From a virus, in IMG/VR virus record IMGVR_UViG_3300000970_000001, positions 1 to 64,000 of that record: a stretch of DNA of 64,000 nt. The stretch is one strand, 5' to 3'. How positions within the stretch are numbered: position 1 is the first letter of the stretch; each line of letters opens with the position of its first letter. Shown here piece after piece: positions 1 to 64,000 of the stretch. The position numbers and the translations under genes are program-made. The notes under the pieces were generated by a model. The model saw nothing but the letters and a program-made list of their open reading frames with translations, ran no database searches and was not told the origin of the DNA.

Positions 1-582
1 CATGGTACGGAATGATCCAGAAGATGATAATGTAATATGAGGTTCTAAGGCTTCACGTATTTTGTCTTCGATATCATCGGGTAGCATAACCAATGTAGGT
101 AATGCTTTGATGAGAGGCTGGTTTTCTACGTAGGGCTTTTTTGTCTTAGGGTGGATCGATGGTGGGAGCACCATTTGTCGGGCATTACAAAGTAGCTCGA
201 CCACCATCTCACCGTCACCATCTTTGATGTTTCGGTTCTTGAGCTTGGGATTACGCTTGTACAGCATAATCATACCCTTTTGACCGATACGTATCCAACT
301 TGTAGGTGGTAACGCATCTTTGATGGCGTTGATAATGACTTCGTCTTCTGAGTCAATATCAACAGCACATAGGTCAGAGGCTTCACCGAGAACCAGACCT
401 ATGTTTCCTTGTGGATTATTTCTAATCCAGTCTTGTTGTGTGCCTTCATCAGGCATACGTTTTGCAAGCACGTTCCAACTATATGGAACAGGCTTTTTGT
501 CGTGATATCTAAGTGGTATTACAGGTAAGTTATTGTCGTAATACTGCTGAGCTTCAACCCCGAATATCTGTGTTTGTGTCAT
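1..582 (-). CDS. primase-polymerase (Prim-Pol) domain protein, N-terminal part; 3' end runs off the left edge
   Basis: Own minus-strand translation from ATG 582-580 is open to position 1; it is absent from the ORF track because no stop lies in the window. Sequence: MTQTQIFGVEAQQYYDNNLPVIPLRYHDKKPVPYSWN...NIGLVLGEASDLCAVDIDSED...VELLCNARQMVLPPSIHP. The DxD metal site and PPSxHP motif are typical of bifunctional primase/polymerase N-terminal domains. Confidence 0.6.
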   Translation of the reverse strand, partial: MTQTQIFGVEAQQYYDNNLPVIPLRYHDKKPVPYSWNVLAKRMPDEGTQQDWIRNNPQGNIGLVLGEASDLCAVDIDSEDEVIINAIKDALPPTSWIRIGQKGMIMLYKRNPKLKNRNIKDGDGEMVVELLCNARQMVLPPSIHPKTKKPYVENQPLIKALPTLVMLPDDIEDKIREALEPHITLSSSGSFRTM

Positions 583-766
583 TAGTTCTATTCTCCCAAA
601 GTGCGTATCCTATTACTGCTGATGAACCTAGGATAAGCGATGCGCCCACGTTACGTCTGGTAACGTCTTCTAAAATGTAATCTATAACTGTTGCAAGGTG
701 TGGGTACAAACTAAGTAGTACCATCGAAATTGCTCCAAAGAATATTAATCTCACAATATGAATCAT
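554..766 (-). CDS. small hydrophobic (membrane) protein, unknown function
   Basis: 70-aa ORF with two hydrophobic stretches (LIFFGAISMVLLSL, ASLILGSSAVIGYAL). Its stop overlaps the start of the Prim-Pol ORF. Confidence 0.45.
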   Translation of the reverse strand: MIHIVRLIFFGAISMVLLSLYPHLATVIDYILEDVTRRNVGASLILGSSAVIGYALWENRTNDTNTDIRG

Positions 767-1227
767 TAGTCAACTGCCTTTTTCAATTTATTCATCACTG
801 CAGTTCTCTGAGTAGGATCGAGTTCGTCTTCCATGATTTGTAATACTGTGTCTTGGAAGACCTGCATTTTCTGAATGTTAATGACACGCTCCCGCATCAC
901 GATTAGTTTCTCAAGTAGAGTAGCACTGAGTTTGAAGTAAGTGTTTTTCTCAGATGCTGTATCTGAGTTTCTCATCTCAGTACCGAATTGTTTTAGGTGA
1001 GCGTACAATGTCATCACCTCTGCCAACATACCATCATCCGTGTCCAACCCTTCAATATCAATATCTTGTATATCAAAGTCAGATGTGCTATCAGCAATCA
1101 TGAAGAGTTTTTTAATGTCTTCTGAGTAAGGACATTGGTCATCCTGTAGGTATGTTGCATCTTCGGACTGAAGCTTTTGTATAAGCTTAAGATTTTTTTC
1201 ATCGATTTCTGGATAAAATCTGTGCAT
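766..1227 (-). CDS. hypothetical acidic protein
   Basis: 153-aa ORF, first gene of the minus-strand block, divergent from the terminase gene. No recognisable motif. Confidence 0.5.
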   Translation of the reverse strand: MHRFYPEIDEKNLKLIQKLQSEDATYLQDDQCPYSEDIKKLFMIADSTSDFDIQDIDIEGLDTDDGMLAEVMTLYAHLKQFGTEMRNSDTASEKNTYFKLSATLLEKLIVMRERVINIQKMQVFQDTVLQIMEDELDPTQRTAVMNKLKKAVD

Positions 1228-1288
1228 AATGTAATTACCTTTAATTAATAGTATATAATTTATAACACTTAAATAAGGTTAATATCAA

Positions 1289-3055
1289 GTGGAAAATTTA
1301 TTTGAAGATTTATCAGTCAAAGCTGAAGATCGGTTCTCTGAAGATTCAATCAACATGCCAATGTCTGACTGGATCACAAAGAACACAACCATCAAAACAA
1401 AACCTTTCAGTTTGAAGGGCTATGAGTTCCAAGAAGCTATCATTGATGATATGCATGAGAATATGAGCGTCATCAAGCCTTCACAGGTGGGTTTGACTGA
1501 GGCACAAATTAGAAAAGCGTTAGCATTCTTGGTGCGTAACAATGGTACAAGTCTAATCTTTACACTACCGACTGAGGATATGTACAAACGTATTTCTAAA
1601 GGTCGTGTTAAACCAATCGTTGATAAAGATAAGGTTTTCAATACAGCTTATGACCGAGCTAACAAAGCTGTTCGATCTGTGGACATGATGCAGTTTGGTC
1701 AATCGTTTCTTTATCTCACACCAGCGATTGAATCAGCTGCTACTTCTATTGCGGCTGATGTGGTGATGAACGATGAGGTTGATTTATCAGATCAGAAAAT
1801 GATTACTTTGTTTAATTCACGTCTTCAAGGTTCTGATATTGCACTCTCTCAAAAGTTTTCCACTCCCACATTTCCTAGCTTTGGTATTGATCTCACTTAT
1901 CAAGCCTCTGACCAGATGGAATACGCTTGTCTTTGCGAATCTTGTGGTCACTATAATTTCCCAGAGTTTAATAAAAAGTTTATTCATCTGGAAGGTATTA
2001 AATCTTTATCTGATGAGATGGCTGAGGATATGGCTAAGATTACTATTCAAGAACAGGATGCTCTAAACCTTGATGAGTCATACGTTAAGTGTGAAAAATG
2101 TCACAGTCCACTAGACCTTGGTAATCCAGAATTGCGACAGTGGGTTCCTAAGTATGAGTCTAGATCAAGTAACGCTAGGGGCTATAAGGTTACTCCTTTC
2201 GTTACACAAAGACTAAATCCAAAATACATTATGAAGAGTTTGTGGAATTACCAAGAGAATGAGTACCTAAGAGGATTTCATAATACTGTACTCGGTCTAC
2301 CTTACTCAGACGGTAACATGCAGATACCGAAAGACCTTATTGAAAAGTGTATGACAAATGTTAAGTACGATCTTCCAGTATCTGAGTATGATCCAGTATG
2401 GATTGGTATTGATATGGGGCAGACCTGCCATATAATCAGAGCTAAAGGCGATAACGTAGAAAACCTCCATATATTTAGTATGGAGGCCGTGCACGTTGAT
2501 AATATTGTGCAAACCGTTAAAGATGATTGTGAAAAGTATAATGTTATTGGAGGTGCAGTTGATAGACACCCATACGAGCCAACATCTCGTGACATCTTCG
2601 CAGCTAGTGGTGGTCGTATACTACCAGTGGAATATAGAGGTCTTAAAGAGTTAAACATTATTTATGATGAGTATGAAGAGGTGGCTTATGGTCAAGTTAA
2701 TAGGACTACTTTCCTAGATAACTTTGCTATCTTAATCAGAAAAGAGAAGATTAAAATATCAGGTTATGGTATAAATAAAAATACCTATATCGAACATATT
2801 CGTGATATGGTGAGGGATGAGACTCCAGAAAGTCCAGCACAATGGGTAAAACTAAAAGGTAATGATCACTTTTTCCATGCTTCAGCGTTTATGGCTATGG
2901 GTCCTAAAATTGCTGAGTTAATAGCTTTAAAGGGTAAGGGTGAGAAAAGAACTATGATAGATTTACAAGTCATCGGCATTCCTGACCAAACTGAAAATAT
3001 TATCGGTATGGGGTCAGGCAAGAAAAGAGTTGTAAGAACTTTTGAAACAGGGTAA
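1289..3055 (+). CDS. terL: terminase large subunit (lambda GpA-type)
   Basis: 588 aa with a GTG start. It has an N-terminal ATPase with a Walker-B-like VVMNDEVD and a paired CxxC zinc module (CESCGHYN...CEKCHSPL). It lies immediately upstream of the portal-sized ORF. Confidence 0.85.
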   Translation: MENLFEDLSVKAEDRFSEDSINMPMSDWITKNTTIKTKPFSLKGYEFQEAIIDDMHENMSVIKPSQVGLTEAQIRKALAFLVRNNGTSLIFTLPTEDMYKRISKGRVKPIVDKDKVFNTAYDRANKAVRSVDMMQFGQSFLYLTPAIESAATSIAADVVMNDEVDLSDQKMITLFNSRLQGSDIALSQKFSTPTFPSFGIDLTYQASDQMEYACLCESCGHYNFPEFNKKFIHLEGIKSLSDEMAEDMAKITIQEQDALNLDESYVKCEKCHSPLDLGNPELRQWVPKYESRSSNARGYKVTPFVTQRLNPKYIMKSLWNYQENEYLRGFHNTVLGLPYSDGNMQIPKDLIEKCMTNVKYDLPVSEYDPVWIGIDMGQTCHIIRAKGDNVENLHIFSMEAVHVDNIVQTVKDDCEKYNVIGGAVDRHPYEPTSRDIFAASGGRILPVEYRGLKELNIIYDEYEEVAYGQVNRTTFLDNFAILIRKEKIKISGYGINKNTYIEHIRDMVRDETPESPAQWVKLKGNDHFFHASAFMAMGPKIAELIALKGKGEKRTMIDLQVIGIPDQTENIIGMGSGKKRVVRTFETG

Positions 3056-3064
3056 GAATATTAG

Positions 3065-4519
3065 ATGGACATTCAAAGCTTAAAAACTATTGTACTACCG
3101 AGACGTAGAGCAAATCCTAAAGGAGCATCAGCTACAAACACTTTTAATCCACAACAGGTGGATCAAGTTTTGTCAGCTCAAGATTACAGAGCACACTTAG
3201 TAGATTTATTTGTAGACAGAGCTTCTCAAGATTCTAGAGAACTGATGACTGATCTATTTAAGTATGATTCAGACATCTCTGCCACAGTTAATGCCTACCT
3301 AACAATTGCTAATACGACTCCTACATTTACAGTATATAACATGGAAGATGAACTAGATCGTGATGGTCTTAAACTTCTTGACCAAGTTATTCGGGCAATG
3401 ACACAGAGACAAGATTATTCTACAGGATTTAAGTTAACTCCTAACCTAGAACAAATATCTGAGTCACTTCGTTACATGATATTACTCCGTGGTGGGTTTG
3501 GAGCAGAACTTGTTTTCGATAAGTTTCTTGTTCCTGCCAGTCTTCGTCATATCGATGTTGCCACTATCGAGTGGTATGAAAGAACACCTGGGGATTATAA
3601 ACCAGAACAAGAGACAGAAAATTCTAGTGATCCAGTATTATTAGATTTACCTAATATATTCTTTAAATTCTATCGTCAAAATCCTACTGAAATTTATGCA
3701 GAGTCTCCTTTTGTTGCTTCAATCAATACTGTGGCAGCGCGTCAACAGGTTATTAATGACCTCTACCGAATTATGCAAAAAACTGGTTATCCAAGGATGG
3801 AACTGGTAGTTGTTGAAGAGGTTCTTCGTAAGAATGCTCCAGCTAATCTTAGCGATAACGAATTAAAAGTATGGATGAATACTCGTCTAACTGAACTGGC
3901 ACAAGGAGTTGCTAATCTTAGACCTGATGCCGCCTATGTTCACTTTGATGCTGTAGAAGCTAAAATTCTAAACGAGGGAGGTCCTGCTAAGTCACTTAAC
4001 GCAACTGATATTATCGAGGTATTAAATGGACAGAACCAAGCCGCTCTTAAGACTATGGCAACAGTTATTGGACGAGGTGAGTCTGGAATTAATACGGCTT
4101 CAGTTGAGGCTAGAGTATTTTCGATGTCAGCTGATAGTATTAATGTACCAGTGGCATCCTTATATGAGGATATGTTTACTCTCGCTTTAAGACTTCAAGG
4201 TTTTGATGGTTATGTTAAGTGTAAATTTGCTCCAGCTGAGCTTAGACCTGACTTAGAACTAGAACCACAACGTATTATGAAACAAACTAGAGGGCTTAAA
4301 GATTTATCTCTTGGATTAATCACAGATGACGAGTATCATATGATGATGTACGGTAGACCGAGGCCTGATGCTTCACCTGAACTTTCAGGAACTAATTTTG
4401 AAACAGCACAAGCCTCTGTTGATGCCGAAGGTATTAGTCCAAATAGCGATCCACTAGGTCGCTCAGTTGCTTCCGAAGGAAGTACAAAACAAGCACGATC
4501 AAATGAGGTTAAGAAATAA
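3065..4519 (+). CDS. portal protein
   Basis: 484-aa ORF directly downstream of terL. Size and position are typical of portals; no motif was verified by hand. Confidence 0.7.
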   Translation: MDIQSLKTIVLPRRRANPKGASATNTFNPQQVDQVLSAQDYRAHLVDLFVDRASQDSRELMTDLFKYDSDISATVNAYLTIANTTPTFTVYNMEDELDRDGLKLLDQVIRAMTQRQDYSTGFKLTPNLEQISESLRYMILLRGGFGAELVFDKFLVPASLRHIDVATIEWYERTPGDYKPEQETENSSDPVLLDLPNIFFKFYRQNPTEIYAESPFVASINTVAARQQVINDLYRIMQKTGYPRMELVVVEEVLRKNAPANLSDNELKVWMNTRLTELAQGVANLRPDAAYVHFDAVEAKILNEGGPAKSLNATDIIEVLNGQNQAALKTMATVIGRGESGINTASVEARVFSMSADSINVPVASLYEDMFTLALRLQGFDGYVKCKFAPAELRPDLELEPQRIMKQTRGLKDLSLGLITDDEYHMMMYGRPRPDASPELSGTNFETAQASVDAEGISPNSDPLGRSVASEGSTKQARSNEVKK

Positions 4520-4782
4520 TGGCACGTTCATATACAGATAAAGATAGCGTAATGGCTCCTTTCCAGATTGGTTTTGACGTTGTAGTACATGCAACCGATC
4601 CACTAGATCATACAACAAGGTCTATTATGGTTAGCGATGATGACGCAACTATTACAGGTTATTTAGAGGGTAACTCTGATACCCCACATACAACTCTACC
4701 TTTAAAAGCGGGTGTCTATCATCCTTTTGCTTTTACTAGAATTACAGCTATCTCTGCAGGTACAGCGAAAGGTTATTGCTAA
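4519..4782 (+). CDS. hypothetical head-module protein
   Basis: 87-aa ORF; its start overlaps the portal stop (ATAATG). Confidence 0.5.
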   Translation: MARSYTDKDSVMAPFQIGFDVVVHATDPLDHTTRSIMVSDDDATITGYLEGNSDTPHTTLPLKAGVYHPFAFTRITAISAGTAKGYC

Positions 4783-6540
4783 ATGATACGCGTAGGACCT
4801 TCTATTGCTGCAGGTGTTAATCTTTTACCATTTATTAACGTGGGTTTTAATCCTACTTTGATAAGTGGTAACAGGCTATGGTTGGATGGTGACGACAGCT
4901 CTACTATTACACATACAAATGGTCGCGTTAGCCAATGGCGTGATAAAAGTGGATTGGCAAATCATGCTAATCAAGGTAATACATCTTTCCAACCTAGAAC
5001 AGGTGTGAGAACTCTTAATGGTAAAAATGTTGTTGTCTCTGACGATGACTCTATTATGGATTGTGGTGATATTGGTGTTGATCCTCAGGATCAAAACCTT
5101 ACTGTAATAGCAGTTTTTGCCAGTGATGATTGGGGGTCATTTGGTACAGTATACTCTTGGGGCGGTTCACAATTAAGAGCTTTACACAATAGTGCTAATA
5201 GGTTGCAGTTTTTAGCAAACGGTAATACTAACATATTGGCTTCTAGTGGCAACGCTACTGGTACTCGACCTTATATATCTACTTTAGCTTTAGATGCTAC
5301 GACTATAGATTTTAGGTATGACGAAACTGCAGATAACAGCACTGGTTCAGTCGCTCTAAATAGTTCGAATAATTTTAATATTTTCTGTAACACTACTTCT
5401 AGTAATACTTTCTCATTAGATGGTTACATGGCTGAGATCATGGTTTATGATCGTAAGTTAACCCTATCTGAAATTCAGCAAATTGAAACATATCTTGCTG
5501 CTAAGTGGCAAATTGCTTCACAAATAGATAATGACTTTGTACTTGTTGGTTCTGGTCAGTCTAATATGGAGTATCACTTCACTCAAGGTGGAGGAACTGC
5601 AGCAGTTGCACTTGAGAATACATTATCAAGTTATTATAGTGGTAATGTAGAATTTATAAATGGGGCTAACTCAGCTTCTTCATTAATTAAATCAAATGCA
5701 GCTACGAACTTTACTGATAGATGGTACTACGATCCAGTCTTGGACGAATTCGGTCCTAGTTACGATAAATTTGTAACAGCAGTTACAGGTAAAAATGTAA
5801 AAGGAATTATATGGGATCAGGGAGAAACTGATGCTAGTGCAATAGGACGTTTTACAGGTACTTATGATCACGCTAAAGCTGTAGAGTACAAAGCAGGTTT
5901 AATAACTTTGTTTGAGAAGTATAGAGAACTATTGGGTAATGTTCCTATCTATATTGTACCTTTAGGTCGCCGTGGAGGTGGTCAGGGTGTAAGCTGGACT
6001 TCCTTAACACTAATGCAATATGAAGTTGCTGCTGAAATGGATAATGTATTTGTTACAGCTCCTAAGCATAACTATACAATTGGTGATGCTCTCCATATTG
6101 AGATTGGGGCAACTCGTGACTCATTAGCAACTTATCAAGCTCATTACGTTGCTAAAACTATGGGTCGCGCAGGAGCGACACCTATAGATGGTCCAACTTT
6201 CCTTGATGCGACATTATCAGGTACAACAATTGATATCGATGTAGGACATATCGGAGCTGCGGTTCTAGATGCTTCTCCTGCTAGTGGAATAGAAGGTTTT
6301 TCTGTATTTGACGGAGATTATCCTGGAAATCTAAATGATGGTGTAGGGGCTTCTGAAATTGCAATTACTGCTGCCACTAGGGTGTCTGACACTGTTCTAA
6401 GACTAACACTTTCTTCAGCACCAGTTTCTGCAACTCCTCATGTGATATATGGTTATGATGCTTTTGATAATGCTGACGTAGCTAACTTACCAAAAGACAC
6501 TTTAGGCTTTGCCTTACCCGTAACTGCAATGGAGCTATAG
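4783..6540 (+). CDS. LamG/concanavalin-like lectin domain fused to a SASA/SGNH-type carbohydrate O-acetylesterase domain
   Basis: The N-terminal part carries GNRLWLDGDDSS...GRVSQWRDKSGLANHANQ and GYMAEIMVYDRKLTLSEIQQIETYLAAKW, the LamG_3 pattern. The middle part carries VGSGQSNMEY and IIWDQGETDA, the GQSNM / W-QGE-D signature of sialate-type O-acetylesterases. Confidence 0.65.
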   Translation: MIRVGPSIAAGVNLLPFINVGFNPTLISGNRLWLDGDDSSTITHTNGRVSQWRDKSGLANHANQGNTSFQPRTGVRTLNGKNVVVSDDDSIMDCGDIGVDPQDQNLTVIAVFASDDWGSFGTVYSWGGSQLRALHNSANRLQFLANGNTNILASSGNATGTRPYISTLALDATTIDFRYDETADNSTGSVALNSSNNFNIFCNTTSSNTFSLDGYMAEIMVYDRKLTLSEIQQIETYLAAKWQIASQIDNDFVLVGSGQSNMEYHFTQGGGTAAVALENTLSSYYSGNVEFINGANSASSLIKSNAATNFTDRWYYDPVLDEFGPSYDKFVTAVTGKNVKGIIWDQGETDASAIGRFTGTYDHAKAVEYKAGLITLFEKYRELLGNVPIYIVPLGRRGGGQGVSWTSLTLMQYEVAAEMDNVFVTAPKHNYTIGDALHIEIGATRDSLATYQAHYVAKTMGRAGATPIDGPTFLDATLSGTTIDIDVGHIGAAVLDASPASGIEGFSVFDGDYPGNLNDGVGASEIAITAATRVSDTVLRLTLSSAPVSATPHVIYGYDAFDNADVANLPKDTLGFALPVTAMEL

Positions 6541-6548
6541 GATATTAA

Positions 6549-7016
6549 ATGACAGTACAAACAATAGCAGATTTAAAAACAGCAATTACTAATAACATCA
6601 CTACTAATGGTAATGGTGATATAACAGGTGCACAGCTAAGATCATTACTTACAGATGTTGTTGACACATTAGAGTCTATGACACCTTCGGCGGCATTGTG
6701 GCAAGATGTTGTTTTCATCAATAGTTCAGACTCTCCCTATGATGTTCAGACGACAGATGCAGGTAAAATTATAGCTGTAGATACATCAGCAGGAAATGTA
6801 GTAGTTAATCTTACTACAGTAAATGCCGCACAAATGATAGTTGGTATTAAGAAAGATACTAGTGACGTTAACACAGTAACTGTAAATAGAAATGGTGATA
6901 ATTTAATATTACCAAACGATACAACATCTAAAGTTATCACTGCAGAAAATGAGACTGTAGTGTTTTTAAGTACTGACGATGTAACCCCAAATAAATGGAA
7001 TACAACGGACTATTAG
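6549..7016 (+). CDS. hypothetical virion-module protein
   Basis: 155-aa ORF with an RBS-like GGATATTAAATG context. No motif recognised. Confidence 0.5.
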   Translation: MTVQTIADLKTAITNNITTNGNGDITGAQLRSLLTDVVDTLESMTPSAALWQDVVFINSSDSPYDVQTTDAGKIIAVDTSAGNVVVNLTTVNAAQMIVGIKKDTSDVNTVTVNRNGDNLILPNDTTSKVITAENETVVFLSTDDVTPNKWNTTDY

Positions 7017-7072
7017 TCTACTGTTTAAATTATTTGTTGATTATAATTTATTTTTAGGTGATTATTAAAAAC

Positions 7073-8293
7073 ATGGCGAAACAATTAGATAAAGATTTAG
7101 ATATTCAAAATGCTATCAAAGCTTCCTTAGGTGATGAGGACATTGATACAAGTAACTTCGCAGTATTTGAAGCTCGTATGTTGTCTACTGAGGCAATTAC
7201 TCAAAACGGTTTTCATGATGGGGCAAGAGTATCTAGATCAACATTAGTTGAGATGGCAGAGTATGTAAACACAGCAGGTACTGTTGTTCCTTTACAAACA
7301 ATGCATAACACTCAAGTATTACCAGTTGGGCGTGTATTTGCTGCCAATGTGCGCGATATGCCAAATGGAGAAACAGAATTAATGGGAATGTTTTACATTC
7401 CACAAGACAATGAAATGAAGACTGGTCTTGTAAAAGATATCGAGTCTGCGTTAATCGAAGAAGTCAGCGTTGGTCTACTGGCTAAAAAAGCTCTTTGTTC
7501 TGAGTGCGAATTCGATTACTTTGGAGAAGAAGCAGACTTTTTTAATATTCTTACCCTTACGTGTGACAATGAACACACTATTGGTAATAATGGTGTTCAC
7601 GTTCGATTAGTCGGAATGGACACATTTGCTGAGTTATCTTTAGTTGGACGTGGTGCAGCTAAAGATGCTAAGATTTTGTCAAGGGCTAAGAACAGTCAAA
7701 GCCTGAGTCAAGAAACTCGTGAGAGACTAGCTGCAAGCGGTGTACCCGCTGAAGCACACTTTCTCAACGCGTCCTTTAAACTGGACAGTTCTAAAAATGA
7801 AAAAACTCTAGAAGGAGAAAACCAAATGTCAGGACTAGAAACTATTCTATCTACAACTAGTCAGAAACTAGGTAAAGTTGAAGCTGAACTGTCTCAGGCA
7901 GCTACTACTATCGAAAGTCTGAATGGTGAAATTACTACACTTAAAGCTTCTGCTGAAGCTGACGCGACTAAAATCGCTGAACTTGAAGCAGCTCAAGGTG
8001 AAGGTGTAACTGAGTTAACAGCGTCAAATGAAGCGTTGACAACTCAACTTAACGAAGCAACAGAATTTGTAATCGGTGATCTTAAGGCTGCTCTTGTAGC
8101 TTCAGGTGAAGAAGAAGACAAACTTCCTGAAGACCTAACAGCAATGTTAAGCTTGGTTAAAGAAAAAGGTCTTAAACTACACCAGCTCTTCGGCGCAGAA
8201 CCTGCTTCTGATCCAGAGAAAACAGACGTGAAAGATAAAGCTGCTCAAAAAGCTTTAGCTGCACGTAAAGCTAACTTCAAAATAAACGATTAA
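7073..8293 (+). CDS. putative prohead protease / scaffolding protein
   Basis: It lies between the portal region and the capsid gene. The C-terminal third is an Ala/Glu/Lys-rich coiled coil (scaffold-like). The track start GTG 7058 was replaced by ATG 7073, which has AGGTGA upstream. Protease chemistry was not verified. Confidence 0.5.
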   Translation: MAKQLDKDLDIQNAIKASLGDEDIDTSNFAVFEARMLSTEAITQNGFHDGARVSRSTLVEMAEYVNTAGTVVPLQTMHNTQVLPVGRVFAANVRDMPNGETELMGMFYIPQDNEMKTGLVKDIESALIEEVSVGLLAKKALCSECEFDYFGEEADFFNILTLTCDNEHTIGNNGVHVRLVGMDTFAELSLVGRGAAKDAKILSRAKNSQSLSQETRERLAASGVPAEAHFLNASFKLDSSKNEKTLEGENQMSGLETILSTTSQKLGKVEAELSQAATTIESLNGEITTLKASAEADATKIAELEAAQGEGVTELTASNEALTTQLNEATEFVIGDLKAALVASGEEEDKLPEDLTAMLSLVKEKGLKLHQLFGAEPASDPEKTDVKDKAAQKALAARKANFKIND

Positions 8294-8304
8294 AGGAGAG
8301 ATAA

Positions 8305-8715
8305 ATGACTCAGATCGGCACAACTTCTCTTAATGGAATTTTCCACGAAGAGTTTCTATATACTTTTGTCCTAGCGGCAGGTATCGATGCAGACGATGAA
8401 GGTAAAGCAGTTGCTTTAGATTCAAGTGCTGCAAACACAGTAAAACTAGCTGCAGACGGTGAGGTTATCCTTGGTCGTTTGGAATTAGTAGAAAATCGCG
8501 TATCAGAAGGCATTTTGATTGGTACTGTATCACTTAAAGGTGGTCTTAAGTTCCCAATTGATGCTGGACTCGCAGCAGGTGACGTTCCTGACGTTGGTGA
8601 GTACCTTTCAGGTGCTACCGAAGTGGGTACAGTCAAAGGCTCTGCAACAGTGTCTAAATGGCAGGTTGTTGAAGTCGCTGCAGATGACTCATACGCAATT
8701 GCAATAGCTATTTAA
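8305..8715 (+). CDS. putative head decoration / DUF2190-like protein
   Basis: 136-aa ORF with a strong RBS (AAGGAGAG) immediately upstream of the major capsid gene. It is Gly/Ala/Val rich, as small capsid accessory proteins are. Confidence 0.45.
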   Translation: MTQIGTTSLNGIFHEEFLYTFVLAAGIDADDEGKAVALDSSAANTVKLAADGEVILGRLELVENRVSEGILIGTVSLKGGLKFPIDAGLAAGDVPDVGEYLSGATEVGTVKGSATVSKWQVVEVAADDSYAIAIAI

Positions 8716-8732
8716 GGAAAGGACTTAATACA

Positions 8733-9911
8733 ATGGCTGATTATGAACCTCTAAGTAAAGTTGGTAATATCAACTTAGACGACTTAGTAGCTAAGCTTAA
8801 ATCTACAAGCGAAACAGAATCTAAAGAAGCGGGTCTTGCACTTATGAAGACTGCTGCATCTTTCGGTATCTCAGTTCGTGACTATTTGATGCTTGCTGCT
8901 GGCTCTGAAACTGCTGACGAAGGTGGACTAAACGGGTACGAACGTGCTTTGTTTGCTCTTGATCTTCCAGTACGCGACAACTTTAAAGATGGCGTTTACT
9001 TACAAGCTGCTTCAGAAACATTCCAAACTCACGCAGGTACTCGTGCGTTGTTCCCAGAAGTGATTGATGACGTACTTCGCTTTGCGACTCGTCAAGATCA
9101 ATTCGAGACAACTGCTCCTATGCTTGCTAACACACGCACAATCTCTGGTGCTGAACTTCTTTCTACTGTTATCGATGATGACAGCAATGAAAACGATAGC
9201 TTCAGCGTATCAGAACTTGGTCGTATCCCTGTTCGCTCTATCCGTACTAGCGAGAAAACAGTGAAAATCTTCAAACACGGTTCTGCTCTTCGTACATCAT
9301 ACGAATTCAGTCGCCGTGCTTCGCTTGATCTTCTTGTTCCTCACGCTAATCGTATCGCTCGTGAACTTGAACTTTCTAAAGTTAAAGCAGCTACAGCTGT
9401 GTTGATTAACGGTGACGGTGCTTATGGTGCTGCTAACGAAGTTGACCAGTCTAGCTTTGATACAATCACTGGTGTTACAGCAACTGCGAATGAAATCTCT
9501 TGGACACACCTTCTTTACTGGTTAGTTCAACGTGCAAAAGCTGGTACTCCAGTTGATACCGTTGTAATGAACTGGGATGGATGGTTCCAGTGGTTGATGC
9601 TATTCGCTAAAAACCAAACACCAGATGGTGATACTCCAGCTGAGAGCTTGAATAAAGCAGGTGTAAGTATGGGTGCAGGTGGAAACATCTTCTCTAACCT
9701 TACTCCAGTTCTTTCAAGTTCAGTACCTGCTGGTAAACTTATTGGTTACACTAAGGGTGACACAATGGAAGAACTTGTTGAAGCAGGTTCTAACATTCAG
9801 GAAACTGAGCGTCAAATCCTTAACCAATCTATCACAATGGTTAAGACAGAGAACACTGGTTACCGTCTTGTTTACGGTGACACTCGTGAAATCTTTGATT
9901 TCGGTAACTAA
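8733..9911 (+). CDS. major capsid protein
   Basis: 392-aa ORF following the protease/scaffold and decoration-like genes. RBS is AAGGAAAGG, and a strong intrinsic terminator follows. Confidence 0.7.
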   Translation: MADYEPLSKVGNINLDDLVAKLKSTSETESKEAGLALMKTAASFGISVRDYLMLAAGSETADEGGLNGYERALFALDLPVRDNFKDGVYLQAASETFQTHAGTRALFPEVIDDVLRFATRQDQFETTAPMLANTRTISGAELLSTVIDDDSNENDSFSVSELGRIPVRSIRTSEKTVKIFKHGSALRTSYEFSRRASLDLLVPHANRIARELELSKVKAATAVLINGDGAYGAANEVDQSSFDTITGVTATANEISWTHLLYWLVQRAKAGTPVDTVVMNWDGWFQWLMLFAKNQTPDGDTPAESLNKAGVSMGAGGNIFSNLTPVLSSSVPAGKLIGYTKGDTMEELVEAGSNIQETERQILNQSITMVKTENTGYRLVYGDTREIFDFGN

Positions 9912-9936
9912 TCTAATTAGTTATCTTAAAATTAAA

Positions 9937-9970
9937 AGCCCATCCATCCACATGGGTGGGCTTTTTTATT
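9937..9970 (+). terminator. intrinsic terminator after the capsid gene
   Basis: 10-bp stem AGCCCAUCCA/UGGGUGGGCU, loop UCCACA, then UUUUUAUU. Confidence 0.8.
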
Positions 9971-9985
9971 AGGAATTTATTAAAC

Positions 9986-10456
9986 ATGAAAGAAGAAATT
10001 ATGAAATGTATAGTTGAAACTACAGGGAGTTTCATGTTGCTTAATACAACAATGGAAGCAATCCCTTCACAAAGACCTTGTGTCACAACAATGAATACTT
10101 TTGTGAACATAGCCATCAATGAGAAAAAACTTAAAGTATTAGCTCGTAACTTGCCTCGTAAGGCTAGTGACACAGAGTTTCTTGAAGGCTATATCGCTTT
10201 AGAAAAAGACGGAAAGCAAGCTGCTGCTGCTTATTGTGCCGAATTTGGTTTAACTATTGATGGTGAGCCTCTTGATGATGTTGAAGTAGAAACAGAAACA
10301 CAAAAGGAAGAGAAAGAGGAAAAAGAAGATGCAGATACAGAACCCGCAACTGAAGATTCCAAAGAATCCACTACTGTTGATGTTGCTGATGAAGCAAAAG
10401 AAATTAAAGCAGAAAAGCCAAAAGGCAAACAAGGTAAAAAATCTAAAAAAGGATAA
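9986..10456 (+). CDS. hypothetical protein with an acidic, Lys-rich C-terminal tail
   Basis: The track ORF 9956-10456 begins inside the terminator, so ATG 9986 (MKEEIMKCIVE...) is preferred. Confidence 0.45.
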   Translation: MKEEIMKCIVETTGSFMLLNTTMEAIPSQRPCVTTMNTFVNIAINEKKLKVLARNLPRKASDTEFLEGYIALEKDGKQAAAAYCAEFGLTIDGEPLDDVEVETETQKEEKEEKEDADTEPATEDSKESTTVDVADEAKEIKAEKPKGKQGKKSKKG

Positions 10457-10463
10457 TGATTAA

Positions 10464-11192
10464 GTGCAGTATGTTTTAAAAGATACTGACGCAAGCTTTC
10501 ATTTAGATTTTCTATTAGATGGAAACCTTGTTGTCCCTGATACATCATCTGTTAGATTAACTCTTACAGAGCCTGATGGAACAGTACTAACAGGTTATAA
10601 CGATATTAGTCTCTCTCCTACTGTAGGAGAGAGCTTCGTTGTGTTTGAAACAACAGCTCTTGCAAACTCTAAAAGTAATGACTATGAACTTAGACAAGCT
10701 AGAGTAGATTATACTGTAGATACTAGACCTTTTACTCAATTTTTAAACTATAGAATAGTCGATAGAATTAACTTACCTGTTAATCCAACTGATGTTAGAA
10801 AAGTTTTAGGTATATCGGATGACGAATGGCCTGATTCTAATGTTGATATTGTAGATGCTTACTCTAAAGTTCAGCTTGAAGAAACTCTTGATGGTGTAGA
10901 TACAGAAGCTATATTGAATGGTGGGACTGCATTGGTATCATATTTAATTGAAGCTATTAAATTAAAAGCTGCTATTGATATTCTACCTGTTTTAGAACTT
11001 GTTGCTACTCAGAGTCAACAAGCTGATAATGTTTCTTTCAGACGTTTTGAAAAAGTTGACTTTCCTTACATAAGGAAAAACCTTATGGACAGATACTCTA
11101 TAGCTATATCACAAACTGTAGGACAGGCTGATATTACTCTTACGTTAGCAACTACTGGTGTAGGTACAGATGCGGTGACTGGAGACGGTTAA
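10464..11192 (+). CDS. hypothetical head-tail connector module protein
   Basis: 242-aa ORF with a GTG start, in a co-oriented gene run between capsid and tail genes. Confidence 0.45.
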   Translation: MQYVLKDTDASFHLDFLLDGNLVVPDTSSVRLTLTEPDGTVLTGYNDISLSPTVGESFVVFETTALANSKSNDYELRQARVDYTVDTRPFTQFLNYRIVDRINLPVNPTDVRKVLGISDDEWPDSNVDIVDAYSKVQLEETLDGVDTEAILNGGTALVSYLIEAIKLKAAIDILPVLELVATQSQQADNVSFRRFEKVDFPYIRKNLMDRYSIAISQTVGQADITLTLATTGVGTDAVTGDG

Positions 11193-11728
11193 TGAAACTT
11201 AAGAATGTAGGGTTAAAGTTTAGAGACAAATATAAAATTATGAATGGCCAGACTTTCTTTGGTCAGATACTAGACATACCTGATACATCAAGAGTAAGTA
11301 ACTTTTTATCCGCTCGTAGGTATCTTAGGGTACATATCGGTACTAATGTTCAGTCTTCTAACGTGGCTATCATAGAAAATGATAAATACATTGTTGGAGA
11401 ACATGGTACAGGATTCTTTAGAAATCCTATTTACAAGCATTTTAAGCTTTTCTTAGTAGATCAGCAAAGAGCTTGGATAAGAAATTATGAAACTGAAGAC
11501 CTTGTAACAGGTGTTAAAAAGAAGTCCTCGGAATTAAACTTAGGAGTGGTACATATATCTGTACAACCTAAGTCAGATTTACAGGACTCTATACTTGTAC
11601 AAACACCTAGACATACCATTGTCTGTGATAAGGAAATAAAAGTAGACGATAAATTAGGAGAAGACTGGGTTGTCACAAAAGTTGATCCACAACTTGGATT
11701 ATATGTGGCTGAAGTCAAGGAGGGCTAA
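11192..11728 (+). CDS. hypothetical head-tail connector module protein
   Basis: 178-aa ORF with a start/stop overlap (TAATG) with its neighbour. Confidence 0.45.
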   Translation: MKLKNVGLKFRDKYKIMNGQTFFGQILDIPDTSRVSNFLSARRYLRVHIGTNVQSSNVAIIENDKYIVGEHGTGFFRNPIYKHFKLFLVDQQRAWIRNYETEDLVTGVKKKSSELNLGVVHISVQPKSDLQDSILVQTPRHTIVCDKEIKVDDKLGEDWVVTKVDPQLGLYVAEVKEG

Positions 11729-12405
11729 TGACTTTAAATTATCAGAGAGTTATGAATTCTCTTTTTAAAGTCGTTGAAGAGAGTTTTGAAGATACATTTG
11801 AGTCTAATGTAAAAAAGTTAGACAGAGAAGTTAATAAAGCACAATCCAGATTTTTTAAAAAGCTTGTTAATAAGGCTATTGATGTAAAGTCAGCACCATC
11901 TTTAGACGAATATACACCTGTGTGGAAAGCTTTAAATCCTAAATACCTACAGGAAAAGAGAAGATTAGGACAAGGAACTAACTTTTTTAAAAAGACAGGG
12001 GAACTAAAAACGTCTCTATCTTCTTTAAAACCTTTAACGGTGTTAGGTAAGCCAGTTGTTTATTTTAGCCCCTCTGGCCTCTCAGGGACTCCAGGTGTGA
12101 GGGAAACTAGAGAAAGATGGAAAGGTAGCTCTTCTAAGAGAAAGGTGGTCAGAGACAGCCGTGGACGCTTTGCTAGTGCTAGTAATATCCCAAGGTACAT
12201 TAGTGCTTCTATGACTATTGATCCATATCCCAATATTTTAAAAAACGCGGCTTCAGAAATTATTAATGAAAGTGATGTACTTCCTGATAATATTGCTGTA
12301 AAGTTAAAAGCACCAAATGGTAGAAGAGTAAGACCAGTCTTTACTAATTTTTTAAACTGGTTTTTAGAAAAAGAAATAAGAAAAGCCGCAGAGAGAGTTG
12401 TTTAG
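11728..12405 (+). CDS. hypothetical head-tail connector module protein
   Basis: 225-aa basic ORF with a start/stop overlap (TAATG). Confidence 0.45.
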   Translation: MTLNYQRVMNSLFKVVEESFEDTFESNVKKLDREVNKAQSRFFKKLVNKAIDVKSAPSLDEYTPVWKALNPKYLQEKRRLGQGTNFFKKTGELKTSLSSLKPLTVLGKPVVYFSPSGLSGTPGVRETRERWKGSSSKRKVVRDSRGRFASASNIPRYISASMTIDPYPNILKNAASEIINESDVLPDNIAVKLKAPNGRRVRPVFTNFLNWFLEKEIRKAAERVV

Positions 12406-12406
12406 T

Positions 12407-12859
12407 ATGAGCTATGAAAATATACATTTAAATATTAATGCATCGTTATTAAAAGTGTGTAAAGATTTTATTCTGTCAGAAGGCCTTTCAGCAGATTATG
12501 ATGTTTTTGACTTTGACGCTCATGCATCATTAAACGATTTACCAAATAAAGGTTTAATCGGGATTGCTGAGTACTCTTTGGCTGAGGATAGTGACATGTA
12601 TTCAGGTGAGTGTATGATTGTAATATCAACTATGCAAGATGACTTGAACTTGCAAAAATTAAAACCTCTTGTGTCGAAGATGTTTTCAAAATGGAGAACA
12701 GGACAAGAAATAGCAGCTGTTACCGCTGATAACGGAACATTAATAGGTAACATAAAGGTGCATAGTGGTACTGAGGCTCTATCAGTAGCTAGAACTCAAT
12801 CCAGACCTTTACAAATGATAAGTGTTAGTTTTGGTCTGGCAACTGTTTTGTCGCCATAG
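12407..12859 (+). CDS. hypothetical tail completion-region protein
   Basis: The track ORF starts at TTG 12398. ATG 12407, just after the upstream stop, is preferred. Confidence 0.45.
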   Translation: MSYENIHLNINASLLKVCKDFILSEGLSADYDVFDFDAHASLNDLPNKGLIGIAEYSLAEDSDMYSGECMIVISTMQDDLNLQKLKPLVSKMFSKWRTGQEIAAVTADNGTLIGNIKVHSGTEALSVARTQSRPLQMISVSFGLATVLSP

Positions 12860-13016
12860 CGATTTCTAAGTCTTTATCTTGTTCCATAGACATGCACTTT
12901 TTGATCATACGTTCTATTAAAGAACTACGAGTACGATCTTCTAGTTGCATTCTTTGCATAATATACTGATCAATATCCTTAGTTAAGTATATTGTTCTCA
13001 TCTCTTTATTAGCCAT
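12825..13016 (-). CDS. ribbon-helix-helix (Arc/CopG-like) DNA-binding protein
   Basis: 63 aa. The pattern RTIYLTKDIDQYIMQRMQLEDRTRSSLIERMIKK fits beta-strand, helix, helix. It is the only minus-strand gene inside the late plus-strand module and overlaps the preceding gene convergently by 35 nt. Confidence 0.5.
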   Translation of the reverse strand: MANKEMRTIYLTKDIDQYIMQRMQLEDRTRSSLIERMIKKCMSMEQDKDLEIAMATKQLPDQN

Positions 13017-13027
13017 TAGTTACCTTT

Positions 13028-13040
13028 AAATAAGTTATTT
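13028..13040. promoter_or_regulatory. palindrome AAATAAgTTATTT in the divergent RHH / major-tail intergenic region
   Basis: Perfect 6-bp arms seen directly, 12 nt upstream of the RHH start. AT-rich, so chance is not excluded. Confidence 0.25.
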
Positions 13041-13121
13041 CCTATATATAATTTAATACGTTATAAATAATACATCAAGGAATTTTTCTTTGAGTTAAAA
13101 CCTATTTGAAAGGATATTATT

Positions 13122-13880
13122 ATGCCAGGTTTAGCTAAAACTGATGACTTTATGCTTGGTACAGCGACTGTTATGATTGGTCCACAAGCAGATTTGTTTG
13201 ACCTAGGTCCAGACGAGTCAATTGGCTTGGTGAAAAATTTCTCACTAAGTTCTGATCCATCATATACTGATCTAACACAAGGTGTTAAAAACACTCTTGT
13301 TTATTCTGTTCTTACACAGAATACTGTACGAGCAAGTATGGAGACATATGAATTTACTTCACAAAACATTGCCTATGGTCTAGGTCTTGCTGGAACTTAC
13401 ACTAAGAACACTGTAGAGTCTACAGTTGCTTCTGAAGTAACTTCTGGTTCTGATTTTGACGTAGCTGCTGCTGACGGTGCTAATTTTGCTGTTGATGATG
13501 TTGTTATGATTCTAAATGATTCAGAAGACGACTTTGTTATTCGTAAGATTACAGCAATTGCAACTGACACAATCACAGTTAATGTAGCTTTTGGTCAAAC
13601 AATTGCTGCGGGTGCTAAAGTGATTAAAGTTAGTGAATTGGGTGTTGGTTCTAAAACAGAACAACCATTCTATTCTGCTAAAATCGCTGGTAAGCTAGCA
13701 AACGGTGAACCAATCGTTATGTTACTTCCAAAAGTTCGTATTGTTCAAGGTTTCAATGTATCGTTCTCATCTGATGATTACGGTAACATGCCTTTTGAAT
13801 TTTCGATCTATGACCTTGTTTCAACTGATCCTAACTACGCTTACTTTGGCGGGGACTCAGCGAAAATCATTCGTCAGTAA
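13122..13880 (+). CDS. major tail tube protein
   Basis: 252-aa ORF with an RBS-like AAAGGA. It is followed by a terminator, then the chaperone pair and the tape measure. Confidence 0.7.
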   Translation: MPGLAKTDDFMLGTATVMIGPQADLFDLGPDESIGLVKNFSLSSDPSYTDLTQGVKNTLVYSVLTQNTVRASMETYEFTSQNIAYGLGLAGTYTKNTVESTVASEVTSGSDFDVAAADGANFAVDDVVMILNDSEDDFVIRKITAIATDTITVNVAFGQTIAAGAKVIKVSELGVGSKTEQPFYSAKIAGKLANGEPIVMLLPKVRIVQGFNVSFSSDDYGNMPFEFSIYDLVSTDPNYAYFGGDSAKIIRQ

Positions 13881-13926
13881 AATCACTCGCTTATTACTTA
13901 GCTCCCAGTAATAATGCTTGAAGTGT

Positions 13927-13965
13927 AGACCATCCTCGCTTACAGTGAGGGTGGTCTTTTATTTT
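13927..13965 (+). terminator. intrinsic terminator after the major tail gene
   Basis: Stem AGACCAUCCUC/GAGGGUGGUCU followed by UUUUAUUUU. Confidence 0.75.
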
Positions 13966-13985
13966 ATTTACAAGGGAGTATAAAC

Positions 13986-14447
13986 ATGACCAAAGAAGTA
14001 AATATCGTAGTTCCAGACGATACTATCAAAGTAAATGTTAATGGTGCGGACCGTGAGATTTTCATGTCCGCAGGTCTTATGCAGAAAATTGCCATGATTG
14101 CTGAAGCACATGATGATTTTTCATTGATTTATATGGACCCATTAATTCAAGAGCGATGCTTTATTGAGGTTCTTGTGGAACGAGATAACCGAGGTGTACC
14201 TATTGAAGACACATCTGAGTTGTCTATGATGGCGTTTGAAATGAATATGTCGGACTCTAACAAGCTTTCGAAGTGGATTGGCGATCATGCCGTAAATTTT
14301 TTCGTGAGCGGAGCAAGGAACATGAAGAACAGTGTCCAAGCTCAACAGGAGGTGTTCGAGAACTTAACTCAGTCCTTGATTGGTACGAACGCCTCGACCC
14401 AGACGAAGCAATCTGTTGGGCCTTCGACACCACCAGAAGTAGAGTAG
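13986..14447 (+). CDS. tail assembly chaperone (gpG-like)
   Basis: 153-aa acidic ORF immediately upstream of the tape measure. An overlapping -1 frame ORF extends to 14656. Confidence 0.6.
   Translation: MTKEVNIVVPDDTIKVNVNGADREIFMSAGLMQKIAMIAEAHDDFSLIYMDPLIQERCFIEVLVERDNRGVPIEDTSELSMMAFEMNMSDSNKLSKWIGDHAVNFFVSGARNMKNSVQAQQEVFENLTQSLIGTNASTQTKQSVGPSTPPEVE
14297..14303 (+). promoter_or_regulatory. candidate -1 slippery heptamer U UUU UUC
   Basis: In the 0 frame this reads AAU UUU UUC (X XXY YYZ), and the -1 frame is open from here to 14656. No other heptamer was seen nearer the gpG stop. Confidence 0.4.
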
Positions 14448-14656
14448 TCTGTGTCTATTGGAATAATACTTACTTAGACATTAAAACTAGGTTAAAATTA
14501 AGACTCAGTATGGAACATCTAAAAGGTGTTCAACAATATGAAGCAGTTCAACTTTGTATGAAACAGCTCTTTGGGGAGGGGGATAAAAAATCTAATGCTC
14601 CCAAAGACATGGTGGATGCTGAAATTAAACTTAATAACCTATTTGGAAAACAGTAG
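14297..14656 (+). CDS. -1 frame extension giving a gpGT-like chaperone fusion
   Basis: The frame-2 ORF ends 1 nt before the tape-measure ATG, the classical G/GT arrangement. The exact shift site is unverified. Confidence 0.45.
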   Translation, partial: FFRERSKEHEEQCPSSTGGVRELNSVLDWYERLDPDEAICWAFDTTRSRVVCVYWNNTYLDIKTRLKLRLSMEHLKGVQQYEAVQLCMKQLFGEGDKKSNAPKDMVDAEIKLNNLFGKQ

Positions 14657-17600
14657 ATGGTAGATAAGAAAGAAAAGTTAGGCGTTGATTTAGAACTTCA
14701 ACTTGAAGAGCTTAAAAAAGCTCAACAATTGTTTGAAGAGATGAATAATGCCACGAAGCAAATGAATCAAAATTTGCTTCAGACTAAAAAAACTTTTCAG
14801 TCAATTACTAATCAACAACAAAAAATACAGCAAAACCTTGGGACATCCACAGGCTTTGCTGCCAAAACTAACAGCCGAGGCAGTCCTACAGTACAATTTG
14901 CCAATGCTGAAGAAGCTAGAGTAAAAGCTAGTGTTCGTGCTTTTGAAACTGCTGAAGCTCAAAAACTTCGTGCAACACAACAACGGGTTGCTAAAACTGA
15001 CAGTTTAGAGCAGGCCTCTGCTAAGCTAAGGGCGCAAAGAGAAAGACTTGCTCTTGCGTCTGCAGGTCAGTTACCTAGGGATGCTAATGGTAGATTTACC
15101 AGTATTCAAAAAGAGATATCTGCTACAGCTAGACTTGAAGCACAAGTTACCAGACTCAACACAATTGAAAAACAGCGTAATGCAACGCTAAAGCAAACTG
15201 AGTCTATTCAGCGCAGCATCAACAATGGTCGTGCACGACTACAAAATCAACAGCTACAACAGGTAACAAGAGACAACGCCGTATCTCGTGTTTCTGGAGA
15301 CGGTGGGGCATCACTATTTAAAATTCAAGCTCAATTACTAGGTAACTACTTAGTTATGGGTAAGATTTTCGAATTGTTTCAATTTGGTTCACAGTTCGTA
15401 TTGCAACTTGATCAAGCATTTACTCAGTTACAAGCCATCACTGGTACAACTGCTACTGAGATGCAGCAACTTCGTACTGAGCTTATTAGTGTATCAGAAC
15501 AAACTAAATTCACAGCTGTTGAAGTTGCTGAAGCTGCAACTGTATTGGGACAGGCTGGTTTCTCAACAACAGAAATTAAAGAGTCTATTCAAGACGTTAC
15601 ATTATTGGCGACTGCTGTTGGTACTGATTTAAAAACTGCTGTTGACTTAACAACAAGCGTCCTGTCAATTTTCAATCTACGTGCTGAAGAAACAGGACAT
15701 ATTGCTAATGTCCTTACTGGTGCGATTAACAATTCCAAACTTACACTTGATAAACTTACTTTAGGTCTTCAGTTCGCTGGTAACACAGCCGCTCAAGCGG
15801 GAGCTACGTTTGAAGAAACTGTGTCTGTTCTTGGTGCTATGGCAAACGCTGGTATTAGATCAGGTTCTACACTAGGTACAGGTCTAAGACAAGTTCTTGT
15901 TTCGTTCTTAAATCCTACAGCTAAAATGAAGGTTGAGTTAGAAAAATTAGGGTTAACGATGGAAGACATTGATGTAAAATCAAATGGTCTTGTTAACGTA
16001 TTTGAAACTTTAAAGGATGCTGGTTTTGGAGCTGCAAACGCTTTTGGTGGTATGCAAGTTCGTGCGGCTGCTGCGTTCTTAGCCGTGTCTAACAACTTAG
16101 ATGTCGCTCGTGATCTTGAGGAAGCTTTGTTACTTACTAACGCCGCTGCGGCTGCTAATGAAGTTCAAATGACTTCTCTATCTAATTCTTTAGACAGATT
16201 TAAGTCTATTCTTGGTACAGTGATTGTTAATTTCTCAGAACCATTTAAGAACTTTTTAATCTCTAGTATTCAACTATTCGGTGGATTGCTACAAGCCGTA
16301 AATAACTTAGGCATTGTATTGCCTGTTATTGGTACAGCAATGATTGCCTTAGGAAGTGCTGCTTTAATATCTCGTTTTGCTAAATTAGCAACTGGTGTTT
16401 TAGGCCTTGGTGCAGCTTCCAACACACTTGCAGTTGGATTTACTCGTGCCGCTACTTCAGCCACGTTAGCTACAGCAGCCATGGCTAGGCTTAAACTGGC
16501 TGTCGCAGCAATCGGAGGCCCAATTGGTTTAGCTATTGCTGGACTAATTGCCTTTGTACAAACTGTTGGTTTATTAAATCAAAGCACTGAAACTTTAGAT
16601 CAGCTACAAGCAGAGCTTGATGACGCACAAGGTAAGTTTGAAAAAACAGGTCAGAAAGTGGATTCTGTTGACGAGGCTATTGAGAGATTAACTAATAGAT
16701 ACGCCACACTAACTCAAGATTCAAGACAACTTCAAAACGAAGCTCTGAAACTTCAGGTTCAGTTCGGTGAAATGGGTCTTTCTGTAGACGTAGTAGGTGG
16801 TTCTGTTGATAAACTTATTAGTTCATTGAAAGAGCTAAGAGGTGAATTGCTTAAGGGTCAAGGTTTAGAACTCGATGCGGTTCAATCAGGAAGAGTTAAT
16901 CTTTTTGAACAACAACTTAAAGAACTAGATGTACAGAATAAGGGAGGTAAATTAAATTCTCTACTAACTAGAGATAACTTTAATCCTTTCGATAAGATCG
17001 CGTCAAATGAAAATCTATCTGGTGCGTTTGATAAAAACATTACCACTACAAGAGATTCTATTAGTGAGCTAGCTGGTATTAATCTTAATGAATTTACTTC
17101 TACTCAAATAAGAGGTCAGGTTATCAATGAGTTATCGGAAGTTCGTAATGATCTTAACGACCAATTAAACACGGCAGCTAAAGAGCTTTCTGATTTAAGA
17201 AATCGTCAGAAAGAAGGTGAGATTGTTTCTTCAGCTACTTTAGGTTTTGCTGAAGACTTTATCAATAGTTTAAAATCTCAAAAAGCTATTGTTGATCAGA
17301 TTCAAGCAAACGTAGCTCAATATGTGGCAACTATTAGTGAAGCGGATCAAATTAGTTTTGATCAAACAAGCACGGCTGAGGAGTTTAGACAACTAATTCA
17401 AGGGTTTGCTACAGATACTTCTAAGCTTAAAGATGATTTAAAAGGTGTTAAAAATCCTATTGATCGTCAAAAAATTGCTAGTGAGTACTTTGATAACATA
17501 GAAGACATTGAAAAATTCACTACTGAAGCTCTTGTACAACTGGTAGATGTTGTAGAATTAGAAAAAGAACTTGGCAAGAGATTATCTGCTGAGGATATTA

Positions 17601-19144
17601 AACAGTTTATTAAAAATTATCAGGTTCAATTTGCAGGTAAAGTTTCTGAAAGACTTAATGCAACTGGAGCTGTAGATGAAGCAGCTAATAAGTATGTCGA
17701 AGATGAGTTTGAAATCAAGTTAAAACTTCTTGAAAAAGAAAAGAAACTTCTATTAGCTCAGTTAGCCAATACTGATAACTCTAAAGAACGTGGTTCTTTA
17801 GTTAAAAGAATTACTGACCTTATTAACCAGTTGTTTGTTTTGGAGACTAACAAACTGGCTAAGGATGCTTTTAATGAAAGTGACTCAAATAAGCGTGAGT
17901 TAATCAATAAAGATATACAACTAGCTGGCGTTGAAAAAGATACTGAGATTATTAAACTAAACGATAGCGTTAAAAAGTTTGGGGATAAATTCCTAAATGT
18001 TAACGAAGCTTTAGCTAAGGCCACAGATGAGTTGGATAAAATTTCTCAGATAGCTGATAATTCTACCCGTGGTATTGAGCAACAGCTTACCAGAATACAA
18101 GCTGCTATAGGTAACGCAGACGAAAATGGATTGACTAAAGGCCAAGTTTACCGTTTAGAGAGAAGACAAAAAGCTCTTGAGGACGAAGCTTTAGCAGTAC
18201 GTCAAACTGCTTTACAGCAGCAATTAGAGCAAACACAGGCTTTAGTTGATAAAAGAAGAGTTGATGTTCAAGAGTCTAGAGCACGTCTGGGAGACTTTGC
18301 TAAGTCTGATAAAATTAATGAAGTAAAACAAAAAATTCAAGCTTTGGATGAAGCTGAGAAAGCTCTAGTTGACACTCAACGAGAACTTTCAGAGACATCT
18401 GCGGAACTTGAAGGTAACATGGGTAAGGTTGAGGAAGCTGCAGGAAGTGTAGCTGATGACATTAATGCTGCCATTGATGCCTATGCCCGTCAAATAGATA
18501 CTGATCCATTCGAGGTAATCACTGGTTCTTTAGACGCGGCTCAAAGTGGGCTAGCCACATTTTTAACTGACGTTACTTCTGGCACTAAATCTATTAAAGA
18601 TGCCTTTAAAGATATGGCTGTTAGCGTCATAGAAAGCATCCAACAAATAGTAGCTGAGTGGGTGGCCGCACAGATTACTAAAGCTATATTAGGTTCTTTC
18701 GGTTTTGGACTTAACGATGGTGGAAGTGTTAGTGGTGGTTCTAGTATTGGAAGCTTATTAGGTTTTAATGGTGGTGGACAGATTCCTACTGTTAGTGGTC
18801 TTAAACGTGCTAATAACGGTTATGGTATTCCTAACAGAGACTCAGTACCGATTCTTGCAAGACCAGGTGAATATGTACTACGTAACTCTGCTGTAAGCTT
18901 AATTGGTAAGGACAATCTTGATCAGATTAACGGCCTTGGTAATAAACGTATATCACAAGGCGTTGCAGGACCGACTATGAATGAGTCAGGTGGCGACAAT
19001 AGTATTGTTAATGTGTATGTAGTTTCCCCAGATCAAAAACCTTCTATGACTCCTCAAGATGTTATTGTAACGATTACTGATGATCTTGCTAAGGGTGGAC
19101 CAACTAAGAAACTTGTTAAAACAATTCAGATGGGTAAAATATAA
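14657..19144 (+). CDS. tail tape measure protein
   Basis: 1495 aa, with long coiled-coil Q/E/K/L-rich segments and central hydrophobic Gly/Ala-rich segments. It follows the G/GT pair. Confidence 0.9.
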   Translation: MVDKKEKLGVDLELQLEELKKAQQLFEEMNNATKQMNQNLLQTKKTFQSITNQQQKIQQNLGTSTGFAAKTNSRGSPTVQFANAEEARVKASVRAFETAEAQKLRATQQRVAKTDSLEQASAKLRAQRERLALASAGQLPRDANGRFTSIQKEISATARLEAQVTRLNTIEKQRNATLKQTESIQRSINNGRARLQNQQLQQVTRDNAVSRVSGDGGASLFKIQAQLLGNYLVMGKIFELFQFGSQFVLQLDQAFTQLQAITGTTATEMQQLRTELISVSEQTKFTAVEVAEAATVLGQAGFSTTEIKESIQDVTLLATAVGTDLKTAVDLTTSVLSIFNLRAEETGHIANVLTGAINNSKLTLDKLTLGLQFAGNTAAQAGATFEETVSVLGAMANAGIRSGSTLGTGLRQVLVSFLNPTAKMKVELEKLGLTMEDIDVKSNGLVNVFETLKDAGFGAANAFGGMQVRAAAAFLAVSNNLDVARDLEEALLLTNAAAAANEVQMTSLSNSLDRFKSILGTVIVNFSEPFKNFLISSIQLFGGLLQAVNNLGIVLPVIGTAMIALGSAALISRFAKLATGVLGLGAASNTLAVGFTRAATSATLATAAMARLKLAVAAIGGPIGLAIAGLIAFVQTVGLLNQSTETLDQLQAELDDAQGKFEKTGQKVDSVDEAIERLTNRYATLTQDSRQLQNEALKLQVQFGEMGLSVDVVGGSVDKLISSLKELRGELLKGQGLELDAVQSGRVNLFEQQLKELDVQNKGGKLNSLLTRDNFNPFDKIASNENLSGAFDKNITTTRDSISELAGINLNEFTSTQIRGQVINELSEVRNDLNDQLNTAAKELSDLRNRQKEGEIVSSATLGFAEDFINSLKSQKAIVDQIQANVAQYVATISEADQISFDQTSTAEEFRQLIQGFATDTSKLKDDLKGVKNPIDRQKIASEYFDNIEDIEKFTTEALVQLVDVVELEKELGKRLSAEDIKQFIKNYQVQFAGKVSERLNATGAVDEAANKYVEDEFEIKLKLLEKEKKLLLAQLANTDNSKERGSLVKRITDLINQLFVLETNKLAKDAFNESDSNKRELINKDIQLAGVEKDTEIIKLNDSVKKFGDKFLNVNEALAKATDELDKISQIADNSTRGIEQQLTRIQAAIGNADENGLTKGQVYRLERRQKALEDEALAVRQTALQQQLEQTQALVDKRRVDVQESRARLGDFAKSDKINEVKQKIQALDEAEKALVDTQRELSETSAELEGNMGKVEEAAGSVADDINAAIDAYARQIDTDPFEVITGSLDAAQSGLATFLTDVTSGTKSIKDAFKDMAVSVIESIQQIVAEWVAAQITKAILGSFGFGLNDGGSVSGGSSIGSLLGFNGGGQIPTVSGLKRANNGYGIPNRDSVPILARPGEYVLRNSAVSLIGKDNLDQINGLGNKRISQGVAGPTMNESGGDNSIVNVYVVSPDQKPSMTPQDVIVTITDDLAKGGPTKKLVKTIQMGKI

Positions 19145-19533
19145 TGGCTCTACAAACTTTTGATTTTCCTTATCACCTATACGAAACTGTAAACCCTGAG
19201 ACAGGATTTAGGGGGCAGTTTGGTGGTTCGTATGTTTTTACTGCAACACCTGATGCTCCAGATCAACGTCTTTTTAAATTAACTTTCGAGGCTATGAAGT
19301 TTTTTACTAACGAAGATGGTAGTATTAATGTTACATTAGAACCTGAAATAAACATGAAAAGACTTATTGACTTTTATAGTGAGCATAAGTTACATACTAC
19401 ATTTCAATATCAACACCCCATTCATGGTTTAATGGTGGTTAAGTTTAATAAACCTGTTCCAGAACCTAAAGGACTCAAAGGCGGTGGTGGTGTTGTTGAA
19501 GGATTTGAAGTAGAATTAATAGAGATACCTTAA
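19144..19533 (+). CDS. minor tail protein (gpM-like position)
   Basis: 129-aa ORF overlapping the TMP stop (ATAATG); first gene after the TMP, as in lambda. Confidence 0.45.
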   Translation: MALQTFDFPYHLYETVNPETGFRGQFGGSYVFTATPDAPDQRLFKLTFEAMKFFTNEDGSINVTLEPEINMKRLIDFYSEHKLHTTFQYQHPIHGLMVVKFNKPVPEPKGLKGGGGVVEGFEVELIEIP

Positions 19534-19542
19534 GGAGATATT

Positions 19543-19983
19543 ATGCCAACACCTGCAATTTATTACTACGAACAATTTATCACGAACATTGGGGTTAACA
19601 ATGTTAATTTAGTAAGTGATGATTTTAAAATGATCTTAGTAGACGGTTACGTTTACGATTCCACTGATGACGAATTAAGCGATGTTGTTGCTTTTGAAAT
19701 TGCATCAGGAAATGGTTACACCTCAGGGGGTAAAAGTCTGACTAATATTACTTTAGGCTATGATGCCGCTAATAGTCGAACTAGATGGGATGCCGATGAT
19801 TTAACTTGGAACGCCACAGGTGGCCTTATAGGACCTGCTACAGGTGGGATAATTTATTCCAGTACCTCAACAGGTGACAAACTAATTGGTTATTGGGATT
19901 TTGATGACTCAGTCTCCGCTGGTGATGGTACTGACCTTAAAGTAACATTTAATGCAGATGGTTTAGCTTACATTAACGTATAA
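19543..19983 (+). CDS. hypothetical tail-tip module protein
   Basis: 146-aa ORF with RBS AAGGAGA, between the M-like and L-like genes. Confidence 0.45.
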   Translation: MPTPAIYYYEQFITNIGVNNVNLVSDDFKMILVDGYVYDSTDDELSDVVAFEIASGNGYTSGGKSLTNITLGYDAANSRTRWDADDLTWNATGGLIGPATGGIIYSSTSTGDKLIGYWDFDDSVSAGDGTDLKVTFNADGLAYINV

Positions 19984-19993
19984 CAGAGGTTAA

Positions 19994-20878
19994 ATGTCAG
20001 ACTTTAATAACGACTTTAATCCTGACTTTAGACTACCACCGTCCTCTTCTGGTGGTGGCGACTTTAACTCTGACTTTTCTTCAGACTTTTTAACTGAAGA
20101 TAGTATAAGATTTCCAGCTAAAGAATTTAGTATTGGTAAACCATCGTTTACAGTATCTACTGGAGCGCAGGTTTTACTACCTGCTAAAGAATTTAATTTA
20201 AGTTTACCTTTACCTATTATAGAAAATAGAACATCTGTAGAGGTTGTATTTAATACTACTAAAGAATTTAGTATTACTAAACCTGTTCCGACTATTATTT
20301 ACCCAATATATTTAAGTTTTCCTAGTAAAGAGTTTTCTTTAGGTAGACCTACATTTAATGTTTATAACTTAAAGGTAATAAGCTGGTCTGGAGGTTCTAA
20401 CCCAGAAGAGCATATTGTTGACTCTAAGAAACTTGATGCTGATGCCTATGTAGATTTATTTCAGATTACATTAAATGATAAATCTACTAGCGTTTACTTG
20501 AAGGATAATAATGACGTAACATGGCAAGGTAACCTATACGAAGGAACAGGTATTAAGATCGAAGGTGTTGCTACATACTCCGATGATCAAACCTCTAGAC
20601 CTACCCTAAGTTTATACAACCCTGCAGGAGTTTACTCTTCTTTAGTTGACAAAGGACTACTAGATAATGCTACTATAGTTAGAACAAGAGTGCTGAAACA
20701 ACATATTGATAACGATCAACCTATCTCTAGAAGTCAACAATGGAGAGTTAGTAGGGTTGCTAGCTTAAGAAGTAACTTTATCTCTCTTGAATTAAGGGAT
20801 ATGTTAGATGGGCAGTTCTTTTTAACACCAGGTCGGATGTTTATTCCTCCTGAGTTTCCACAGGTGAGCTTAACATAA
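19994..20878 (+). CDS. minor tail protein L-like with a repeat-containing N-terminal extension
   Basis: The C-terminal ~165 aa (DADAYVDLFQITL...WQGNLYEG...RPTLSLYNP...ATIVRTRV) resemble lambda gpL. Confidence 0.65.
   Translation: MSDFNNDFNPDFRLPPSSSGGGDFNSDFSSDFLTEDSIRFPAKEFSIGKPSFTVSTGAQVLLPAKEFNLSLPLPIIENRTSVEVVFNTTKEFSITKPVPTIIYPIYLSFPSKEFSLGRPTFNVYNLKVISWSGGSNPEEHIVDSKKLDADAYVDLFQITLNDKSTSVYLKDNNDVTWQGNLYEGTGIKIEGVATYSDDQTSRPTLSLYNPAGVYSSLVDKGLLDNATIVRTRVLKQHIDNDQPISRSQQWRVSRVASLRSNFISLELRDMLDGQFFLTPGRMFIPPEFPQVSLT
20111..20362 (+). repeat. four tandem ~22-25 codon repeats (P-x-KEF-S/N-I/L-x-K/R-P)
   Basis: The peptides FPAKEFSIGKPSF, LPAKEFNLSLPLP, TTKEFSITKPVP and FPSKEFSLGRPTF are visible, as is the repeated nucleotide string AAAGAATTTA. 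Confidence 0.7.
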
Positions 20879-21393
20879 TGGACACGAATAAATTTAACTA
20901 TCTAGAGGGTCTGGAGTTCATACATGGAACTCAAGATTGTTACAGCTTACTTAGAAGGGTGTACAAGGAATTTTTAGATATAGAATTAACTGACTATGCT
21001 CGGCCTGACGACTGGTGGCTCACTAATAAATCTCTTTATGTGGAAAATTTTAAGAACGAGGGTTTTAAACTTATAGAAGATTTTGACGTTAATGACGTAA
21101 AATTATTTGATGTTTTTTTAATTGCTTTACCAGATAACAGAATACGAGAGGGTGTTGTACCTCCCAATCACTGTGCAATTTATATTGGTGATGGTAAAAT
21201 CATACACCATAGACTTGGTAAAAACAGTCAGATAAAACCATATCAAGGTATGTTAAAAAACTTTACTACACACATTATACGGCATAGTGAGGTTACTATA
21301 AAACAACCTAAAGCCCAAAAAGTAGACCTAAGTAAATATATCTTACCTGAGAAACGTAGGTTGATAGAGGAGACTTTAAAAAATGAAAGTTAA
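20878..21393 (+). CDS. NlpC/P60 cysteine peptidase domain tail protein (gpK C-terminal-like)
   Basis: Carries GTQDCYSLLRRVY (catalytic Cys) and NHCAIYIGDGKIIHH (His). Confidence 0.65.
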   Translation: MDTNKFNYLEGLEFIHGTQDCYSLLRRVYKEFLDIELTDYARPDDWWLTNKSLYVENFKNEGFKLIEDFDVNDVKLFDVFLIALPDNRIREGVVPPNHCAIYIGDGKIIHHRLGKNSQIKPYQGMLKNFTTHIIRHSEVTIKQPKAQKVDLSKYILPEKRRLIEETLKNES

Positions 21394-21718
21394 AGACTTA
21401 GAAGACTTGTATGAAGACGGTCCTGAAAGAGTTGGCTTTATAATTGATGATTGTATTATAGAAGTTGATAATATATGTGCCGATCCTGAGCAGGGTTTTA
21501 TGATTAAGACTGAAGATATATTACAATATGCTGATATAGCTACGGCAACATGGCATACACATCCTAATGTAAACTCTAATATATCTGATGAAGACTATGT
21601 AACAGTAAAAAACTGGCCTAAGTTAGTACACTATATTATAGGAAATGATGGGGTTTCATGCTATAAATATGATCAAGATTTAAAGGCAGTTGTTAAGGTA
21701 GATAATGGCGAGAGTTAA
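21383..21718 (+). CDS. MPN/JAMM metalloprotease domain tail protein (gpK N-terminal-like)
   Basis: Carries the JAMM motif H-T-H-P-x7-S-x2-D in ATWHTHPNVNSNISDED. Confidence 0.65.
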   Translation: MKVKDLEDLYEDGPERVGFIIDDCIIEVDNICADPEQGFMIKTEDILQYADIATATWHTHPNVNSNISDEDYVTVKNWPKLVHYIIGNDGVSCYKYDQDLKAVVKVDNGES

Positions 21719-22289
21719 AATTGTACTACATGGTTATTTTAAGGACCTGTATGACGAAGAAATTTACTTAGAAGGAAACGATGTTGCTGAAATCATTAAT
21801 GGTTTTTGTAAGCAAACAGGTGCGTTTGACGTTGGTCCTAATGAGGAAAAACATCACGTAAGAGTACATGGCTTTGATGACGAAGACAGCTTATACTCTC
21901 CTTTGCCAGTAGATACAGAAGAATTACATTTAATTCCAGACATACGTGGTGGTAAAGGTGGTGGCTTTTTGAAGGTTGTAATTGGTGTTGTGTTGATTGC
22001 TGCGGCAATCTTGTTACCACCAGTTGGGCTTGCTGCAGGTGTTACATTAAACAGTATTGTATTTGGTATTGGAGCTAGCTTGGTTTTGGGAGGGCTTTTA
22101 GAGTTACTTAGTCCTGCACCTCAAGTGGATACCTTACCAGAAAATCAAGACCCTGAGGCTTCTAAGTATCTAGGAGCTGATCAAAACACAGTTAAAATAG
22201 GGACAAGGATACCTTTGCTATACGGTAAACACCAAGCATTTGGTCACTATTTATCATTTAACGTAGACGCTAAAGATGTCTCACTATAG
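21705..22289 (+). CDS. tail assembly protein I-like
   Basis: 194 aa: an N-terminal ubiquitin-like part, then GGKGGGFLKVVIGVVLIAAAILLPP and a hydrophobic C-terminal half, as in lambda gpI. Confidence 0.7.
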   Translation: MARVKIVLHGYFKDLYDEEIYLEGNDVAEIINGFCKQTGAFDVGPNEEKHHVRVHGFDDEDSLYSPLPVDTEELHLIPDIRGGKGGGFLKVVIGVVLIAAAILLPPVGLAAGVTLNSIVFGIGASLVLGGLLELLSPAPQVDTLPENQDPEASKYLGADQNTVKIGTRIPLLYGKHQAFGHYLSFNVDAKDVSL

Positions 22290-22298
22290 GAGCTTAAA

Positions 22299-23543
22299 GT
22301 GAAATTTACTGAAGAACAAATTTTAAGAATAAAAGAAAAGTACGAAGAACTTTCTAATCAAACTGAAACTGCTAGAATTCTTTCAGAAGAATTTGGTTTC
22401 CCAGTGCGTAGACAAAATATTAGTTACTGGCTCAGCCAAGATGCTGATGATGTTCCTTTGTCTGAAGACCAAGAGAAAATTAAAGATGCAACTCGTGATG
22501 AGTGTATTGCCTTAATACGAGAGTTTGCTGAAGCTAATCCCGAACAAATTATCACTCGTAACTTTTTTAGAAACAATTCACCATTGGCTGAATCAGCATG
22601 GACGCAACACTTTGGTACGTTTGAAGAATTTAAGAGACAAGCGGACATTAAATTAACTAGACATGCTCGTAAAATGGAAATGGATATTGCTCGTCACGCT
22701 TCCATTGATAACTATCGTGCTATGAATGATCAGAAGATGGATTGGAATGAATCTTATCTTAAACCTAACGATGCTAGATTTCAGACTGTTATGGTTTGCT
22801 CAGACGTTCACGATGTCGAGTGTGATCCTTTCTGGCGTTATCTATGGATAGAAACCCTAACGCGTGTCCAACCTAATAAGATTGTCTTAAATGGAGATAT
22901 GTTTGATTTACCTGAATTTGGTAAATATGACACTGATCCAAGGGAATGGGATGTTGTAGGTCGTATTAAGTGGGTACATACTTTCTTAGAAGACATGAGA
23001 GAAGCTTGTCCCGATGCTGAAATGATCTTCGTAGAAGGTAATCACGAATACCGTATGCTTCGTCATTTGTCTGAGTCTACTCCAGCTATGAAAGCCATTC
23101 TATCAGACTTACATGGTTTCACAGTACCTAAGTTATTGGGTTTAGATAAGTTTGAAGTTAATTATGTTGCCCCTGCTGATCTTGCTGTATTCACACAGTC
23201 GAATATGAAAGCTGAAATTAAGAGAAACTGGACGACATTGTATGACTGTTTATTGGCTCATCACTTTCCACAGGGGCGTGCATTAGGAATGCCAGGTTGG
23301 AACGGTCATCACCATAAGCATATCGTATGGCCTGAGGCTAACGCCATGTTCGGAGCTTACGAATGGCATCAACTTGGTGGTGGTCATAAACGTGAAGCTT
23401 CTTACTGTAATGGAGAAGTTTGGAGCAACGGATTTCTTATAGTCCATGTCGATACACAAGACAAACGCTCTCAATTCGAGTATATTGATACTACGAATGA
23501 TCACGTTGTAATTGGTGGTAAATGGTATGGTAGAGACGACTAG
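22299..23543 (+). CDS. HTH-containing calcineurin-like metallophosphoesterase
   Basis: GTG start with GGAG 7 nt upstream. Motifs are CSDVHD, NGDMFD, EGNHEY and GHHHKH. The N-terminus is HTH-like (ETARILSEEFGFPVRRQNISYW). Confidence 0.7.
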   Translation: MKFTEEQILRIKEKYEELSNQTETARILSEEFGFPVRRQNISYWLSQDADDVPLSEDQEKIKDATRDECIALIREFAEANPEQIITRNFFRNNSPLAESAWTQHFGTFEEFKRQADIKLTRHARKMEMDIARHASIDNYRAMNDQKMDWNESYLKPNDARFQTVMVCSDVHDVECDPFWRYLWIETLTRVQPNKIVLNGDMFDLPEFGKYDTDPREWDVVGRIKWVHTFLEDMREACPDAEMIFVEGNHEYRMLRHLSESTPAMKAILSDLHGFTVPKLLGLDKFEVNYVAPADLAVFTQSNMKAEIKRNWTTLYDCLLAHHFPQGRALGMPGWNGHHHKHIVWPEANAMFGAYEWHQLGGGHKREASYCNGEVWSNGFLIVHVDTQDKRSQFEYIDTTNDHVVIGGKWYGRDD

Positions 23544-26500
23544 TGTCCTAAAAGGTAGTAAAGGTGGAGGAAGTTCTGCTCCACAGATAACACAAACTCC
23601 TGATAATTTAAGAAGTAAAGATACTTTAGAAATTATTTTAGGTATTTGTGAAGGCCCTATTTATGGTCTAGAGGATGGAGCAAAAAGTTTCCTCATTGGG
23701 GACACTAAACTACAAAACGAAAACGGCTTGTATAACTTTAATGCTTTCGATTTAAGAATCTTAGAAGGCGAAGACGATCCACAGGAAGTCGTTCCTGCTT
23801 TAGGGGGTACTGCTAGTAACCAAGCGGTTAATTTGGAACTCTCTTCTGATGTAGGAGTTGTCAGACAGACTACCTCTGGTCAAATTGACTACATCGAGGT
23901 AAGGCTTGCCTTTAATCGTTTAATGAAATCAACTGATAAAGGTACTTTTAATGCCTCAGTAAAATTCAGAATTGAATACAAGCCCGTTTCTTCAAACAGT
24001 TGGACTAAGGTTTATGGTGATGATATCACTATTTCTGGTAAGACTACAAGCACTTACGCTAAAGAAATAAGACAGGCAGTTGAAAGAATTAACGAGCCTT
24101 ATGAAATTCGGGTTACTAAGTTAAGTAGTGAAAATACTACCTCTTATTTTGCTGATATGACTTGGGAAAGCTATCAAGAAATTATACAACAAAGACCGTC
24201 TTATCCTAACACTGCTATTGCTCACTTAGTTGGAGAAGCCAGTGACCAGTTTTCAAGTATTCCTAATTTCAAAGGAATTTATAAAGGACTACTTGTCAAA
24301 GTCCCATCTAATTATGATCCTATAACTAGACTTTATTTAGGAATATGGGACGGTACTTTTAATGTGGCGTGGACTGATAATCCTGCATGGATTCTATATG
24401 ATTTCATAATGAATGATCGTTATGGTATTAAGTCTTATTACTCTGACATTAACTTAGATAAATACGATGTCTATGAGGCTGGTGTATGGTGTGATGAAAT
24501 GGTTCCTGATGGTAAAGGAGGAACTCAACCTCGTTACACTTTCAATTCTTATATTACCGAACCTCGTTCAGGTAAAGAACTAGCCAAGTACATAGCTGGT
24601 TCATTTAACGCTACATTTTTTGATGACTTAAATGGTAAAGCTTACCTAAGAGTAGATAAAGATGATTCAGCCAACCACATTTTTCAACCTGAGAATACGT
24701 TTGATGGTGGTTTTGAATATAGTTATGTTGATGTCTCAACTCGATACAATGACATTACCGTTACCTTTAGAAACCCAGATTTAGATTGGGTTGTAGATAG
24801 ACGTAGAGTTTTTGATCAGGAATTGATAGATAAGAACGGACGTATTCCATTAGACTTTGTGGCTGTTGGTTGTATTGATGAGCATGAAGCTATTCGCAGA
24901 ACACAACATAAATTAATTACTGCTAACACTGAAGTCTGTTTGGTTAATTTTACGACAAATAGATTAGGTCAATTTGTTAATGTGTTTGACACTATATTAG
25001 TTGCTGATCCTGATATGGGATACAGTGTAACGGGTCGTATTGACTCTGTTTCAGGTGATGGTCTAACTATTAATTTAAGAGATCAAGTTTATATAGAATT
25101 AGGAGTAGAATACGATCTACAGATCGTACAGTCCGATGGAGCAATGGTAACTATACCTGTTAGTAGTTCACAGGCCTCAGGTTATACGAATGAAATTACT
25201 CTTGCTGGTGCTTTAAATTTATCATTAATACCTGAGAATACTACTTTCTCTTTACAGAATTCTGTTAACGTAGGTCTACCTAGACCATTTAGAGTACTTA
25301 GCGTTGAAGAAGACGATGGACATCCAGACAAATACAAAATCTCTGGTATCAATATCAACAGAAACAAGTGGTATGATGCTGATAATGTTACGAATTCAGG
25401 TACAATTCAGTATGCTGTTCTACCAAATCCATTCGATCCACTTGGTCCAACCACAGTTGGTTTAGAAGAAAAATATGTTAAAGATTTAAAACAATATCAT
25501 ATTACAATTTCTCCAACATTTCCTAGGGAGCAATATAAATATTATACTAACGATCACTCTTTTGAAGTTTGGTCGAGAGAAAAAGACAGCGGTGATGCTT
25601 TTGTTAAGAGACAAGTTCTGTATGGCGACACCTTAGTGGACCATCCTGCAGGTACATATGACTTTAAGATACTTGGTAAATCATATTTAGGTTCTACCAC
25701 TAGACTAGAGGCAGCTCCTACTTATGTATTCCAAGTTACCAATCCTGCTGATCCACCTGCTGATGTCGAATGGGTAAAGATCAATGAGCGAGAAGTTTAT
25801 TGGGGTTACGATACACCACCAACAGACTTTGCTGGGTTTAAAGTACGTTATCACAACCAAGCAGGTCGAACAACATGGTTTGATGCTGCCAGACCGCATG
25901 AAGGTATTTTAACTCAAACATCGTTCTATACTAATCTAATTCCACCATCAGCTAGAACAATTTTAGTTAAGGCTGTAGATGACTTTGGTATTGAGTCTGT
26001 AAACTCTGCTATTATTTATCGTGATGCAGGTCAGGTATCTTTACGCAATGTGGTTGAACAATTTGATTTTCATACGGTATTTAATGGTACTAAGTCTGGT
26101 TGTGCTGTAGTAGATGATGAACTTGTAGCGACTGATACTGGTGGGTTGATGTATTCAGATAATCCAGTTACTGCTATGTATTCAGGTGGACAATTTTACA
26201 GTGCCAGTTATAACAGTATGGTCTATTATCCAGTAATGAATGTAACTGGTAATGGTAGTTTGACAATTGATATAGACTCAGATAACAATGGCTACCAAAT
26301 TGACTTACGTGAAACGGGAGAAACCAACTGGTCACAGGTTCCTAATAATTTAGACGTTGAGGCTGGCAACTATGAACTTAGGGTTACTTTGTTTGGAGGA
26401 GCTAACCGTGGGATTATAAGAACTCTAAGTGCTATAGTAGATGTTGCTGATATTGAGGAAACGCTTAATGACGTTACTATTCCTGCTACTGCTTTCAGAA

Positions 26501-26688
26501 TAACCCCTACTAAACAATACTCGACCATTAAGACAGTATCTGTTATTATTCAGAATGATGGTTCTTCAACAGCGGTATTTCCTAGAGTCATTGATAAAGA
26601 TGCATTATTAGGACCAGAAATAGAACTATTAGATATAAACGGAGCAGTGACTAGCGGCTTAGTTGACGTAGTTATAAAAGGATTTTAA
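23512..26688 (+). CDS. host specificity / central tail fibre protein J-like
   Basis: 1058 aa. It carries NPAWILYDFIMNDRYG and an N-terminal KGSKGGGSS, typical of gpJ-type tip proteins. An alternative start at ATG 23527 is possible. Confidence 0.88.
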   Translation: MVVNGMVETTSVLKGSKGGGSSAPQITQTPDNLRSKDTLEIILGICEGPIYGLEDGAKSFLIGDTKLQNENGLYNFNAFDLRILEGEDDPQEVVPALGGTASNQAVNLELSSDVGVVRQTTSGQIDYIEVRLAFNRLMKSTDKGTFNASVKFRIEYKPVSSNSWTKVYGDDITISGKTTSTYAKEIRQAVERINEPYEIRVTKLSSENTTSYFADMTWESYQEIIQQRPSYPNTAIAHLVGEASDQFSSIPNFKGIYKGLLVKVPSNYDPITRLYLGIWDGTFNVAWTDNPAWILYDFIMNDRYGIKSYYSDINLDKYDVYEAGVWCDEMVPDGKGGTQPRYTFNSYITEPRSGKELAKYIAGSFNATFFDDLNGKAYLRVDKDDSANHIFQPENTFDGGFEYSYVDVSTRYNDITVTFRNPDLDWVVDRRRVFDQELIDKNGRIPLDFVAVGCIDEHEAIRRTQHKLITANTEVCLVNFTTNRLGQFVNVFDTILVADPDMGYSVTGRIDSVSGDGLTINLRDQVYIELGVEYDLQIVQSDGAMVTIPVSSSQASGYTNEITLAGALNLSLIPENTTFSLQNSVNVGLPRPFRVLSVEEDDGHPDKYKISGININRNKWYDADNVTNSGTIQYAVLPNPFDPLGPTTVGLEEKYVKDLKQYHITISPTFPREQYKYYTNDHSFEVWSREKDSGDAFVKRQVLYGDTLVDHPAGTYDFKILGKSYLGSTTRLEAAPTYVFQVTNPADPPADVEWVKINEREVYWGYDTPPTDFAGFKVRYHNQAGRTTWFDAARPHEGILTQTSFYTNLIPPSARTILVKAVDDFGIESVNSAIIYRDAGQVSLRNVVEQFDFHTVFNGTKSGCAVVDDELVATDTGGLMYSDNPVTAMYSGGQFYSASYNSMVYYPVMNVTGNGSLTIDIDSDNNGYQIDLRETGETNWSQVPNNLDVEAGNYELRVTLFGGANRGIIRTLSAIVDVADIEETLNDVTIPATAFRITPTKQYSTIKTVSVIIQNDGSSTAVFPRVIDKDALLGPEIELLDINGAVTSGLVDVVIKGF

Positions 26689-28014
26689 ATGACAGACTTA
26701 CCTAATTTACAACATTTAGTCGGTGGAACAGCTACAGAAGCTGAGTTCCAAGGGGCTATGAGTGATCTGTATGAAATAATCTCAGAGATAGCAGGAGTTC
26801 AAGCTCCTGAGGATTTATCTATTACACTCGGTGCTATTACTCCTAACCAAGGTTTTTGTATCGTAGATACTGAAAATGCCGCACCTACGGACACTCTTTC
26901 TAATATTGCTTCAACCAATTTAGGAGAAAAAATATTAATTCTTCAAGCTAAGTCTACTGCTAGACCTATAGTGCTACAACACAACGCTTCAGGTTCAGGA
27001 AAGATTAGTTTAATCGGTGGAGTTGATGCCAGTCTATCTGACGTTAGGCAGTTAACAGTTTTAAGATATAACGATTCAGATTCAACATGGTATGAACTAT
27101 GGAATAACTATAGTATTTTTGCTCCAACAGCAAGTATTAAAGCTCTCGTTAGAGACTCTATTGGAGTAACTGATGTTGCTACTAAAAGTATTGGGACACT
27201 CTCTGATCAAATACCTACAGCAAGCCTACTCGGTGGTTTAGCATTTTTAAGCACTATTACTTCAAATCAGTTAGGTAGTAACTCTGTTATTACTTCTAAG
27301 ATACTTGATAGAAACGTAACTTTAAATAAAATGGCACAGGGTTCACCAGGGAAATACATTGGGTATAATACACAAGGTAATCCTGTAGCTTTGGACGTAG
27401 ACATACCGAACCCAGGCGGTAGAGAAATGTTCGACACCGCTGGTACATTTTCATTCGATTGTTCTGAAATTGAAGGATTTGTAAAAGTAACTGTACATGG
27501 AGCTGGTGGTGGTGGTGGCCATCCTACTACGGGTGGTAACGGTAATGCAGGTGGAAGAGGGGAAACTTCTGCATTTGGAGAGTTTGTATCAGCAACAGGT
27601 GGTTTTGGAGGACTAGGAGCGATTACTTCTTCAGCTTCATCTACCAGAGCGGGTGGTACAGGTATTGATGGTGACTTTAACTATGATGGTGAAGCAGGAA
27701 CATGTGATGACGCTGGAACTTCATACGGTGGACTAGGAGCTATTTATTTTGGTTCTGGAACAAGACCTTCTAGAACTATATCAAATAATACTGTATCAGG
27801 ACCCGCTGCTATTATGGAGTATGGTTCAGGTGGAGCTTCAGGTCAAAGATATAACAGAACATTTAGACCAGGCGCAGGTGGTGGAGGTATGGCAATTAAA
27901 TGGGTAGATGTCACTAACTTACAAACTGTGGAAGTTATAGTAGGTGAAGGTGGAATACGAGGTGGAACAAACTCTGTCCATGGTACTGCTGGTTTTGTAA
28001 TGATTGAATGGTAA
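26689..28014 (+). CDS. tail fibre protein with a glycine-rich C-terminal domain
   Basis: 441 aa following the J-like gene. The C-terminal half is Gly-rich (HGAGGGGGHPTTGGNGNAGGRG...) and ends GTAGFVMIEW. Confidence 0.65.
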   Translation: MTDLPNLQHLVGGTATEAEFQGAMSDLYEIISEIAGVQAPEDLSITLGAITPNQGFCIVDTENAAPTDTLSNIASTNLGEKILILQAKSTARPIVLQHNASGSGKISLIGGVDASLSDVRQLTVLRYNDSDSTWYELWNNYSIFAPTASIKALVRDSIGVTDVATKSIGTLSDQIPTASLLGGLAFLSTITSNQLGSNSVITSKILDRNVTLNKMAQGSPGKYIGYNTQGNPVALDVDIPNPGGREMFDTAGTFSFDCSEIEGFVKVTVHGAGGGGGHPTTGGNGNAGGRGETSAFGEFVSATGGFGGLGAITSSASSTRAGGTGIDGDFNYDGEAGTCDDAGTSYGGLGAIYFGSGTRPSRTISNNTVSGPAAIMEYGSGGASGQRYNRTFRPGAGGGGMAIKWVDVTNLQTVEVIVGEGGIRGGTNSVHGTAGFVMIEW

Positions 28015-28023
28015 GGATAAAAT

Positions 28024-28557
28024 ATGTTCGCTTTAATAGATACATTAGATAACACTGTAGTGCAATATAGTAATACAAAATTTCCGTCACCAGTTAGGTT
28101 GATTTGGATTTCTGCACCCTCTAAATACGAGGGTAACTTTGATATAAAATATAATGCACAAACAGGTGCTCTATATGACCCTATGGAGACTGTTGACTTA
28201 GCTGTTATTCAAGATGAAAAGATGTCTCAAATTAAAAATTATAGGGATGAGCTTATAAACGAGGGTATAGTCTATAATGGTGTTCAAATTAAGGTTAATA
28301 GCCTTACTGAACAAAGACTTATCGGAGCAAGAGTTAAGGCTGAAGCGGATTCTAACTTTGTTATTCAAAACTGGTCAGCCGAGAATGGTTGGTTTACTTT
28401 AGATGCCGCTACTATAATAACCTTGAGCGATCTGGTTAGTGATAAAGTACAGGATTTATTTAATAAAACTAAAGCTCATGACGATAACATTAAGTTACTA
28501 GTTTCTCAAAATAATAGAGACGATCTTATCAACTATGACATAACACAAAATTGGTAG
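28024..28557 (+). CDS. tail-fibre-associated protein (DUF4376-like)
   Basis: 177 aa. The pattern KMSQIKNYRDELINEGIVYNGVQI...LTEQRLIG...L resembles fibre assembly-associated domains. This rests on memory only. Confidence 0.4.
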   Translation: MFALIDTLDNTVVQYSNTKFPSPVRLIWISAPSKYEGNFDIKYNAQTGALYDPMETVDLAVIQDEKMSQIKNYRDELINEGIVYNGVQIKVNSLTEQRLIGARVKAEADSNFVIQNWSAENGWFTLDAATIITLSDLVSDKVQDLFNKTKAHDDNIKLLVSQNNRDDLINYDITQNW

Positions 28558-28560
28558 TAT

Positions 28561-29172
28561 ATGATAATTTCTGAATCTATTATACTAGCATTAATCGGTT
28601 TTGCTGGAGTTTGCGTCACATCACTTGGCACGTTATGGTTGAAAAACAAATTAGAGAACAACAAAAAAGATGTTCATGAAACATTTTTAAATGTTATTCC
28701 TAGAATTCATGACATCTATACGATTTTAAATAAGTTAAAGTCTGAAACTAATGCTGTTAGAGTTCTAATTTTAAAAACTGAAAATAACGGTGGTAGACCT
28801 AAAGCTGGTTGTCAGTTAAAAAGTTCTGTTATATACGAGGTATGTGACTCACCACTTAAGCCTGTCAAAGACACTTGGCAGTATCAAGTTTTGGACGAGG
28901 AATACGTTCATGTTATGTCTGAGATGATGCTTGATCCTAATAAAAGAAAAGAAATTATTAGAGAAGAATTAGATCCAACTTCTATATTATATAATGTTTA
29001 TGTTGCAACCAACGTGGCAAAGAGTGTAATATACGAGATACAAGAACGTGAAAAAGAATACATATATATAAGTATAATTTATGATACACTTACTCCTCAC
29101 AGCCCTGAAGAATCTGATTCGAAAAGAATCTACATCAACCAGCTTAGACAACTCTTTAAGCAAAACGATTAG
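28561..29172 (+). CDS. hypothetical protein with an N-terminal transmembrane segment
   Basis: 203-aa ORF with the N-terminal hydrophobic helix IILALIGFAGVCVTSLGTLWL. Confidence 0.45.
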   Translation: MIISESIILALIGFAGVCVTSLGTLWLKNKLENNKKDVHETFLNVIPRIHDIYTILNKLKSETNAVRVLILKTENNGGRPKAGCQLKSSVIYEVCDSPLKPVKDTWQYQVLDEEYVHVMSEMMLDPNKRKEIIREELDPTSILYNVYVATNVAKSVIYEIQEREKEYIYISIIYDTLTPHSPEESDSKRIYINQLRQLFKQND

Positions 29173-29179
29173 GAAAGAT

Positions 29180-29743
29180 ATGAAGTTTTTTAAAAGAAAA
29201 CCACAAATTCCTGCTGAATATAACTATCTATTAGATAGTCGTAATCCTAAAATAATTCGTGAAGCTTTAAAACTATACGGTGTCAAAGAAGAAGTTGGTG
29301 TAATGAATAACCCTGAGATTATGGGTTGGGCTAAGGAAATAGGTGGATGGATAGGAGACTGGTATAATGAGGATAAGATACCTTGGTGTGGTCTTTTTAT
29401 GGCTGTTGTAGCCAAACGTGCAGGATTTTCTCATAACCAGACAGCTTTGTCGGCATTAAAGTGGAGGGCATGGGGCCAGAAAGTCTTAAAGAAAGATGTA
29501 GCTTTGGGTGATGTGGTTATCTTTAAACGTAAAGGTGGAGGGCATGTTGGTATTTACGTAGGTGAAGATCATACTTATCTACATGTTTTAGGTGGTAACC
29601 AGTCTGATGCTGTTAATATTATAAGAATCAATAAGAATAGACTACATGCTGTACGTAGATGTAAATGGAAATGGAGTCAACCTACTAGCGTTCGTAAAGT
29701 ATTTCTAAGTGCTAAAGGTCAAATCTCTTTCAATGAGGTTTAA
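29180..29743 (+). CDS. endolysin, NlpC/P60-CHAP-like (TIGR02594-type) cell wall hydrolase
   Basis: Motifs PWCGLFMAVV, GGGHVGIYVG and LGGNQSDAV. The start was moved to ATG 29180 (AGGAAAG RBS) from track 29081, which overlaps the previous gene. Confidence 0.65.
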   Translation: MKFFKRKPQIPAEYNYLLDSRNPKIIREALKLYGVKEEVGVMNNPEIMGWAKEIGGWIGDWYNEDKIPWCGLFMAVVAKRAGFSHNQTALSALKWRAWGQKVLKKDVALGDVVIFKRKGGGHVGIYVGEDHTYLHVLGGNQSDAVNIIRINKNRLHAVRRCKWKWSQPTSVRKVFLSAKGQISFNEV

Positions 29744-29824
29744 ACAATAGTACTATGAAGACACCCATTGTATTTACTAAAGGCGTTAAGTCTATAAGAT
29801 GGGAAGAAAATAAAGGAGAAGTCA

Positions 29825-30028
29825 ATGTTAAAGAAGATTATATTAGGTCAAGTCCGTCACTTGCTCAGCGCATCTGGTGGAGGTTTTTATATTTGGTTAA
29901 TGAACCATGGCGTGGAACCGACTGATATTGAAGCAATCGCAACTGGAGTAATTGCAGTAATTGCTGCAATCTGGTCTGGTTATGATAAATACCAACAAGA
30001 AAAACTAAAACAGAAAGAGAAAGTATAA
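29825..30028 (+). CDS. putative holin
   Basis: 67 aa with two hydrophobic segments and a charged C-terminus (KYQQEKLKQKEKV). RBS is AAAGGAGAAG, adjacent to the endolysin. Confidence 0.5.
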   Translation: MLKKIILGQVRHLLSASGGGFYIWLMNHGVEPTDIEAIATGVIAVIAAIWSGYDKYQQEKLKQKEKV

Positions 30029-30357
30029 TGAAAAAACTAGTACTAATTCCTTTAGTTCTTGTTTTGGGAGCATGTGCATCACTAGGTCTAGAACGACCAA
30101 GTTGTTACGAATCTGTTGCCATTTCTAAGATCGCTATTGGAGAAGCTTTTAAAACTGCTACTAAACTTAGCAATGAAGAAGTAATTTCTATCGGAGCTGC
30201 TGAAGACACGTTAACTGCGTTGGATCAAGCTGATTCTGCAACTGACAGTGCATCTGCGCTATGTCCTATTGATGATCGTGCTGCTCGTGACTATCTACTT
30301 GTCGCTCGTGACTTGATTACTAATGCAACTGAACTAATGGAGGTTTCTGATGAGTAA
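30028..30357 (+). CDS. lipoprotein (possible outer-membrane spanin component)
   Basis: Signal peptide with lipobox LVLGAC; located in the lysis cassette. Confidence 0.5.
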   Translation: MKKLVLIPLVLVLGACASLGLERPSCYESVAISKIAIGEAFKTATKLSNEEVISIGAAEDTLTALDQADSATDSASALCPIDDRAARDYLLVARDLITNATELMEVSDE

Positions 30358-30589
30358 AGTAAAAGACATCCTAGAAGATGTAGACTTAGACAGAGTTTAC
30401 CTCTCAGTAGGAATTGCAATGGATTTGATTGCTGCTGGTAATGAAATCCTAAAACTCCTAAAAGCTGGAGAAGAAGTGGATGAGATCAAACTAATTGAAT
30501 TGATTGAAGTTCACAATAACGCTAAAGAGGCCGCACGAAATGAATTGATTGCCTCAATTAAAAAGCGTAAAGAAGCTAAAAAAGTTTAG
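30350..30589 (+). CDS. hypothetical helical protein in the lysis cassette
   Basis: 79-aa ORF overlapping the lipoprotein gene end. No TM segment was seen, so an i-spanin role is unsupported. Confidence 0.4.
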   Translation: MSKVKDILEDVDLDRVYLSVGIAMDLIAAGNEILKLLKAGEEVDEIKLIELIEVHNNAKEAARNELIASIKKRKEAKKV

Positions 30590-30601
30590 CCCAAGCCCAC
30601 T

Positions 30602-30630
30602 AGCCCTCACCATTGGTGAGGGCTTTTTAT
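30602..30630 (+). terminator. intrinsic terminator after the lysis cassette
   Basis: Stem AGCCCUCACC/GGUGAGGGCU, loop AUU, then UUUUUAUU. Confidence 0.8.
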
Positions 30631-30651
30631 TAACCAATAGAAAGTCACTAC

Positions 30652-31329
30652 ATGAAAAAGAAGAACTCTGTAAACGATGCTCAACGAGCAAACAAAATCA
30701 ATCTCTATCCTAAAAACAATAAACAAAGAGAGTATATAGAAGCCCTTCGAAATCATGACCAAGTATTTGCAATAGGACCTGCAGGAGCAGGTAAAACTTA
30801 TATTCCTACTATAATGGCAACTCAAGCCTATCTACGTGGTGACATCAAAAAGATAATCCTTACACGTCCTGCTGTTGCTGTTCAGGAAGAACATGGATTC
30901 TTACCTGGCTCCATTGACAAAAAGTTAGCCCCGTGGGTGTTACCAGTTACAGAAGTGATTGAGGAAGCCTTAGGTTCTAAACAACGCTTCCTTGACATGC
31001 TCAAGGCAGGTGACCTTGAGGTGGCTCCTTTTACTTATATGAGGGGTAGAACCTTCAAGGATGCCTTTGTCCTATTGGACGAGGCTCAGAACACCACAAA
31101 GGAACAGATGAAGATGTTCTTAACACGATTGGGAGAGAACGCCAAAGTTGTCATCAGTGGTGATATCGAACAGTCTGATATCAGAGCGGGGAGTGGACTA
31201 GCAATGGCTGTTGATCTTATTGACACTCACGATATTCCAGCCGCTAAGGTTGAGTTTAGAAGTAACCATGTGGTTCGTTCAGAATTGTGTAAGATGTGGG
31301 TTGAGGCATTTGAAAAAGGCCCCGATTAA
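30652..31329 (+). CDS. phoH: PhoH-like ATPase
   Basis: 225 aa with Walker A GPAGAGKTY and LLDEAQN; size typical of phage PhoH. Confidence 0.88.
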   Translation: MKKKNSVNDAQRANKINLYPKNNKQREYIEALRNHDQVFAIGPAGAGKTYIPTIMATQAYLRGDIKKIILTRPAVAVQEEHGFLPGSIDKKLAPWVLPVTEVIEEALGSKQRFLDMLKAGDLEVAPFTYMRGRTFKDAFVLLDEAQNTTKEQMKMFLTRLGENAKVVISGDIEQSDIRAGSGLAMAVDLIDTHDIPAAKVEFRSNHVVRSELCKMWVEAFEKGPD

Positions 31330-31342
31330 CGGGACCTTTTAT
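31318..31342. terminator. bidirectional hairpin at the convergence of the plus and minus transcription units
   Basis: GGCCCCG AUUAA CGGGACC with A-run and U-run flanks. It includes the phoH stop codon. Confidence 0.6.
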
Positions 31343-31497
31343 ATTCTTTATCTCGTCCGTTCTGTTGCTAAGTGGATGAATCTCCGAATTAGGCAGCTAG
31401 TGCGTAATCCATATTGCTATTATCATTTGCGATTAAGTAATACTAACATAGTATTTATCTTAAAATCAAGCGTTAATTAATACAATAATATTATTTA

Positions 31498-31574
31498 TGG
31501 TACTAGCGGAAGGATTCGAACCCTCAACCTGCGGAGTAGAAATCCGCTGCTCTAGTCCGTTGAGCTACGCTAGC
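31498..31574 (-). tRNA. tRNA-Arg (anticodon UCU)
   Basis: Hand-folded cloverleaf: acceptor GCUAGCG/CGCUAGU (G1-U72), anticodon stem-loop GCGGA UUUCUAC UCCGC, T-loop UUCGAAU, encoded CCA. Confidence 0.85.
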
Positions 31575-31637
31575 ATGTTGGAGGAAGGCACTGGTCCCGA
31601 TCCAGATGGTACATTTAAACCACGCAATGATTAGCAA

Positions 31638-31991
31638 TCACCCACAGCGACCCCGCTGTTTTACCTTCCATTCAATTCTCTGATACCACATATCATACTT
31701 ATAGGCTAACTTCCAGAGTGAGTTTTTAATTTTCCACAATCGATACTGCCACCCATTATTAATAAAAGCTTCTGTTGACATCTTAGGTACAGGAAACCAA
31801 GGAGGGCCATCTAAGTTACGAATAGGCATCAAGTCATTTGCATCAATGGTTAGAATAAGTTCCAACTCTGTCATACGTTCTTCAGGTGTTAGAGTATACC
31901 AATCTTCTCCTGTAGTTACGTGGAATCTTTTTATTCCTTTAGATTCCAAATGATCTGCTAAATCATCTCTTCTCTGTTCTAGTGTTTTCAT
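31638..31991 (-). CDS. hypothetical protein
   Basis: 117-aa ORF inside the tRNA island with a 4-nt overlap with the upstream ORF. Confidence 0.5.
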   Translation of the reverse strand: MKTLEQRRDDLADHLESKGIKRFHVTTGEDWYTLTPEERMTELELILTIDANDLMPIRNLDGPPWFPVPKMSTEAFINNGWQYRLWKIKNSLWKLAYKYDMWYQRIEWKVKQRGRCG

Positions 31992-32290
31992 ACTAATAGT
32001 CCCATTACGTATCGCGTTTCATTAAGTAACTCTTTTGGTATTCTAACATCTCCATTATGAAATGCTTTTAAAATTAAGTTAGCTGCTTTTTGTAGTCTTT
32101 GTTGATGTCTTATTTCCTCTTTAAAAAACTTACCAACATCAGGTAATTTTTTATATGTATGATATAATTGTTCAGTATTAGCAAACTCTTTTCTAAATAA
32201 TTTTAAGTTGTCTTCGTCTTCTTGAGTAGGACAGTTATAAAAGTTTATTATGTTTCCATAGTGTGTCCTAGTAATTATCATATCAACCAT
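31988..32290 (-). CDS. hypothetical protein
   Basis: 100-aa ORF starting 14 nt downstream of tRNA-Ser. Confidence 0.5.
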   Translation of the reverse strand: MVDMIITRTHYGNIINFYNCPTQEDEDNLKLFRKEFANTEQLYHTYKKLPDVGKFFKEEIRHQQRLQKAANLILKAFHNGDVRIPKELLNETRYVMGLLV

Positions 32291-32304
32291 GTTCTTGCTC
32301 CTAG

Positions 32305-32398
32305 TGGCGGTGGGTTAGGGGATCGAACCCTAAAGGGAGTATTAGTCCTCGCTGGTTTTCAAGACCAGTGCAGTCGCCAGCCATCTGCTTGACCCACC
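32305..32398 (-). tRNA. tRNA-Ser (UGA), long variable arm
   Basis: 94 nt: acceptor GGUGGGU/ACCCACC, anticodon stem-loop CUGGU CUUGAAA ACCAG, T-loop UUCGAUC, G73, CCA. Confidence 0.85.
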
Positions 32399-32406
32399 TT
32401 ATTATA

Positions 32407-32484
32407 TGGCACTACCCGTAGGACTCGAACCTACAACCTTCGGATTCGTAATCCGATGCTCTAGTCCAATTGAGCTAGAGTAGT
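32407..32484 (-). tRNA. tRNA-Arg (ACG)
   Basis: Anticodon stem-loop UCGGA UUACGAA UCCGA, D-arm GCUC AAUUGGACUA GAGC, T-loop UUCGAGU, CCA. Confidence 0.88.
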
Positions 32485-32522
32485 ATATCAAAACTCATTA
32501 TTGATCCGTACTTGTAGATCAA

Positions 32523-32607
32523 TGGTGGGCGGGTGCAGATTCGAACTACTCCCCCGAAGAGAAAGGCTTTACAGGCCTCGTGCTAGAACCACTAGCTTTA
32601 CCCACCC
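32523..32607 (-). tRNA. tRNA-Tyr (GUA), long variable arm
   Basis: 85 nt: acceptor GGGUGGG/CCCGCCC, anticodon stem-loop GAGGC CUGUAAA GCCUU, CCA. One mismatch at the base of the T-stem. Confidence 0.8.
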
Positions 32608-32612
32608 ATTAT

Positions 32613-32689
32613 TGGGTTGTGTGATGGGATTCGAACCCACAGCCTGATCGATCACACCGATCTGCTCTAACCGTTGAGCTACACACAAC
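32613..32689 (-). tRNA. tRNA-His (GUG) with encoded G-1
   Basis: An extra 5' G pairs with C73, the His hallmark. Anticodon stem-loop GAUCG GUGUGAU CGAUC, CCA. Confidence 0.88.
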
Positions 32690-32696
32690 ATATTTT

Positions 32697-32771
32697 TGGC
32701 GAACGTGAAGGGGATTGAACCCTCATCTTCTTCCTCGACAGGGAAGCGCATTACCAGTCTGCCACACGTTC
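32697..32771 (-). tRNA. tRNA-Asp (GUC)
   Basis: Acceptor GAACGUG/CACGUUC, anticodon stem-loop CUUCC CUGUCGA GGAAG, T-loop UUCAAUC, CCA. Confidence 0.88.
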
Positions 32772-32919
32772 TAATCTAATTTTTAATTTTTGTCTAGTAC
32801 CACTCTTTGTTTTACCTAAGTTAATATTTCTTTTGTAGTACTGACAACATCTACACCACTTATGCTTTTTACCCCTCTTTATGTTTATCATAGATTTCAT
32901 AGTTATTCTCCTTAAAATT

Positions 32920-32994
32920 TGGTGCTAGATGAAAGACTCGAACTCTCAATTCCTGATTACAAAACAGGCGTGTTGCCATTAACACTAAACTAGC
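32920..32994 (-). tRNA. tRNA-Thr (UGU)
   Basis: Anticodon loop UUUGUAA, T-loop UUCGAGU, CCA. One U-U mismatch in each of the acceptor and anticodon stems. Confidence 0.75.
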
Positions 32995-32995
32995 A

Positions 32996-33070
32996 TGGTG
33001 GCCGCACGAAGACTCGAACTTCAATCCTACCCATTATGAGTGGGCAGCTCTACCCCTGAGCTATACGGCT
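32996..33070 (-). tRNA. tRNA with CAU anticodon (Met, initiator-like or Ile2; undecided)
   Basis: Anticodon stem-loop GCCCA CUCAUAA UGGGU. Positions 1:72 are unpaired (A-C), an initiator-like trait, but the 29-31 GGG signature is absent. CCA encoded. Confidence 0.75.
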
Positions 33071-33076
33071 TTAATT

Positions 33077-33151
33077 TGGTATCAGAAACTGGATTCGAAC
33101 CAATATCTTCTAGCTTATGAGACTAGCGCTTTTCCGTTAAGCTATCCTGAT
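33077..33151 (-). tRNA. tRNA with CAU anticodon (Met or Ile2; undecided)
   Basis: Acceptor AUCAGGA/UUCUGAU, anticodon stem-loop CUAGU CUCAUAA GCUAG, T-loop UUCGAAU, CCA. Confidence 0.8.
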
Positions 33152-33599
33152 GTGTTTTATTTCTCCTTATACAGGAAATAGTTGAATGGGAAACATTAAA
33201 TAGTTTACCGATTTCTGTATTATTAATCCCTTCTTTTATCAACTGTCTTACTTTAATTAAATCTGATTGAGTTAATTTACTATTGTTATTCTTAGTTCCT
33301 GTTTGTATTGATCCAAGTCTATTTTTATTTGCTGCGTCTACCATATTATCTTTAGGAGTACCATCAAACAAATGATTAGGATTAACACATTTTGGATTGT
33401 CACACTTATGACAACAAAACTCTTTTGGAAAAACTTTATGTTTTAAGTAAAAAGAATATCTGTGGGCATAGTGTATACCTCTACCTATTTTTCTACGTTT
33501 TACTACACCATACCCGTGGTTATTTAAAGCTCCTAACCATTGCCAGCATTCATTTTCTTTACCTATTTTAACCTTATCCCAGAATAAATTATCTTTCAT
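33123..33599 (-). CDS. HNH homing endonuclease
   Basis: Carries CWQWLGALNNHGYG...YAHRYSF...CHKCDNPKCVNPNHL plus a C-terminal HTH-like NTEIGKLFNVSHSTIS. The last 9 codons and the stop lie inside the tRNA at 33077-33151. Confidence 0.88.
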   Translation of the reverse strand: MKDNLFWDKVKIGKENECWQWLGALNNHGYGVVKRRKIGRGIHYAHRYSFYLKHKVFPKEFCCHKCDNPKCVNPNHLFDGTPKDNMVDAANKNRLGSIQTGTKNNNSKLTQSDLIKVRQLIKEGINNTEIGKLFNVSHSTISCIRRNKTHQDSLTEKR

Positions 33600-33616
33600 T
33601 TTTGTACCTTCTTAAT

Positions 33617-33691
33617 TGGTGCAGGAACAGATGATCGAAATCTGAACTCAAGTTTGGAAGACTTGCACGTTGCCACTTACGCCATTCCTGC
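33617..33691 (-). tRNA. tRNA-Gly (UCC)
   Basis: Acceptor GCAGGAA/UUCCUGC, anticodon stem-loop CAAGU CUUCCAA ACUUG, T-arm CAGAU UUCGAUC AUCUG, CCA. Confidence 0.85.
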
Positions 33692-33700
33692 ACTTAGTAT

Positions 33701-33776
33701 TGGTGGAACCCCTAGGAATCTAACCCAATCCTTCTGGTCTTCAATCAGATGTGCGCAACAGCTACACCAGAGTTCC
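33701..33776 (-). tRNA. tRNA-Phe (GAA), atypical T-loop
   Basis: Anticodon loop UUGAAGA, A31-C39 mismatch, T-loop UUAGAUU (A56), D-loop AGCUGUUGC (G18 U19), CCA. Confidence 0.65.
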
Positions 33777-33782
33777 GTTATT

Positions 33783-33860
33783 TGGCTGGAGTAATTGGAT
33801 TCGAACCAATCTTCATCTCGGTTAACAGCCGAGTGCATTCGCCTAGAATACTATACTCCA
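33783..33860 (-). tRNA. tRNA-Asn (GUU)
   Basis: Acceptor UGGAGUA/UACUCCA, anticodon stem-loop CUCGG CUGUUAA CCGAG, T-loop UUCGAAU, CCA. Confidence 0.88.
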
Positions 33861-33864
33861 AAAT

Positions 33865-33898
33865 TAAAAAACCCTCCTCAAGTACTTCTTGGGAGGGT
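33865..33898 (-). terminator. intrinsic terminator A, abutting the tRNA-Asn 5' end
   Basis: Minus-strand RNA ACCCUCC CAAGAAGUACUUGA GGAGGGU followed by UUUUUUAAUUUU. tRNA-Asn begins right after the U-tract. Confidence 0.75.
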
Positions 33899-33924
33899 GA
33901 AAATAAATAAACATACTTAATTGT

Positions 33925-33981
33925 TTACATACAACGACCCTCATCACCGCTTCTTCCAAAGCCGCGTGTCGAATAATTCAT
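33925..33981 (-). CDS. leader peptide ORF A (MNYSTRGFGRSGDEGRCM), putative attenuator leader
   Basis: 18 codons, starting 16 nt after the receiver-gene stop. 16 of 18 residues belong to the specificities of the downstream tRNA block. GAGGGU (33937-33942) is complementary to the terminator 5' arm ACCCUC. Confidence 0.55.
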   Translation of the reverse strand: MNYSTRGFGRSGDEGRCM

Positions 33982-33997
33982 ATCTGTATGTATACAG

Positions 33998-34336
33998 TTA
34001 AACATTTTCTTTAATCCAGTTTAGAACTTTCTGTTCAAGTTCTGATTTATCTACCATTTGATCCTGTGGTAGGTACAGGTTATTCATGTATAGTAACCCA
34101 GATGTAATTATAAAGTCAACTTCTTTTTTAACTTTAGGTCTAAGATCATCATAAATGGCTTTACCGTTTTCGTTTGATAGGTTTATATCTAATATTATAA
34201 GATCGTATTTGTCTATACTTATGGTAAAACCGTCATAATCACCAACAGTATGTATTTCTATTTCACAATCCTTTAACTTTTCTCTTAGTAATATACGTTC
34301 AGTAGGACAATCGTCAATATATAGAATGTGTTTCAT
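33998..34336 (-). CDS. stand-alone CheY-like receiver domain protein
   Basis: 112 aa from ATG 34336; the longer track ORF runs over two tRNA genes. Sequence MKHILYIDDCP...DLIILDINLSNENG...DFIITSG...VDK carries the acidic pair, phospho-acceptor Asp, Thr/Ser and Lys positions of receiver domains. Confidence 0.6.
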   Translation of the reverse strand: MKHILYIDDCPTERILLREKLKDCEIEIHTVGDYDGFTISIDKYDLIILDINLSNENGKAIYDDLRPKVKKEVDFIITSGLLYMNNLYLPQDQMVDKSELEQKVLNWIKENV

Positions 34337-34359
34337 TCCAGTATAGTAACATATAATAA

Positions 34360-34436
34360 TGGTACACGCCACAGGAATTGAACCTGTCTTAAAGAGGATG
34401 TAAACCTCCCGCTTAACGCCAGTCAGCCAGACGTGT
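34360..34436 (-). tRNA. tRNA-Val (UAC)
   Basis: Acceptor ACACGUC/GGCGUGU, anticodon stem-loop GGAGG UUUACAU CCUCU, T-loop UUCAAUU, CCA. Confidence 0.85.
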
Positions 34437-34442
34437 CTAAAT

Positions 34443-34518
34443 TGGTGGAACCTGTGGGAATCAAACCCACCGCAGTCTGCTTGCAAAGCAGTCTCGCCCT
34501 CTTGGAACATGAGGCCCC
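34443..34518 (-). tRNA. tRNA-Ala (UGC), atypical D-arm and T-loop
   Basis: 76 nt: acceptor GGGGCCU/AGGUUCC with G3-U70, anticodon loop UUUGCAA, T-loop UUUGAUU (U56). The D-arm folds only as GUUC/GGGC with a short loop. CCA encoded. Confidence 0.65.
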
Positions 34519-34524
34519 TTAAAC

Positions 34525-34601
34525 TGGAGATCGCGGTGGGATTCGAACCCACATACTTCTGGGTAAAAACCAGACGTAACAGCCAGTTGTACTACGCGAT
34601 C
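34525..34601 (-). tRNA. tRNA-Lys (UUU)
   Basis: Acceptor GAUCGCG/CGCGAUC, anticodon stem-loop UCUGG UUUUUAC CCAGA, T-loop UUCGAAU, CCA. Confidence 0.85.
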
Positions 34602-34602
34602 T

Positions 34603-34678
34603 TGGTTGTCGATGAAGGATTCGAACCTTCAACCTGCCCCTAATCAGGGGGCTGCACTACCAGTTGTGCTAATCGACA
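34603..34678 (-). tRNA. tRNA-Ile (GAU)
   Basis: Acceptor UGUCGAU/AUCGACA, anticodon stem-loop GCCCC CUGAUUA GGGGC, T-loop UUCGAAU, CCA. Confidence 0.88.
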
Positions 34679-34679
34679 A

Positions 34680-34705
34680 TAAAAAACCCACCTAAAAGGT
34701 GGGTC
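34680..34705 (-). terminator. intrinsic terminator B, abutting the tRNA-Ile 5' end
   Basis: Minus-strand RNA ACCCACC UUUUA GGUGGGU followed by UUUUUUAU. Confidence 0.75.
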
Positions 34706-34737
34706 TAGAATTCTTTTTCTTAAACATACGAAAAGAT

Positions 34738-34800
34738 TCAGCCCACCCCTCTGGTGTCTGCTTTAATCTTAATCGCTACAATGTTGTTTTGCTCTCGCAT
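34738..34800 (-). CDS. leader peptide ORF B (MREQNNIVAIKIKADTRGVG), putative attenuator leader
   Basis: 20 codons with GAGG upstream. Residues 7-14 (IVAIKIKA) use only the four specificities of the tRNAs that follow (Ile, Lys, Ala, Val). The last codons GGGGUGGGC (34741-34749) copy the terminator 3' arm and can pair with its 5' arm. Confidence 0.6.
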   Translation of the reverse strand: MREQNNIVAIKIKADTRGVG

Positions 34801-34820
34801 TTTCTCTATTTCCTCTAACT

Positions 34821-34897
34821 TGGAAGGGCTAACGGGATTCGAACCCGCGTCTACCAATTGAAAGTCGGTATGTCCTTGACCACTAGACGATAGCCCC
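34821..34897 (-). tRNA. tRNA-Glu (UUC)
   Basis: Anticodon stem-loop ACCGA CUUUCAA UUGGU, D-arm GUCUAGUGGUCAAGGAC, T-loop UUCGAAU, G1-U72, CCA. Confidence 0.85.
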
Positions 34898-34929
34898 ATT
34901 AAGTTAGTTTGGTGCTTATCGTTAGGATT

Positions 34930-34959
34930 AATATAACCTAGTTAATATAGGTATGTCAA
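34930..34959 (-). promoter_or_regulatory. sigma70-type promoter TTGACA-N18-TATATT facing tRNA-Glu
   Basis: The exact -35 consensus (plus 34954-34959 TGTCAA) and a 5/6 -10 (plus 34930-34935 AATATA) lie about 30 nt upstream of the tRNA-Glu 5' end. Confidence 0.55.
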
Positions 34960-34973
34960 CTTCTTTATTTAAT

Positions 34974-35047
34974 TGGCACAGGAACAAGGAATCAAACCTC
35001 AGTCTGCGGGGTTGGAAGCCGCCGTGTTATCACTACACTATTCCTGC
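34974..35047 (-). tRNA. tRNA-Trp (CCA), atypical D/T loops
   Basis: 74 nt: anticodon loop UUCCAAC with a C31-C39 mismatch, D-loop AGUGAUA (G18 A19), T-loop UUUGAUU (U56), CCA. Confidence 0.7.
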
Positions 35048-35048
35048 A

Positions 35049-35126
35049 TGGTTGGAGAGGTGGGGTTCGAACCCACATTGCACCCGTTCAAAGCGGGTAG
35101 CCTTACCAACTGTTGGCTACTCTCCA
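35049..35126 (-). tRNA. tRNA-Gln (UUG)
   Basis: U1-A72, anticodon stem-loop ACCCG CUUUGAA CGGGU, T-loop UUCGAAC, CCA. Confidence 0.88.
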
Positions 35127-35129
35127 TAA

Positions 35130-35206
35130 TGGTGCTCCCCCTCAGATTCGAACTGAGACTGTACCGCTTCTAAGGCGGCTCCCTCTGCCAGTTGGGGTAG
35201 AGGAGC
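35130..35206 (-). tRNA. tRNA with Leu anticodon UAG but a short (5-nt) variable loop
   Basis: 77 nt: acceptor GCUCCUC/GGGGAGC, anticodon stem-loop GCCGC CUUAGAA GCGGU, variable ACAGU, T-arm CUCAG UUCGAAU CUGAG, A73, CCA. Confidence 0.7.
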
Positions 35207-35214
35207 GTTATAAT

Positions 35215-35292
35215 TGGTCGGGTGGGCAAGATTCGAACTTGCGATACTCGGCCTCCAAAGCCGATAACTTGACCAGACTAGTTCACCACCCG
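35215..35292 (-). tRNA. tRNA-Pro (UGG)
   Basis: C1-G72, acceptor CGGGUGG/CCACCCG, anticodon stem-loop UCGGC UUUGGAG GCCGA, CCA. Confidence 0.88.
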
Positions 35293-35369
35293 TGGTACTC
35301 TCAGTCAGATTCGAACTGACACTGTGGGGATTTTAAGTCCCCTGCCTCTTCCAGTTGGGCTATGAGAGC
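35293..35369 (-). tRNA. tRNA with Leu anticodon UAA but a short (5-nt) variable loop
   Basis: 77 nt: acceptor GCUCUCA/UGAGAGU, anticodon stem-loop GGGGA CUUAAAA UCCCC, variable ACAGU, T-arm GUCAG UUCGAAU CUGAC, A73, CCA. It is a paralogue of the UAG tRNA. Confidence 0.7.
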
Positions 35370-35370
35370 T

Positions 35371-35410
35371 TAATACAAAAAGCCCCTCTATCTTGCGATT
35401 AGGGGCTTTT
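35371..35410 (-). terminator. intrinsic terminator C, abutting the first tRNA of the island
   Basis: Minus-strand RNA AAAAGCCCCU A AUC GCAA GAU AG AGGGGCUUUU UGUAUU, a 7-bp GC stem plus an inner GNRA-capped stem. Confidence 0.75.
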
Positions 35411-35439
35411 AAATTCTTTTGAACTTACTTAGACATACC

Positions 35440-35496
35440 TCAACGCTGTTCTCCTAAAGGGAGCAATTGTTGCAGTTGTGGTAACCAGTTGTTCAT
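35440..35496 (-). CDS. leader peptide ORF C (MNNWLPQLQQLLPLGEQR), putative attenuator leader
   Basis: 18 codons, starting 14 nt after the stop of the 105-aa gene. Residues 4-14 (WLPQLQQLLPL) use only Trp, Leu, Pro and Gln, exactly the specificities of the five tRNAs that follow. Confidence 0.6.
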   Translation of the reverse strand: MNNWLPQLQQLLPLGEQR

Positions 35497-35510
35497 AGTG
35501 TTAATATAGT

Positions 35511-35828
35511 CTATTCTTTGTTGTTTGTCAAATTTAAAAATTCTTCAGGAGTCATTTCAGTAGCAAGAAACTTATTTTCCTTGGTTATATACTGAACAGG
35601 TTCGATTATCTGACTGTCTATGTCAAGATATGCAACGTACCTTAGTATCTTATCCTCATCATTGACAGTTGGTGATTCTATTAAAGCTTTACATGGTGAA
35701 AACAACCAGTATCCATTATCTCCATATTTAGAAGAAAACACATACGTGAAGTCTTCATTAGGTATAATATGAAGAATCTTTACTGATTCATAAGATTCTT
35801 CTGATCCAAGTATAAATTTTTTAGTCAT
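35511..35828 (-). CDS. hypothetical protein
   Basis: 105-aa ORF with RBS AGAGGA. It lies downstream of the tRNA-like RNA and upstream of leader C. Confidence 0.55.
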   Translation of the reverse strand: MTKKFILGSEESYESVKILHIIPNEDFTYVFSSKYGDNGYWLFSPCKALIESPTVNDEDKILRYVAYLDIDSQIIEPVQYITKENKFLATEMTPEEFLNLTNNKE

Positions 35829-35878
35829 AGTTAGTCCTCTGTGGTTTAAGAGTTAAAAGTTAAAGTTACTCAGTAAAT

Positions 35879-35940
35879 TGGTGGAGCCGCTCGGTATTGC
35901 ACCGAGGTCCAGACTAAGCTGTCGATCCTATTTCGGCCCC
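35879..35940 (-). ncRNA. 62-nt tmRNA tRNA-like-domain (TLD)-like RNA lacking an mRNA-like domain
   Basis: Sequence: GGGGCCG AAAUA GGAUCGAC AGCUUAGUCU GGAC CUCGG UGCAAUA CCGAG CGGCUCC ACCA. It has a 7-bp acceptor stem with G3-U70, a T-arm, A73 and encoded CCA. GGAUCGAC and GGAC match tmRNA 5'/3' end motifs (E. coli GGAUUCGAC ... GGAC). Confidence 0.55.
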
Positions 35941-36084
35941 GAATAAGTGAAGAGGGAGAGGTTGGGATACTACTCTCATAGACCATGACCAAATACCTTT
36001 TGATTTACTGATCTAACCTATCGTTACTCTCATGTAGAGTAGCAGTGTCCCGCCCGATAGTACCTTATAACCTTTGGTAAGCTA

Positions 36085-36321
36085 TTATTCAGCCACCTCT
36101 TCATCTGGTATGCCTACCAGATATTCTAATAATTCTCTTGCTTTAAACTCATAAATGTCATACAGGCCATACTCTCGTATTTTTAAACCTGTTACTGATC
36201 CTATTTGAGTTGCGATTACATTAGCATATACTCTTGGGTATCGCAACTCAATAATAGGATTTTTTGGATTAATTTTAATCGCTTCCTGACATGTTTCTTT
36301 TAACCCTCGCAAGCGATACAT
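36085..36321 (-). CDS. hypothetical protein
   Basis: 78-aa ORF overlapping the nrdA 3' end by 22 nt. Confidence 0.45.
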   Translation of the reverse strand: MYRLRGLKETCQEAIKINPKNPIIELRYPRVYANVIATQIGSVTGLKIREYGLYDIYEFKARELLEYLVGIPDEEVAE

Positions 36322-37973
36322 CCTTCGTTCTTAGCACGTTCACGCATAAACGCTTGAGCCTCACTTAAGGAGTACTGGTAGTAAAGGGTTTTAAGACCTA
36401 GTTCCCAAGCTGTAAAGTATAGTCTATTGATCTCTCGCGTTGGCATTTGAGGGTCAACCATAATATTAATTGATTGACCTTGGTCAATATAGGGCTGACG
36501 TACTGCTGCCTGATTCAAAATTGCTTCAGGATCAATCTCATATATAGTTTTAAATACTTGTTTTTCTTGATCTGTAAGGAAGTCAAGATGTTGTACTGAA
36601 CCGTCTTGTGCTCTGATTGATAACCATACTTCTTTAGTATTCTGGTTATGACGTTCAAGCACTGGTACAAGATAAGGATTCTTCCAAGTCATTTTATCTT
36701 TGGCACAGTCCTTAACATAGTAATTAGAAAACTCTGGTTCAATTGACATTGATACCTGTCCTAAAATGTATGAAGACGACTTAGTTGGAGCCACCGCTAA
36801 TAAAGTGGTGTTTCTACGACCTTTACCTTTTAGTAACTTAGGTTCACCGAATATTTCTGCAAGTTTTCCACTTGCCTTATATGCATCGTTGTTAATCTTT
36901 TTAAAGATTTCTAAGTTTAACTTAGCAGCTTCTCTACTCTCAAATGGTATTTCATTTTTAAGAAGGTAGGCATGCCATCCAAGTACACCTACTCCAAGTG
37001 CTCTGTGTTCTTTAGCAAACTTACGTACACGTCTCATGAGGTACTGAATTTCCTCATTCATTTCGTCAATTCTCTCTAAGAACTCTGTCACAACTGAGTC
37101 TAAGAACATAGTGAGAACTTCGACAGCATCTGTGTTTTTCCATTCATCATACTCCGAGATATTCATTGAGGATAAAACACACACAAAAGATTCATCGGGC
37201 GAGGATGGTAACGCGATTTCCGTACACATATTTGATGCGTTAATTTTCATGTTATTTTCTTTATAAACATCTACAGTATCTCGGTTCACTGTATCAGTAA
37301 AGAAGATGTACGGTACACCTTTCTCTGATCGGACGCGTAGAACTTCTGCCCAACGGTCCTGTGCTTCTTCATCACCATCACGAACTCTGTTCATGAAGTC
37401 ATCTGATACACAAACACCGTGTTTAGTGTTTTGAATTGTGTGTTCTTCTGTTCCGATTTTAACGAAGTCATAAAAATCTCCGTGATCTATATCTATGTAA
37501 GGAGAGAATTGACCTCGTCTTACTGATCCTTGAGACACTACGTTAGCCACTTTGTCAAACATACCCATAAAGTGTACGGCTCCAAATGACTCCCCATTAT
37601 TGGAAATCGCTGCACCACGAGGGCGTAACTTACCAAAGTAACCTGATGTACCGCCGCCAAACTTAGACAACATTCCTACTTCAGCAGCCGTAAACAAAAT
37701 GTTTTCCATGTTGTCACTAATGTCTGAGTTAAAGCAGGACACTGGTAAACCTCTTGTGGTTGCATAATTTGACCACACAGGAGAGGACAATGAGTAAAAC
37801 CCACGCGACATGTAGTCGTAGAATTTATCTCCTATACCTTCGATACCATTGATCCCTTGAAATCTATCAGCAATCACTCGAACACGCTCGGGCACGGTCT
37901 GGCCCTCAGCTAGATAATCTCTTTGAATAAATTTTTGTGAGTGTTCGTTCACCCAATTAAAGTTTGTATACAT
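36300..37973 (-). CDS. nrdA: ribonucleotide reductase large subunit, class I, without an ATP-cone
   Basis: 557 aa with GGGTSGYFGKLRPRGA, the active-site NMCTEIALPS and a C-terminal CIACEG Cys pair. Its start abuts the nrdB stop. Confidence 0.9.
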   Translation of the reverse strand: MYTNFNWVNEHSQKFIQRDYLAEGQTVPERVRVIADRFQGINGIEGIGDKFYDYMSRGFYSLSSPVWSNYATTRGLPVSCFNSDISDNMENILFTAAEVGMLSKFGGGTSGYFGKLRPRGAAISNNGESFGAVHFMGMFDKVANVVSQGSVRRGQFSPYIDIDHGDFYDFVKIGTEEHTIQNTKHGVCVSDDFMNRVRDGDEEAQDRWAEVLRVRSEKGVPYIFFTDTVNRDTVDVYKENNMKINASNMCTEIALPSSPDESFVCVLSSMNISEYDEWKNTDAVEVLTMFLDSVVTEFLERIDEMNEEIQYLMRRVRKFAKEHRALGVGVLGWHAYLLKNEIPFESREAAKLNLEIFKKINNDAYKASGKLAEIFGEPKLLKGKGRRNTTLLAVAPTKSSSYILGQVSMSIEPEFSNYYVKDCAKDKMTWKNPYLVPVLERHNQNTKEVWLSIRAQDGSVQHLDFLTDQEKQVFKTIYEIDPEAILNQAAVRQPYIDQGQSINIMVDPQMPTREINRLYFTAWELGLKTLYYQYSLSEAQAFMRERAKNEGCIACEG

Positions 37974-39224
37974 TTAAAATAAGTCCTTTGCTGTAAATGA
38001 TTTGTTGCCTTGAGCATATTTAGTATCGTCTGTATGGAAAAAGTCAATAAGTTTACTGGCTATAAGTTCATCTTCAAACCACTCTACCTCATCTGTGACA
38101 TTTTCATCACACTCAAAGATAGGATCAACACCAATTCTAACTAGTGAGTTGTTTGTACGGTATTTTATGTACTCTTTAACTGTTGCCTTAGGCATAAAAT
38201 CAAGATCACCAGTTTCAAAAATCCAATCAACTACTTCCATTTCAGCTTCAACAGCTTCTTGACTAATATCCTTAATATACTCAATTAAGTCTTCATCAAA
38301 CCAAGTAGGGTTTTCTTTCTTGATAGTTTTTATAAGTTCAAAACCAAACTCTGCGTGAATAATCTCTTCTTTGCTAGTAGCTTCCACGGCATTAGAAATA
38401 CCCTTTAACTTACCAAGGTGTTTTCGGTAAGACATGAGAATAAGAAATTGTGAAAACAATGATACGTTTTCAACAAATATAGAGAACAAAATGATTGCTT
38501 CAAAGAAATCTCTGTTATCTGTTGCTCTCATGTTAGCGTTAACTTTATCAAGATATTTAATTCTCTTCGCCATACATGGTACATCAGCCAAAGACTTAAA
38601 CTGACCATGGAAGCCAAGCAGTTTTATAAGTTCTTTATAAGCATCTTCATGTCTGACTTCGGAATCAGCAAATGTAAATCCAACAGCAGCCACTTCGGGC
38701 TTGGGCATCTTAGTGTGAATCGTGCCCCAAAATACTTTAACTGCTACTTCGATTTGAGAGATAGCCAACATGGCTTTAGTGGCTACAGCAACCTGTTCAG
38801 GTGTCATAGTTACTTTCATGTCTTGAATATCTGACTCATAGTTGAGGTGTTTAAATGTCCAAAAGGACTTATGCACTGCTTCCTTATAGGGTGCAAACTG
38901 TGGGTACTCTGAAGGTTCTACCTCTACTCTCTTACGAAAGATATCTGGTTTGTTTGCATCGCGGTAAGTAATATATGATCTGGCAACATCGTGTAGTTTT
39001 GCGTCCATCAAAGAGTTCTCTACCAAGATGTGAATTTGATCCACATGTGGTGTGTCATTCTCCCAAGATTTTAACTTCCTCAAAACTTTTCTTGTTATCT
39101 TTTCTGCTACTAACTCGTCTGGGCTATCACCCATTGACTTAATGATTGCTTCAGTGATTTTCTTTGCATCAAACACGACAATAGACCTGTCCCGCTTGAT
39201 AACATGTACGATGTTACCAGACAT
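37974..39224 (-). CDS. nrdB: ribonucleotide reductase small subunit with an N-terminal ATP-cone
   Basis: Di-iron ligand motifs SEVRHEDAY and EEIIHAEFG. The N-terminal ~90 aa (VIKRDRSIVVFDAKKITEAI...ARSYITYRD) is an ATP-cone. The track start GTG 39266 was replaced by ATG 39224. Confidence 0.85.
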   Translation of the reverse strand: MSGNIVHVIKRDRSIVVFDAKKITEAIIKSMGDSPDELVAEKITRKVLRKLKSWENDTPHVDQIHILVENSLMDAKLHDVARSYITYRDANKPDIFRKRVEVEPSEYPQFAPYKEAVHKSFWTFKHLNYESDIQDMKVTMTPEQVAVATKAMLAISQIEVAVKVFWGTIHTKMPKPEVAAVGFTFADSEVRHEDAYKELIKLLGFHGQFKSLADVPCMAKRIKYLDKVNANMRATDNRDFFEAIILFSIFVENVSLFSQFLILMSYRKHLGKLKGISNAVEATSKEEIIHAEFGFELIKTIKKENPTWFDEDLIEYIKDISQEAVEAEMEVVDWIFETGDLDFMPKATVKEYIKYRTNNSLVRIGVDPIFECDENVTDEVEWFEDELIASKLIDFFHTDDTKYAQGNKSFTAKDLF

Positions 39225-39276
39225 ATATTTGCTTTCTTTAGATTGATTTGGATTAATTAGTATCACATATTAGATA

Positions 39277-39849
39277 CTAACCTGCAAGAACTTTTTGCTC
39301 TTCGTCTAAGTCACGATTCAACGCATTGTCTTTACTGAATTTATCAGGGAAACGCTTTTGTAACTTGGCAATATTCTTAGCAGCAACGTCCTCAAAACTA
39401 ACGTCTACTTCACGTAGCAACATGGCTAGATACCACATAATGTCTCCTGCCTCTTCCGCAAGATTCACCTTGTTTACTTCACGACCTTCAAGAGAGGCAT
39501 TAAAGTATTCCTCGAACAATTCACCAGACTCACTGGCAATTCCTAGTGCAGCGTGAATAAGGTTAGGACTGACATTCAGTACGTTATATTCTTCACCTGC
39601 TTCTTCTGCTTTCTGAGCCGCTTCTTGTAGTGCTACAGAGTTCTTGGCGATACGATCACGTTGCACATCAGTACGAGCATTCAAATCGTCTGAGTAATAC
39701 AAGCTACGTTTCATAGCGTCTGCCATTGCTCCAAACATATCCAATGCAATTAGCTCGTTCATAAACACAAAGTCTGATGAGAAGTCTTTGCGATCAAATC
39801 CTTCTGCTGCTGTACGTGCTGATAGTTCTTTATATTCTTTCATTTCCAT
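39277..39849 (-). CDS. MazG-like nucleoside triphosphate pyrophosphohydrolase
   Basis: Carries ASESGELFEEY...EEAGDIMWYLAML, the EExGE / ExxD motif pair. Confidence 0.75.
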   Translation of the reverse strand: MEMKEYKELSARTAAEGFDRKDFSSDFVFMNELIALDMFGAMADAMKRSLYYSDDLNARTDVQRDRIAKNSVALQEAAQKAEEAGEEYNVLNVSPNLIHAALGIASESGELFEEYFNASLEGREVNKVNLAEEAGDIMWYLAMLLREVDVSFEDVAAKNIAKLQKRFPDKFSKDNALNRDLDEEQKVLAG

Positions 39850-40421
39850 TATACAAATCCTTTTTGTTTTAAATAATATTCAACTTCTTCTACGGCATCA
39901 ATTACTGAGCCGTTATTATTTACTGTAATAGTGTTTACACCATGCTGTGTCAAGTCAATATAATTGCGACTGTCTCCTTCAAAGGTACAACCGTCTCTAT
40001 TAATTTTCACTAGAATTATATTCTCAGCACCGAACTCATTGATTAATACTTCTGCTTCTTTGGTAAAGCCAGAGTCAGAGACTAAGATTAAGGATGCTAT
40101 CTTGTTATAAATAGCTTTTACTGCTAGGTGTCCAAAGACATCCTCACCATGTGTTGGTTTAAGAAATAATTCTGAGAAATTAATCTGAACTTGGCGACAA
40201 GTTTCACCAAAGAAAGCATCGTTAGGTTCTTCCTTAGTGGCTTGTGATCCGTCAATTTCATTCCATTCTTCTAAGGTTAAACCATAGATAGCACGACAGT
40301 TTTTCTTAATTGGTCCTGCGAACTTAACAATCGCCGATTGATGTCGGTCATAAAGACCTGCTGCAAGGGTGTCTTTACCTGCCCCTGGTGGTCCGTTAAA
40401 TAGTACAATCTTTTTACTCAT
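39849..40421 (-). CDS. P-loop kinase, probable deoxynucleoside monophosphate kinase
   Basis: Carries LFNGPPGAGKDT, has a ~190 aa size, and sits among nucleotide metabolism genes. Confidence 0.55.
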   Translation of the reverse strand: MSKKIVLFNGPPGAGKDTLAAGLYDRHQSAIVKFAGPIKKNCRAIYGLTLEEWNEIDGSQATKEEPNDAFFGETCRQVQINFSELFLKPTHGEDVFGHLAVKAIYNKIASLILVSDSGFTKEAEVLINEFGAENIILVKINRDGCTFEGDSRNYIDLTQHGVNTITVNNNGSVIDAVEEVEYYLKQKGFV

Positions 40422-40645
40422 TTTAATACTCCCTTTACGTGTAAATAGTTAAATAATCTTCTCATGTAATAGCTTCTTATCATACTCACAACTGTAAATA
40501 TAGAGGTGATAAGAATATTATCTGTCATACTAGTATCAATTTCCATGACCCAACTGACCACAGTCCAAGTTAAGAGGGCGATTAAGTAACCAAAAACTTG
40601 GTTACAAACTACCTCTACTCGACTAGCTTTTTTGCTCTGACTCAT
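40418..40645 (-). CDS. small membrane protein
   Basis: 75 aa with two hydrophobic helices and 4-nt overlaps with both neighbours. Confidence 0.5.
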   Translation of the reverse strand: MSQSKKASRVEVVCNQVFGYLIALLTWTVVSWVMEIDTSMTDNILITSIFTVVSMIRSYYMRRLFNYLHVKGVLK

Positions 40646-41553
40646 ATTGCTATCGGAGCTTTAATGGCTGCGTGTGACTCGTAGTCTTCGACTCTGATAT
40701 CATCAATAGTAAAGTCATTGATATCGTCAATGTCTGGATTCAACCACAGAGTGGGAGCATCATAAGGATCACGTTCCATTTGTTCTTCTACTTGATCAAA
40801 ATGGTTGTTGTAAACATGAAGATCACCGTAGGTATGTGTAAACACACCTGCCTGTAATCCTGTTACCTGTGCTACCATCTCTAAGAGAATAGCATAGGAA
40901 GCAATGTTAAATGGTACACCAAGGAATAGATCACAACTACGTTGGTACAGTTGTAGGTTAAGAACACCGTTGGTTACGTTGAACTGAAACAGACAGTGGC
41001 AGGGTGGTAGACCCATGTGGGGAATCTCTGGTGGATTCCACGCTGTGACAATTAAACGGCGACAATTAGGATTAGTTTTGATCCGTTCAATTACTTCACC
41101 CAGTTGATCTATACTTGTGTTTTTTAATGTTAAATCACCTTTTTCAGTATCAACATCTATATAGTCCTCTCCTCCCCACGCTCTCCACTGTGAACCGTAC
41201 ACTGGTCCCAAATCTAGATCAGGGTGACGAGGGTTTTCTGAGAAACATTTCATCACGTCATCTAACCCACCACGTTTAAACGCAGGTGTCCACTGATCCC
41301 AAATATGTACGTTGTTCTCAAGAAGATAACCGATGTTAGTCTCGCCCTTGATGAACCATAGTAGCTCATGTGTGATAGCTTTAGTTGCCATTTTCTTGGT
41401 GGTAAGTAGAGGGAAGCCCTCACGGAGATCGAACTTGGCTTGCTCCCCGAACACACTACGTGTTCCTGTACCTGTTCGATCTCCCTTATCGTCACCTTCA
41501 TTCATAACTGTCATCAATAGTCGAAAGTATTCTTCATCAAAGTTATTAGTCAT
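40642..41553 (-). CDS. thyA: thymidylate synthase
   Basis: Carries DRTGTGTRSVFG, LPPCHCLFQF and DLFLGVPFNIASY. Confidence 0.95.
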   Translation of the reverse strand: MTNNFDEEYFRLLMTVMNEGDDKGDRTGTGTRSVFGEQAKFDLREGFPLLTTKKMATKAITHELLWFIKGETNIGYLLENNVHIWDQWTPAFKRGGLDDVMKCFSENPRHPDLDLGPVYGSQWRAWGGEDYIDVDTEKGDLTLKNTSIDQLGEVIERIKTNPNCRRLIVTAWNPPEIPHMGLPPCHCLFQFNVTNGVLNLQLYQRSCDLFLGVPFNIASYAILLEMVAQVTGLQAGVFTHTYGDLHVYNNHFDQVEEQMERDPYDAPTLWLNPDIDDINDFTIDDIRVEDYESHAAIKAPIAI

Positions 41554-41926
41554 TCTCTTGCTCCAATTCTGTAAAGTAGGGTTTATTATTCATTTTTACG
41601 ACCTTACGAGGAATAGCATATAGTATCAAGTAGAGTCCATCTCTGCCTGTACACATTTCTATTTTACCATCATCAAAATCCTGTCTGGCTTTCTTAATCT
41701 TAGGATCAGTGTTGTCCCACTCCTGATGTGTACGTGTTTTAGCAATCATATACTTTTTTAAATCATTACGACCATCACCTGATGGTGTAAAGTTAAACTT
41801 TTTATTTAGACGTATATCAATCTTGCGAATTTCTTCAGCTTTAATGTGAGTATCTTTGGCAACTTGATTGTAATCCCCTCTATGCTCTTCTAATAAAGCC
41901 ATTACTCTTTGTTCTAGTGGTGTCAT
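41546..41926 (-). CDS. hypothetical protein
   Basis: 126-aa ORF, co-oriented with overlapping stops and starts. Confidence 0.5.
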   Translation of the reverse strand: MTPLEQRVMALLEEHRGDYNQVAKDTHIKAEEIRKIDIRLNKKFNFTPSGDGRNDLKKYMIAKTRTHQEWDNTDPKIKKARQDFDDGKIEMCTGRDGLYLILYAIPRKVVKMNNKPYFTELEQEND

Positions 41927-43954
41927 TTATTTCCTCAATTCTATCTGATGGTCTGCATCAGGCTTTTGGTGTGATACTATTACGATTTGTCCAATGGTTG
42001 ATTTAAGATTGCGTAAACACTCAGCAGTATATGAGGCTCTATCTTTATCCATAGCGGCATCAATCTCGTCTGCTAAAAAGACACTGAATACTTTGTTAGT
42101 TAAAACTGTACCTAAACCTATTCTTATTGCTAGATTGGCTACAGCTTTACCAGAACCAGATAGTTCTTCAATGGCTTGTCCATCGATCTTGATGTTAAAT
42201 TGTTCATCAATCTCGACTTTGTTACGTTCTCCCTTAGTCATTTCTGAAATCAACATGCTTGATACTTTATTCAGACTTGGAACTAAGAACATCTTAACCT
42301 TTGGTTTCAAATCTTTCAAGCCGTTTTTAACATTTTCATCACGATTTATTGATTTTTTTAATGTTTCTATCTCTTTTTGTCTTTCATCCATGATTTTTTG
42401 TTGTTGTTCATAGCTCTTATACTCACTATCATACACAGCAAACCGACTAGCCTGTATACGCCAGAACTGAATCTCCTTATCTATACCAGATAGTTCTTTC
42501 AATCTCTGTTCCACAACATCTTTCTTTTCCATGAACTCATTATACTGACCAAGAATTACCCCATAAGATTCTAATGCTCTTGTCTCTTCTTTCTTAGTCT
42601 CTATCATATCAGTCAAGTCTACCATAAACTTACAAGCATCTTCTTGTGCATGAAGTTCAGTTCTGAGATCAAGATACTCTTGATGTAGTTTAAACTGTGC
42701 AATATCTTTCATGAGTAACATTTCAGTATCGTCTGGTTTCTCAACCTCAACAATATCAGGACGACACGAATAGGCATGAATCATATCCTCATACATCTTT
42801 AACTCATGTTCATTAGCTTTTATTTCACCAAACGGAGTGGTAGCAGGTATGAAGGCTAACTCAGCTTTCAAGTCTCTAAGTCTTTCATGTCCCCTAGCAA
42901 ATTCTCCATCACATAACGGACATGTTATACTGTGTTCTTCCTCTAACTCTATGTTTTTCTGTAGAGTAACTTTTTGTTCACTTAGCTCTCTATTCTTTAT
43001 CCATAATCTCTGCTCGTCAATCCACTCTTGCGTTCTTGGAGGCTCTGGGTATCTGAGAACAAGCTCCTGATACTGGTTCCATGCTTGAAGCTTCTCTTCG
43101 CGTTCCTGAAGTGACTTCTCATCTGTGACTGAACATGTTGAGGGCAAGGCTTCCATCTTTGCTGTGAGATAGTTAATGCGGGTTTTGATTTCATTGTATT
43201 TCTCCTGTTTAAGTTGTAAAGATTGCAGTGGCTCCTGTATTGTAACAGTAGGTGCTACAGGCTCCTCTATACTATTAGATTGCATCCATGCGTTGAGTTC
43301 TGTGAACTCTTTAAACTCTCGCTCTCCTCGCTCAAGTTTCTCTGTTCTCTTTGGTTCTGCCACATAACCTTCTGGCTTTTCAGGCTCTTGTAAACTTTGT
43401 AGCGTGGATTCAAGAGCTTCAACAGTGCGCTTGTTGGACGACATTTCGTTATTAACATGCTTAATCACTTTCTCGATAGCGTCTAGTCCTATCGTTCTTT
43501 CGACCATACGTTTACGTTCGGCAGGTGTTTTGTCTGACAGAGCCTCGACCTGTCCCTGTAGACAAGCGTTAGACACATCAAAGACTTCTAGGTTATAGCC
43601 TAATAGTTTTTCTATAGCTTCGTTGACAGGCTTCGTGCCTGACACAATGGTCTTATCGTTTTGTAAAAGACAATCACTACCTGTCTTATTACGTTTAACA
43701 GTGTAGGCATCATCGCTCTGTAGTGGTAAAAGAAATGTTAACTCAGACTTCAAACTCTTATAACCAGAAGAAGCTCCTCTAAGTGCTTTAGTTCCGAACA
43801 AAGCGTAACGAATCATTTCTATAACCATAGACTTCCCTGACTCGTTAGGGCCAGTGATAGCAGTCATACCATTATCGATATCAAAGTTACCCTTGATGGT
43901 TCTCATAGTGGACGCAAACGTGACATCATATTTAATCGTCTTCAACATCAGCAA
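41927..43954 (-). CDS. SbcC/Rad50-like recombination ATPase
   Basis: Walker A GPNESGKSM, a long coiled coil with a CPLC hook, signature LSGSGKAVANL, Walker B FLADEIDAAMD. Confidence 0.85.
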   Translation of the reverse strand: MLMLKTIKYDVTFASTMRTIKGNFDIDNGMTAITGPNESGKSMVIEMIRYALFGTKALRGASSGYKSLKSELTFLLPLQSDDAYTVKRNKTGSDCLLQNDKTIVSGTKPVNEAIEKLLGYNLEVFDVSNACLQGQVEALSDKTPAERKRMVERTIGLDAIEKVIKHVNNEMSSNKRTVEALESTLQSLQEPEKPEGYVAEPKRTEKLERGEREFKEFTELNAWMQSNSIEEPVAPTVTIQEPLQSLQLKQEKYNEIKTRINYLTAKMEALPSTCSVTDEKSLQEREEKLQAWNQYQELVLRYPEPPRTQEWIDEQRLWIKNRELSEQKVTLQKNIELEEEHSITCPLCDGEFARGHERLRDLKAELAFIPATTPFGEIKANEHELKMYEDMIHAYSCRPDIVEVEKPDDTEMLLMKDIAQFKLHQEYLDLRTELHAQEDACKFMVDLTDMIETKKEETRALESYGVILGQYNEFMEKKDVVEQRLKELSGIDKEIQFWRIQASRFAVYDSEYKSYEQQQKIMDERQKEIETLKKSINRDENVKNGLKDLKPKVKMFLVPSLNKVSSMLISEMTKGERNKVEIDEQFNIKIDGQAIEELSGSGKAVANLAIRIGLGTVLTNKVFSVFLADEIDAAMDKDRASYTAECLRNLKSTIGQIVIVSHQKPDADHQIELRK

Positions 43955-44993
43955 GCTCCTTATAAGTGTCCCACATTGTTTCTATGTATTCATCATCAAC
44001 ATCATGTGCTTTTAATGTCTCTTTAAATAACTCAGAGAAATTAAAGTTCATAAGATCAACCTGAATTGGGTCTTCTGAGTTACCCTCACGTATGATTTTA
44101 TACTGAAACTGAAGTACATCTAAATCTTCTGGTAAGTCTTCTTCTGGTTTAATTAAAAGTCTAAGACATTTATTGTGATACACTTTAGGATCAACTTCTA
44201 CCTCTTCTTCGTACTCTTTTAATGTACGTGTAACATATATCAATTCATCAGGGTCTTCACCATGCGTGTAAGGTTGCATAGAACCTGTTACAACAACCTT
44301 AGTGTATGGGTGGAGAGCTATTAAATCTTTGGTAATCTTTTCACCTGTCTCAGCGTGTATGTAAAACTCTGAGGGTGTATGAATGTGACCTGTCACAATT
44401 AAGTCAGTAAACTGAGATAGGTAGACATAAGGGCATAGGTTGTGATCGTCACCACCATAACTCTCGATATCCCAATGACCAAATGCACCATGAACATAAC
44501 CAAACTGTTCTAAGTTAGCTCCCTCGCACATTTCTTCAGTAGTAGCAAAGCAGTTGTAACCATTGAGTAACAAATTAGTAGTACTATCTCTACTGGTATA
44601 AATACCAAAGTCTTGTATGATAATTATGTTTCTTATACCAGATAACATGTGACATAGTAGATCAAAAGATGAAAATCTATTTTGATCTCTACTAATATCA
44701 TGGTTTCCTCTTAGAATAACGTAATCAATTTGAGGATTAGTAATCGCTGCATGTGAATACAACTGATAGGTTGCCATTACTATAGTAGGATCAACGATAA
44801 ACTTATCAAATATATCTCCCATCATAATATTAACATTACAATCTTGATCCATTAGCTCTAGAGAAAACTGGGCTAACTGTCCCTCTTCTCTATCGCCTTT
44901 ACGGGTCAATGGAGTCCCCACTGAGAAATTTCTTCCTAAGTGGGGGTCACCTATTGTTTTTACTTTTAATCCTGTGTCGAGTACGATCTTCAT
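43932..44993 (-). CDS. SbcD/Mre11-like nuclease
   Basis: Phosphoesterase motifs GDPHLG, GDIFD, GNHD and GHIH. The start was moved to ATG 44993 (MKIVLDTG), 1 nt after the upstream stop. Confidence 0.85.
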   Translation of the reverse strand: MKIVLDTGLKVKTIGDPHLGRNFSVGTPLTRKGDREEGQLAQFSLELMDQDCNVNIMMGDIFDKFIVDPTIVMATYQLYSHAAITNPQIDYVILRGNHDISRDQNRFSSFDLLCHMLSGIRNIIIIQDFGIYTSRDSTTNLLLNGYNCFATTEEMCEGANLEQFGYVHGAFGHWDIESYGGDDHNLCPYVYLSQFTDLIVTGHIHTPSEFYIHAETGEKITKDLIALHPYTKVVVTGSMQPYTHGEDPDELIYVTRTLKEYEEEVEVDPKVYHNKCLRLLIKPEEDLPEDLDVLQFQYKIIREGNSEDPIQVDLMNFNFSELFKETLKAHDVDDEYIETMWDTYKELADVEDD

Positions 44994-44994
44994 C

Positions 44995-45546
44995 TTAGTT
45001 CCCTGTTTTATCCATGTGGGCGAATAGAAGTTTAAGTTGATAGAAACAATCATTCAAAGCATTGTGAGCTACAGCGTCATGTGAAACTTCTTTTTCTGTT
45101 ACCTGACATACAGGTTCAGGATAGTAAAGTCCACTAATAAATGTATTCATGTCTTTTGCTGTACGATAATTCAATGGGTTCACTAGATCACAATCACTAA
45201 AGTAACTGGATAGGAACATGAAATCAAAGTGCGTAGGCTTAGACCAGAAACGTAGATTGGGTGTCTTTACAATCCATTGTTGTAGTTGTTGCATCACTTC
45301 ACGATATGGTTTAGCTCTCATTGTAATATCTTTAAGAACCTGTGGTGGTTGCTTTGCCCACCAATCCATTGTTCCTTTATCCCAATGTCTAAATGGTGCA
45401 AAGGTAAGAGCTTCATCGAAGAAGTCACTGTCAATCTCTCGTGTCTCTAGGTTAAACTTTACAGCACCAACCTGTAGGATGGCGTTACGATCTGGTTGTA
45501 GACCAGATGTTTCAATATCAATCATTACGTCTGTATATTCGGGCAT
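44995..45546 (-). CDS. DnaQ-like 3'-5' exonuclease (DEDDh)
   Basis: Carries VMIDIETSG and HNALNDC. The start was moved to ATG 45546, which has a GGAGAA RBS. Confidence 0.7.
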   Translation of the reverse strand: MPEYTDVMIDIETSGLQPDRNAILQVGAVKFNLETREIDSDFFDEALTFAPFRHWDKGTMDWWAKQPPQVLKDITMRAKPYREVMQQLQQWIVKTPNLRFWSKPTHFDFMFLSSYFSDCDLVNPLNYRTAKDMNTFISGLYYPEPVCQVTEKEVSHDAVAHNALNDCFYQLKLLFAHMDKTGN

Positions 45547-45550
45547 TATA

Positions 45551-45847
45551 TTATTCTCCAGTTTCTTCTTTGATAAAATTACTAATCCGTTCTTTTTTCT
45601 CCTGACGTTCGCTAAAACATAGGCCAGTATCAACTTCTACACCTAACATTTGTAGAATAGCTATTACATCATTAGCTTCGGAAAGAAAATCATCTCGATT
45701 AGTCATATCAGTGTTTTTGTAACTGTCTGGATTAAATGAATCTTCGCCATGTCTTAACCATTTTGAAGACGCTTGAATTAATTCACCACACTCTTCCATC
45801 AAACATACTAATAAATAATCTTCTCTGTTATCCATTATATTTTCCAT
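45551..45847 (-). CDS. small MazG-like / NTP-PPase fold protein
   Basis: 98 aa with MEECGELIQA, an EExGE motif. Confidence 0.45.
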   Translation of the reverse strand: MENIMDNREDYLLVCLMEECGELIQASSKWLRHGEDSFNPDSYKNTDMTNRDDFLSEANDVIAILQMLGVEVDTGLCFSERQEKKERISNFIKEETGE

Positions 45848-46251
45848 TCATAGTTTGTTAAGTCTTCCCATTTAAATGACTTTTTGTCATGTCCATGAAA
45901 AGCTAGGGCTGGGACTTTGTACCACTTGTCTGTGTTCACATTATGCAAGAAGAAGTAGTACTCACCCCCTGCCATTTGTTGTCTTCTCGAAGAACCCATT
46001 TGGGTACTAGAAATCTGAGAGAATGGGAAAGATGTTTTATTATTAGAGGACTTAACCTCAGCATAAAACATCTTTCCTTCTATCGTCACGATGTAGTCGC
46101 TAGGCTGTGCTTTAGTAAAAGCGGCCTTACCAGACCTTCCCCTAACCTCTTTACTATCTGTGACTCTATAAATGAACGCACGTTTACCGTATGCGCGTTT
46201 AATTCTCAGCTCAAAATCGTCTTCTGAATCTGTTCCTGTATTCTTAACCAT
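45835..46251 (-). CDS. PD-(D/E)XK nuclease-like protein (possible junction resolvase)
   Basis: PSDYIVTIEGKMFYAEVKSS fits D...E-x-K. The assignment is tentative. Confidence 0.4.
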   Translation of the reverse strand: MVKNTGTDSEDDFELRIKRAYGKRAFIYRVTDSKEVRGRSGKAAFTKAQPSDYIVTIEGKMFYAEVKSSNNKTSFPFSQISSTQMGSSRRQQMAGGEYYFFLHNVNTDKWYKVPALAFHGHDKKSFKWEDLTNYEWKI

Positions 46252-46454
46252 AAAGATTTTTCTCTTTTGCTTTTAATTTTATATTTGTCGTCTAATAATT
46301 CTTGAGGAAAACCGTGTATATCGGTAAAGCCGCATTGTCCACAGTCACTACCACACGTATCACAAACTAAGTAACCATCCTTTCCGATTGTGGCTTCGCC
46401 TCTTTCAAGCTTACTCTCTGCTCTTAATTTTAGAAAGTTTTGGTGGGCTTTCAT
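46206..46454 (-). CDS. small Cys-rich protein
   Basis: 82 aa with CDTCGSDCGQCG. Confidence 0.4.
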   Translation of the reverse strand: MKAHQNFLKLRAESKLERGEATIGKDGYLVCDTCGSDCGQCGFTDIHGFPQELLDDKYKIKSKREKSLWLRIQEQIQKTILS

Positions 46455-49105
46455 TACGCTGCCTTTCTTTGTTCGAAGAGATAATCAACACATGATTTAA
46501 TCTCGTCATTGTTAAGCTTACTATCAACTTTGAACCCGAGGATTTCTGGTGCTTCATCGACCTCGATCTGTCCCAAGGTTTTCTTAGGTGTCCAAGGTTC
46601 GAATGTTAAACCAACAGAGGCTGTTGAGTCAACCGCTAAATTAGAAATAATTTCAGGATGGTGACACATTTTTTCTTTAGCCATATCAATGAAATCAACT
46701 ACTTCGTTTTTATTAACAGAGAATACAAGTTCATCGTGGATAGGCATCTTAAATCTACCTTTAAATCCTGCTGAGATAATCTCTTTTCTTATCTCTAAGA
46801 TTGATCTCTTAGCAAGAGTCGCACAACTTCCTTGAATCATTGAGTTAACAATTTGGTTTCCTGCTCTACTTCTTATCTTCTGTAGTGCTGTGGCATAGAA
46901 GTTAGTAAGTGGTCTACTATTATACTGTTCTATAATACGAGAGAATGCTGTACCAAATCGGTGTGTGGCTTCCTCACGGTAGCGTCTAAGACCATCTGGT
47001 AGTTCTACATAACCATTCCATTTTGCTTCGTCAATCAGATCAGTTCTCCACTTCTCTGCCACTGCAAATCTTGTGCGATACTTATCAGTAGCATCCCACA
47101 TCTGATCTGAACTCCAACCTAGTCTGTCACCAACAGTAGACAATGCGCCTGAGTACCAGTAGTTGAAGTTTGATCCCTTACCTACTTCTGTTCTCCAGTA
47201 GCCTTTACGCTTACCTTTATCGATAGCAATACCATTAGCGTTATACAGAAGACCAGTTACGATATCATCTTCTGACCATCTGTCAGCATTAACTAGCATT
47301 TCTTCTGTAACTTCAGGCCAAACAACACTAAGAACATCTGCTGCTGCTCCAAGGTGGAGGTCTTCATATGGTGTTTGACCATATGCTTTGGCAAATTCAG
47401 GATCGCCTGACAGTTCTCCAATGAGAACAAGCTCAATCTGTGACCAGTCTAAGGAGATCAAGACTTCATCTTCGTGGTCAGGTAGATAGAAACCTCTCAC
47501 ATAGGTACTATCTCCACGCTTACTGAGCTGCATACCGTTAGGGTACGACATAGCCATACGGCGTGATGCCAACTTAGATGACAGGACTGGATACATACGA
47601 TCCGTCTCTGGGTCAGTTAACTTTAAGTAAGGAGTAATATATAGTTTCATGCGTTGGTCAATACCCGCAAGCCTATTGAAGGCAACAAGTGCAGCTTCGC
47701 ATTGATCTAACCATTCAGTTGTGCGATCCTCGTACCCCTCTGGTGTGTTCTTAACAAGATATTCTTGATCAGTGCGACATCTATTTATACGTTGAAGAAG
47801 GTTACCTCGTGACTCGCCATCGCTTTGGGTCTTGCCCTTGGAAACGTAGTTACGCATACGCATCAAGTCGTACATTAAAAGACGTACTTGATAGTAGTGC
47901 TGTATAGATAGACTTTGGTTCTTTGTTGAAGGTATTCCTTGCCAGTCGTTACTAACTGCTGAGGATACTTGCTTACATTGGTTAAAGTCAGACTCATCAT
48001 TAGGTGTCTCTATCCATGCTTCAAAGCGTTCTCTCAATTCAGCTGGCTTCTTAGCGTACCATTTGTCATTCTTCATAAGTCCACTATGCGGTTCAGTTGG
48101 GAATGGGAGCAGTGCTTGACAAGCAGTCTTCAACTCACGTAGTGCTTGAGCATACTCTGATCGCTCGATGTCTTGACGCTCAAGGATAGATGGCTGGTTA
48201 ACTAATAGCCCTTGTCTCCATAGATCAGCATACACATGGATCATTGGATTCTCTTGTTCCATGAAACACTGAATAGCATTTGGACAATGAGTTTTCATGA
48301 ACTCTAACAATTTATAGAATAGTTTCACACACCAGAATGCATCATCAGCACCATAAGCAACAACCTCGGGTCCTGTCAATGCCCCCATGTTTTCTTTGTC
48401 ACCTAGAGTATCATCGAAAGAGGCCATCTCGAAACCGAACCAAGATTTGACTGCTTGCTTGAGTCCGTAACCATAAGCTATAGATTTAATGAACCCATTG
48501 TAACAGTGGTCAGCATCAGACTGCTTAGCGATTACCTTAATCAAAAGCTCGTGCTGTGAGGGAGTCATGTTGTCGCCCTGTTGCCATGTAGCGAACTCTC
48601 TTGAGATATCTGTGTTGAGTTTTTTCAAACCACCCAACTGTCCTGCTATCCATTTGTCTTGTGGGTATTCGTCAGGACTGTAAGCTGACACTGCCATTTG
48701 TAGTGTACAGATAAGGTTTTCTCCGAACTCATAGTTCAAAGACTTACCCATCATTGTAATTTCAAAGGGTGCATTATGAGCACAAATCAAAGTGGTATCA
48801 GGAATTGCGTGTAGAATTTTAACAGCTTCTTCCCAAGGGACTCTCTTGTCCTCGTCAGCGTGACTAAGATTTACGTAGTATGCGTTCTCGTCACCTTCAG
48901 AATAAACTGAGAAACCTGCTATGATGGTACGCTCTGTATCAAATACTAATCGCTTTTTGTTACGGTAAGTAGCAATGCCTTCGTGGGCTTCATCGTAAGT
49001 TTCTATATCAAAACCTACAACTGGTGCAGTCATTAGACTACAGATGTGTGGTATTAAAACCTCATAGTTTGTTGCGTCTACTAGGATCGGTGTTGCACTC
49101 TTCAT
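46454..49105 (-). CDS. family A DNA polymerase with a 3'-5' exonuclease domain
   Basis: Exo I VGFDIETY, motif A ISLDWSQIELVLIG, motif C PIHDELVF; 883 aa. Confidence 0.93.
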   Translation of the reverse strand: MKSATPILVDATNYEVLIPHICSLMTAPVVGFDIETYDEAHEGIATYRNKKRLVFDTERTIIAGFSVYSEGDENAYYVNLSHADEDKRVPWEEAVKILHAIPDTTLICAHNAPFEITMMGKSLNYEFGENLICTLQMAVSAYSPDEYPQDKWIAGQLGGLKKLNTDISREFATWQQGDNMTPSQHELLIKVIAKQSDADHCYNGFIKSIAYGYGLKQAVKSWFGFEMASFDDTLGDKENMGALTGPEVVAYGADDAFWCVKLFYKLLEFMKTHCPNAIQCFMEQENPMIHVYADLWRQGLLVNQPSILERQDIERSEYAQALRELKTACQALLPFPTEPHSGLMKNDKWYAKKPAELRERFEAWIETPNDESDFNQCKQVSSAVSNDWQGIPSTKNQSLSIQHYYQVRLLMYDLMRMRNYVSKGKTQSDGESRGNLLQRINRCRTDQEYLVKNTPEGYEDRTTEWLDQCEAALVAFNRLAGIDQRMKLYITPYLKLTDPETDRMYPVLSSKLASRRMAMSYPNGMQLSKRGDSTYVRGFYLPDHEDEVLISLDWSQIELVLIGELSGDPEFAKAYGQTPYEDLHLGAAADVLSVVWPEVTEEMLVNADRWSEDDIVTGLLYNANGIAIDKGKRKGYWRTEVGKGSNFNYWYSGALSTVGDRLGWSSDQMWDATDKYRTRFAVAEKWRTDLIDEAKWNGYVELPDGLRRYREEATHRFGTAFSRIIEQYNSRPLTNFYATALQKIRSRAGNQIVNSMIQGSCATLAKRSILEIRKEIISAGFKGRFKMPIHDELVFSVNKNEVVDFIDMAKEKMCHHPEIISNLAVDSTASVGLTFEPWTPKKTLGQIEVDEAPEILGFKVDSKLNNDEIKSCVDYLFEQRKAA

Positions 49106-49430
49106 CTAAAAACTCCTCTATTCTATTTAAATATCTATCATACATGTAGGGTTCTGACTTTGGAGAAAACCATAAGCAACCACTCCAATCCCAAACGCTC
49201 CCGTCTATTTCAGTAACAACGTGGTTACTTGAGAATAAACACTTAGCATCTGGAAACCTTCGTTTCAACTCTAAATGAAATAACATACACTGACCCCACA
49301 TAAAATTAGCAGTGGGATGAGCTTCTTCAATTTCTTTTTTTATTTCTTCAAAGTCTCGGAACATGTCATAGACTTTACTGTCTTTGACTTTTCCGAGTTT
49401 GAATATGTTAGGATGCGTCTTTATCATCAC
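49062..49430 (-). CDS. hypothetical protein
   Basis: 122-aa ORF overlapping both neighbours. Confidence 0.45.
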   Translation of the reverse strand: MMIKTHPNIFKLGKVKDSKVYDMFRDFEEIKKEIEEAHPTANFMWGQCMLFHLELKRRFPDAKCLFSSNHVVTEIDGSVWDWSGCLWFSPKSEPYMYDRYLNRIEEFLDEECNTDPSRRNKL

Positions 49431-50643
49431 GAAATCTTACAAAGCGTGGGTGACGTAGAGAACCATCAGGAGTTACCTCATGGTATTGTACTTCGGCTAT
49501 AAGACCTATCAGTTCGTCTTGTATATGCCACATGTCCTGTCTATCTTCATCACTAAGACCTGAACCAACACGTACTTCAACACCTTTGTGATCCACAATA
49601 AGTCCACCTAGCTGTCCCTCGTACTTGCCCTGTCCCTCGAAAACACCGACCACTTCTAAGTCAGCATCGTTGCAGTCTTTAATCTTCATCCAATTGTATG
49701 AGCGTTTAGGCTCATAGATACCATCACCATTCTTTACAATAACTCCTTCTTCACCATTGTTAAGTAGAGAATTAAAATAATCAATGATCTCTTCATCGTT
49801 ATGAAGAGTACGGCGACTAACTGGCACAAGATTAGGTTGAGAGTTCAGACTTGGTATACGCTTCATTCTTTCAGTAAATGGTGTGTCGCCATTACCAGTA
49901 AACTCTTCATGCGTTAGAACTTCAAAGATATGAAACTTTGCTTCACTAGCAACTTGATCTTTCTTACGTAATACAGAGATTGAAATATTAAAATTATCAC
50001 CTGATGTAAGTTCACCATCAATGTATAAATTACCACCATTATGTGGTGTAAACACATTCATGATTTGTTTTTCAAGATGTGGAATAGAAGTAATCGACTT
50101 ACCATTACGAGATACAAAACGGACACCTGAGGTGTTTACAATAGCTACGGCTCTCATACCATCTAGCTTTGGCTCTACGTATACAGGCCATGCTGTAACA
50201 CGGTTAGGGTCGTACTTATGAGCCAGCATAGTTTCAAATACAGGAATAAATCCTTTACCGAAAGCTTTATTACAACTGCTTACAGAGATACCACAACGTA
50301 AATCCTTTTGAATGATGTGATAAATTAACCATGCTTGACTGTGAGTCGAAAGAGACATAGCTTTTTCAACAGCTTGGATAGCTGCGTTACCTGTCAGTTC
50401 TCTATTGGCTAGCTTGTCTAATAGTTCAAAGACTTCATCAGGAGTTATTGAAGAAACTTTTGCTCCCTCAGGTAGGTACTGTAATTCAATACTGCTGGCA
50501 AGACCAAAGGTTTTGAATGGATCAAAGGCGTATTGTAAAACCTTCTTTCCTGTCTTATCAAACTTCTTGATCAGTGCTATTTTTTTATTCTTGGATGGTT
50601 CATCTGTGATCTTTTCTATAAGATCAAAAGTTTTATCTAACAT
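49408..50643 (-). CDS. ATP-dependent DNA ligase
   Basis: Adenylation motif VEPKLDGMRAV, plus EGVIVK and a C-terminal OB-like part; 411 aa. Confidence 0.88.
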   Translation of the reverse strand: MLDKTFDLIEKITDEPSKNKKIALIKKFDKTGKKVLQYAFDPFKTFGLASSIELQYLPEGAKVSSITPDEVFELLDKLANRELTGNAAIQAVEKAMSLSTHSQAWLIYHIIQKDLRCGISVSSCNKAFGKGFIPVFETMLAHKYDPNRVTAWPVYVEPKLDGMRAVAIVNTSGVRFVSRNGKSITSIPHLEKQIMNVFTPHNGGNLYIDGELTSGDNFNISISVLRKKDQVASEAKFHIFEVLTHEEFTGNGDTPFTERMKRIPSLNSQPNLVPVSRRTLHNDEEIIDYFNSLLNNGEEGVIVKNGDGIYEPKRSYNWMKIKDCNDADLEVVGVFEGQGKYEGQLGGLIVDHKGVEVRVGSGLSDEDRQDMWHIQDELIGLIAEVQYHEVTPDGSLRHPRFVRFRDDKDAS

Positions 50644-50652
50644 ATTTGCTCC

Positions 50653-50922
50653 TTAGTTAGCGAGTGGTATTCCTGTTCTAGATTGAGATAGACCTCTTAA
50701 TAGTTCTTCAAATTCTGCTGTGACAATTTGGGTGTCAGCTTCAACCCATAAACCTATTTGTTGCTTTGTTATTGAGTGGTGACAGTATAATGCAGCGGCA
50801 GCTAAAGCTCCTCTCATTACTGTGACATCATCAACTCTCTCTGCTATTTTATTAACCAAAGCTAAAATTTCATTACAGACATCAACTTCTTCTTGGTTTT
50901 CAAAGATTAATTTTTCATTCAA
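50653..50922 (-). CDS. hypothetical protein
   Basis: 89-aa ORF. Confidence 0.45.
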   Translation of the reverse strand: MNEKLIFENQEEVDVCNEILALVNKIAERVDDVTVMRGALAAAALYCHHSITKQQIGLWVEADTQIVTAEFEELLRGLSQSRTGIPLAN

Positions 50923-51701
50923 AGCATGTACTCTTTCAAAATTGGTGTAGCTAGCTCTGGTCTTTTAAGACCAACCTTGGTATGTTCTTCAATTAAATCT
51001 TCTGGTACAGGTATAAAATTAATAATCTTATAGAAGTCTAAAAGTAACTGACGGTTATCTTTTTTAACCATCCAGTTTTTTACTGTCTTACTTAAAGGCT
51101 GAACTGTATCAAGTTGTTCGAGAACTCTCTCTTCAGTTTCATTAATATATGAAACTACAATAGCAGATAAAGTTTGCATATCTTGTTCAGAAAGTTTTTC
51201 CCATGTGCCTTTTCCAAAGCCCTTCGCCCCTGGAATATTATCGGAGGAGTCACCAACTAATGTCTTGTTCAGTGCAATCCATTGTGGTGGACCATGATTC
51301 TTAGAGGTAGCTAAGGGAAATCCTAACTGTGCTAAGTCACCATCGTTGCTTTCAATAAATATCTCATGACCTGCATCACCATATCGTCTAGCCAGATAAG
51401 CAATAACATCGTCAGCCTCAAACTCTGGTATCCGAATTGATAGTCCTTTACCAAACTCAAGAAGTTTAGCTAACATATCTTGGCTGTCGTAAATCGATTC
51501 CCCTGCAGCTTTACGTGAAGCTTTGTATTCAGGATAAATTTCTTTTCTCTTTTTACGTGAATTAAAACCATCCCATACAACAATGGGAAAAGAGGGTGAG
51601 TTTTGTACTTCAAAGAAACAAGAAGATACAGCTTTACCTTCCATATCTGTTTCTATACGTCTGCGAAACCAGTTGTTTCCGTCATATATTGTAATTTTCA
51701 T
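50919..51701 (-). CDS. 5'-3' exonuclease / flap endonuclease
   Basis: Carries EADDVIAYLA, SNDGDLAQL and GDSSDNIPGAKGFG. Confidence 0.9.
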   Translation of the reverse strand: MKITIYDGNNWFRRRIETDMEGKAVSSCFFEVQNSPSFPIVVWDGFNSRKKRKEIYPEYKASRKAAGESIYDSQDMLAKLLEFGKGLSIRIPEFEADDVIAYLARRYGDAGHEIFIESNDGDLAQLGFPLATSKNHGPPQWIALNKTLVGDSSDNIPGAKGFGKGTWEKLSEQDMQTLSAIVVSYINETEERVLEQLDTVQPLSKTVKNWMVKKDNRQLLLDFYKIINFIPVPEDLIEEHTKVGLKRPELATPILKEYML

Positions 51702-51711
51702 ATCAATTCTC

Positions 51712-51748
51712 CCAAGAAAAATGTGGGGAGGCCCATGCTCCTCCCCAC
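51712..51748 (-). terminator. intrinsic terminator
   Basis: Minus-strand RNA GUGGGGAGG AGCAUGGG CCUCCCCAC followed by AUUUUUCUU. Confidence 0.7.
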
Positions 51749-51760
51749 ACCGCGCACATA

Positions 51761-52429
51761 TTAGTCTTCTAGAACTTCTACAAGTTCAAAAGTAAGAATA
51801 CCCCAAGTATAAGAGTCCTTAGCCTTAGCTTCGAAGCCCACTTTAACTTTGATTTTCTTACCTAAGTCACCTTGTGCTTTCAACTGTTTCATCAAGCCAG
51901 AGAAGTTACCCCAGTTTGTAGTTGAAGTTGAGTGACCTAGAGTTTGACCAGCTTCGATAAGCTTCGTACCATCCTTATGTACAATGTCTTCTACTGCTTC
52001 CAGTTGAAGGTCTGCACTAGCATAAGGACGTACGCCAGGGTCGACTTGCTTAGCACGAGCAAGAGCTTCTTGCCATGTACCTACACCATCACACGTTGCG
52101 CGATCATAAGTTTTTAGGTACTGTGCAGGTTTTCCAAACTTAACAACATCACAGCGTTGAACTGTAGCGGTGTCAAGAATGAATTCAGCATCGTCAAAGA
52201 ACTTAGCAGCGTGGCTCCCAACAGTCAAACCAACTTCCTTAACCTTAAGCCAATCGTCAACAGACATTCCACCTGTGGTAAGATCGTCAAGTCCGAATGC
52301 AACACCTGTATTTGCTACCTGTGCTACTGCTGTCGCTTGTGGTTGAGTTGTTGCTACGTCTGTAACGGGTGCGGCTTCTGCTGCTTGTTCTTTTGCAGCT
52401 GCGATAGCTGCGTCTACTGGGTTAGTCAT
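51761..52429 (-). CDS. hypothetical abundant-looking protein (function unknown)
   Basis: The ORF has a strong RBS AAGGAAG before ATG 52429 (the track start 52459 is less likely) and is followed by a terminator. It has an Ala/Gln-rich N-terminus and no verifiable motif. Confidence 0.5.
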   Translation of the reverse strand: MTNPVDAAIAAAKEQAAEAAPVTDVATTQPQATAVAQVANTGVAFGLDDLTTGGMSVDDWLKVKEVGLTVGSHAAKFFDDAEFILDTATVQRCDVVKFGKPAQYLKTYDRATCDGVGTWQEALARAKQVDPGVRPYASADLQLEAVEDIVHKDGTKLIEAGQTLGHSTSTTNWGNFSGLMKQLKAQGDLGKKIKVKVGFEAKAKDSYTWGILTFELVEVLED

Positions 52430-52517
52430 ATTCATCTTCCTTTTTAGTTTCGTTTTCATGTTAGAACAATCACTATTGACTGAACTTCGGTTACCTTACT
52501 CCTATTAAAAAACGGAG

Positions 52518-52880
52518 TCAAGTTGTTTTTTCAAAATGTTTTAAAGTTGCCATTATAGCTTCTTGAGTGTGAGTAGTATTAAAATTTGATCTGCCCACAA
52601 AGAAGTTACAATCGCCATTTAGTTCTTTGTCTTTGTTAGGTGGGTGGTCAGAAAACCTAGTTTTAAAAACTCTAGACCCATCTGATACATAGACATATTT
52701 TGATTTAGTATGGGCAGCTTCGTATAAAATTACTCCGTAATTCATGTTGTGAAAAAATTCACAGTACTGCACCCATTTATAGTTCTTTTGTCTACTAAGA
52801 AACTTATCGTTAATACGAGTCTGGTTACCACCCGAAGGCCTCTTCCGTCCCCTCGCTTTGTTTCTTGTACCCTTTCCCAT
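52518..52880 (-). CDS. hypothetical basic protein
   Basis: The ORF overlaps the helicase 3' end in another frame. The start is uncertain (52892 or 52880). Confidence 0.4.
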   Translation of the reverse strand: MGKGTRNKARGRKRPSGGNQTRINDKFLSRQKNYKWVQYCEFFHNMNYGVILYEAAHTKSKYVYVSDGSRVFKTRFSDHPPNKDKELNGDCNFFVGRSNFNTTHTQEAIMATLKHFEKTT

Positions 52881-54264
52881 TATGCTCTCCAATAGTTAAT
52901 ACTTTGTAAGTGGGGTCAACTTTATTTAAACTTCGTGACTTAGCGTTAACGATTTTAAATATACTTTTTTCTACAGGACAATTATATCCTAAGACAGTTA
53001 CACGCAATGCTCTTTCACGTTTCTTACGAATGGCTCTCTTGTAACCTTGAGTGAAATTACTGTCCTTATAATCAATAGAAGCAAAGATGATGTGGTCTAA
53101 GTGGCCCCAGTTATAACCTACTGCCGTTGTCTCAGGTGAAGCTACTACAATGTCTAGATCACCATTTTGAAAGTCAACATCAATCTGTCCACGAACTTTA
53201 GCAGGAACATTACCATTAATCAATCCAACTCGAAATCCTAATTTATTACAAAGACTGTAAATTCTTTCTTGTTCTGGTTGTAGTACAGAATAGATCAACA
53301 ATGGCTTTCCAGTGTTCTTGTGGTCTTCTAAGTGAATCATTAACTGTTCATCTTTGCCAGTCAGTTCATCGTCTTTTAAGATTTTAAATGTGTGGGGGTG
53401 AGCCATTATCTGACGACAGCGAATCGCTTTAACACCACCTTCAAAACCCTCAAGTACGTCACTCTCAATCTTATCAAGGTACTCGTCAAGTTCTAGAACA
53501 GCCTGTTCTTCAAACTCAGTGTAAGCACGTAATTGTTTAGGATGCATATCACACCAGTCTACCTGAATAACTGGTTCCTCTTTACCGTACTCCTCTTCAA
53601 AGGTACGGCGAATACCATGTCTCATAAAGATACGTCCAATCTTATCATGACCAGTCCACATCTGAACCTGTCCCATATCATCCATGATTGCATGTTGCAT
53701 TAAGAACGAGAAGTGGCTTGCGTAATAACGTGGCTCAATAATATGGATAGCTGGGTAACAACTATCGAGTCTACCATCGATTAATGTACCTGACATTACT
53801 CCAAAATATTTTATCTTACGCATCGATTGAAACAAAGACTTGGTTCTCTTAGAGTTATGACTTTTAAAACCCATGTGAGACTCATCGATAAACGTAGCGT
53901 TAATGTTTGGATGTTGGTCTTTCAAAGTCTTCCAGTCATCACCATAACGAGTGAAGCCCATTAACCATACTACTCCCTCTTTACGTGACATTTGTTCCGC
54001 ACGTTGTTTAGGAGTACCGTCAATAATAATTACTTGTTCATCTGTTAAGTTTGTGAAGTTATGCAACTCCATTTTATTCTTTCTTAACAATGACTTAGGC
54101 ATGGTCCAAAGCGTTTGAGTACCTTCAGATGTGAACAGATGCTCAATGTACACACAAACTGATGGAGTCTTACCAACGCCTGGGTCAGATAAGTTTAACC
54201 ATCTATCATTGTTTAGGTAGAATGAGAGATCGGTAACTTGTTTTTCTCTTAGTGCTAATGGCAT
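52825..54264 (-). CDS. SNF2/DEAD-like superfamily 2 helicase
   Basis: Walker A DPGVGKTPS, DExH box FIDESH, and a C-terminal helicase lobe. Confidence 0.8.
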   Translation of the reverse strand: MPLALREKQVTDLSFYLNNDRWLNLSDPGVGKTPSVCVYIEHLFTSEGTQTLWTMPKSLLRKNKMELHNFTNLTDEQVIIIDGTPKQRAEQMSRKEGVVWLMGFTRYGDDWKTLKDQHPNINATFIDESHMGFKSHNSKRTKSLFQSMRKIKYFGVMSGTLIDGRLDSCYPAIHIIEPRYYASHFSFLMQHAIMDDMGQVQMWTGHDKIGRIFMRHGIRRTFEEEYGKEEPVIQVDWCDMHPKQLRAYTEFEEQAVLELDEYLDKIESDVLEGFEGGVKAIRCRQIMAHPHTFKILKDDELTGKDEQLMIHLEDHKNTGKPLLIYSVLQPEQERIYSLCNKLGFRVGLINGNVPAKVRGQIDVDFQNGDLDIVVASPETTAVGYNWGHLDHIIFASIDYKDSNFTQGYKRAIRKKRERALRVTVLGYNCPVEKSIFKIVNAKSRSLNKVDPTYKVLTIGEHNGKGYKKQSEGTEEAFGW

Positions 54265-54884
54265 TCAAGCATCCTTTTTCTCAAGATTGAGTTTCCTAAT
54301 CGTTTCCATTGTTCTGTGTCTCTTAACAGTGGAGAGATTTTTTGTTTTGGCTTAGTAAATTTGATCAAGTCATTTAACGGTGTAGTTTTATCACCAACAA
54401 ATAGTAATCTTGAAGGTGAATAGTAACCGTGTTTAGCATAAGTTCTCAACATGTCTGATTTATTATCAGCATCAGTTAATACGATTGTTCTTAAGTTCGA
54501 TTTATATAACTCTATGGTTAAATCTTTTTCTCTCAACATTCCTATCGGCATTACCGAAGGCATTGTTGGGGATAAAATATTGTTCAAATAGTATATCAAT
54601 TCTATATTCTTAGAAGAGTCATCTAAGAATAAACACTTAGGATTATCTTTTACAGTAGGTAAAAAGTTTTTAACAACTGGACAATTTAAATTAACTTGAT
54701 CCAAGAACTCTTTAGTGGGTTCTTGATCTTGTATGTTAAAGTTATGCGGTGGAAAACACCGAGTGTGTAGATTAAAAAGCGGTGGGTTTTGAATTCCCAC
54801 CGCATTTTGTACGTCTTTATTAGATTGTATTAGGTAAGACACTCCTTCTAGGTCATGTAATCCTAATTGATTAATGTTAAGCAT
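54255..54884 (-). CDS. hypothetical protein
   Basis: 209-aa ORF. Confidence 0.5.
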   Translation of the reverse strand: MLNINQLGLHDLEGVSYLIQSNKDVQNAVGIQNPPLFNLHTRCFPPHNFNIQDQEPTKEFLDQVNLNCPVVKNFLPTVKDNPKCLFLDDSSKNIELIYYLNNILSPTMPSVMPIGMLREKDLTIELYKSNLRTIVLTDADNKSDMLRTYAKHGYYSPSRLLFVGDKTTPLNDLIKFTKPKQKISPLLRDTEQWKRLGNSILRKRMLECH

Positions 54885-55107
54885 CAGTTCTTTTTCTGTT
54901 TAACTCTCGTAATTCTAAAAATTTTTGCTGTAACTTTATTGAAGAAGCTTTAGAGTTAGCCAAGACAAAAGAAATCTGACGCTCTACACGCTCCCGAGGT
55001 AGTACATTACCACGTATTCCTTGAGACAGTCCCCAGTATATAGAAATATCTCGTTCCATAAGATCATTAGGAACACCTGTAGTTTTTAGTTTTACTTGTT
55101 TAATCAT
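54877..55107 (-). CDS. hypothetical protein
   Basis: 76-aa ORF. Confidence 0.45.
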   Translation of the reverse strand: MIKQVKLKTTGVPNDLMERDISIYWGLSQGIRGNVLPRERVERQISFVLANSKASSIKLQQKFLELRELNRKRTDA

Positions 55108-55110
55108 TTA

Positions 55111-55329
55111 CTATCCTATCTTTTGGTAATCGAAAACACCCTTAACTTCACTGTTAAGGAATTTTCCATGACTTTCTGCTGCTAATAGTCTACCATACAC
55201 TGTTAAAGGAACGCCAGAGTACTCATATAGTGTACCTCCTTTAAACCCTGCTATTAGTTTTTTAGCTTCGGGATCATATCCTACTTTTTCTAAGTTAGAA
55301 CTATCGACTGGAATTAGCTGTACGTTCAT
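55111..55329 (-). CDS. KTSC domain protein
   Basis: 72 aa; VDSSNLEKVGYDPEAKKLIAGFKGGTLYEYSGVPLTVYGRLLAAESHGKF fits the KTSC pattern. Confidence 0.65.
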   Translation of the reverse strand: MNVQLIPVDSSNLEKVGYDPEAKKLIAGFKGGTLYEYSGVPLTVYGRLLAAESHGKFLNSEVKGVFDYQKIG

Positions 55330-55765
55330 TTCTTTTCTCCTGTTTTTCTGTTACTCGTTGAATATTTCTGCGTTGTTGACGTGTTAAAGTTTTAGGTTCA
55401 TGGAAATCTTTCGGGTAAGTCCACAAATCTACAATTTTATCTTTCAACTCTGGATGTAACTTAGCTCCAGACTTTGCTTGATCCTTACGAATCTTGCGTA
55501 GTTTTTCACCAGTATACTTACTGTTAGGTGTATGATTGGTTACAATAAACACTGGTACATGAACACGTTCGCCTTTTTTATTGAAGTCACCTGTGTCTAT
55601 AGAACCAATGTGTTGTCGAGTACCATCAAACTTTGCACGCAGTTTTTCGATGCGTTTAGCTTTAGCTTTTTCCTGCTCAAAGATAACTTTCTCAAACTTA
55701 GTTAAAGGTTTCTCATCTCTCATTTTAATTACGATATCTCGTAACATGTCTTGTAGTTTAAACAT
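55301..55765 (-). CDS. hypothetical basic protein
   Basis: 154-aa Lys/Arg-rich ORF. Confidence 0.45.
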   Translation of the reverse strand: MFKLQDMLRDIVIKMRDEKPLTKFEKVIFEQEKAKAKRIEKLRAKFDGTRQHIGSIDTGDFNKKGERVHVPVFIVTNHTPNSKYTGEKLRKIRKDQAKSGAKLHPELKDKIVDLWTYPKDFHEPKTLTRQQRRNIQRVTEKQEKRNERTANSSR

Positions 55766-56058
55766 TACATTCGTGCTCCTGCTGAAGATTCCGTTGGTCC
55801 ACCTGTAGGTGACTGTTTAACTGGTTTAGCGTTCAATCCTTCATCAACATACTCCAGTTGTGCTTCGTCAATCCAATAAGACTCTGGACGTTTATCAGCA
55901 TTTGGTTTGTCAACTTGAGGTTGAACAGAGTAACGTATACAACCGTTTAGGTATTGTGCTCTCATATCCACAATACCCTCTGCTAGAGTTACTCTGTCTT
56001 TTACTCGAACTCCCATAGGAAATTCAAATGTTACTTTTTCTTTTTTAGGTTTAGCCAT
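55765..56058 (-). CDS. hypothetical protein
   Basis: 97-aa ORF. Confidence 0.45.
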   Translation of the reverse strand: MAKPKKEKVTFEFPMGVRVKDRVTLAEGIVDMRAQYLNGCIRYSVQPQVDKPNADKRPESYWIDEAQLEYVDEGLNAKPVKQSPTGGPTESSAGARM

Positions 56059-56327
56059 TATTTAAACGCCTTCTCATATGCTTGAATTACTTGATCTTTG
56101 GTTTGAAAAAACTTACCTGATACAGTATCAGGATATACTCGTTCGAAAAAGATAGCGTTATCAGGGTGATTTATGATGCCTCCTGAAATATACTCGTTTC
56201 CACATGGGACATGATCCCACACATCTTCTTGAATAGGGTAAAAGTGATTTACTGTCTTTCTATCAGAAATAATTGCTCCCTTTTTCCAAAGGAAATTATC
56301 TTCTAGTACTCGATAATATCTAGCCAT
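56058..56327 (-). CDS. hypothetical protein
   Basis: 89-aa ORF. Confidence 0.45.
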   Translation of the reverse strand: MARYYRVLEDNFLWKKGAIISDRKTVNHFYPIQEDVWDHVPCGNEYISGGIINHPDNAIFFERVYPDTVSGKFFQTKDQVIQAYEKAFK

Positions 56328-56580
56328 CGTTCATTAACTCCTTAACCATGTATCCAATTCTATCAGACAACGCACCACGGTTATTAATGCGCCATTCGAT
56401 TTCTTTACCAAAGTTGTCTCCTGCACGAGCAAGTTGACTCCCATTAAAGATGTGTAACATACCACTGTCAGCATGTTCTACAACAAAACGAGTTGATCCT
56501 TGAGTATTTTCAAACTCAGCTACAATTTTACCATCAAACTCATAGCCACCTTCTTTGTATACGTAATCATTTAATTTCAT
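56320..56580 (-). CDS. hypothetical protein
   Basis: 86-aa ORF. Confidence 0.45.
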   Translation of the reverse strand: MKLNDYVYKEGGYEFDGKIVAEFENTQGSTRFVVEHADSGMLHIFNGSQLARAGDNFGKEIEWRINNRGALSDRIGYMVKELMNDG

Positions 56581-57041
56581 TCTTTTTGCTCCTTTAAGTA
56601 CTTAATAGCACTCGTTAAAATTGTTCTGTCGTCTTTAAAACAACCTAAACCCACATTACATCTACCACAGAGTAACCCTCGTGGTTGCCCAGTGCTGTGA
56701 CAGTGATCAGCATCTAGTCTACCCTTAGCAGGTTTATCTCCACATATACAACACTTATTATTTTGTTCACTATGCTTTTTTAAATACTCATCAACATCCC
56801 AGTTTTTTACTCGTAAAGCAATTCTTAATTGCTTATACTCTTTAACACTTAATTGTTTACCATTAAGGAGTTTTCCTTGTACCTTAATGCAGGGTTCTCT
56901 ATGTCTAGCTAAATTAGCGGGTGACATTTGTTGTCCACAAATGTCACAGTTGATTTTGGTATTAAATCCACCCTTACCTTTACCCCTAGCTGCCTTACTT
57001 ATTTTATTTTTAGTTTCTTGAGTGTGGGTAAACTTTTTCAT
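56577..57041 (-). CDS. recombination endonuclease VII-like (HNH-type) nuclease
   Basis: Carries LDADHCHSTGQPRGLLCGRCNVGLGCF plus N-terminal Cys clusters. Confidence 0.85.
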   Translation of the reverse strand: MKKFTHTQETKNKISKAARGKGKGGFNTKINCDICGQQMSPANLARHREPCIKVQGKLLNGKQLSVKEYKQLRIALRVKNWDVDEYLKKHSEQNNKCCICGDKPAKGRLDADHCHSTGQPRGLLCGRCNVGLGCFKDDRTILTSAIKYLKEQKE

Positions 57042-57087
57042 AGTAATCCTTATACAGTTTTATATACTATACTATATAAGGATTACT
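57042..57087 (-). promoter_or_regulatory. 13-bp perfect inverted repeat hairpin sequestering the endonuclease VII RBS
   Basis: AGUAAUCCUUAUA - 20 nt loop - UAUAAGGAUUACU, immediately followed by AUG. The AAGGA Shine-Dalgarno lies in the 3' arm. Confidence 0.6.
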
Positions 57088-57090
57088 TTA

Positions 57091-58251
57091 TCAATCTTTA
57101 TAGGGGTCCTTGGTGTCAGCGGAAGCCATACATACAATCAATGGCGTTAGTCTAGTTTCTACTACCACAGAATCCTTGTGGTATTCAAGCACTTCATCTA
57201 ATTTTTTGTAACACGCAGGTGCTTCATCAGCTCCTGCTCCAAACAAATGTACCCCTGCTGTTCGCATTTCATTGCGCATTTCGTCTTCGTCAACGAGACC
57301 CTTGGTGATCTGTACACCACGTTTCCACTTTCCCTTTGCCTGAGTGCGAGATAGTTCTCGACCTGCTCCATGTACTGTTGAATACATGTTCTCTTTAGCA
57401 GCTGGAGTATCCAGTCCTCGTACGATAACAGACTGGTCAGACATTGTTGATCCAATGAATGATCTCTGATCTGGAAAGGCTGGTGTTGAACCTTTACGCA
57501 CGACAAAGTAGTTTTCTCCGTCGTGCTCTTCCTTCCACGCAAAGTTGTGGTGGTTGTGGACGACATCAAGGTACTCGGAATTTCCTTGTATGATTTCAGC
57601 CACTGTTTTACAAACCCACTCTCTTCCAGCGTAAGCATACTCACCTCCTAATGTCATTGCTTCAAAATAAGCTTCTCCAATATCACTATCCATATCGACA
57701 AGGCATGGATCAGCGTCCATACCTGATCTGGCTCCCAGTGTTTTTAAGAAGTGTGTAGTAGCTTTATGACCTAGACCACGAGAACCAAAGTGAACTCCAA
57801 TCCATACAAAGTAGTCATCATCATAGAATACATCTACGTAATGGTTACCTGAACCTACCGTACCTAATTGGTTAGCGGCTAAGTCTTTCAAACCTTTTAG
57901 TGCTTCGTTTTCCCAGTTGGCATTTGTATCAAGGAATCCACATTCAACTGGGAGTGGATTCGTTCTTCCCATACCAAAGGAGATTGTTTCCGAGATTTTC
58001 TTCCCGATTTCATACCAGTCGGCAACTTCAAAAGCCTTGATAGGGAGTTTAACAGCCATATTACCACAAGCAATATCAAAACCAACACCAGAAATGCTAA
58101 TCTTATCACGATAAGCAGCCACTCCACCAATAGGATGGCCGTATCCCAAATGACCATCAGCACAGAGTATGAACTTGTCAGCACCCATTGATAGACAGTT
58201 TTTAGCTTGTTGAATAGTATTTTCATCGTGCTTTCCGATTATTTTTAACAT
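57091..58251 (-). CDS. rtcB: RtcB-type RNA ligase
   Basis: Carries GYGHPIGGVAAY, GSGNHYVDV, HFGSRGLGH and HNHHNFA; 386 aa. Confidence 0.9.
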   Translation of the reverse strand: MLKIIGKHDENTIQQAKNCLSMGADKFILCADGHLGYGHPIGGVAAYRDKISISGVGFDIACGNMAVKLPIKAFEVADWYEIGKKISETISFGMGRTNPLPVECGFLDTNANWENEALKGLKDLAANQLGTVGSGNHYVDVFYDDDYFVWIGVHFGSRGLGHKATTHFLKTLGARSGMDADPCLVDMDSDIGEAYFEAMTLGGEYAYAGREWVCKTVAEIIQGNSEYLDVVHNHHNFAWKEEHDGENYFVVRKGSTPAFPDQRSFIGSTMSDQSVIVRGLDTPAAKENMYSTVHGAGRELSRTQAKGKWKRGVQITKGLVDEDEMRNEMRTAGVHLFGAGADEAPACYKKLDEVLEYHKDSVVVETRLTPLIVCMASADTKDPYKD

Positions 58252-58512
58252 TTAACTCTCCTCTTTAAATTCTACCCAATCATACTTGGAACACCAAGTC
58301 TTTGGTTTAAGTAGATTAAATTTCTTTTGTCTTTCCCAGTTACCAAATTCTACTTTCCAAGATGTATCTGCAAAAAGTCTGTCACTTTTACGTTCTCCAC
58401 AAGTAGTGCATCTTTTACCAAGGAAAAAAGCTGACATAAATGTGTTGCAAGTATCTCTTCTTACCGTTGTATTACAATTTCCACAGAAAGCTCTGTAATG
58501 ATACCTAGACAT
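58252..58512 (-). CDS. small zinc-ribbon-like protein
   Basis: 86 aa with CGNCNTT...CTTCGE. Confidence 0.45.
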   Translation of the reverse strand: MSRYHYRAFCGNCNTTVRRDTCNTFMSAFFLGKRCTTCGERKSDRLFADTSWKVEFGNWERQKKFNLLKPKTWCSKYDWVEFKEES

Positions 58513-58513
58513 A

Positions 58514-59059
58514 CTAAGCTCCCTTACTTAAATTATCTGGTGGTGCAACACCAACATTATACTCGTTGATAACGTACCAAAGTTTCTTGTCTTTCATAAA
58601 TGTGTCGTACTCTAAAATATTGTCCGTCATATTGTCGAGTACGTATTTATCATCCACCAAAAGGACTGCGTGATCCTCAGCTTTTTTATACATGTGTACC
58701 ACTAACACTTTGACGTTGTGACCCAATTGTTTTAAAGCATGGTATTTGAAGATGGCAAAGTCTTCACAGTCACCATAACCATCCAGAGCCATTTCCATTG
58801 GTTTTTTCCAATGATCTTTCTTTTCTCTACGATATTCAAAAATCTCATTTACGTTAGAGTTAATTTCTTTAATTGTCGTACCAAAATGTTCTTTAGATAT
58901 ATTATAGTCGCCTCTAAAGGCTTCCATTTTATCTTCCATTGAGTGTTGGTTGTTGTATAATATTAAACTAATCACTAATAAGCTCCAAACTATGACCAGA
59001 AATCCGAAATGTAACGAGGTCACCTTGACTATTTGTTCTGACATAAGCGTCTCCTCCAT
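58514..59059 (-). CDS. transglutaminase-like cysteine peptidase with an N-terminal TM segment
   Basis: Carries YGDCEDFAIFKY and EDHAVLLV, with an N-terminal hydrophobic helix. Confidence 0.55.
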   Translation of the reverse strand: MEETLMSEQIVKVTSLHFGFLVIVWSLLVISLILYNNQHSMEDKMEAFRGDYNISKEHFGTTIKEINSNVNEIFEYRREKKDHWKKPMEMALDGYGDCEDFAIFKYHALKQLGHNVKVLVVHMYKKAEDHAVLLVDDKYVLDNMTDNILEYDTFMKDKKLWYVINEYNVGVAPPDNLSKGA

Positions 59060-59417
59060 CGATCATACAACCATCATGGTTGACACAATCGTGCCTGTGG
59101 CGTGAATAAATAAAGTCCCCATTAGGTGTAATAAGGCCAGTGTATATGGTTTCAGATTGAGGTTTTCCAGATGTTATGTAAACTGATTCTCTGAACGGAT
59201 TATAATAAATTAGAAAGTAATTACTATAATCGTGAGGTGGATTAGGTTGCCAAAATAAGCTACCTGCTATGTTTGCATGAGGAGCAACTGGAAATTCTCC
59301 CACAAACACAGCTTCTGGATATTGATCTTTAAGTTTCGTCTGATCCAACCATTTGTTGATTGGTGGTAATGCATGTTTCATCTTGCTCTCCGTATCCTTC
59401 GGCATATCCTGCCTCAT
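58968..59417 (-). CDS. hypothetical protein
   Basis: 149-aa ORF. The start is uncertain (59417, 59405 or 59381). Its 3' end overlaps the next gene by about 90 nt. Confidence 0.45.
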   Translation of the reverse strand: MRQDMPKDTESKMKHALPPINKWLDQTKLKDQYPEAVFVGEFPVAPHANIAGSLFWQPNPPHDYSNYFLIYYNPFRESVYITSGKPQSETIYTGLITPNGDFIYSRHRHDCVNHDGCMIDGGDAYVRTNSQGDLVTFRISGHSLELISD

Positions 59418-59480
59418 AGATTTTAATTACTACACCATTCTCTACTTTAGTATCTATTACTTTGTACATTTAATCCCCGT

Positions 59481-59672
59481 TAAAATAAATTGGGAGGGTT
59501 TCTTGTCGCAAGTACCTCCCGCTCGTCCGAGACTCGGCTGCTCAACAGCTCGCTTCATTTTTATCCAAAGTCTCTCAGGCGAAAGCACCTGCATACATTA
59601 CGTGTTGGACCCACGCCCCTCATTAGCTGCCTCATTGGGGAATGCGGTTTTTATGTCAGTATAGGTATGACG
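59481..59672 (-). ncRNA. GC-rich structured intergenic element ending in an intrinsic terminator (candidate sRNA or cis-regulatory RNA)
   Basis: Markedly more GC-rich than its flanks. Hairpins seen are CAGGUG CUUU CGCCUG (59576-59591), GCUG UUGAG CAGC, CCGA GUC UCGG (59527-59537) and the terminal GGGAGG UA CUUG CGA CAAG AAA CCCUCCC + AAUUUAUUUU (59481-59520). Confidence 0.35.
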
Positions 59673-59686
59673 ACCCAGCCACAGAA

Positions 59687-60139
59687 CTAAATTATTAATT
59701 GATCTCCCGAGTAGAATAGAATTTCTACACCTGCACTGTCAAGCAGTTTTTGTGATTCTTCAAAACTATCTTTCCAGCGGTCTAACATATCTTGAGTTGG
59801 CGCGACTGTGACAATTCTTTTAACGCCTTTATCTATAAGTTTTTGAGTACAAACAGCACATGGTTGGCAAGGCCAAGTATAGAAGGTAGCTTCAGATAAA
59901 TCATATCCTTCAGCACGTTCCAGTGCGTTATCTTCAGCGTGTAATATGTGTTTATACTTATACTCACGATCTTTATAAAGAAGAGGATGATCGTTTTCAC
60001 CTCGTGCAAACCCATTATAACCTTTGCTGATCTCTTCCTTACCTATGGCTACAACTGCCCCCACTTTGGTGGACGGGTCTTTGCTCCAATTTGAGATAAA
60101 CTGAGCTAGTTGTAACCATCTGATGTCCCACTTATTCAT
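59687..60139 (-). CDS. dCMP deaminase
   Basis: Zinc motifs HAEDNAL and PCQPCAVC; 150 aa. Confidence 0.9.
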   Translation of the reverse strand: MNKWDIRWLQLAQFISNWSKDPSTKVGAVVAIGKEEISKGYNGFARGENDHPLLYKDREYKYKHILHAEDNALERAEGYDLSEATFYTWPCQPCAVCTQKLIDKGVKRIVTVAPTQDMLDRWKDSFEESQKLLDSAGVEILFYSGDQLII

Positions 60140-60285
60140 TTTAATCCTTCATTTAATTTATCAATAGTTTCTTGGCTTAAGTCTGAATAAGAATCAAAGT
60201 AACAATCATGATACGGTTGTCCGTTTTTAAAAATAGATAGGTCCCCATCTTCTGATTTTATAATCTCAATTTTTACTGCGCTCAT
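60136..60285 (-). CDS. small hypothetical protein (49 aa)
   Basis: Own translation MSAVKIEIIKSEDGDLSIFKNGQPYHDCYFDSYSDLSQETIDKLNEGLK fills the gap. Its stop overlaps the deaminase start (ATGA). Confidence 0.4.
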   Translation of the reverse strand: MSAVKIEIIKSEDGDLSIFKNGQPYHDCYFDSYSDLSQETIDKLNEGLK

Positions 60286-60286
60286 C

Positions 60287-60616
60287 TTACAAATCTCTCA
60301 AAAAATCTGTTACTTTACGTATAGAGTGAAGGTCTTCAGTCACAGTTTCCTCGTTACCTCCCTCTTGAATACAATAATCAGCTAATCTGTGAGAAGCGTC
60401 TATTGCTTCCATTATTTCGCTTTTTAAAGGTAAGTATTTATATTTATCCAATATATTTTCAAATTCAATAACTGATTTTTCACCTATATTGTTTAAAGTT
60501 CTTAAACCTGTATTTTTATGAAACTCTCTTAATTTTTCAATAGTTATGTCGTCACCAAAGTTCATCCGTATTACACAACTTAAGCGAATAGAAGATTGTA
60601 GGTTATGAAATTTCAT
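60287..60616 (-). CDS. hypothetical protein
   Basis: 109-aa ORF. Confidence 0.45.
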   Translation of the reverse strand: MKFHNLQSSIRLSCVIRMNFGDDITIEKLREFHKNTGLRTLNNIGEKSVIEFENILDKYKYLPLKSEIMEAIDASHRLADYCIQEGGNEETVTEDLHSIRKVTDFLRDL

Positions 60617-61323
60617 CTTACAAATCCTGTGTTGTCTGTTTTAGCCTTACCTTTGGCTTTTAGTCCCACGATTACGCCCTGAGGGTCTATAGGACGGTAA
60701 TCATGTTCATCACCATCAATAACGGGAACACAATGCTTACCAAGTTTAAACTCGTCAGGCAAGTCTTTTCTGAAAACAGCGGCAATATTCATACCATTAT
60801 TAAATGCTTCTTCAGCACGATCATCATTATCTTCAGCAAGTGAATATGTAAGATGATAGTTATCAGGTAAATCCTTACGATTATGTCTCTTAGTATAGTC
60901 ATAAAATTGAACGTCAGGAAAATGCTCCATCATGTTCTTGCCCTTGTAAAGTACACGCTCCCATGGAATATCAGAGGTAGCATTTAAACGAATACCACAC
61001 TCTAGATTTTCACGTTTGGCTTTGCGCACCATAAACTCAATATCTTTGTATAGAAGTTCAAGGAACTTATCACGTTCTTCGAAATACATCAAAGTCTTAC
61101 GCTTACGAGCTTCCTGTATCATGTTGGTGTTCTCGCCTTTCTTAAACATACCACCACGTCCTGCTGTGTTAAGACACGCTGCCGCACAACCTGCACTAGC
61201 CATCGGGCATACTTGATAACCAGATAGATCGTATGGTGCAAGGTGAAGTGGTGCTGTGAGAACTCCGAGTTTAGAGTTTTTAGCAACTTTTGGATTACTA
61301 GTCGGGTTGCTTAATAGTTTCAT
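60613..61323 (-). CDS. hypothetical Cys-rich protein
   Basis: 236-aa ORF with CPMASAGCAAACLNTAGRGG. The family was not identified with confidence. Confidence 0.5.
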   Translation of the reverse strand: MKLLSNPTSNPKVAKNSKLGVLTAPLHLAPYDLSGYQVCPMASAGCAAACLNTAGRGGMFKKGENTNMIQEARKRKTLMYFEERDKFLELLYKDIEFMVRKAKRENLECGIRLNATSDIPWERVLYKGKNMMEHFPDVQFYDYTKRHNRKDLPDNYHLTYSLAEDNDDRAEEAFNNGMNIAAVFRKDLPDEFKLGKHCVPVIDGDEHDYRPIDPQGVIVGLKAKGKAKTDNTGFVR

Positions 61324-61639
61324 TACAATGCTCCTGTTGTGCTACGTATTCTGGATTTGGTTCACATACTTTTTTACCAGAACCAGATGTGTAATATGCT
61401 GAACGCTGACACTGACGTATAGCATGGTCAATATCTTCATCATCGTGAGTAGTATAGTCGCCGCCTTGCGACCCTCGCATTCCTGCAAGTTGTTCTAAAC
61501 AGAATTTGTAAAGCTCAACTTTCTCAGGGTTGGAATGTTTACAAATTGTAGGAATAATTTCCTCTTTACAGTAAGAATATTGTTCTTCATTACACGCTGT
61601 GACTAATAAAACTGTTAGTAATAAAAATAGTTTTTTCAT
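61298..61639 (-). CDS. lipoprotein
   Basis: Signal peptide plus lipobox LLVTAC, followed by a Cys-rich mature part. Confidence 0.55.
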   Translation of the reverse strand: MKKLFLLLTVLLVTACNEEQYSYCKEEIIPTICKHSNPEKVELYKFCLEQLAGMRGSQGGDYTTHDDEDIDHAIRQCQRSAYYTSGSGKKVCEPNPEYVAQQEHCNETIKQPD

Positions 61640-61640
61640 C

Positions 61641-61841
61641 TTATCCCTTCCAAGTTAAAGGTATGTATTTTCCAAACCTACCACTCATAGTTAAATCTCT
61701 ATATAATATATGCACACCTGATAGTAGTTTAACATACATTTCTCCATTCGGCATTTTATGAGCGCGTTTTACATACCATGTATAGCCAAACTGTAATAAA
61801 ACGTAGTCATAACCGAATAACTTATGAAACAATCTCCACAT
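61641..61841 (-). CDS. hypothetical protein
   Basis: 66-aa ORF. Confidence 0.4.
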   Translation of the reverse strand: MWRLFHKLFGYDYVLLQFGYTWYVKRAHKMPNGEMYVKLLSGVHILYRDLTMSGRFGKYIPLTWKG

Positions 61842-61857
61842 TTTTAACTCTCCCTTT

Positions 61858-61890
61858 AAAACCCTGCGTTACTTTAACGCAGGGTTTATT
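61858..61890. terminator. hairpin terminator (bidirectional shape)
   Basis: AAACCCUGCGUUA CUU UAACGCAGGGUUU with T/A runs on both sides. Confidence 0.6.
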
Positions 61891-61894
61891 TTAC

Positions 61895-62884
61895 TTAGTT
61901 TGTAATAACTTTAGCAACGACTACTTGGTCGTTTTCATCAACAATTTGAATGGATACTTCTTCATCGTAATCAAGTTCAAAACCATCATCGTAAAGAAAT
62001 TCCTTATCAACATTATCAAAGAATTCACGAGCAGCTTGCATTGTCGTAAACACAATCGGCTCGTCAAGGCAGTCATGAGTAGTGAAAGTTTCATCACCCC
62101 AATCATCTGTCTCCCATACAAACTTAAACATGTCTGTAACTACTTGGATCGTATATTTTCCAGTGTGTAATGGAGAGTTAAATTCTTGAGTTTCAGTTAC
62201 TTCATCAATAACTTTATAACGACAACAACGACCTTTTGAGTTATTATAGTCGTTAGGGATTGAAACAACATCAGCAGGATCGATTGAAAGTAACATTAAG
62301 CGACTTTCACCATGGCTGAAATGAGGAATGTACTCACGACTACAAAAATGAAGACCTGCTGAACATGTATTCTGGCGGCGATCATCAACTTCTCCACGAT
62401 CCATTTCAACAGTTTGACCTACAGAATTGTCAAATGTGCCTGAATGTTTATCAAGATAATCTTTGCGAACTACCTTATAAGCTAGAAACGATCCGTCTTC
62501 TTGAATTGGAAGATTGTTATGTTCTAAGAACAAGAGTAATTCTTCACGAGACTGATAAGATGGGTTAGCAAGAATACGCTCAAGGAAATTAATCATTGGT
62601 TGAGGATCAAGATCATGTCCTATCCAATCTGCAATACGATTAGTAATCGCATTCTCCATGTGTTCACCTTTATAGTAAACAACACCTCCAATGACTTTGA
62701 CGTTCTTGTCGTTACCCCACTCACGAATTTCATTGAGTTTATCAATAACAGCTTTAACACGCTTAACATCGCCTGTTTTATAAGCAGCAATTAACTCTTT
62801 AAAACGCTTGTGTTCTTTAGCAACAGTATATGGTTTACCTTCTACAATTACAGTAGCAGATTGGGAAGTAATAATAATATTCAT
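61895..62884 (-). CDS. hypothetical protein
   Basis: 329-aa ORF with RBS AAGGAGAAA. Confidence 0.55.
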   Translation of the reverse strand: MNIIITSQSATVIVEGKPYTVAKEHKRFKELIAAYKTGDVKRVKAVIDKLNEIREWGNDKNVKVIGGVVYYKGEHMENAITNRIADWIGHDLDPQPMINFLERILANPSYQSREELLLFLEHNNLPIQEDGSFLAYKVVRKDYLDKHSGTFDNSVGQTVEMDRGEVDDRRQNTCSAGLHFCSREYIPHFSHGESRLMLLSIDPADVVSIPNDYNNSKGRCCRYKVIDEVTETQEFNSPLHTGKYTIQVVTDMFKFVWETDDWGDETFTTHDCLDEPIVFTTMQAAREFFDNVDKEFLYDDGFELDYDEEVSIQIVDENDQVVVAKVITN

Positions 62885-62895
62885 AGTTTTTCTCC

Positions 62896-64000
62896 TTAGA
62901 TTTTAATACTTGGTGAGGCATCACAAACATTAATGTAGTGAATTTTGTGATTATGTTGTCCACTATGTCGTAAAGTTTCTAATAGTGGGTACTTTGTCTT
63001 ACACTTTTCTAAAAGATTTGGCAAGTCAAAAGTTGGTTTTAAAGTTCTATACTCATAACCTAGAACTTTTATAGCTTTATAGAGGTTTTTAGCTTGCTCG
63101 GTTGGCTCCATTACTTTACAGGCTTTTACTAGTTGAGCCATTTCACCTCGACTTGATCTTAAAAGATCGTCTTGTGAGTCAGCTAAGTGTTTTAAAATAC
63201 TATCTAGATAACTACTACTCATAGCATTTGAATAAGCTATATAGTCAGTCATAATACGATTGACATTTATATTAGCTAATAATTTATCAACACCTTCCTT
63301 AAAGACATCGGGTAAGTGAACCCAACCCTCGTTTTGCTCAGGTATGTTTTTAAATGAAGATTGAATACCGAATACTGTTTCATCAGTAATTCCAAGTTTT
63401 GTACATAGATCAATTACATTGTGTAAATTACTACGAAGGTTATCAAGCTTTGGTTCACGAGAGTAAGTCATAACATAAAGACCACCATCGGATACTTGAT
63501 GATTGGTATCTTCCCAATATTCAGTATAGGGACCACGGTATTTTAATAACTTCTTAACCTCGTAACTACCACGAATGGTTTGAAAATGACCTTTAGGAAC
63601 TTCTTCGTAATCAGACCATTTCTGGATTGGTGGGTTACCAAGTTGTTTTTTGATTTTCTTAAGATGCTTTTTCTCAGCTTTAATGAAATAGACATTTTTC
63701 TTCTCACCACGGAAATGATAGTCCATTTTCTGATTATACATCTTGGTATCAGTATCATCATATATAAAGATTGTATCTGGAACTGCTACAATACGACCTC
63801 TATATTTTCTCTCAGATGAAACACGTTTTAGATCAAAAGCAGCACGAGAAAAGTATAATACATCAGCATATGGATTATCCTCCTGAATATCATCAAGACC
63901 TTCACGCACTTTGGTAACAAGAGTTGAGAAGTTAAACTCTACGTGGCCCTTATTAATAATTTGACCCTTGTAAGTTAGACGCTCACCAATGTGTTCTTTG
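62896..64000 (-). CDS. hypothetical protein; 5' end runs off the right edge
   Basis: The track ORF starts at GTG 63909, but the same frame stays open to position 63999 (...KEHIGERLTYKGQIINKGHVEFNFSTLVTKVREGLDD...), so the gene is probably partial here. Confidence 0.5.
   Translation of the reverse strand, partial: KEHIGERLTYKGQIINKGHVEFNFSTLVTKVREGLDDIQEDNPYADVLYFSRAAFDLKRVSSERKYRGRIVAVPDTIFIYDDTDTKMYNQKMDYHFRGEKKNVYFIKAEKKHLKKIKKQLGNPPIQKWSDYEEVPKGHFQTIRGSYEVKKLLKYRGPYTEYWEDTNHQVSDGGLYVMTYSREPKLDNLRSNLHNVIDLCTKLGITDETVFGIQSSFKNIPEQNEGWVHLPDVFKEGVDKLLANINVNRIMTDYIAYSNAMSSSYLDSILKHLADSQDDLLRSSRGEMAQLVKACKVMEPTEQAKNLYKAIKVLGYEYRTLKPTFDLPNLLEKCKTKYPLLETLRHSGQHNHKIHYINVCDASPSIKI

Follow-up and report, generated by a model that had tools for sequence, protein, structure and literature searches.

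Small open reading frames matched to downstream tRNA genes in a phage genome: candidate ribosome-mediated attenuators of tRNA blocks

Why should three blocks of tRNA genes in one phage genome each be preceded by a small open reading frame (ORF) composed largely of the amino acids that those same tRNAs carry? The window analyzed here (64,000 nucleotides, positions 1 to 64,000 of IMG/VR record IMGVR_UViG_3300000970_000001) raised this question when an initial annotation, made from the sequence alone, described three modules of leader ORF plus terminator ahead of tRNA blocks and read them as attenuators of the trp type. The phage is without close relatives (best ribonucleotide reductase [RNR] relative 66% identical), and the modules were judged on their own parts, on their predicted folding and on analogues in other phage contigs.

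Anatomy of the three modules and their tRNA blocks

Every part of the three modules was found where the initial annotation had placed it (Table 1). On the minus strand, each runs from a small ORF directly upstream of its own tRNA block (18, 20 and 18/26 codons for leaders C, B and A), through a spacer of 26 to 31 nt, to a G+C-rich hairpin (−14 to −17 kcal/mol across the three) and a U-tract that ends 0 to 7 nt ahead of the first tRNA. No promoter was found between terminator and first tRNA in any of the three modules, nor is there space for one, so that tRNA expression should depend on read-through.

Table 1. Features of the three modules and their surroundings, in order along the minus strand.
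Feature	Coordinates	Strand	Basis or remark
Promoter of leader C, sigma-70-type, TTGACA-17-TATATT	35503..35531	-	Strong; 11/12 consensus positions
Leader ORF C, MNNWLPQLQQLLPLGEQR	35440..35496	-	W/L/P/Q run
Terminator C, hairpin + U-tract	35372..35407	-	Sequence and predicted fold
tRNA block C: Leu(UAA), Pro(UGG), Leu(UAG), Gln(UUG), Trp(CCA)	34974..35369	-	ARAGORN, Rfam
Promoter TTGACA-18-TATATT	34930..34959	-	Upstream of tRNA-Glu(UUC)
tRNA-Glu(UUC)	34821..34897	-	ARAGORN; between block C and leader B, own strong promoter
Shine-Dalgarno-like AGAGGA	34811..34816	-	Precedes leader B
Leader ORF B, MREQNNIVAIKIKADTRGVG	34738..34800	-	I/K/A/V run
Antiterminator B (predicted)	34698..34749	-	Ribosome-masked folding
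Terminator B, AGACCCACC-TTTT-AGGTGGGT plus TTTTTATT	34679..34706	-	Abuts tRNA-Ile
tRNA block B: Ile(GAU), Lys(UUU), probable degenerate Ala(UGC), Val(UAC)	34360..34678	-	ARAGORN
Leader ORF A, long form, MFNCIHTDMNYSTRGFGRSGDEGRCM	33925..34005	-	Run of 16
Terminator A, ACCCTCCCAAG-AAGTA-CTTGAGGAGGGT plus TTTTTTAATTTT	33861..33898	-	−16.1 kcal/mol; abuts tRNA-Asn
tRNA block A	31498..33860	-	ARAGORN, Rfam

The three leaders differ in how translation would begin. The −10 element of the leader C promoter ends 6 nt before the ATG and would put the first transcribed nucleotide at about the A of that codon, predicting a leaderless transcript; a Shine-Dalgarno sequence is absent before leader C and before the short form of leader A, and leader C is probably translated by leaderless initiation. 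Leader B follows tRNA-Glu, which together with its promoter would make up the unattenuated first part of the transcript bearing this leader. Leader A was initially annotated in a short form (MNYSTRGFGRSGDEGRCM, 33981-33925); a long form of 26 amino acids begins at an in-frame ATG (34005) that overlaps the stop codon of an upstream receiver-domain gene (an orphan) and adds His, Phe and an ATA-Ile codon. Translation of leader A probably starts at this ATG, coupled to the preceding gene. Hairpin C (35407-35381) has the form AGCCCCT..GNRA loop..AGGGGCT (−17.3 kcal/mol including an A/U extension) and is followed by TTTTTGTATT, with the U-tract reaching to about 35372. Hairpin B spans 34706-34686 with its U-tract to 34679, and hairpin A spans 33898-33871 with its U-tract to 33861, directly adjoining tRNA-Asn at 33860.

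At default settings ARAGORN called 19 tRNAs. Detection of tRNA-Phe took Rfam or relaxed ARAGORN, and that of tRNA-Tyr relaxed ARAGORN. Ala(UGC) (about 34517-34443) is a weak call: it was found only at ARAGORN ps80 and had no Rfam match, yet both its T arm and its anticodon arm are good, CCA is encoded and a G3:U70 pair is present, and it is thus a probable but degenerate tRNA. Block A comprises Asn, Phe, Gly(UCC), an HNH gene, two CAU tRNAs, Thr, Asp, His and Tyr, followed by Arg(ACG), Ser(UGA), two ORFs, a candidate Ser(GCU) (about 31579-31664) and Arg(UCU). The candidate Ser(GCU) would decode the AGC codon of leader A; no phage tRNA for its Cys codons was found.

Leader codons match the tRNAs encoded downstream

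To place the amino-acid match against a background, runs restricted to the amino acids of a tRNA block were scored in all 1549 small ORFs of the window (8 to 60 codons, six frames). Applied to the window, an unbiased pipeline returned leaders A, B and C and no other ORF. Residues 4-14 of leader C (35487-35455) are exclusively W, L, P and Q, as had been reported, and this run of 11 is the longest for its set among the small ORFs (p = 1.7e-6), with the chance level inflated because reverse complementation turns the codons of set C into one another (CAA/TTG, CAG/CTG, CCA/TGG); the next-longest runs, of 10 and 9, belong to LQ-rich minus-strand ORFs. The I/K/A/V core of leader B (IVAIKIKA, 34782-34759) likewise held up as a run of 8, tied longest among the 1549 (p = 9.4e-5), and the long form of leader A carries the longest run for the block A set (16, p = 3.8e-5). 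The first estimate, that each run lay well below 1e-4 by chance, was rough, and its conclusion holds. When all 4845 sets of four amino acids were compared, the true set ranked 1-2 with leader C and first with leader B, and scoring each leader against each tRNA set gave a diagonal 3 x 3 matrix: (11,0,2), (1,8,4), (0,0,12). With a joint chance of three matches below about 1e-6, the agreement between leaders and tRNA blocks is confirmed as far beyond chance.

Synonymous codon choice adds a further signal that fits the block anticodons, beyond the amino-acid match. The initial annotation had judged nearly every leader codon readable by the cognate phage anticodon; by count, block anticodons strictly read 38 of the 43 in-set codons vs 31.9 expected (z = 2.66), including all nine in leader B (5.9 expected). 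The five that are not strictly cognate are CTC, CCT, GGC, GGT and GGT.

Predicted folding and recurrence in other phages

Full-length and truncated leader RNAs were folded with a ribosome footprint moved along the leader. Leader B gave the 1:2 / 2:3 / 3:4 pattern of an attenuator: terminator B is predicted to form when no ribosome is present or when one occupies codons 14 to stop, and with the A site on codons 5-13 the minimum-energy fold changes to a long antiterminator. In the latter, GGGGTGGGCTGAATCTTTTC (34749-34730), which covers the last three sense codons of leader B, its stop codon and the first part of the spacer, pairs with GAAAAAGAATTCTAGACCCACC (34719-34698), which includes the 5' arm of terminator B. 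The strength of this pairing was matched by 2/150 shuffles, and the truncated-fold difference statistic for leader B was not significant (33/150). In leader A, GAGGGT (33942-33937), a copy of the terminator A 3' arm, pairs with ACCCTC in the model and would act as the antiterminator strand (switch statistic matched by 2/150 shuffles). The pairings that had been predicted for A and B, between an ORF 3' copy of the terminator 3' arm and the 5' arm, were recovered by folding, and the antiterminator of leader C was weak and no better than shuffles (24/150). In folds truncated before the 3' arm, with the ribosome in early or regulatory codons, the terminator 5' arm was paired upstream in all three leaders; a ribosome at the ORF end freed it fully in A, largely in C and only partly in B. 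Of the terminator/antiterminator folding initially suggested, the models point to a clear, textbook switch for B and a moderate one for A, with C remaining weak.

The same pipeline was run blind on 228 IMG/VR loci, giving 145 non-redundant candidate ORFs. Five of these reached p ≤ 1e-3 (0.15 expected; 0.18 in a set-swap control) and three reached p ≤ 1e-5; the same pipeline gave no signal in 120 bacterial genome loci. The same architecture with matching codons recurs in unrelated phage contigs (loci L119, L331, L253 and L089, the L039 family, and GenBank LR745206.1). In L119, a run of 19 residues (GDIEAVGIAEAAVVCEGGD) precedes a Val/Gly/Ala/Asp/Glu/Cys/Ile array (p = 1.4e-8), with a Shine-Dalgarno sequence before the leader and a predicted four-segment trp-like structure, and in L331 LLYSSLSLLSL precedes Leu, Leu, Ser and Tyr (p = 2.5e-6). 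L253 has three paralogous leaders that all start with MRTI(L)N, two ending in ...DLTTL, and their cores follow their own blocks (K/H/F/W/N, R/S and N/I/R/T/L/C/M); orthologues of two of them are found in LR745206.1. L089 emerged only from a looser scan that did not require an adjacent terminator; its run TPGTEGDTP is separated by about 85 nt from the Glu/Thr/Met/Gly/Asp/Ala/Pro array that follows (p = 1.4e-4). The analogues inspected for pairing all have an ORF 3' region partly complementary to the terminator 5' arm, and for most of them the complementary part closely copies the terminator 3' arm.

Between relatives, the reading frame is kept at about 70% nucleotide identity, with synonymous changes. 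Across the nine contigs of the L039 family the promoter, leaderless ATG and reading frame are all conserved, and the subtype that has gained a tRNA-Leu(UAG) uses CTA for two Leu codons that are TTA and TTG in the other subtype. CTA codons occur in leaders of this family only where tRNA-Leu(UAG) is present, a correspondence that represents a single evolutionary event. No such leaders were found in T5, wV8, pf16 or phiA8-29, indicating a lineage-restricted device, and no cultured phage carrying the element was found.

Proposed mechanism, rival explanations and known systems

We consider it likely that the modules are ribosome-mediated transcription attenuators of phage tRNA blocks, with multi-codon "sampler" leaders acting in negative feedback. 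The trp-type interpretation offered initially is supported by the computational tests: codon match, synonymous choice, dependence on read-through, folds (weak for C) and recurrence. Transcription of module C would start at the promoter that leaves its leader ORF leaderless, that of B at the tRNA-Glu promoter, and A would be reached by read-through from the preceding gene together with translational coupling. A ribosome would then translate the leader of 18 to 26 codons, whose core samples codons of the tRNAs encoded just downstream. When decoding capacity is ample, it would reach the end of the ORF and cover the 3' segment (the near copy of the terminator 3' arm), allowing the terminator hairpin to form and transcription to stop 0 to 7 nt before the first tRNA. 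Scarcity of any sampled aminoacyl-tRNA would stall the ribosome in the core, and the exposed 3' segment would pair with the terminator 5' arm as an antiterminator, permitting read-through into the tRNA block. The outcome would be negative feedback with an OR-gate over several tRNA species. If so, phage tRNA supply would be matched to demand, for example while host tRNAs are being lost to decay or cleavage in the infected cell.

Since the codon match demands only a translation-linked function, the leaders might instead sense decoding capacity with another output, such as Rho access, RNase processing, stability of the tRNA precursor or a reversed polarity in which efficient translation promotes read-through. 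Room for such outputs is left by the statistics of the structural switch, weak for C and no more than moderate for A and B, and by the L089 terminator, which stands apart from the first tRNA, about 85 nt upstream. Nevertheless, we regard them as unlikely, given a canonical hairpin and U-tract directly before the tRNAs in the three modules and most analogues, spacers of a length (26 to 31 nt) that holds a terminating ribosome off the hairpin, and ORF 3' ends that repeatedly copy the terminator 3' arm, a feature explained only by competition between terminator and antiterminator. The runs could also act as RNA, in the manner of T-box specifiers, with the leader transcript binding anticodons and so sensing or titrating the downstream tRNAs; codons are by definition complementary to the block anticodons, so that the match alone is no proof of translation. 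This seems improbable when the matching triplets are contiguous and in a single frame from ATG to stop, that frame survives divergence through synonymous changes, the ATG either coincides with the start of transcription set by a promoter or follows a Shine-Dalgarno sequence (as in leader B and L119), and neither T-box nor any other Rfam family is matched at gathering score.

Explanations that deny the leaders a regulatory role are less probable still. Were the hairpins ordinary leaky terminators or 3'-end stabilizers of upstream genes, the small ORFs would be meaningless products of chance or by-products of hairpin sequence, a reading to which the reverse-complement closure of set C, the LQ-rich ORFs with runs of 9-10 and the generic hairpin of terminator B (common in IMG/VR, rarely beside tRNAs) lend something. 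It is strongly disfavored, and very improbable in our judgment, in the face of three top-ranked matches with their joint probability, a blind scan that gave analogues with other amino-acid sets and flat set-swap and bacterial controls, and paralogous and orthologous leaders that follow their own blocks. It is similarly hard to credit that the ORFs, frame-conserved within families as they are, encode functional micropeptides whose composition resembles the tRNA set by coincidence: their sequences are unrelated between families, the L253 paralogues keep their ends and differ in their cores according to the tRNAs that follow, and the conserved portion at the 3' end corresponds to segments involved in RNA pairing.

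Leader-peptide attenuators are known from amino-acid biosynthetic operons (trpL, hisL, leuL and pheL, and the multivalent thrL, ilvL and ivbL). The phage modules resemble these systems in that a short ORF enriched for regulatory codons is followed, ahead of the first regulated gene, by an intrinsic terminator, and a predicted antiterminator overlaps the ORF 3' end and the terminator 5' arm, such that ribosome position would decide the outcome; like thrL and ilvL, they sample several amino acids. They show no sequence relationship to these attenuators. Unlike them, they would regulate tRNA genes rather than enzymes, so that the loop would close on decoding capacity and not on amino-acid supply; they sample 3-11 specificities, often with 1-2 codons each instead of long single-codon runs, and some are leaderless. 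None matched the Rfam families Trp_leader, Phe_leader, His_leader, Leu_leader or Thr_leader at gathering score; leader B gave sub-threshold scores to Trp_leader (23.2 bits, gathering 41) and Phe_leader (24.9 bits, gathering 55; E = 0.29-0.8). No prior description of leader-peptide attenuation of tRNA genes was found in the literature searched.

Attenuation of a translation-apparatus gene has a precedent in the pheM leader of the Escherichia coli pheST (phenylalanyl-tRNA synthetase) operon, which responds to the availability of charged tRNA; pheM controls a synthetase and senses one amino acid, whereas the phage modules would control tRNAs and sense many codons. T-box riboswitches similarly choose between terminator and antiterminator by monitoring tRNA status and control translation-related genes, but they bind uncharged tRNA directly, with one specifier codon and a T-box sequence and without translation; the phage elements are ORFs, and positions 30500-37000 gave no T-box match by Rfam even at E ≤ 1. 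A further parallel is offered by mgtL and mgtP, the proline-codon leader ORFs of Salmonella mgtA and mgtCBR (PMC3641672). There the regulated genes act in Mg2+ transport and virulence, Pro-tRNA or osmotic state is what is sensed, and the leaders are not matched to downstream tRNA genes; what they share with the modules proposed here is that the speed of leader-ORF translation at given codons selects alternative stem-loops controlling downstream transcription.

Leader modules and their codon content

The initial annotation had described three minus-strand modules (A, B and C), each a small ORF followed by a hairpin with a U-tract and then by its own tRNA block, and these are present as described, with their positions re-checked (Table). 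ARAGORN called 19 tRNAs in the island at default settings; Phe was added by Rfam, and both Phe and Tyr by relaxed ARAGORN; Ala(UGC), and likewise Ser(GCU), was called by ARAGORN at its loosest setting only. In the Ala(UGC) candidate the T and anticodon arms are perfect, the CCA is encoded and a G3:U70 pair is present, but the D arm is poor; it is probably a degenerate tRNA-Ala. A near-consensus promoter absent from the initial annotation (TTGACA-17-TATATT) ends 6 nt 5' of the leader C ATG, and the leader C mRNA would therefore be leaderless. Also unmentioned there is a tRNA-Glu with its own near-consensus promoter directly upstream of leader B, which itself has a Shine-Dalgarno-like AGAGGA in front. 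For leader A, an in-frame ATG at 34005 overlaps the stop of the preceding receiver-domain gene and gives a 26-codon ORF that gains Phe, His and an ATA-Ile codon; the last would be readable if either CAU tRNA is Ile2. Glu occurs in all three leaders of the window, always outside the runs of codons for amino acids of the downstream block, and tRNA-Glu is the sole tRNA with its own unattenuated promoter.

Coordinates of the leader modules, neighboring features and sites in other phages
Feature	Coordinates	Strand	Remarks
tRNA island	35369 to 31498	minus	flanked by ribonucleotide reductase (RNR) genes and phoH
Module C	ORF 35496-35440; hairpin 35407-35381; tRNA-Leu 35369	minus	spacer ~31 nt; U-tract after hairpin
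Module B	ORF 34800-34738; hairpin 34706-34686; tRNA-Ile 34678	minus	spacer 31 nt; U-tract adjoins tRNA-Ile
Module A	ORF 33981-33925; hairpin 33898-33871; tRNA-Asn 33860	minus	spacer 26 nt; U-tract adjoins tRNA-Asn
AAC AAC (Asn-Asn) pairs	34785-34790; 35488-35493	minus	directly 5' of the runs in leaders B and C
Promoter to ATG, window	35503-35496		
Promoter to ATG, L039	~570-588		
Promoter to ATG, L331	~2210-2247	reverse	
L119 array	5181-9737	reverse	
L480 (huge-phage region)	LR745206.1 333361-353119		GenBank
RNR region	36300-39266	minus	430-aa gene upstream of 557-aa RNR large subunit
manA RNA motif (RF01745) match	35947-36122	minus	full model length; 47.6 bits, below gathering score 55.2; E = 4.4 × 10−10; between RNR large-subunit gene and 105-aa ORF preceding leader C
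Receiver-domain-only protein	33998-34336	minus	CheY-like (PF00072), 112 aa; within tRNA island
HNH-type homing-endonuclease-like ORF	33123-33599	minus	158 aa; in block A, after Gly(UCC) and before the CAU pair
Candidate tRNA-Ser(GCU)	31579-31664	minus	overlaps 3' end of ORF 31638-31991
tmRNA-like weak Rfam match	31389-31481	minus	28 bits, E = 0.008; between phoH and tRNA-Arg(UCU)

The claim that each leader carries a run restricted to the specificities of its next tRNA block, beyond chance expectation, was borne out by ranking of ORFs, by ranking of amino acid sets and by a blind search. Among all 1549 ORFs of 8 to 60 codons in the six frames of the whole window, leader C had the longest {L,P,Q,W} run (11, followed by 10 and 9, a ranking to be read with caution because reverse complementation maps set C codons onto one another, hence the LQ-rich minus-strand runners-up), leader B tied for the longest {I,K,A,V} run (8), and leader A in its long form had the longest run of block A specificities (16, followed by 14 and 13). 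The actual tRNA set ranked 1-2 for leader C and 1 for leader B among all 4845 four-amino-acid sets, and the cross-table of leaders against tRNA sets followed the diagonal: C (11,0,2), B (1,8,4) and A (0,0,12). The blind pipeline started from tRNAs with a hairpin and T-tract within 15 nt 5', defined a block as every tRNA as far as the next such site, and scored ORFs ending close to the hairpin by their longest run (P values by exact dynamic programming). In the 64-kb window it returned three candidates only, which were the three leaders (P = 1.7 × 10−6, 3.8 × 10−5 and 9.4 × 10−5). At codon level, the block anticodons can strictly decode 38/43 in-set codons, whereas the codon usage of the phage itself predicts 31.9 (z = 2.66); the remaining five are CTC, CCT, GGC, GGT and GGT. 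The match between leaders and tRNA blocks is not due to chance.

Leaders in other phage tRNA arrays

The same pipeline was applied to 228 IMG/VR loci collected with two patterns whose sole requirement was a T-tract with the 5' half of a tRNA after it. Five of the 145 nonredundant candidate ORFs reached P ≤ 10−3, against 0.15 expected and 0.18 in a control swapping tRNA sets between loci, and three reached P ≤ 10−5 against 0.001 expected; the bulk of the distribution was calibrated (16 observed versus 14.5 expected at P ≤ 0.1). With identical pattern and pipeline, 120 loci from bacterial and archaeal genomes gave 29 candidates, 0 of them at P ≤ 10−3.

In the phage locus L119, a Shine-Dalgarno sequence is followed by MNMATHITLGDIEAVGIAEAAVVCEGGDTSPSGGLG, a terminator and an array of Val (×3), Gly (×4), Ala (×3), Asp, Glu (×2), Cys and Ile(UAU) tRNAs (the last a relaxed call). 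Its run of 19 residues (P = 1.4 × 10−8) includes the codon-level matches TGT/Cys and ATA/Ile(UAU), and its modeled structure has four segments, in the manner of trp. Cys aside, the L119 array is made up almost entirely of tRNAs reading GNN codons, in several isoacceptors for each of Val, Ala, Asp, Glu and Gly; such a specialization is unusual for a phage array. At locus L331, MKRDLLYSSLSLLSLWRGR precedes Leu(UAA), Leu(UAG), Ser(UGA) and Tyr (P = 2.5 × 10−6), and 7 nt 5' of its ATG lies a TTG-N19-TATATTTG motif, which we take to be a Bacteroidota-type promoter giving a leaderless transcript. A -10 (or -7) promoter element ends 6 to 7 nt 5' of the leader ATG in at least three unrelated families (the window, L039 and L331); leaderless leader mRNAs are predicted in all three and may be a design feature enforcing tight coupling of transcription and translation.

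Three paralogous leaders occur in a single phage, L253, all with an MRTI(L)N start and the first and third with a ...DLTTL end; their cores are NKHKHFSKSSKWFSNK before K H F K W W K H F K N, SSSRSSS before Arg, Ser, Ser, Ser, and INLNMINVNNTLNTVMVLNTLCIR before N N I R I T L C M. Orthologues of two of them, with conserved cores, were found in the 635-kb uncultured huge phage LR745206.1 (GenBank). The tRNA arrays of LR745206.1 and of the 67-kb IMG/VR contig L253 are ~73% identical and contain His-Phe, Trp-Trp and Lys units in duplicate. The MRTI(L)N start, like the Asn-Asn pair of leaders B and C, may represent a shared N-terminal or initiation context. The L039 family comprises nine contigs in two subtypes (~70% nucleotide identity), in which promoter (TTGACT-17-TATAAT-6 nt-ATG), reading frame and stop codon are all conserved. 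Subtype 1 has only Leu(UAA) in its array and the leader Leu codons TTA, TTG and TTA; subtype 2 has gained tRNA-Leu(UAG) and carries CTA at two leader positions, synonymous with respect to TTA and TTG. This co-change is a single event of just the kind predicted, and the L253 paralogues are a second, within-genome form of covariation. L089, which came from a looser scan requiring no terminator beside the tRNA, and L271 are weaker cases.

As in leaders A and B, every analogue inspected for this feature had an ORF 3' region able in part to pair with the terminator 5' arm, and a near copy of the terminator 3' arm lay within this region in most analogues inspected. Ribosome-masked folds of L119, L039, L065 and L089 (all from other phage contigs) were predicted to switch as the window leaders do. 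Searches for cultured relatives of L039, L119 and L253 found none, the sole match of L253 being LR745206.1. The device is not universal among phages: T5, phiA8-29 and pf16 had no such leaders, nor did the FelixO1-like phage wV8, in which tRNAs are directly preceded by promoters.

Attenuation as a probable explanation of the leaders

Each of the three terminators formed in the minimum-energy fold; compared with shuffles, the leader regions had more structure (z = −3 to −5). When a 29-nt ribosome footprint was imposed codon by codon, leader B was predicted to behave as a classical attenuator: the terminator formed in free RNA and with the ribosome on codons 14 to stop, and with the A site on codons 5 to 13 (NNIVAIKIK) a long antiterminator formed, GGGGUGGGCUGAAUCUUUUC pairing with GAAAAAGAAUUCUAGACCCACC. 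Folds cut before the terminator 3' arm, imitating the moment of decision, had the 5' arm paired upstream in all three leaders with the ribosome on early or regulatory codons; with the ribosome on the last codons the arm was freed fully in A, largely in C and only partly in B. Against 150 dinucleotide shuffles the evidence was moderate for leaders A (2/150) and B (pairing, 2/150; difference, 33/150) and not significant for C (24/150), so that the claim would not stand on structure by itself. The predicted switch between terminator and antiterminator is clear in the folds of B, moderate for A and weak for C.

Could the leaders be decayed tRNA genes? Leader C contains a D-loop-like word (ACAACTGG), but such an origin leaves the in-frame codon match unexplained. 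The L089 terminator resembles terminator B (GACCCACC..AGGTGGGTTTTTT). The latter is a generic terminator, with at least 119 matches in the scan and almost none beside tRNAs, and the likeness is therefore probably convergence rather than homology. Codon strings that run in frame from ATG to stop, match the downstream anticodons and stand before a terminator that the tRNAs cannot bypass argue for translation-dependent attenuation; we consider this mechanism likely, and it would be the sole economical explanation of the modules. The attenuator interpretation is supported in that it appears to agree with every computational test available, and we infer leader translation, termination at the hairpins and the sign of the response. 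With the putative antiterminator strand placed at the ORF 3' end (GGGGTGGGC in leader B, GAGGGT in leader A), a completed leader would favor termination and a ribosome stalled in the core would favor read-through, so that the sign would be negative feedback on decoding capacity. The leader would apply OR-logic across the sampled tRNAs and sense total capacity, host plus phage; arrays could thus also switch on upon degradation or cleavage of host tRNAs.

Leader-peptide attenuation, familiar from textbooks, is not known outside biosynthetic operons and a handful of others, and the nearest functional precedent known to us is the pheM attenuator of the pheST synthetase operon. The window modules would work like the trp/his/leu/thr/ilv leader-peptide attenuators, with which they share a leader ORF, enrichment of reporting codons and an intrinsic terminator, and they have a predicted antiterminator switch whose strength differs among A, B and C; however, those attenuators regulate biosynthetic enzymes, whereas the modules stand before tRNA genes. 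No Rfam leader family or T-box matched at threshold. The initial annotation knew of no described leader-peptide attenuation of tRNA genes, and a full-text literature search found no report of it in phages or cells. Why phages carry tRNA genes, and how these are expressed, is a long-standing question; no regulatory logic of phage tRNA arrays is known to us, nor did the literature search bring one to light. An attenuator of E. coli tRNA-Phe genes, considered as a precedent, had no support in PMC3082878.

The leader device appears to be a recurrent, previously undescribed feature of phage tRNA arrays, and we lean toward the view that in several unrelated phage lineages undescribed "sampler" leader peptides, often leaderless, gauge decoding capacity for just those codons that the downstream tRNA array reads, and gate transcription of this array by attenuation. 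If so, phage tRNA output would be demand-controlled by a homeostatic supply circuit, possibly responsive to defense (e.g., induced when host tRNAs undergo degradation or anticodon nuclease cleavage), and each array's leader peptide would spell out the codons the phage "worries about". Leader-peptide attenuation would be extended to RNA genes and to viruses, the tRNA-supplementation and anti-defense hypotheses would become testable by simple reporter constructs, small ORFs of tRNA islands would gain a new annotation rule, and synthetic biology would gain compact, modular sensors of decoding capacity with selectable codon sets.

Genomic setting of the island

The window (G+C content, 38%) comes from a 77.8-kb JGI metagenomic phage contig, whose nearest cultured relatives by terminase (41 to 45% amino acid identity) are Achromobacter phages JWF and 2-1, Caulobacter phage Seuss and Pseudoalteromonas phage KB12-38. 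Searches of GenBank phages with megablast and blastn gave tRNA genes as the only DNA matches, and IMG/VR queries with the RNR large subunit and with the 105-aa ORF gave nothing useful. The nearest RNR relatives, among the phage loci L002 to L005, were 66% and 61% identical, and L002 to L005 have no tRNA island at the corresponding position. By synteny with these loci, in which the corresponding genes carry PF03477 and PF00268 and the RNR large subunit has no ATP-cone match, the 430-aa gene probably encodes a fusion of an RNR small subunit with an ATP-cone. A word-seeded search of 5.8 billion proteins found no homologue of the receiver-domain protein but itself. The 158-aa ORF, assigned as HNH-type and homing-endonuclease-like from a reading of its sequence, interrupts block A much as HNH genes interrupt the tRNA region of T5.

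Follow-up and report, generated by a model that had tools for sequence, protein, structure and literature searches.

A putative ribosome-mediated leader-peptide attenuator predicted to gate a series of phage tRNA genes

Results

Here we analyzed a 64,000-nucleotide stretch of viral DNA (hereafter the window; positions 1 to 64,000 of IMG/VR record IMGVR_UViG_3300000970_000001) and identified a short region, module A, that is likely a ribosome-mediated leader-peptide transcription attenuator gating read-through into 12 phage tRNA genes. An attenuator of this kind with a mixed sensor had been proposed in an earlier sequence-only reading. It is now supported in silico, without any experiment, by the composition of the leader, its coverage of the downstream tRNAs, ribosome-dependent folding, and recurrence. 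Directly shown here are the elements of module A in the sequence, the statistics on its composition and tRNA coverage, its alternative base pairings, and related arrangements at other loci. All features of the cluster described below lie on the minus strand.

The terminator hairpin spans 33898–33871 and folds at −16.1 kcal/mol. Its 5′ arm is ACCCUCCCAAG (region 3, 33888–33898) and its 3′ arm is CUUGAGGAGGGU (region 4, 33871–33882), with AAGUA between them and U6AAU4 after them. The U-tract UUUUUAAUUU (33861–33870) continues the U at 33871 and adjoins position 1 of tRNA-Asn (33860–33783), which leaves no space for a promoter between terminator and tRNA and rules one out there. With a GC-rich hairpin and a U-tract directly after it, module A meets the criterion for an intrinsic terminator; a simple terminator scan with a loop limit of 3–8 overlooked it because the bulged stem does not fit.

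The unit behind the terminator (31498–33860) contains tRNAs and ORFs in the order Asn, Phe, Gly; an HNH-like ORF; Met(CAU), Met(CAU), Thr; a 49-aa ORF; Asp, His, Tyr, Arg(ACG), Ser(UGA); two ORFs; and Arg(UCU). ARAGORN and Rfam together gave the count of 12 tRNAs that had been made from the sequence. At default settings they recovered 10–11 of the 12, and Phe(gaa) (33776–33701) and Tyr(gta) (32607–32523) were recovered only by Rfam or with a relaxed ARAGORN threshold. No tmRNA adjoining the cluster was found by ARAGORN. The interior of the unit contains a single weak promoter-like site (33615–33588, 9/12). Module A itself sits behind the terminators of two sister modules, B and C, with no convincing promoter between. 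Two promoter-like sites at 34317–34290 and 34119–34090 are inside the upstream protein gene and are probably chance matches.

That upstream gene (33998–34335, stop TAA at 34000–33998) encodes a 112-aa receiver-domain-like protein. Its match to Pfam Response_reg (E = 2.7e-6, 27.9 bits) is under the 30.2 cut-off, and PF00072 is precomputed for a protein identical to it. The terminator lies about 100 nt past this gene, and the hairpin could simply be the terminator of the receiver gene, with the tRNAs reached by polymerase that constitutively leaks past it or transcribed from promoters that escaped detection, and with the ORF and the 6-nt complementarity described below arising by chance. We consider this unlikely, though it cannot be dismissed; the position of the U-tract directly against the tRNA already counts against it.

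Between the receiver gene and the terminator is a leader ORF of 18 codons, MNYSTRGFGRSGDEGRCM (33925–33981), with ATG at 33981 and TAA at 33927–33925. The sequence bears out its earlier placement, the 16-nt gap between the receiver gene stop and its start, and the small hairpin CUGUA-UACA-UACAG just upstream (33997–33984). The same frame stays open back to AUG 34005, within the last codons of the receiver gene (AAAAUGUUUAA), giving an extended leader of 26 codons, MFNCIHTDMNYSTRGFGRSGDEGRCM (33925–34005). AUG 34005 is probably the start of the leader ORF, used by translational coupling, and translation of the receiver gene probably brings ribosomes to the leader. The overlap with the end of the receiver gene is compatible with termination-reinitiation, but initiation by coupling is only inferred and translation of the leader is unproven. 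No Shine-Dalgarno-like (SD) motif was found before AUG 34005 or AUG 33981. Such motifs are usual in this phage, preceding 36 of 60 long ORFs versus 14% of random positions, and their absence here is a point in favor of a mere receiver gene terminator.

The codons of the leader match the downstream tRNAs. In the 18-codon form 15/17 residues fall within the 10 downstream specificities (binomial P = 6e-4), which upholds the enrichment first counted as 16 of 18, and 0/17 come from the Ile/Lys/Val or Leu/Pro/Gln/Trp sets of the sister modules. This ORF ranks first for set match among the 370 small ATG ORFs of the window and samples 10/11 downstream anticodon classes (P = 2.8e-4). The 26-codon form has 21/25 residues in the set (P = 2e-4) and samples 11/11 classes (P = 4e-4), and it alone covers more than nine classes among the 103 window ORFs of 24–28 codons. 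Both Arg isoacceptors are sampled, by CGC/CGU and AGA. His had been called the one downstream specificity missing from the leader; this is true of the 18-codon ORF only, since the 26-codon form adds His.

At the codon level the match is weaker. Under standard wobble, downstream tRNAs can decode 11/17 codons of the 18-codon leader (P = 0.038) and 17/25 of the 26-codon leader (P = 0.005), because GGC, GGU (twice), AGC, UGU, and GAG have no downstream reader. The window indeed has no tRNA for Cys and none for Ser(GCU), as had been inferred for the Cys and AGC codons, and it has none for Ala. The 10-amino-acid set also makes up 48% of ordinary protein composition. Together with the codon-level P of only 0.038, this leaves some room for a chance ORF. 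Part of the Gly/Arg enrichment may be structural, since the GC-rich pairing segment needs such codons. Tandem or clustered regulatory codons are absent from module A, where most sampled tRNAs have one codon. In attenuation theory, single, non-tandem codons give a weak response to shortage of any one tRNA, and because the regulatory codons of module A are of this kind, a weak response to the shortage of any one tRNA is expected.

The module A RNA has a four-strand layout with alternative 1:2, 2:3, and 3:4 pairings. Region 1 (33970–34009), the 5′ strand of an anti-antiterminator, holds the small hairpin, both AUGs, and the first leader codons. Region 2 (33899–33943) holds GAGGGU (33942–33937), the stop codon, and an inner hairpin, and has two alternative pairing partners, region 1 and the 5′ arm of the terminator. 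GAGGGU, which corresponds to codons 14–15 plus the last base of codon 13, is complementary to ACCCUC (33898–33893) in the 5′ arm and repeats GGAGGGU of the 3′ arm, and the leader stop codon is 9 nt downstream of it, all as first noticed from the letters. The 6-bp pairing is present, but it is not a bare helix: it closes a structure of −14.9 kcal/mol formed by the whole segment 33942–33893. At its free-energy minimum, the nascent RNA folds into this antiterminator. It competes with a long 1:2 helix (34009–33970 with 33943–33899), which in the full-length minimum-free-energy fold consists of 34009–34003:33905–33899, 34002–33998:33920–33916, 33992–33985:33933–33926, 33981–33978:33937–33934, and 33973–33970:33943–33940.

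Masking the RNA with a ribosome changed the predicted fold in a position-dependent manner. The probability that the terminator 5′ arm pairs upstream was 0.55–0.79 with the ribosome at codons 2–10 and 0.00–0.20 at codons 12–19. The resulting switch is 0.59, a value that 0/300 dinucleotide shuffles attained. Synonymous recodings attained it in 11/200 cases, which is borderline support only. In shuffles the 5′ arm pairs with some upstream sequence 46% of the time, so pairing as such remains compatible with an ordinary receiver gene terminator; a switch of this size, reached by no shuffle, is not so readily explained. Without a ribosome, the antiterminator of module A is predicted about half the time (0.54), unlike in classical superattenuation. 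These folds represent equilibrium, not kinetics.

From these elements we suggest the following mechanism, in which leader translation, the coupling of transcription to translation, and how strongly and in which direction the genes are regulated are inferred only and regulation in vivo is unproven. Upstream transcripts would enter from a promoter at 34959–34930, passing tRNA-Glu, module B, Ile-Lys-Val, and the receiver gene. Ribosomes ending the receiver gene at UAA 34000–33998 are inferred to re-initiate at AUG 34005 or AUG 33981 and would then translate about one codon per downstream tRNA. If all codons were read fast, the ribosome at UAA 33927–33925 would cover GAGGGU, the terminator at 33898–33871 would form, and RNA polymerase would halt in the U-tract just before tRNA-Asn. 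If any sampled codon were slow, with its charged tRNA scarce, the ribosome would be held upstream and mask region 1. Region 2 would then pair with the terminator 5′ arm (−14.9 kcal/mol), no terminator would form, and the tRNA genes would be transcribed. As phage tRNAs build up, the leader would be read faster and the gate would close, a form of product feedback.

The layout of module A occurs three times in the cluster, and each leader is specific to its own set and avoids the other sets. Module B (34679–34800) has the leader MREQNNIVAIKIKADTRGVG (34800–34738) with the SD AGAGGA, a terminator at 34706–34684, and the tRNAs Ile, Lys, and Val. Its predicted antiterminator is approximately 20 bp, and in its full-length fold the antiterminator 5′ strand is taken up by pairing with the AUU-AAG-AUU-AAA codons. 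Module C (35370–35531) has a leaderless leader, MNNWLPQLQQLLPLGEQR (35496–35440), behind the promoter TTGACA-17-TATATT (35531–35503), with a terminator at approximately 35409–35379 and the tRNAs Leu, Pro, Leu, Gln, and Trp. Here 12/17 residues fall in the module's own set (P = 1.9e-6), or 11/17 at the codon level (P = 1.2e-5). Upstream pairing of the module C 5′ arm is 0.04 without a ribosome, about 0.62 with a stalled ribosome, and 0.2 with the ribosome at the stop. Regulatory codons are clustered in module B (IVAIKIK) and module C (WLPQLQQLLPL). For modules B and C, the synonymous-recoding control lent no significant support (34/200 and 61/200).

The sister modules follow no protein gene, and the match of one of their leaders has the P of 1.9e-6 given above. 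Both points, along with the anticodon coverage of module A (P = 3e-4), speak against a hairpin that merely ends the receiver gene. So does the reappearance of leader-tRNA matching in unrelated loci.

Terminator-abutted tRNA series with matching leaders were found in unrelated viral contigs (L122, L020/L084, L100/L160, L113, and L161). With the window left out, the own-set score was 16.2 versus 5.05±1.13 for deranged sets (0/20,000); with the window included it was 22.4 versus 4.5±1.4. ORFs on the opposite strand had no leader-tRNA match. Between L100 and L160, the leaders diverge precisely where the tRNA sets do, and in the L020/L084 family the ATG is 5–6 nt after the −10 box, like the leaderless start of module C. 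Beyond viruses, tRNA arrays on Gemmatimonadota chromosomes have a conserved leader, ..WTVSDTWSPR.RAG.., in a family of at least 19 members, one of which (L224) has changed in a coordinated way on each of the four strands. The leaders of different loci are unrelated in sequence, and the tRNA-matching property is what they have in common.

Relatives of the locus itself were not found. With blastn, neither the region nor the entire cluster had more than tRNA-level matches among 50,697 phage records, and the receiver protein matched only itself among 5.8 billion proteins and nothing in IMG/VR. The best RNR-alpha homologues are 61–66% identical and come from contigs with no tRNA cluster, and the PhoH relatives have none either. 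A back-translated WLPQLQQLL pattern gave two matches, both due to chance. Because there are no relatives in the collections searched, there is no evidence from conservation or covariation for the module A locus itself. None of L020, L122, L100, and L160 belongs to any cultured phage, and in six cultured phages with tRNA clusters (KP13-16, VPT02, Aeromonas 4_4572, Vibrio Hades, Cronobacter S13, and Erwinia ChrisDB) no terminator was found directly before a tRNA.

The recurrence also bears on what the leader would sense. A translation-coupled attenuator could instead gauge overall ribosome or translation capacity, reacting to ribosomes that are slowed for any reason or missing and not to how well the specific downstream tRNAs are supplied. 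The mixed single codons would allow any global slow-down to act, and the same alternative structures would suffice, with the antiterminator predicted about half the time even without a ribosome. A general sensor needs no specific leader-tRNA matching, so the matching counts against it: the three leaders of the cluster are each specific to their own set, the L100 and L160 leaders covary with their tRNAs, and own sets score above permuted ones. We therefore give this explanation only a small chance of being right.

It is very improbable that the structures work without translation, as a tRNA-precursor processing or stability element (cut by RNase P, E, or III, or protecting the 5′ end as a hairpin) or as the site at which an antitermination factor of the phage or the host acts. 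Module A is strongly structured (z = −4.55) and has no SD, and its hairpin is at the 5′ end of the tRNA precursor, where RNase P is required to cut, all of which would fit such an element. It would leave unexplained the frame-specific match between codons and tRNAs, seen here and elsewhere and missing from the opposite-strand ORFs. The hairpin and U-tract are in addition those of a canonical intrinsic terminator, with no match to an Rfam family. Finally, the ORF is intact and small phage proteins are common, but a functional micropeptide placed before the terminator incidentally can be set aside as the least credible explanation, as its composition follows the tRNAs encoded downstream and not a peptide family, leaders elsewhere are unrelated in sequence yet match their tRNAs, and the adjoining receiver gene has no homologue in the 5.8-billion-protein collection, leaving no relatives that could show a conserved peptide.

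Discussion

As an attenuator of tRNA genes, module A most resembles the multivalent leader-peptide attenuators of enterobacteria, such as thrL (Thr and Ile) and ilvL/ivbL (Ile/Leu/Val), and also trpL, hisL, leuL, and pheL. In both, a short leader ORF favors codons tied to the genes under control, the first of these genes has an intrinsic terminator ahead of it, 1:2, 2:3, and 3:4 pairings are exclusive, the position of the ribosome decides termination, and more than one amino acid is sensed (the last two by inference in module A). The enterobacterial attenuators regulate biosynthetic enzymes rather than tRNA genes, and they use tandem runs for one to three amino acids, whereas module A has about one codon each for 10–11 tRNA species. 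Module A also differs in lacking an SD, with coupled or leaderless initiation inferred instead, and in having no sequence or Rfam similarity to them. Its product would feed back by decoding speed, not by amino-acid supply. Rfam leader families (Trp_leader, His_leader, Leu_leader, Thr_leader, Phe_leader, and others) had no match in 33861–34010 at E ≤ 1. Sub-threshold Phe_leader and Trp_leader matches fell only on the module B terminator (E 0.3–0.9), and Rfam gave no match on the analogous leaders of other loci.

In E. coli, the pheST attenuator (pheM leader) controls phenylalanyl-tRNA synthetase and responds to the level of charged cognate tRNA. As proposed for module A, it is a case of leader-peptide attenuation of a component of the translation apparatus, but it has one specificity (a Phe run) and a chromosomal protein-coding target rather than many specificities and the tRNAs themselves. 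T-box elements need no translation and use a specifier loop together with the T-box sequence to bind uncharged tRNA directly. There too the status of a tRNA sets the choice between antiterminator and terminator upstream of translation-related genes. However, the T-box senses tRNA without translation, while the frame-specific codon content of module A points to a translated sensor, and the Rfam T-box model had no match in 30000–37000 at E ≤ 1. An ordinary intrinsic terminator shares with module A the GC-rich 11-bp hairpin and U-tract, but module A's is set against a promoterless tRNA series, and ahead of it lie an antiterminator that competes with it and a leader ORF that matches the tRNAs.

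Leaderless short ORFs are also known as regulators. In mycobacteria, leaderless polycysteine short ORFs are reported to be cysteine-responsive attenuators (bioRxiv 10.1101/834739). As leaderless, translated short regulatory ORFs that sense one amino acid or tRNA, they resemble module C and the L020/L084 family. They concern one amino acid, protein-coding operons, and a different group of organisms, and module A is not leaderless.

The control logic of module A, ribosome-mediated attenuation applied to tRNA genes, was not found described in the literature searched. Full-text searches returned no paper in which leader peptides or attenuation are brought together with tRNA genes or arrays, and a survey of tRNA arrays is silent on terminators and attenuation. 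On balance, we favor the view that "tRNA-sampler" leader peptides, short ORFs that hold roughly one codon for every tRNA encoded after them and have a terminator behind them, form a widespread undescribed class that makes array transcription depend on decoding speed, and that module A is one instance of it. The class would span phages of Proteobacteria-type and Bacteroidota-type hosts and Gemmatimonadota chromosomes. Its members would make tRNA expression demand-driven and self-limiting, and may let phages answer tRNA depletion by host defenses.

The control of phage tRNA genes, and the reasons for tRNA arrays in many phage and bacterial genomes, are poorly understood. If our reading is true, a class of unannotated small ORFs would gain a function, otherwise paradoxical terminators set against the 5′ ends of tRNA series would be explained, and natural multi-tRNA sensors would become available to synthetic biology. 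The expression of tRNA arrays would be set by the decoding speed of their own products' codons, turning a classical attenuator into a feedback loop. Phage tRNA expression would then rise upon depletion of host tRNAs, irrespective of whether codon mismatch, shut-off of the host, or an anticodon nuclease is the cause.

Anatomy of module A and its tRNA cluster

The window, 38% G+C, belongs to a tailed-phage genome that encodes a terminase, portal, major head protein, DNA polymerase, helicase and ligase. ARAGORN found 19 tRNAs in the cluster at 35369-31498. Rfam added a tRNA-Phe at 33776-33704, and relaxed ARAGORN confirmed this Phe(gaa) as well as tRNA-Tyr(gta) at 32607-32523. All features of the cluster and of module A, the leader ORF and terminator before the 12-tRNA series, are on the minus strand. 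Between the RNR genes and the cluster is a manA-RNA-like element (35947-36122, minus strand), whose Rfam match spans the full model length (47.6 bits against a gathering score of 55.2, E=4.7e-10).

The leader runs from an AUG at 33981 to a UAA at 33925 and encodes MNYSTRGFGRSGDEGRCM, as the sequence-only reading had proposed. That reading also placed the AUG 16 nt past the UAA of the upstream gene, a small hairpin before the leader (33997-33984) and a GAGGGU motif (33942-33937), and all three were recovered here. The upstream gene (33998-34335, minus strand), located between tRNA-Val and the leader inside the cluster, encodes a stand-alone receiver-domain-like protein of 112 aa. Its Pfam Response_reg match is slightly below the curated cut-off (E=2.7e-6, 27.9 bits), and it has no homologue besides itself among 5.8 billion proteins. 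The leader frame is also open from an AUG at 34005, overlapping the final codons of the receiver-like gene (AAAAUGUUUAA), so that the stop of this gene overlaps the start of a 26-codon leader, MFNCIHTDMNYSTRGFGRSGDEGRCM. The earlier statement that His is missing from the leader is correct for the 18-codon ORF but not for the 26-codon version, which adds His. The extended leader also contains a single AUA codon, readable only by an Ile2-type tRNA.

The terminator hairpin, ACCCUCCCAAG-AAGUA-CUUGAGGAGGGU, spans 33898-33871 (-16.1 kcal/mol) and is followed by U6AAU4, which runs directly into position 1 of tRNA-Asn (33860), leaving no space for a promoter. The 12 downstream tRNAs therefore need read-through, save for a weak promoter-like site within the unit at 33615-33588. 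Between tRNA-Gly and two tRNA(CAU) genes is an HNH/HTH-like ORF of 158 aa (33123-33599, minus strand) with weak Pfam HNH_3 and HTH_38 matches; judged from its sequence, it is probably a homing endonuclease within the array. The two tRNA(CAU) genes are side by side (33077-33151 and 32996-33070, minus strand), and one of them could be of the Ile2 (lysidine) or initiator type. Directly 3' of the last tRNA, Arg-UCU, a frame at 31389-31430 (minus strand, context 31351-31481) reads GCA AAU GAU AAU AGC AAU AUG GAU UAC GCA CUA GCU GCC UAA and encodes ANDNSNMDYALAA, a peptide closely resembling the tmRNA tag. Rfam gave only sub-threshold matches at this site (tmRNA_permuted, 28.2 bits, E=0.008; alpha_tmRNA, E=0.04) and ARAGORN found no tmRNA there; the frame may represent a reduced or divergent phage tmRNA.

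Leader codons and downstream tRNAs

With 49 long ORFs in the window supplying the amino-acid background, we determined that 15 of the 17 post-Met residues of the leader belong to the ten downstream specificities (expected fraction 0.48, P=6e-4), with none of the 17 from the Ile/Lys/Val or Leu/Pro/Gln/Trp sets. It is the sole top scorer among 370 window ATG ORFs of 14-24 codons. Anticodon-class coverage is a sharper statistic than residue composition: 10 of 11 distinct downstream classes are covered by the 17 codons, with both Arg isoacceptors represented (simulated P=2.8e-4). At the codon level the enrichment is less marked (11/17, P=0.038 with standard wobble), and under the same rules no downstream tRNA decodes GGC, two GGU, AGC, UGU or GAG. 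The 26-codon leader covers all 11 classes (P=4e-4) and is the only one covering more than nine among 103 window ORFs of 24-28 codons; 21 of its 25 residues are in the downstream set (P=2e-4) and 17 of 25 codons are decodable downstream (P=0.005). Some of the Gly/Arg enrichment may be due to GC-rich pairing segments.

Alternative RNA structures

Module A has four RNA strands, of which regions 3 and 4 are the 5' and 3' arms of the terminator. The full-length minimum free energy structure contains the terminator and a long helix of region 1 (34009-33970) with region 2 (33943-33899); this helix includes AUGA:UCGU and UUCG:UGAG, by which GAGGGU is sequestered. In the minimum free energy structure of nascent RNA without the 3' arm, GAGGGU instead pairs with ACCCUC, closing an inner hairpin with a total of -14.9 kcal/mol, similar to the terminator. 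We next moved a masked ribosome footprint along the ORF one codon at a time, taking as readout the probability that the terminator 5' arm pairs with upstream sequence. With codons 2-10 in the A site this was 0.55-0.79, and with codons 12-19, where 19 is the stop, 0.00-0.20. The resulting position-dependent switch is 0.59, a value reached by none of 300 upstream regions shuffled with dinucleotide content kept and by 11 of 200 synonymous recodings. Because the antiterminator is predicted about half the time without a ribosome (0.54), absence of translation gives a less distinct "off" state than it does in classical attenuators. These figures describe equilibrium folding and do not cover kinetics.

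Sister modules B and C

Modules B and C share the design of module A within the same cluster. Module C (35370-35531, minus strand) begins with a near-consensus promoter, TTGACA-17-TATATT, at 35531-35503. Since this ends 6 nt upstream of the ATG at 35496, a leaderless mRNA is implied. The leader, MNNWLPQLQQLLPLGEQR, is followed by a terminator at approximately 35409-35379 and tRNAs Leu(UAA), Pro, Leu(UAG), Gln and Trp, and 12 of its 17 residues (P=1.9e-6) and 11 of 17 codons (P=1.2e-5) fall in its own set. Predicted pairing of the 5' arm with upstream sequence is 0.04 without a ribosome and about 0.62 with stalling at codons 5-13; at the stop it drops to 0.2, so that the arm is again mostly unpaired.

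Module B (34679-34800, minus strand) is preceded by a second promoter (34959-34930) and tRNA-Glu. Its leader, MREQNNIVAIKIKADTRGVG (..IVAIKIK..), has an AGAGGA Shine-Dalgarno (SD) sequence; then come a terminator at 34706-34684 and the Ile, Lys and Val tRNAs. Folding predicts an antiterminator of about 20 bp, whose 5' strand pairs with the AUU-AAG-AUU-AAA codons when the full-length RNA is folded; the modeled layout is the textbook 1:2/2:3/3:4 arrangement. Rfam matched the terminator weakly to Phe_leader and Trp_leader (E 0.3-0.9). Each of the three leaders fits its own tRNA set only, and module A, whose set is the broadest, comes third in the series of gates, after terminators B and C.

Analogous leaders in viruses and bacteria

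No close relatives of this phage were present in any collection searched, hence there are no conservation data on the module A locus. Two pattern scans of IMG/VR, in which a U-tract had to lie a short way before a common tRNA D-arm, yielded 156 loci. Selection with ARAGORN, requiring a hairpin at least as stable as -10 kcal/mol and a U-tract within 20 nt of the tRNA series, with ATG ORFs ending no more than 70 nt upstream of the hairpin, left 13 non-redundant viral cases, several with leaders matching their own series. Seven uncultured viral contigs have a common layout of promoter, short ORF, terminator and tRNA series, with ORFs including nearly all downstream specificities. In L122 (180-366, plus strand), leader MKTQFGNIVKSFMPQANAPFAQVGIAKWYNGSAKNPDMIS precedes Phe Pro Ala Trp Gln Ile Lys Asn Gly Val Tyr, and 9 nt upstream of the leader stop is AAUCCGGAU, a complement of the terminator arm. 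Two sub-threshold YrlA (Y RNA-like) matches are inside the L122 array (3609-3735 and 5633-5759, plus strand; 36.9 and 38.6 bits, gathering score 69). L020 (8000-8182, plus strand) and L084 (about 4333-4560, minus strand) have the leaderless arrangement TTGACA-17-TATAAT, with the ATG 5-6 nt downstream of the consensus -10 box; in their leader, MLNAKLLPGNTGPATEDTPRP, 18 of 20 residues match the downstream Gly Glu Leu Asp Asn Met Ala Val Thr Pro.

The other four have Bacteroidota-type TAnnTTTG promoters directly 5' of the ATG, and their leaders include every downstream specificity: MKQFKHIQSFIMCSKWADERDICMFRVVDIDLG in L100 (12415-12760, minus strand; 13/13), MRQFTHMTSFTICSKWAEVRDIAVSRGVL in L160 of the same family (10560-10810, plus strand; 14/14), MLVRFRYTKYSSCKGTSSARWDFYI in L113 (2440-2624, plus strand; Thr Lys Arg Phe Gly Tyr Cys, 7/7) and MKRNHTPFCPQFWFTSQGLPGNAMI in L161 (620-816, plus strand; Trp Cys Pro, 3/3). 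Between the L100 and L160 leaders, K/Q/I-to-T changes coincide exactly with the differences in tRNA content, L160 having a Thr tRNA and fewer Lys tRNAs. When each leader was scored against its own tRNA set and those of other loci, the own-set sum was 16.2 versus 5.05±1.13 for deranged sets (0/20,000) with the window excluded, and 22.4 versus 4.5±1.4 (0/7,495) with it included; opposite-strand ORFs scored 4.3. In most of these loci, ribosome-mask folding indicated loss of 5'-arm pairing once the ribosome was in the last third of the ORF.

One bacterial-genome scan identified approximately 19 Gemmatimonadota/Longimicrobiales contigs, some chromosome-scale, with a tRNA array and, upstream of its first tRNA-Phe, a leader and attenuator (L180, L189, L215, L221, L224, L228-L230, L239, L241, L242, L244, L265, L269, L270, L274, L277, L280, L291). 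The arrays contain 16-18 tRNAs (Phe Trp Glu Asp Ala Leu Leu Arg Val Ala Thr Gln Ser Ser Pro Ser) behind a conserved leader, ..F/L-W-T-V-S/A-D-T-W-S-P-R-x-R-A-G.., and a four-strand attenuator, CCCGC / GCGGGCGGG / CCCGCCCGCGCC / GGCUCGGGCGGG-U6. L224 has a coordinated change on all four strands (T/A/T/A) that preserves the 1:2, 2:3 and 3:4 pairings. No Rfam family covers the leaders of module A, the viral loci or these arrays.

Proposed mechanism and implications

Module A, whose anatomy, statistics and alternative pairings are shown here by computation, probably operates by classical ribosome-mediated attenuation acting on tRNA genes. Its translation initiation, coupling and regulatory response are inferred. 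A ribosome from the receiver-like gene would, by coupling, translate the leader, sampling each downstream tRNA once or twice. With fast decoding it would cover GAGGGU and the stop, and the terminator would form. Slow reading of any sampled codon would keep it on region 1, leaving region 2 free to capture the terminator 5' arm and RNA polymerase to enter the tRNAs. The tRNAs produced would then speed decoding of the leader, giving negative feedback. No SD precedes the leader, though SD use is the norm for this phage, and single sampled codons predict low sensitivity to any one tRNA. Both points count against this reading, as do the undecoded codons and the position behind terminators B and C.

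In its proposed way of working, module A resembles the thr and ilv attenuators, which are multivalent, and also that of pheST, without sequence homology to any of them. Unlike these systems, its target is tRNA genes, its leader has one codon per tRNA rather than tandem runs, and initiation is SD-less, via inferred coupling or, as implied for module C, a leaderless transcript. T-boxes are a functional parallel, and an Rfam search rejected module A as a T-box. A full-text literature search found no publication that places a leader peptide or an attenuator before tRNA genes or arrays, and a tRNA-array survey does not mention terminators. The architecture was absent from the six cultured phages examined that have tRNA clusters, a possible reason for its having gone unnoticed. 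A general class of leader-gated tRNA arrays, unreported and easily testable, seems to be real.
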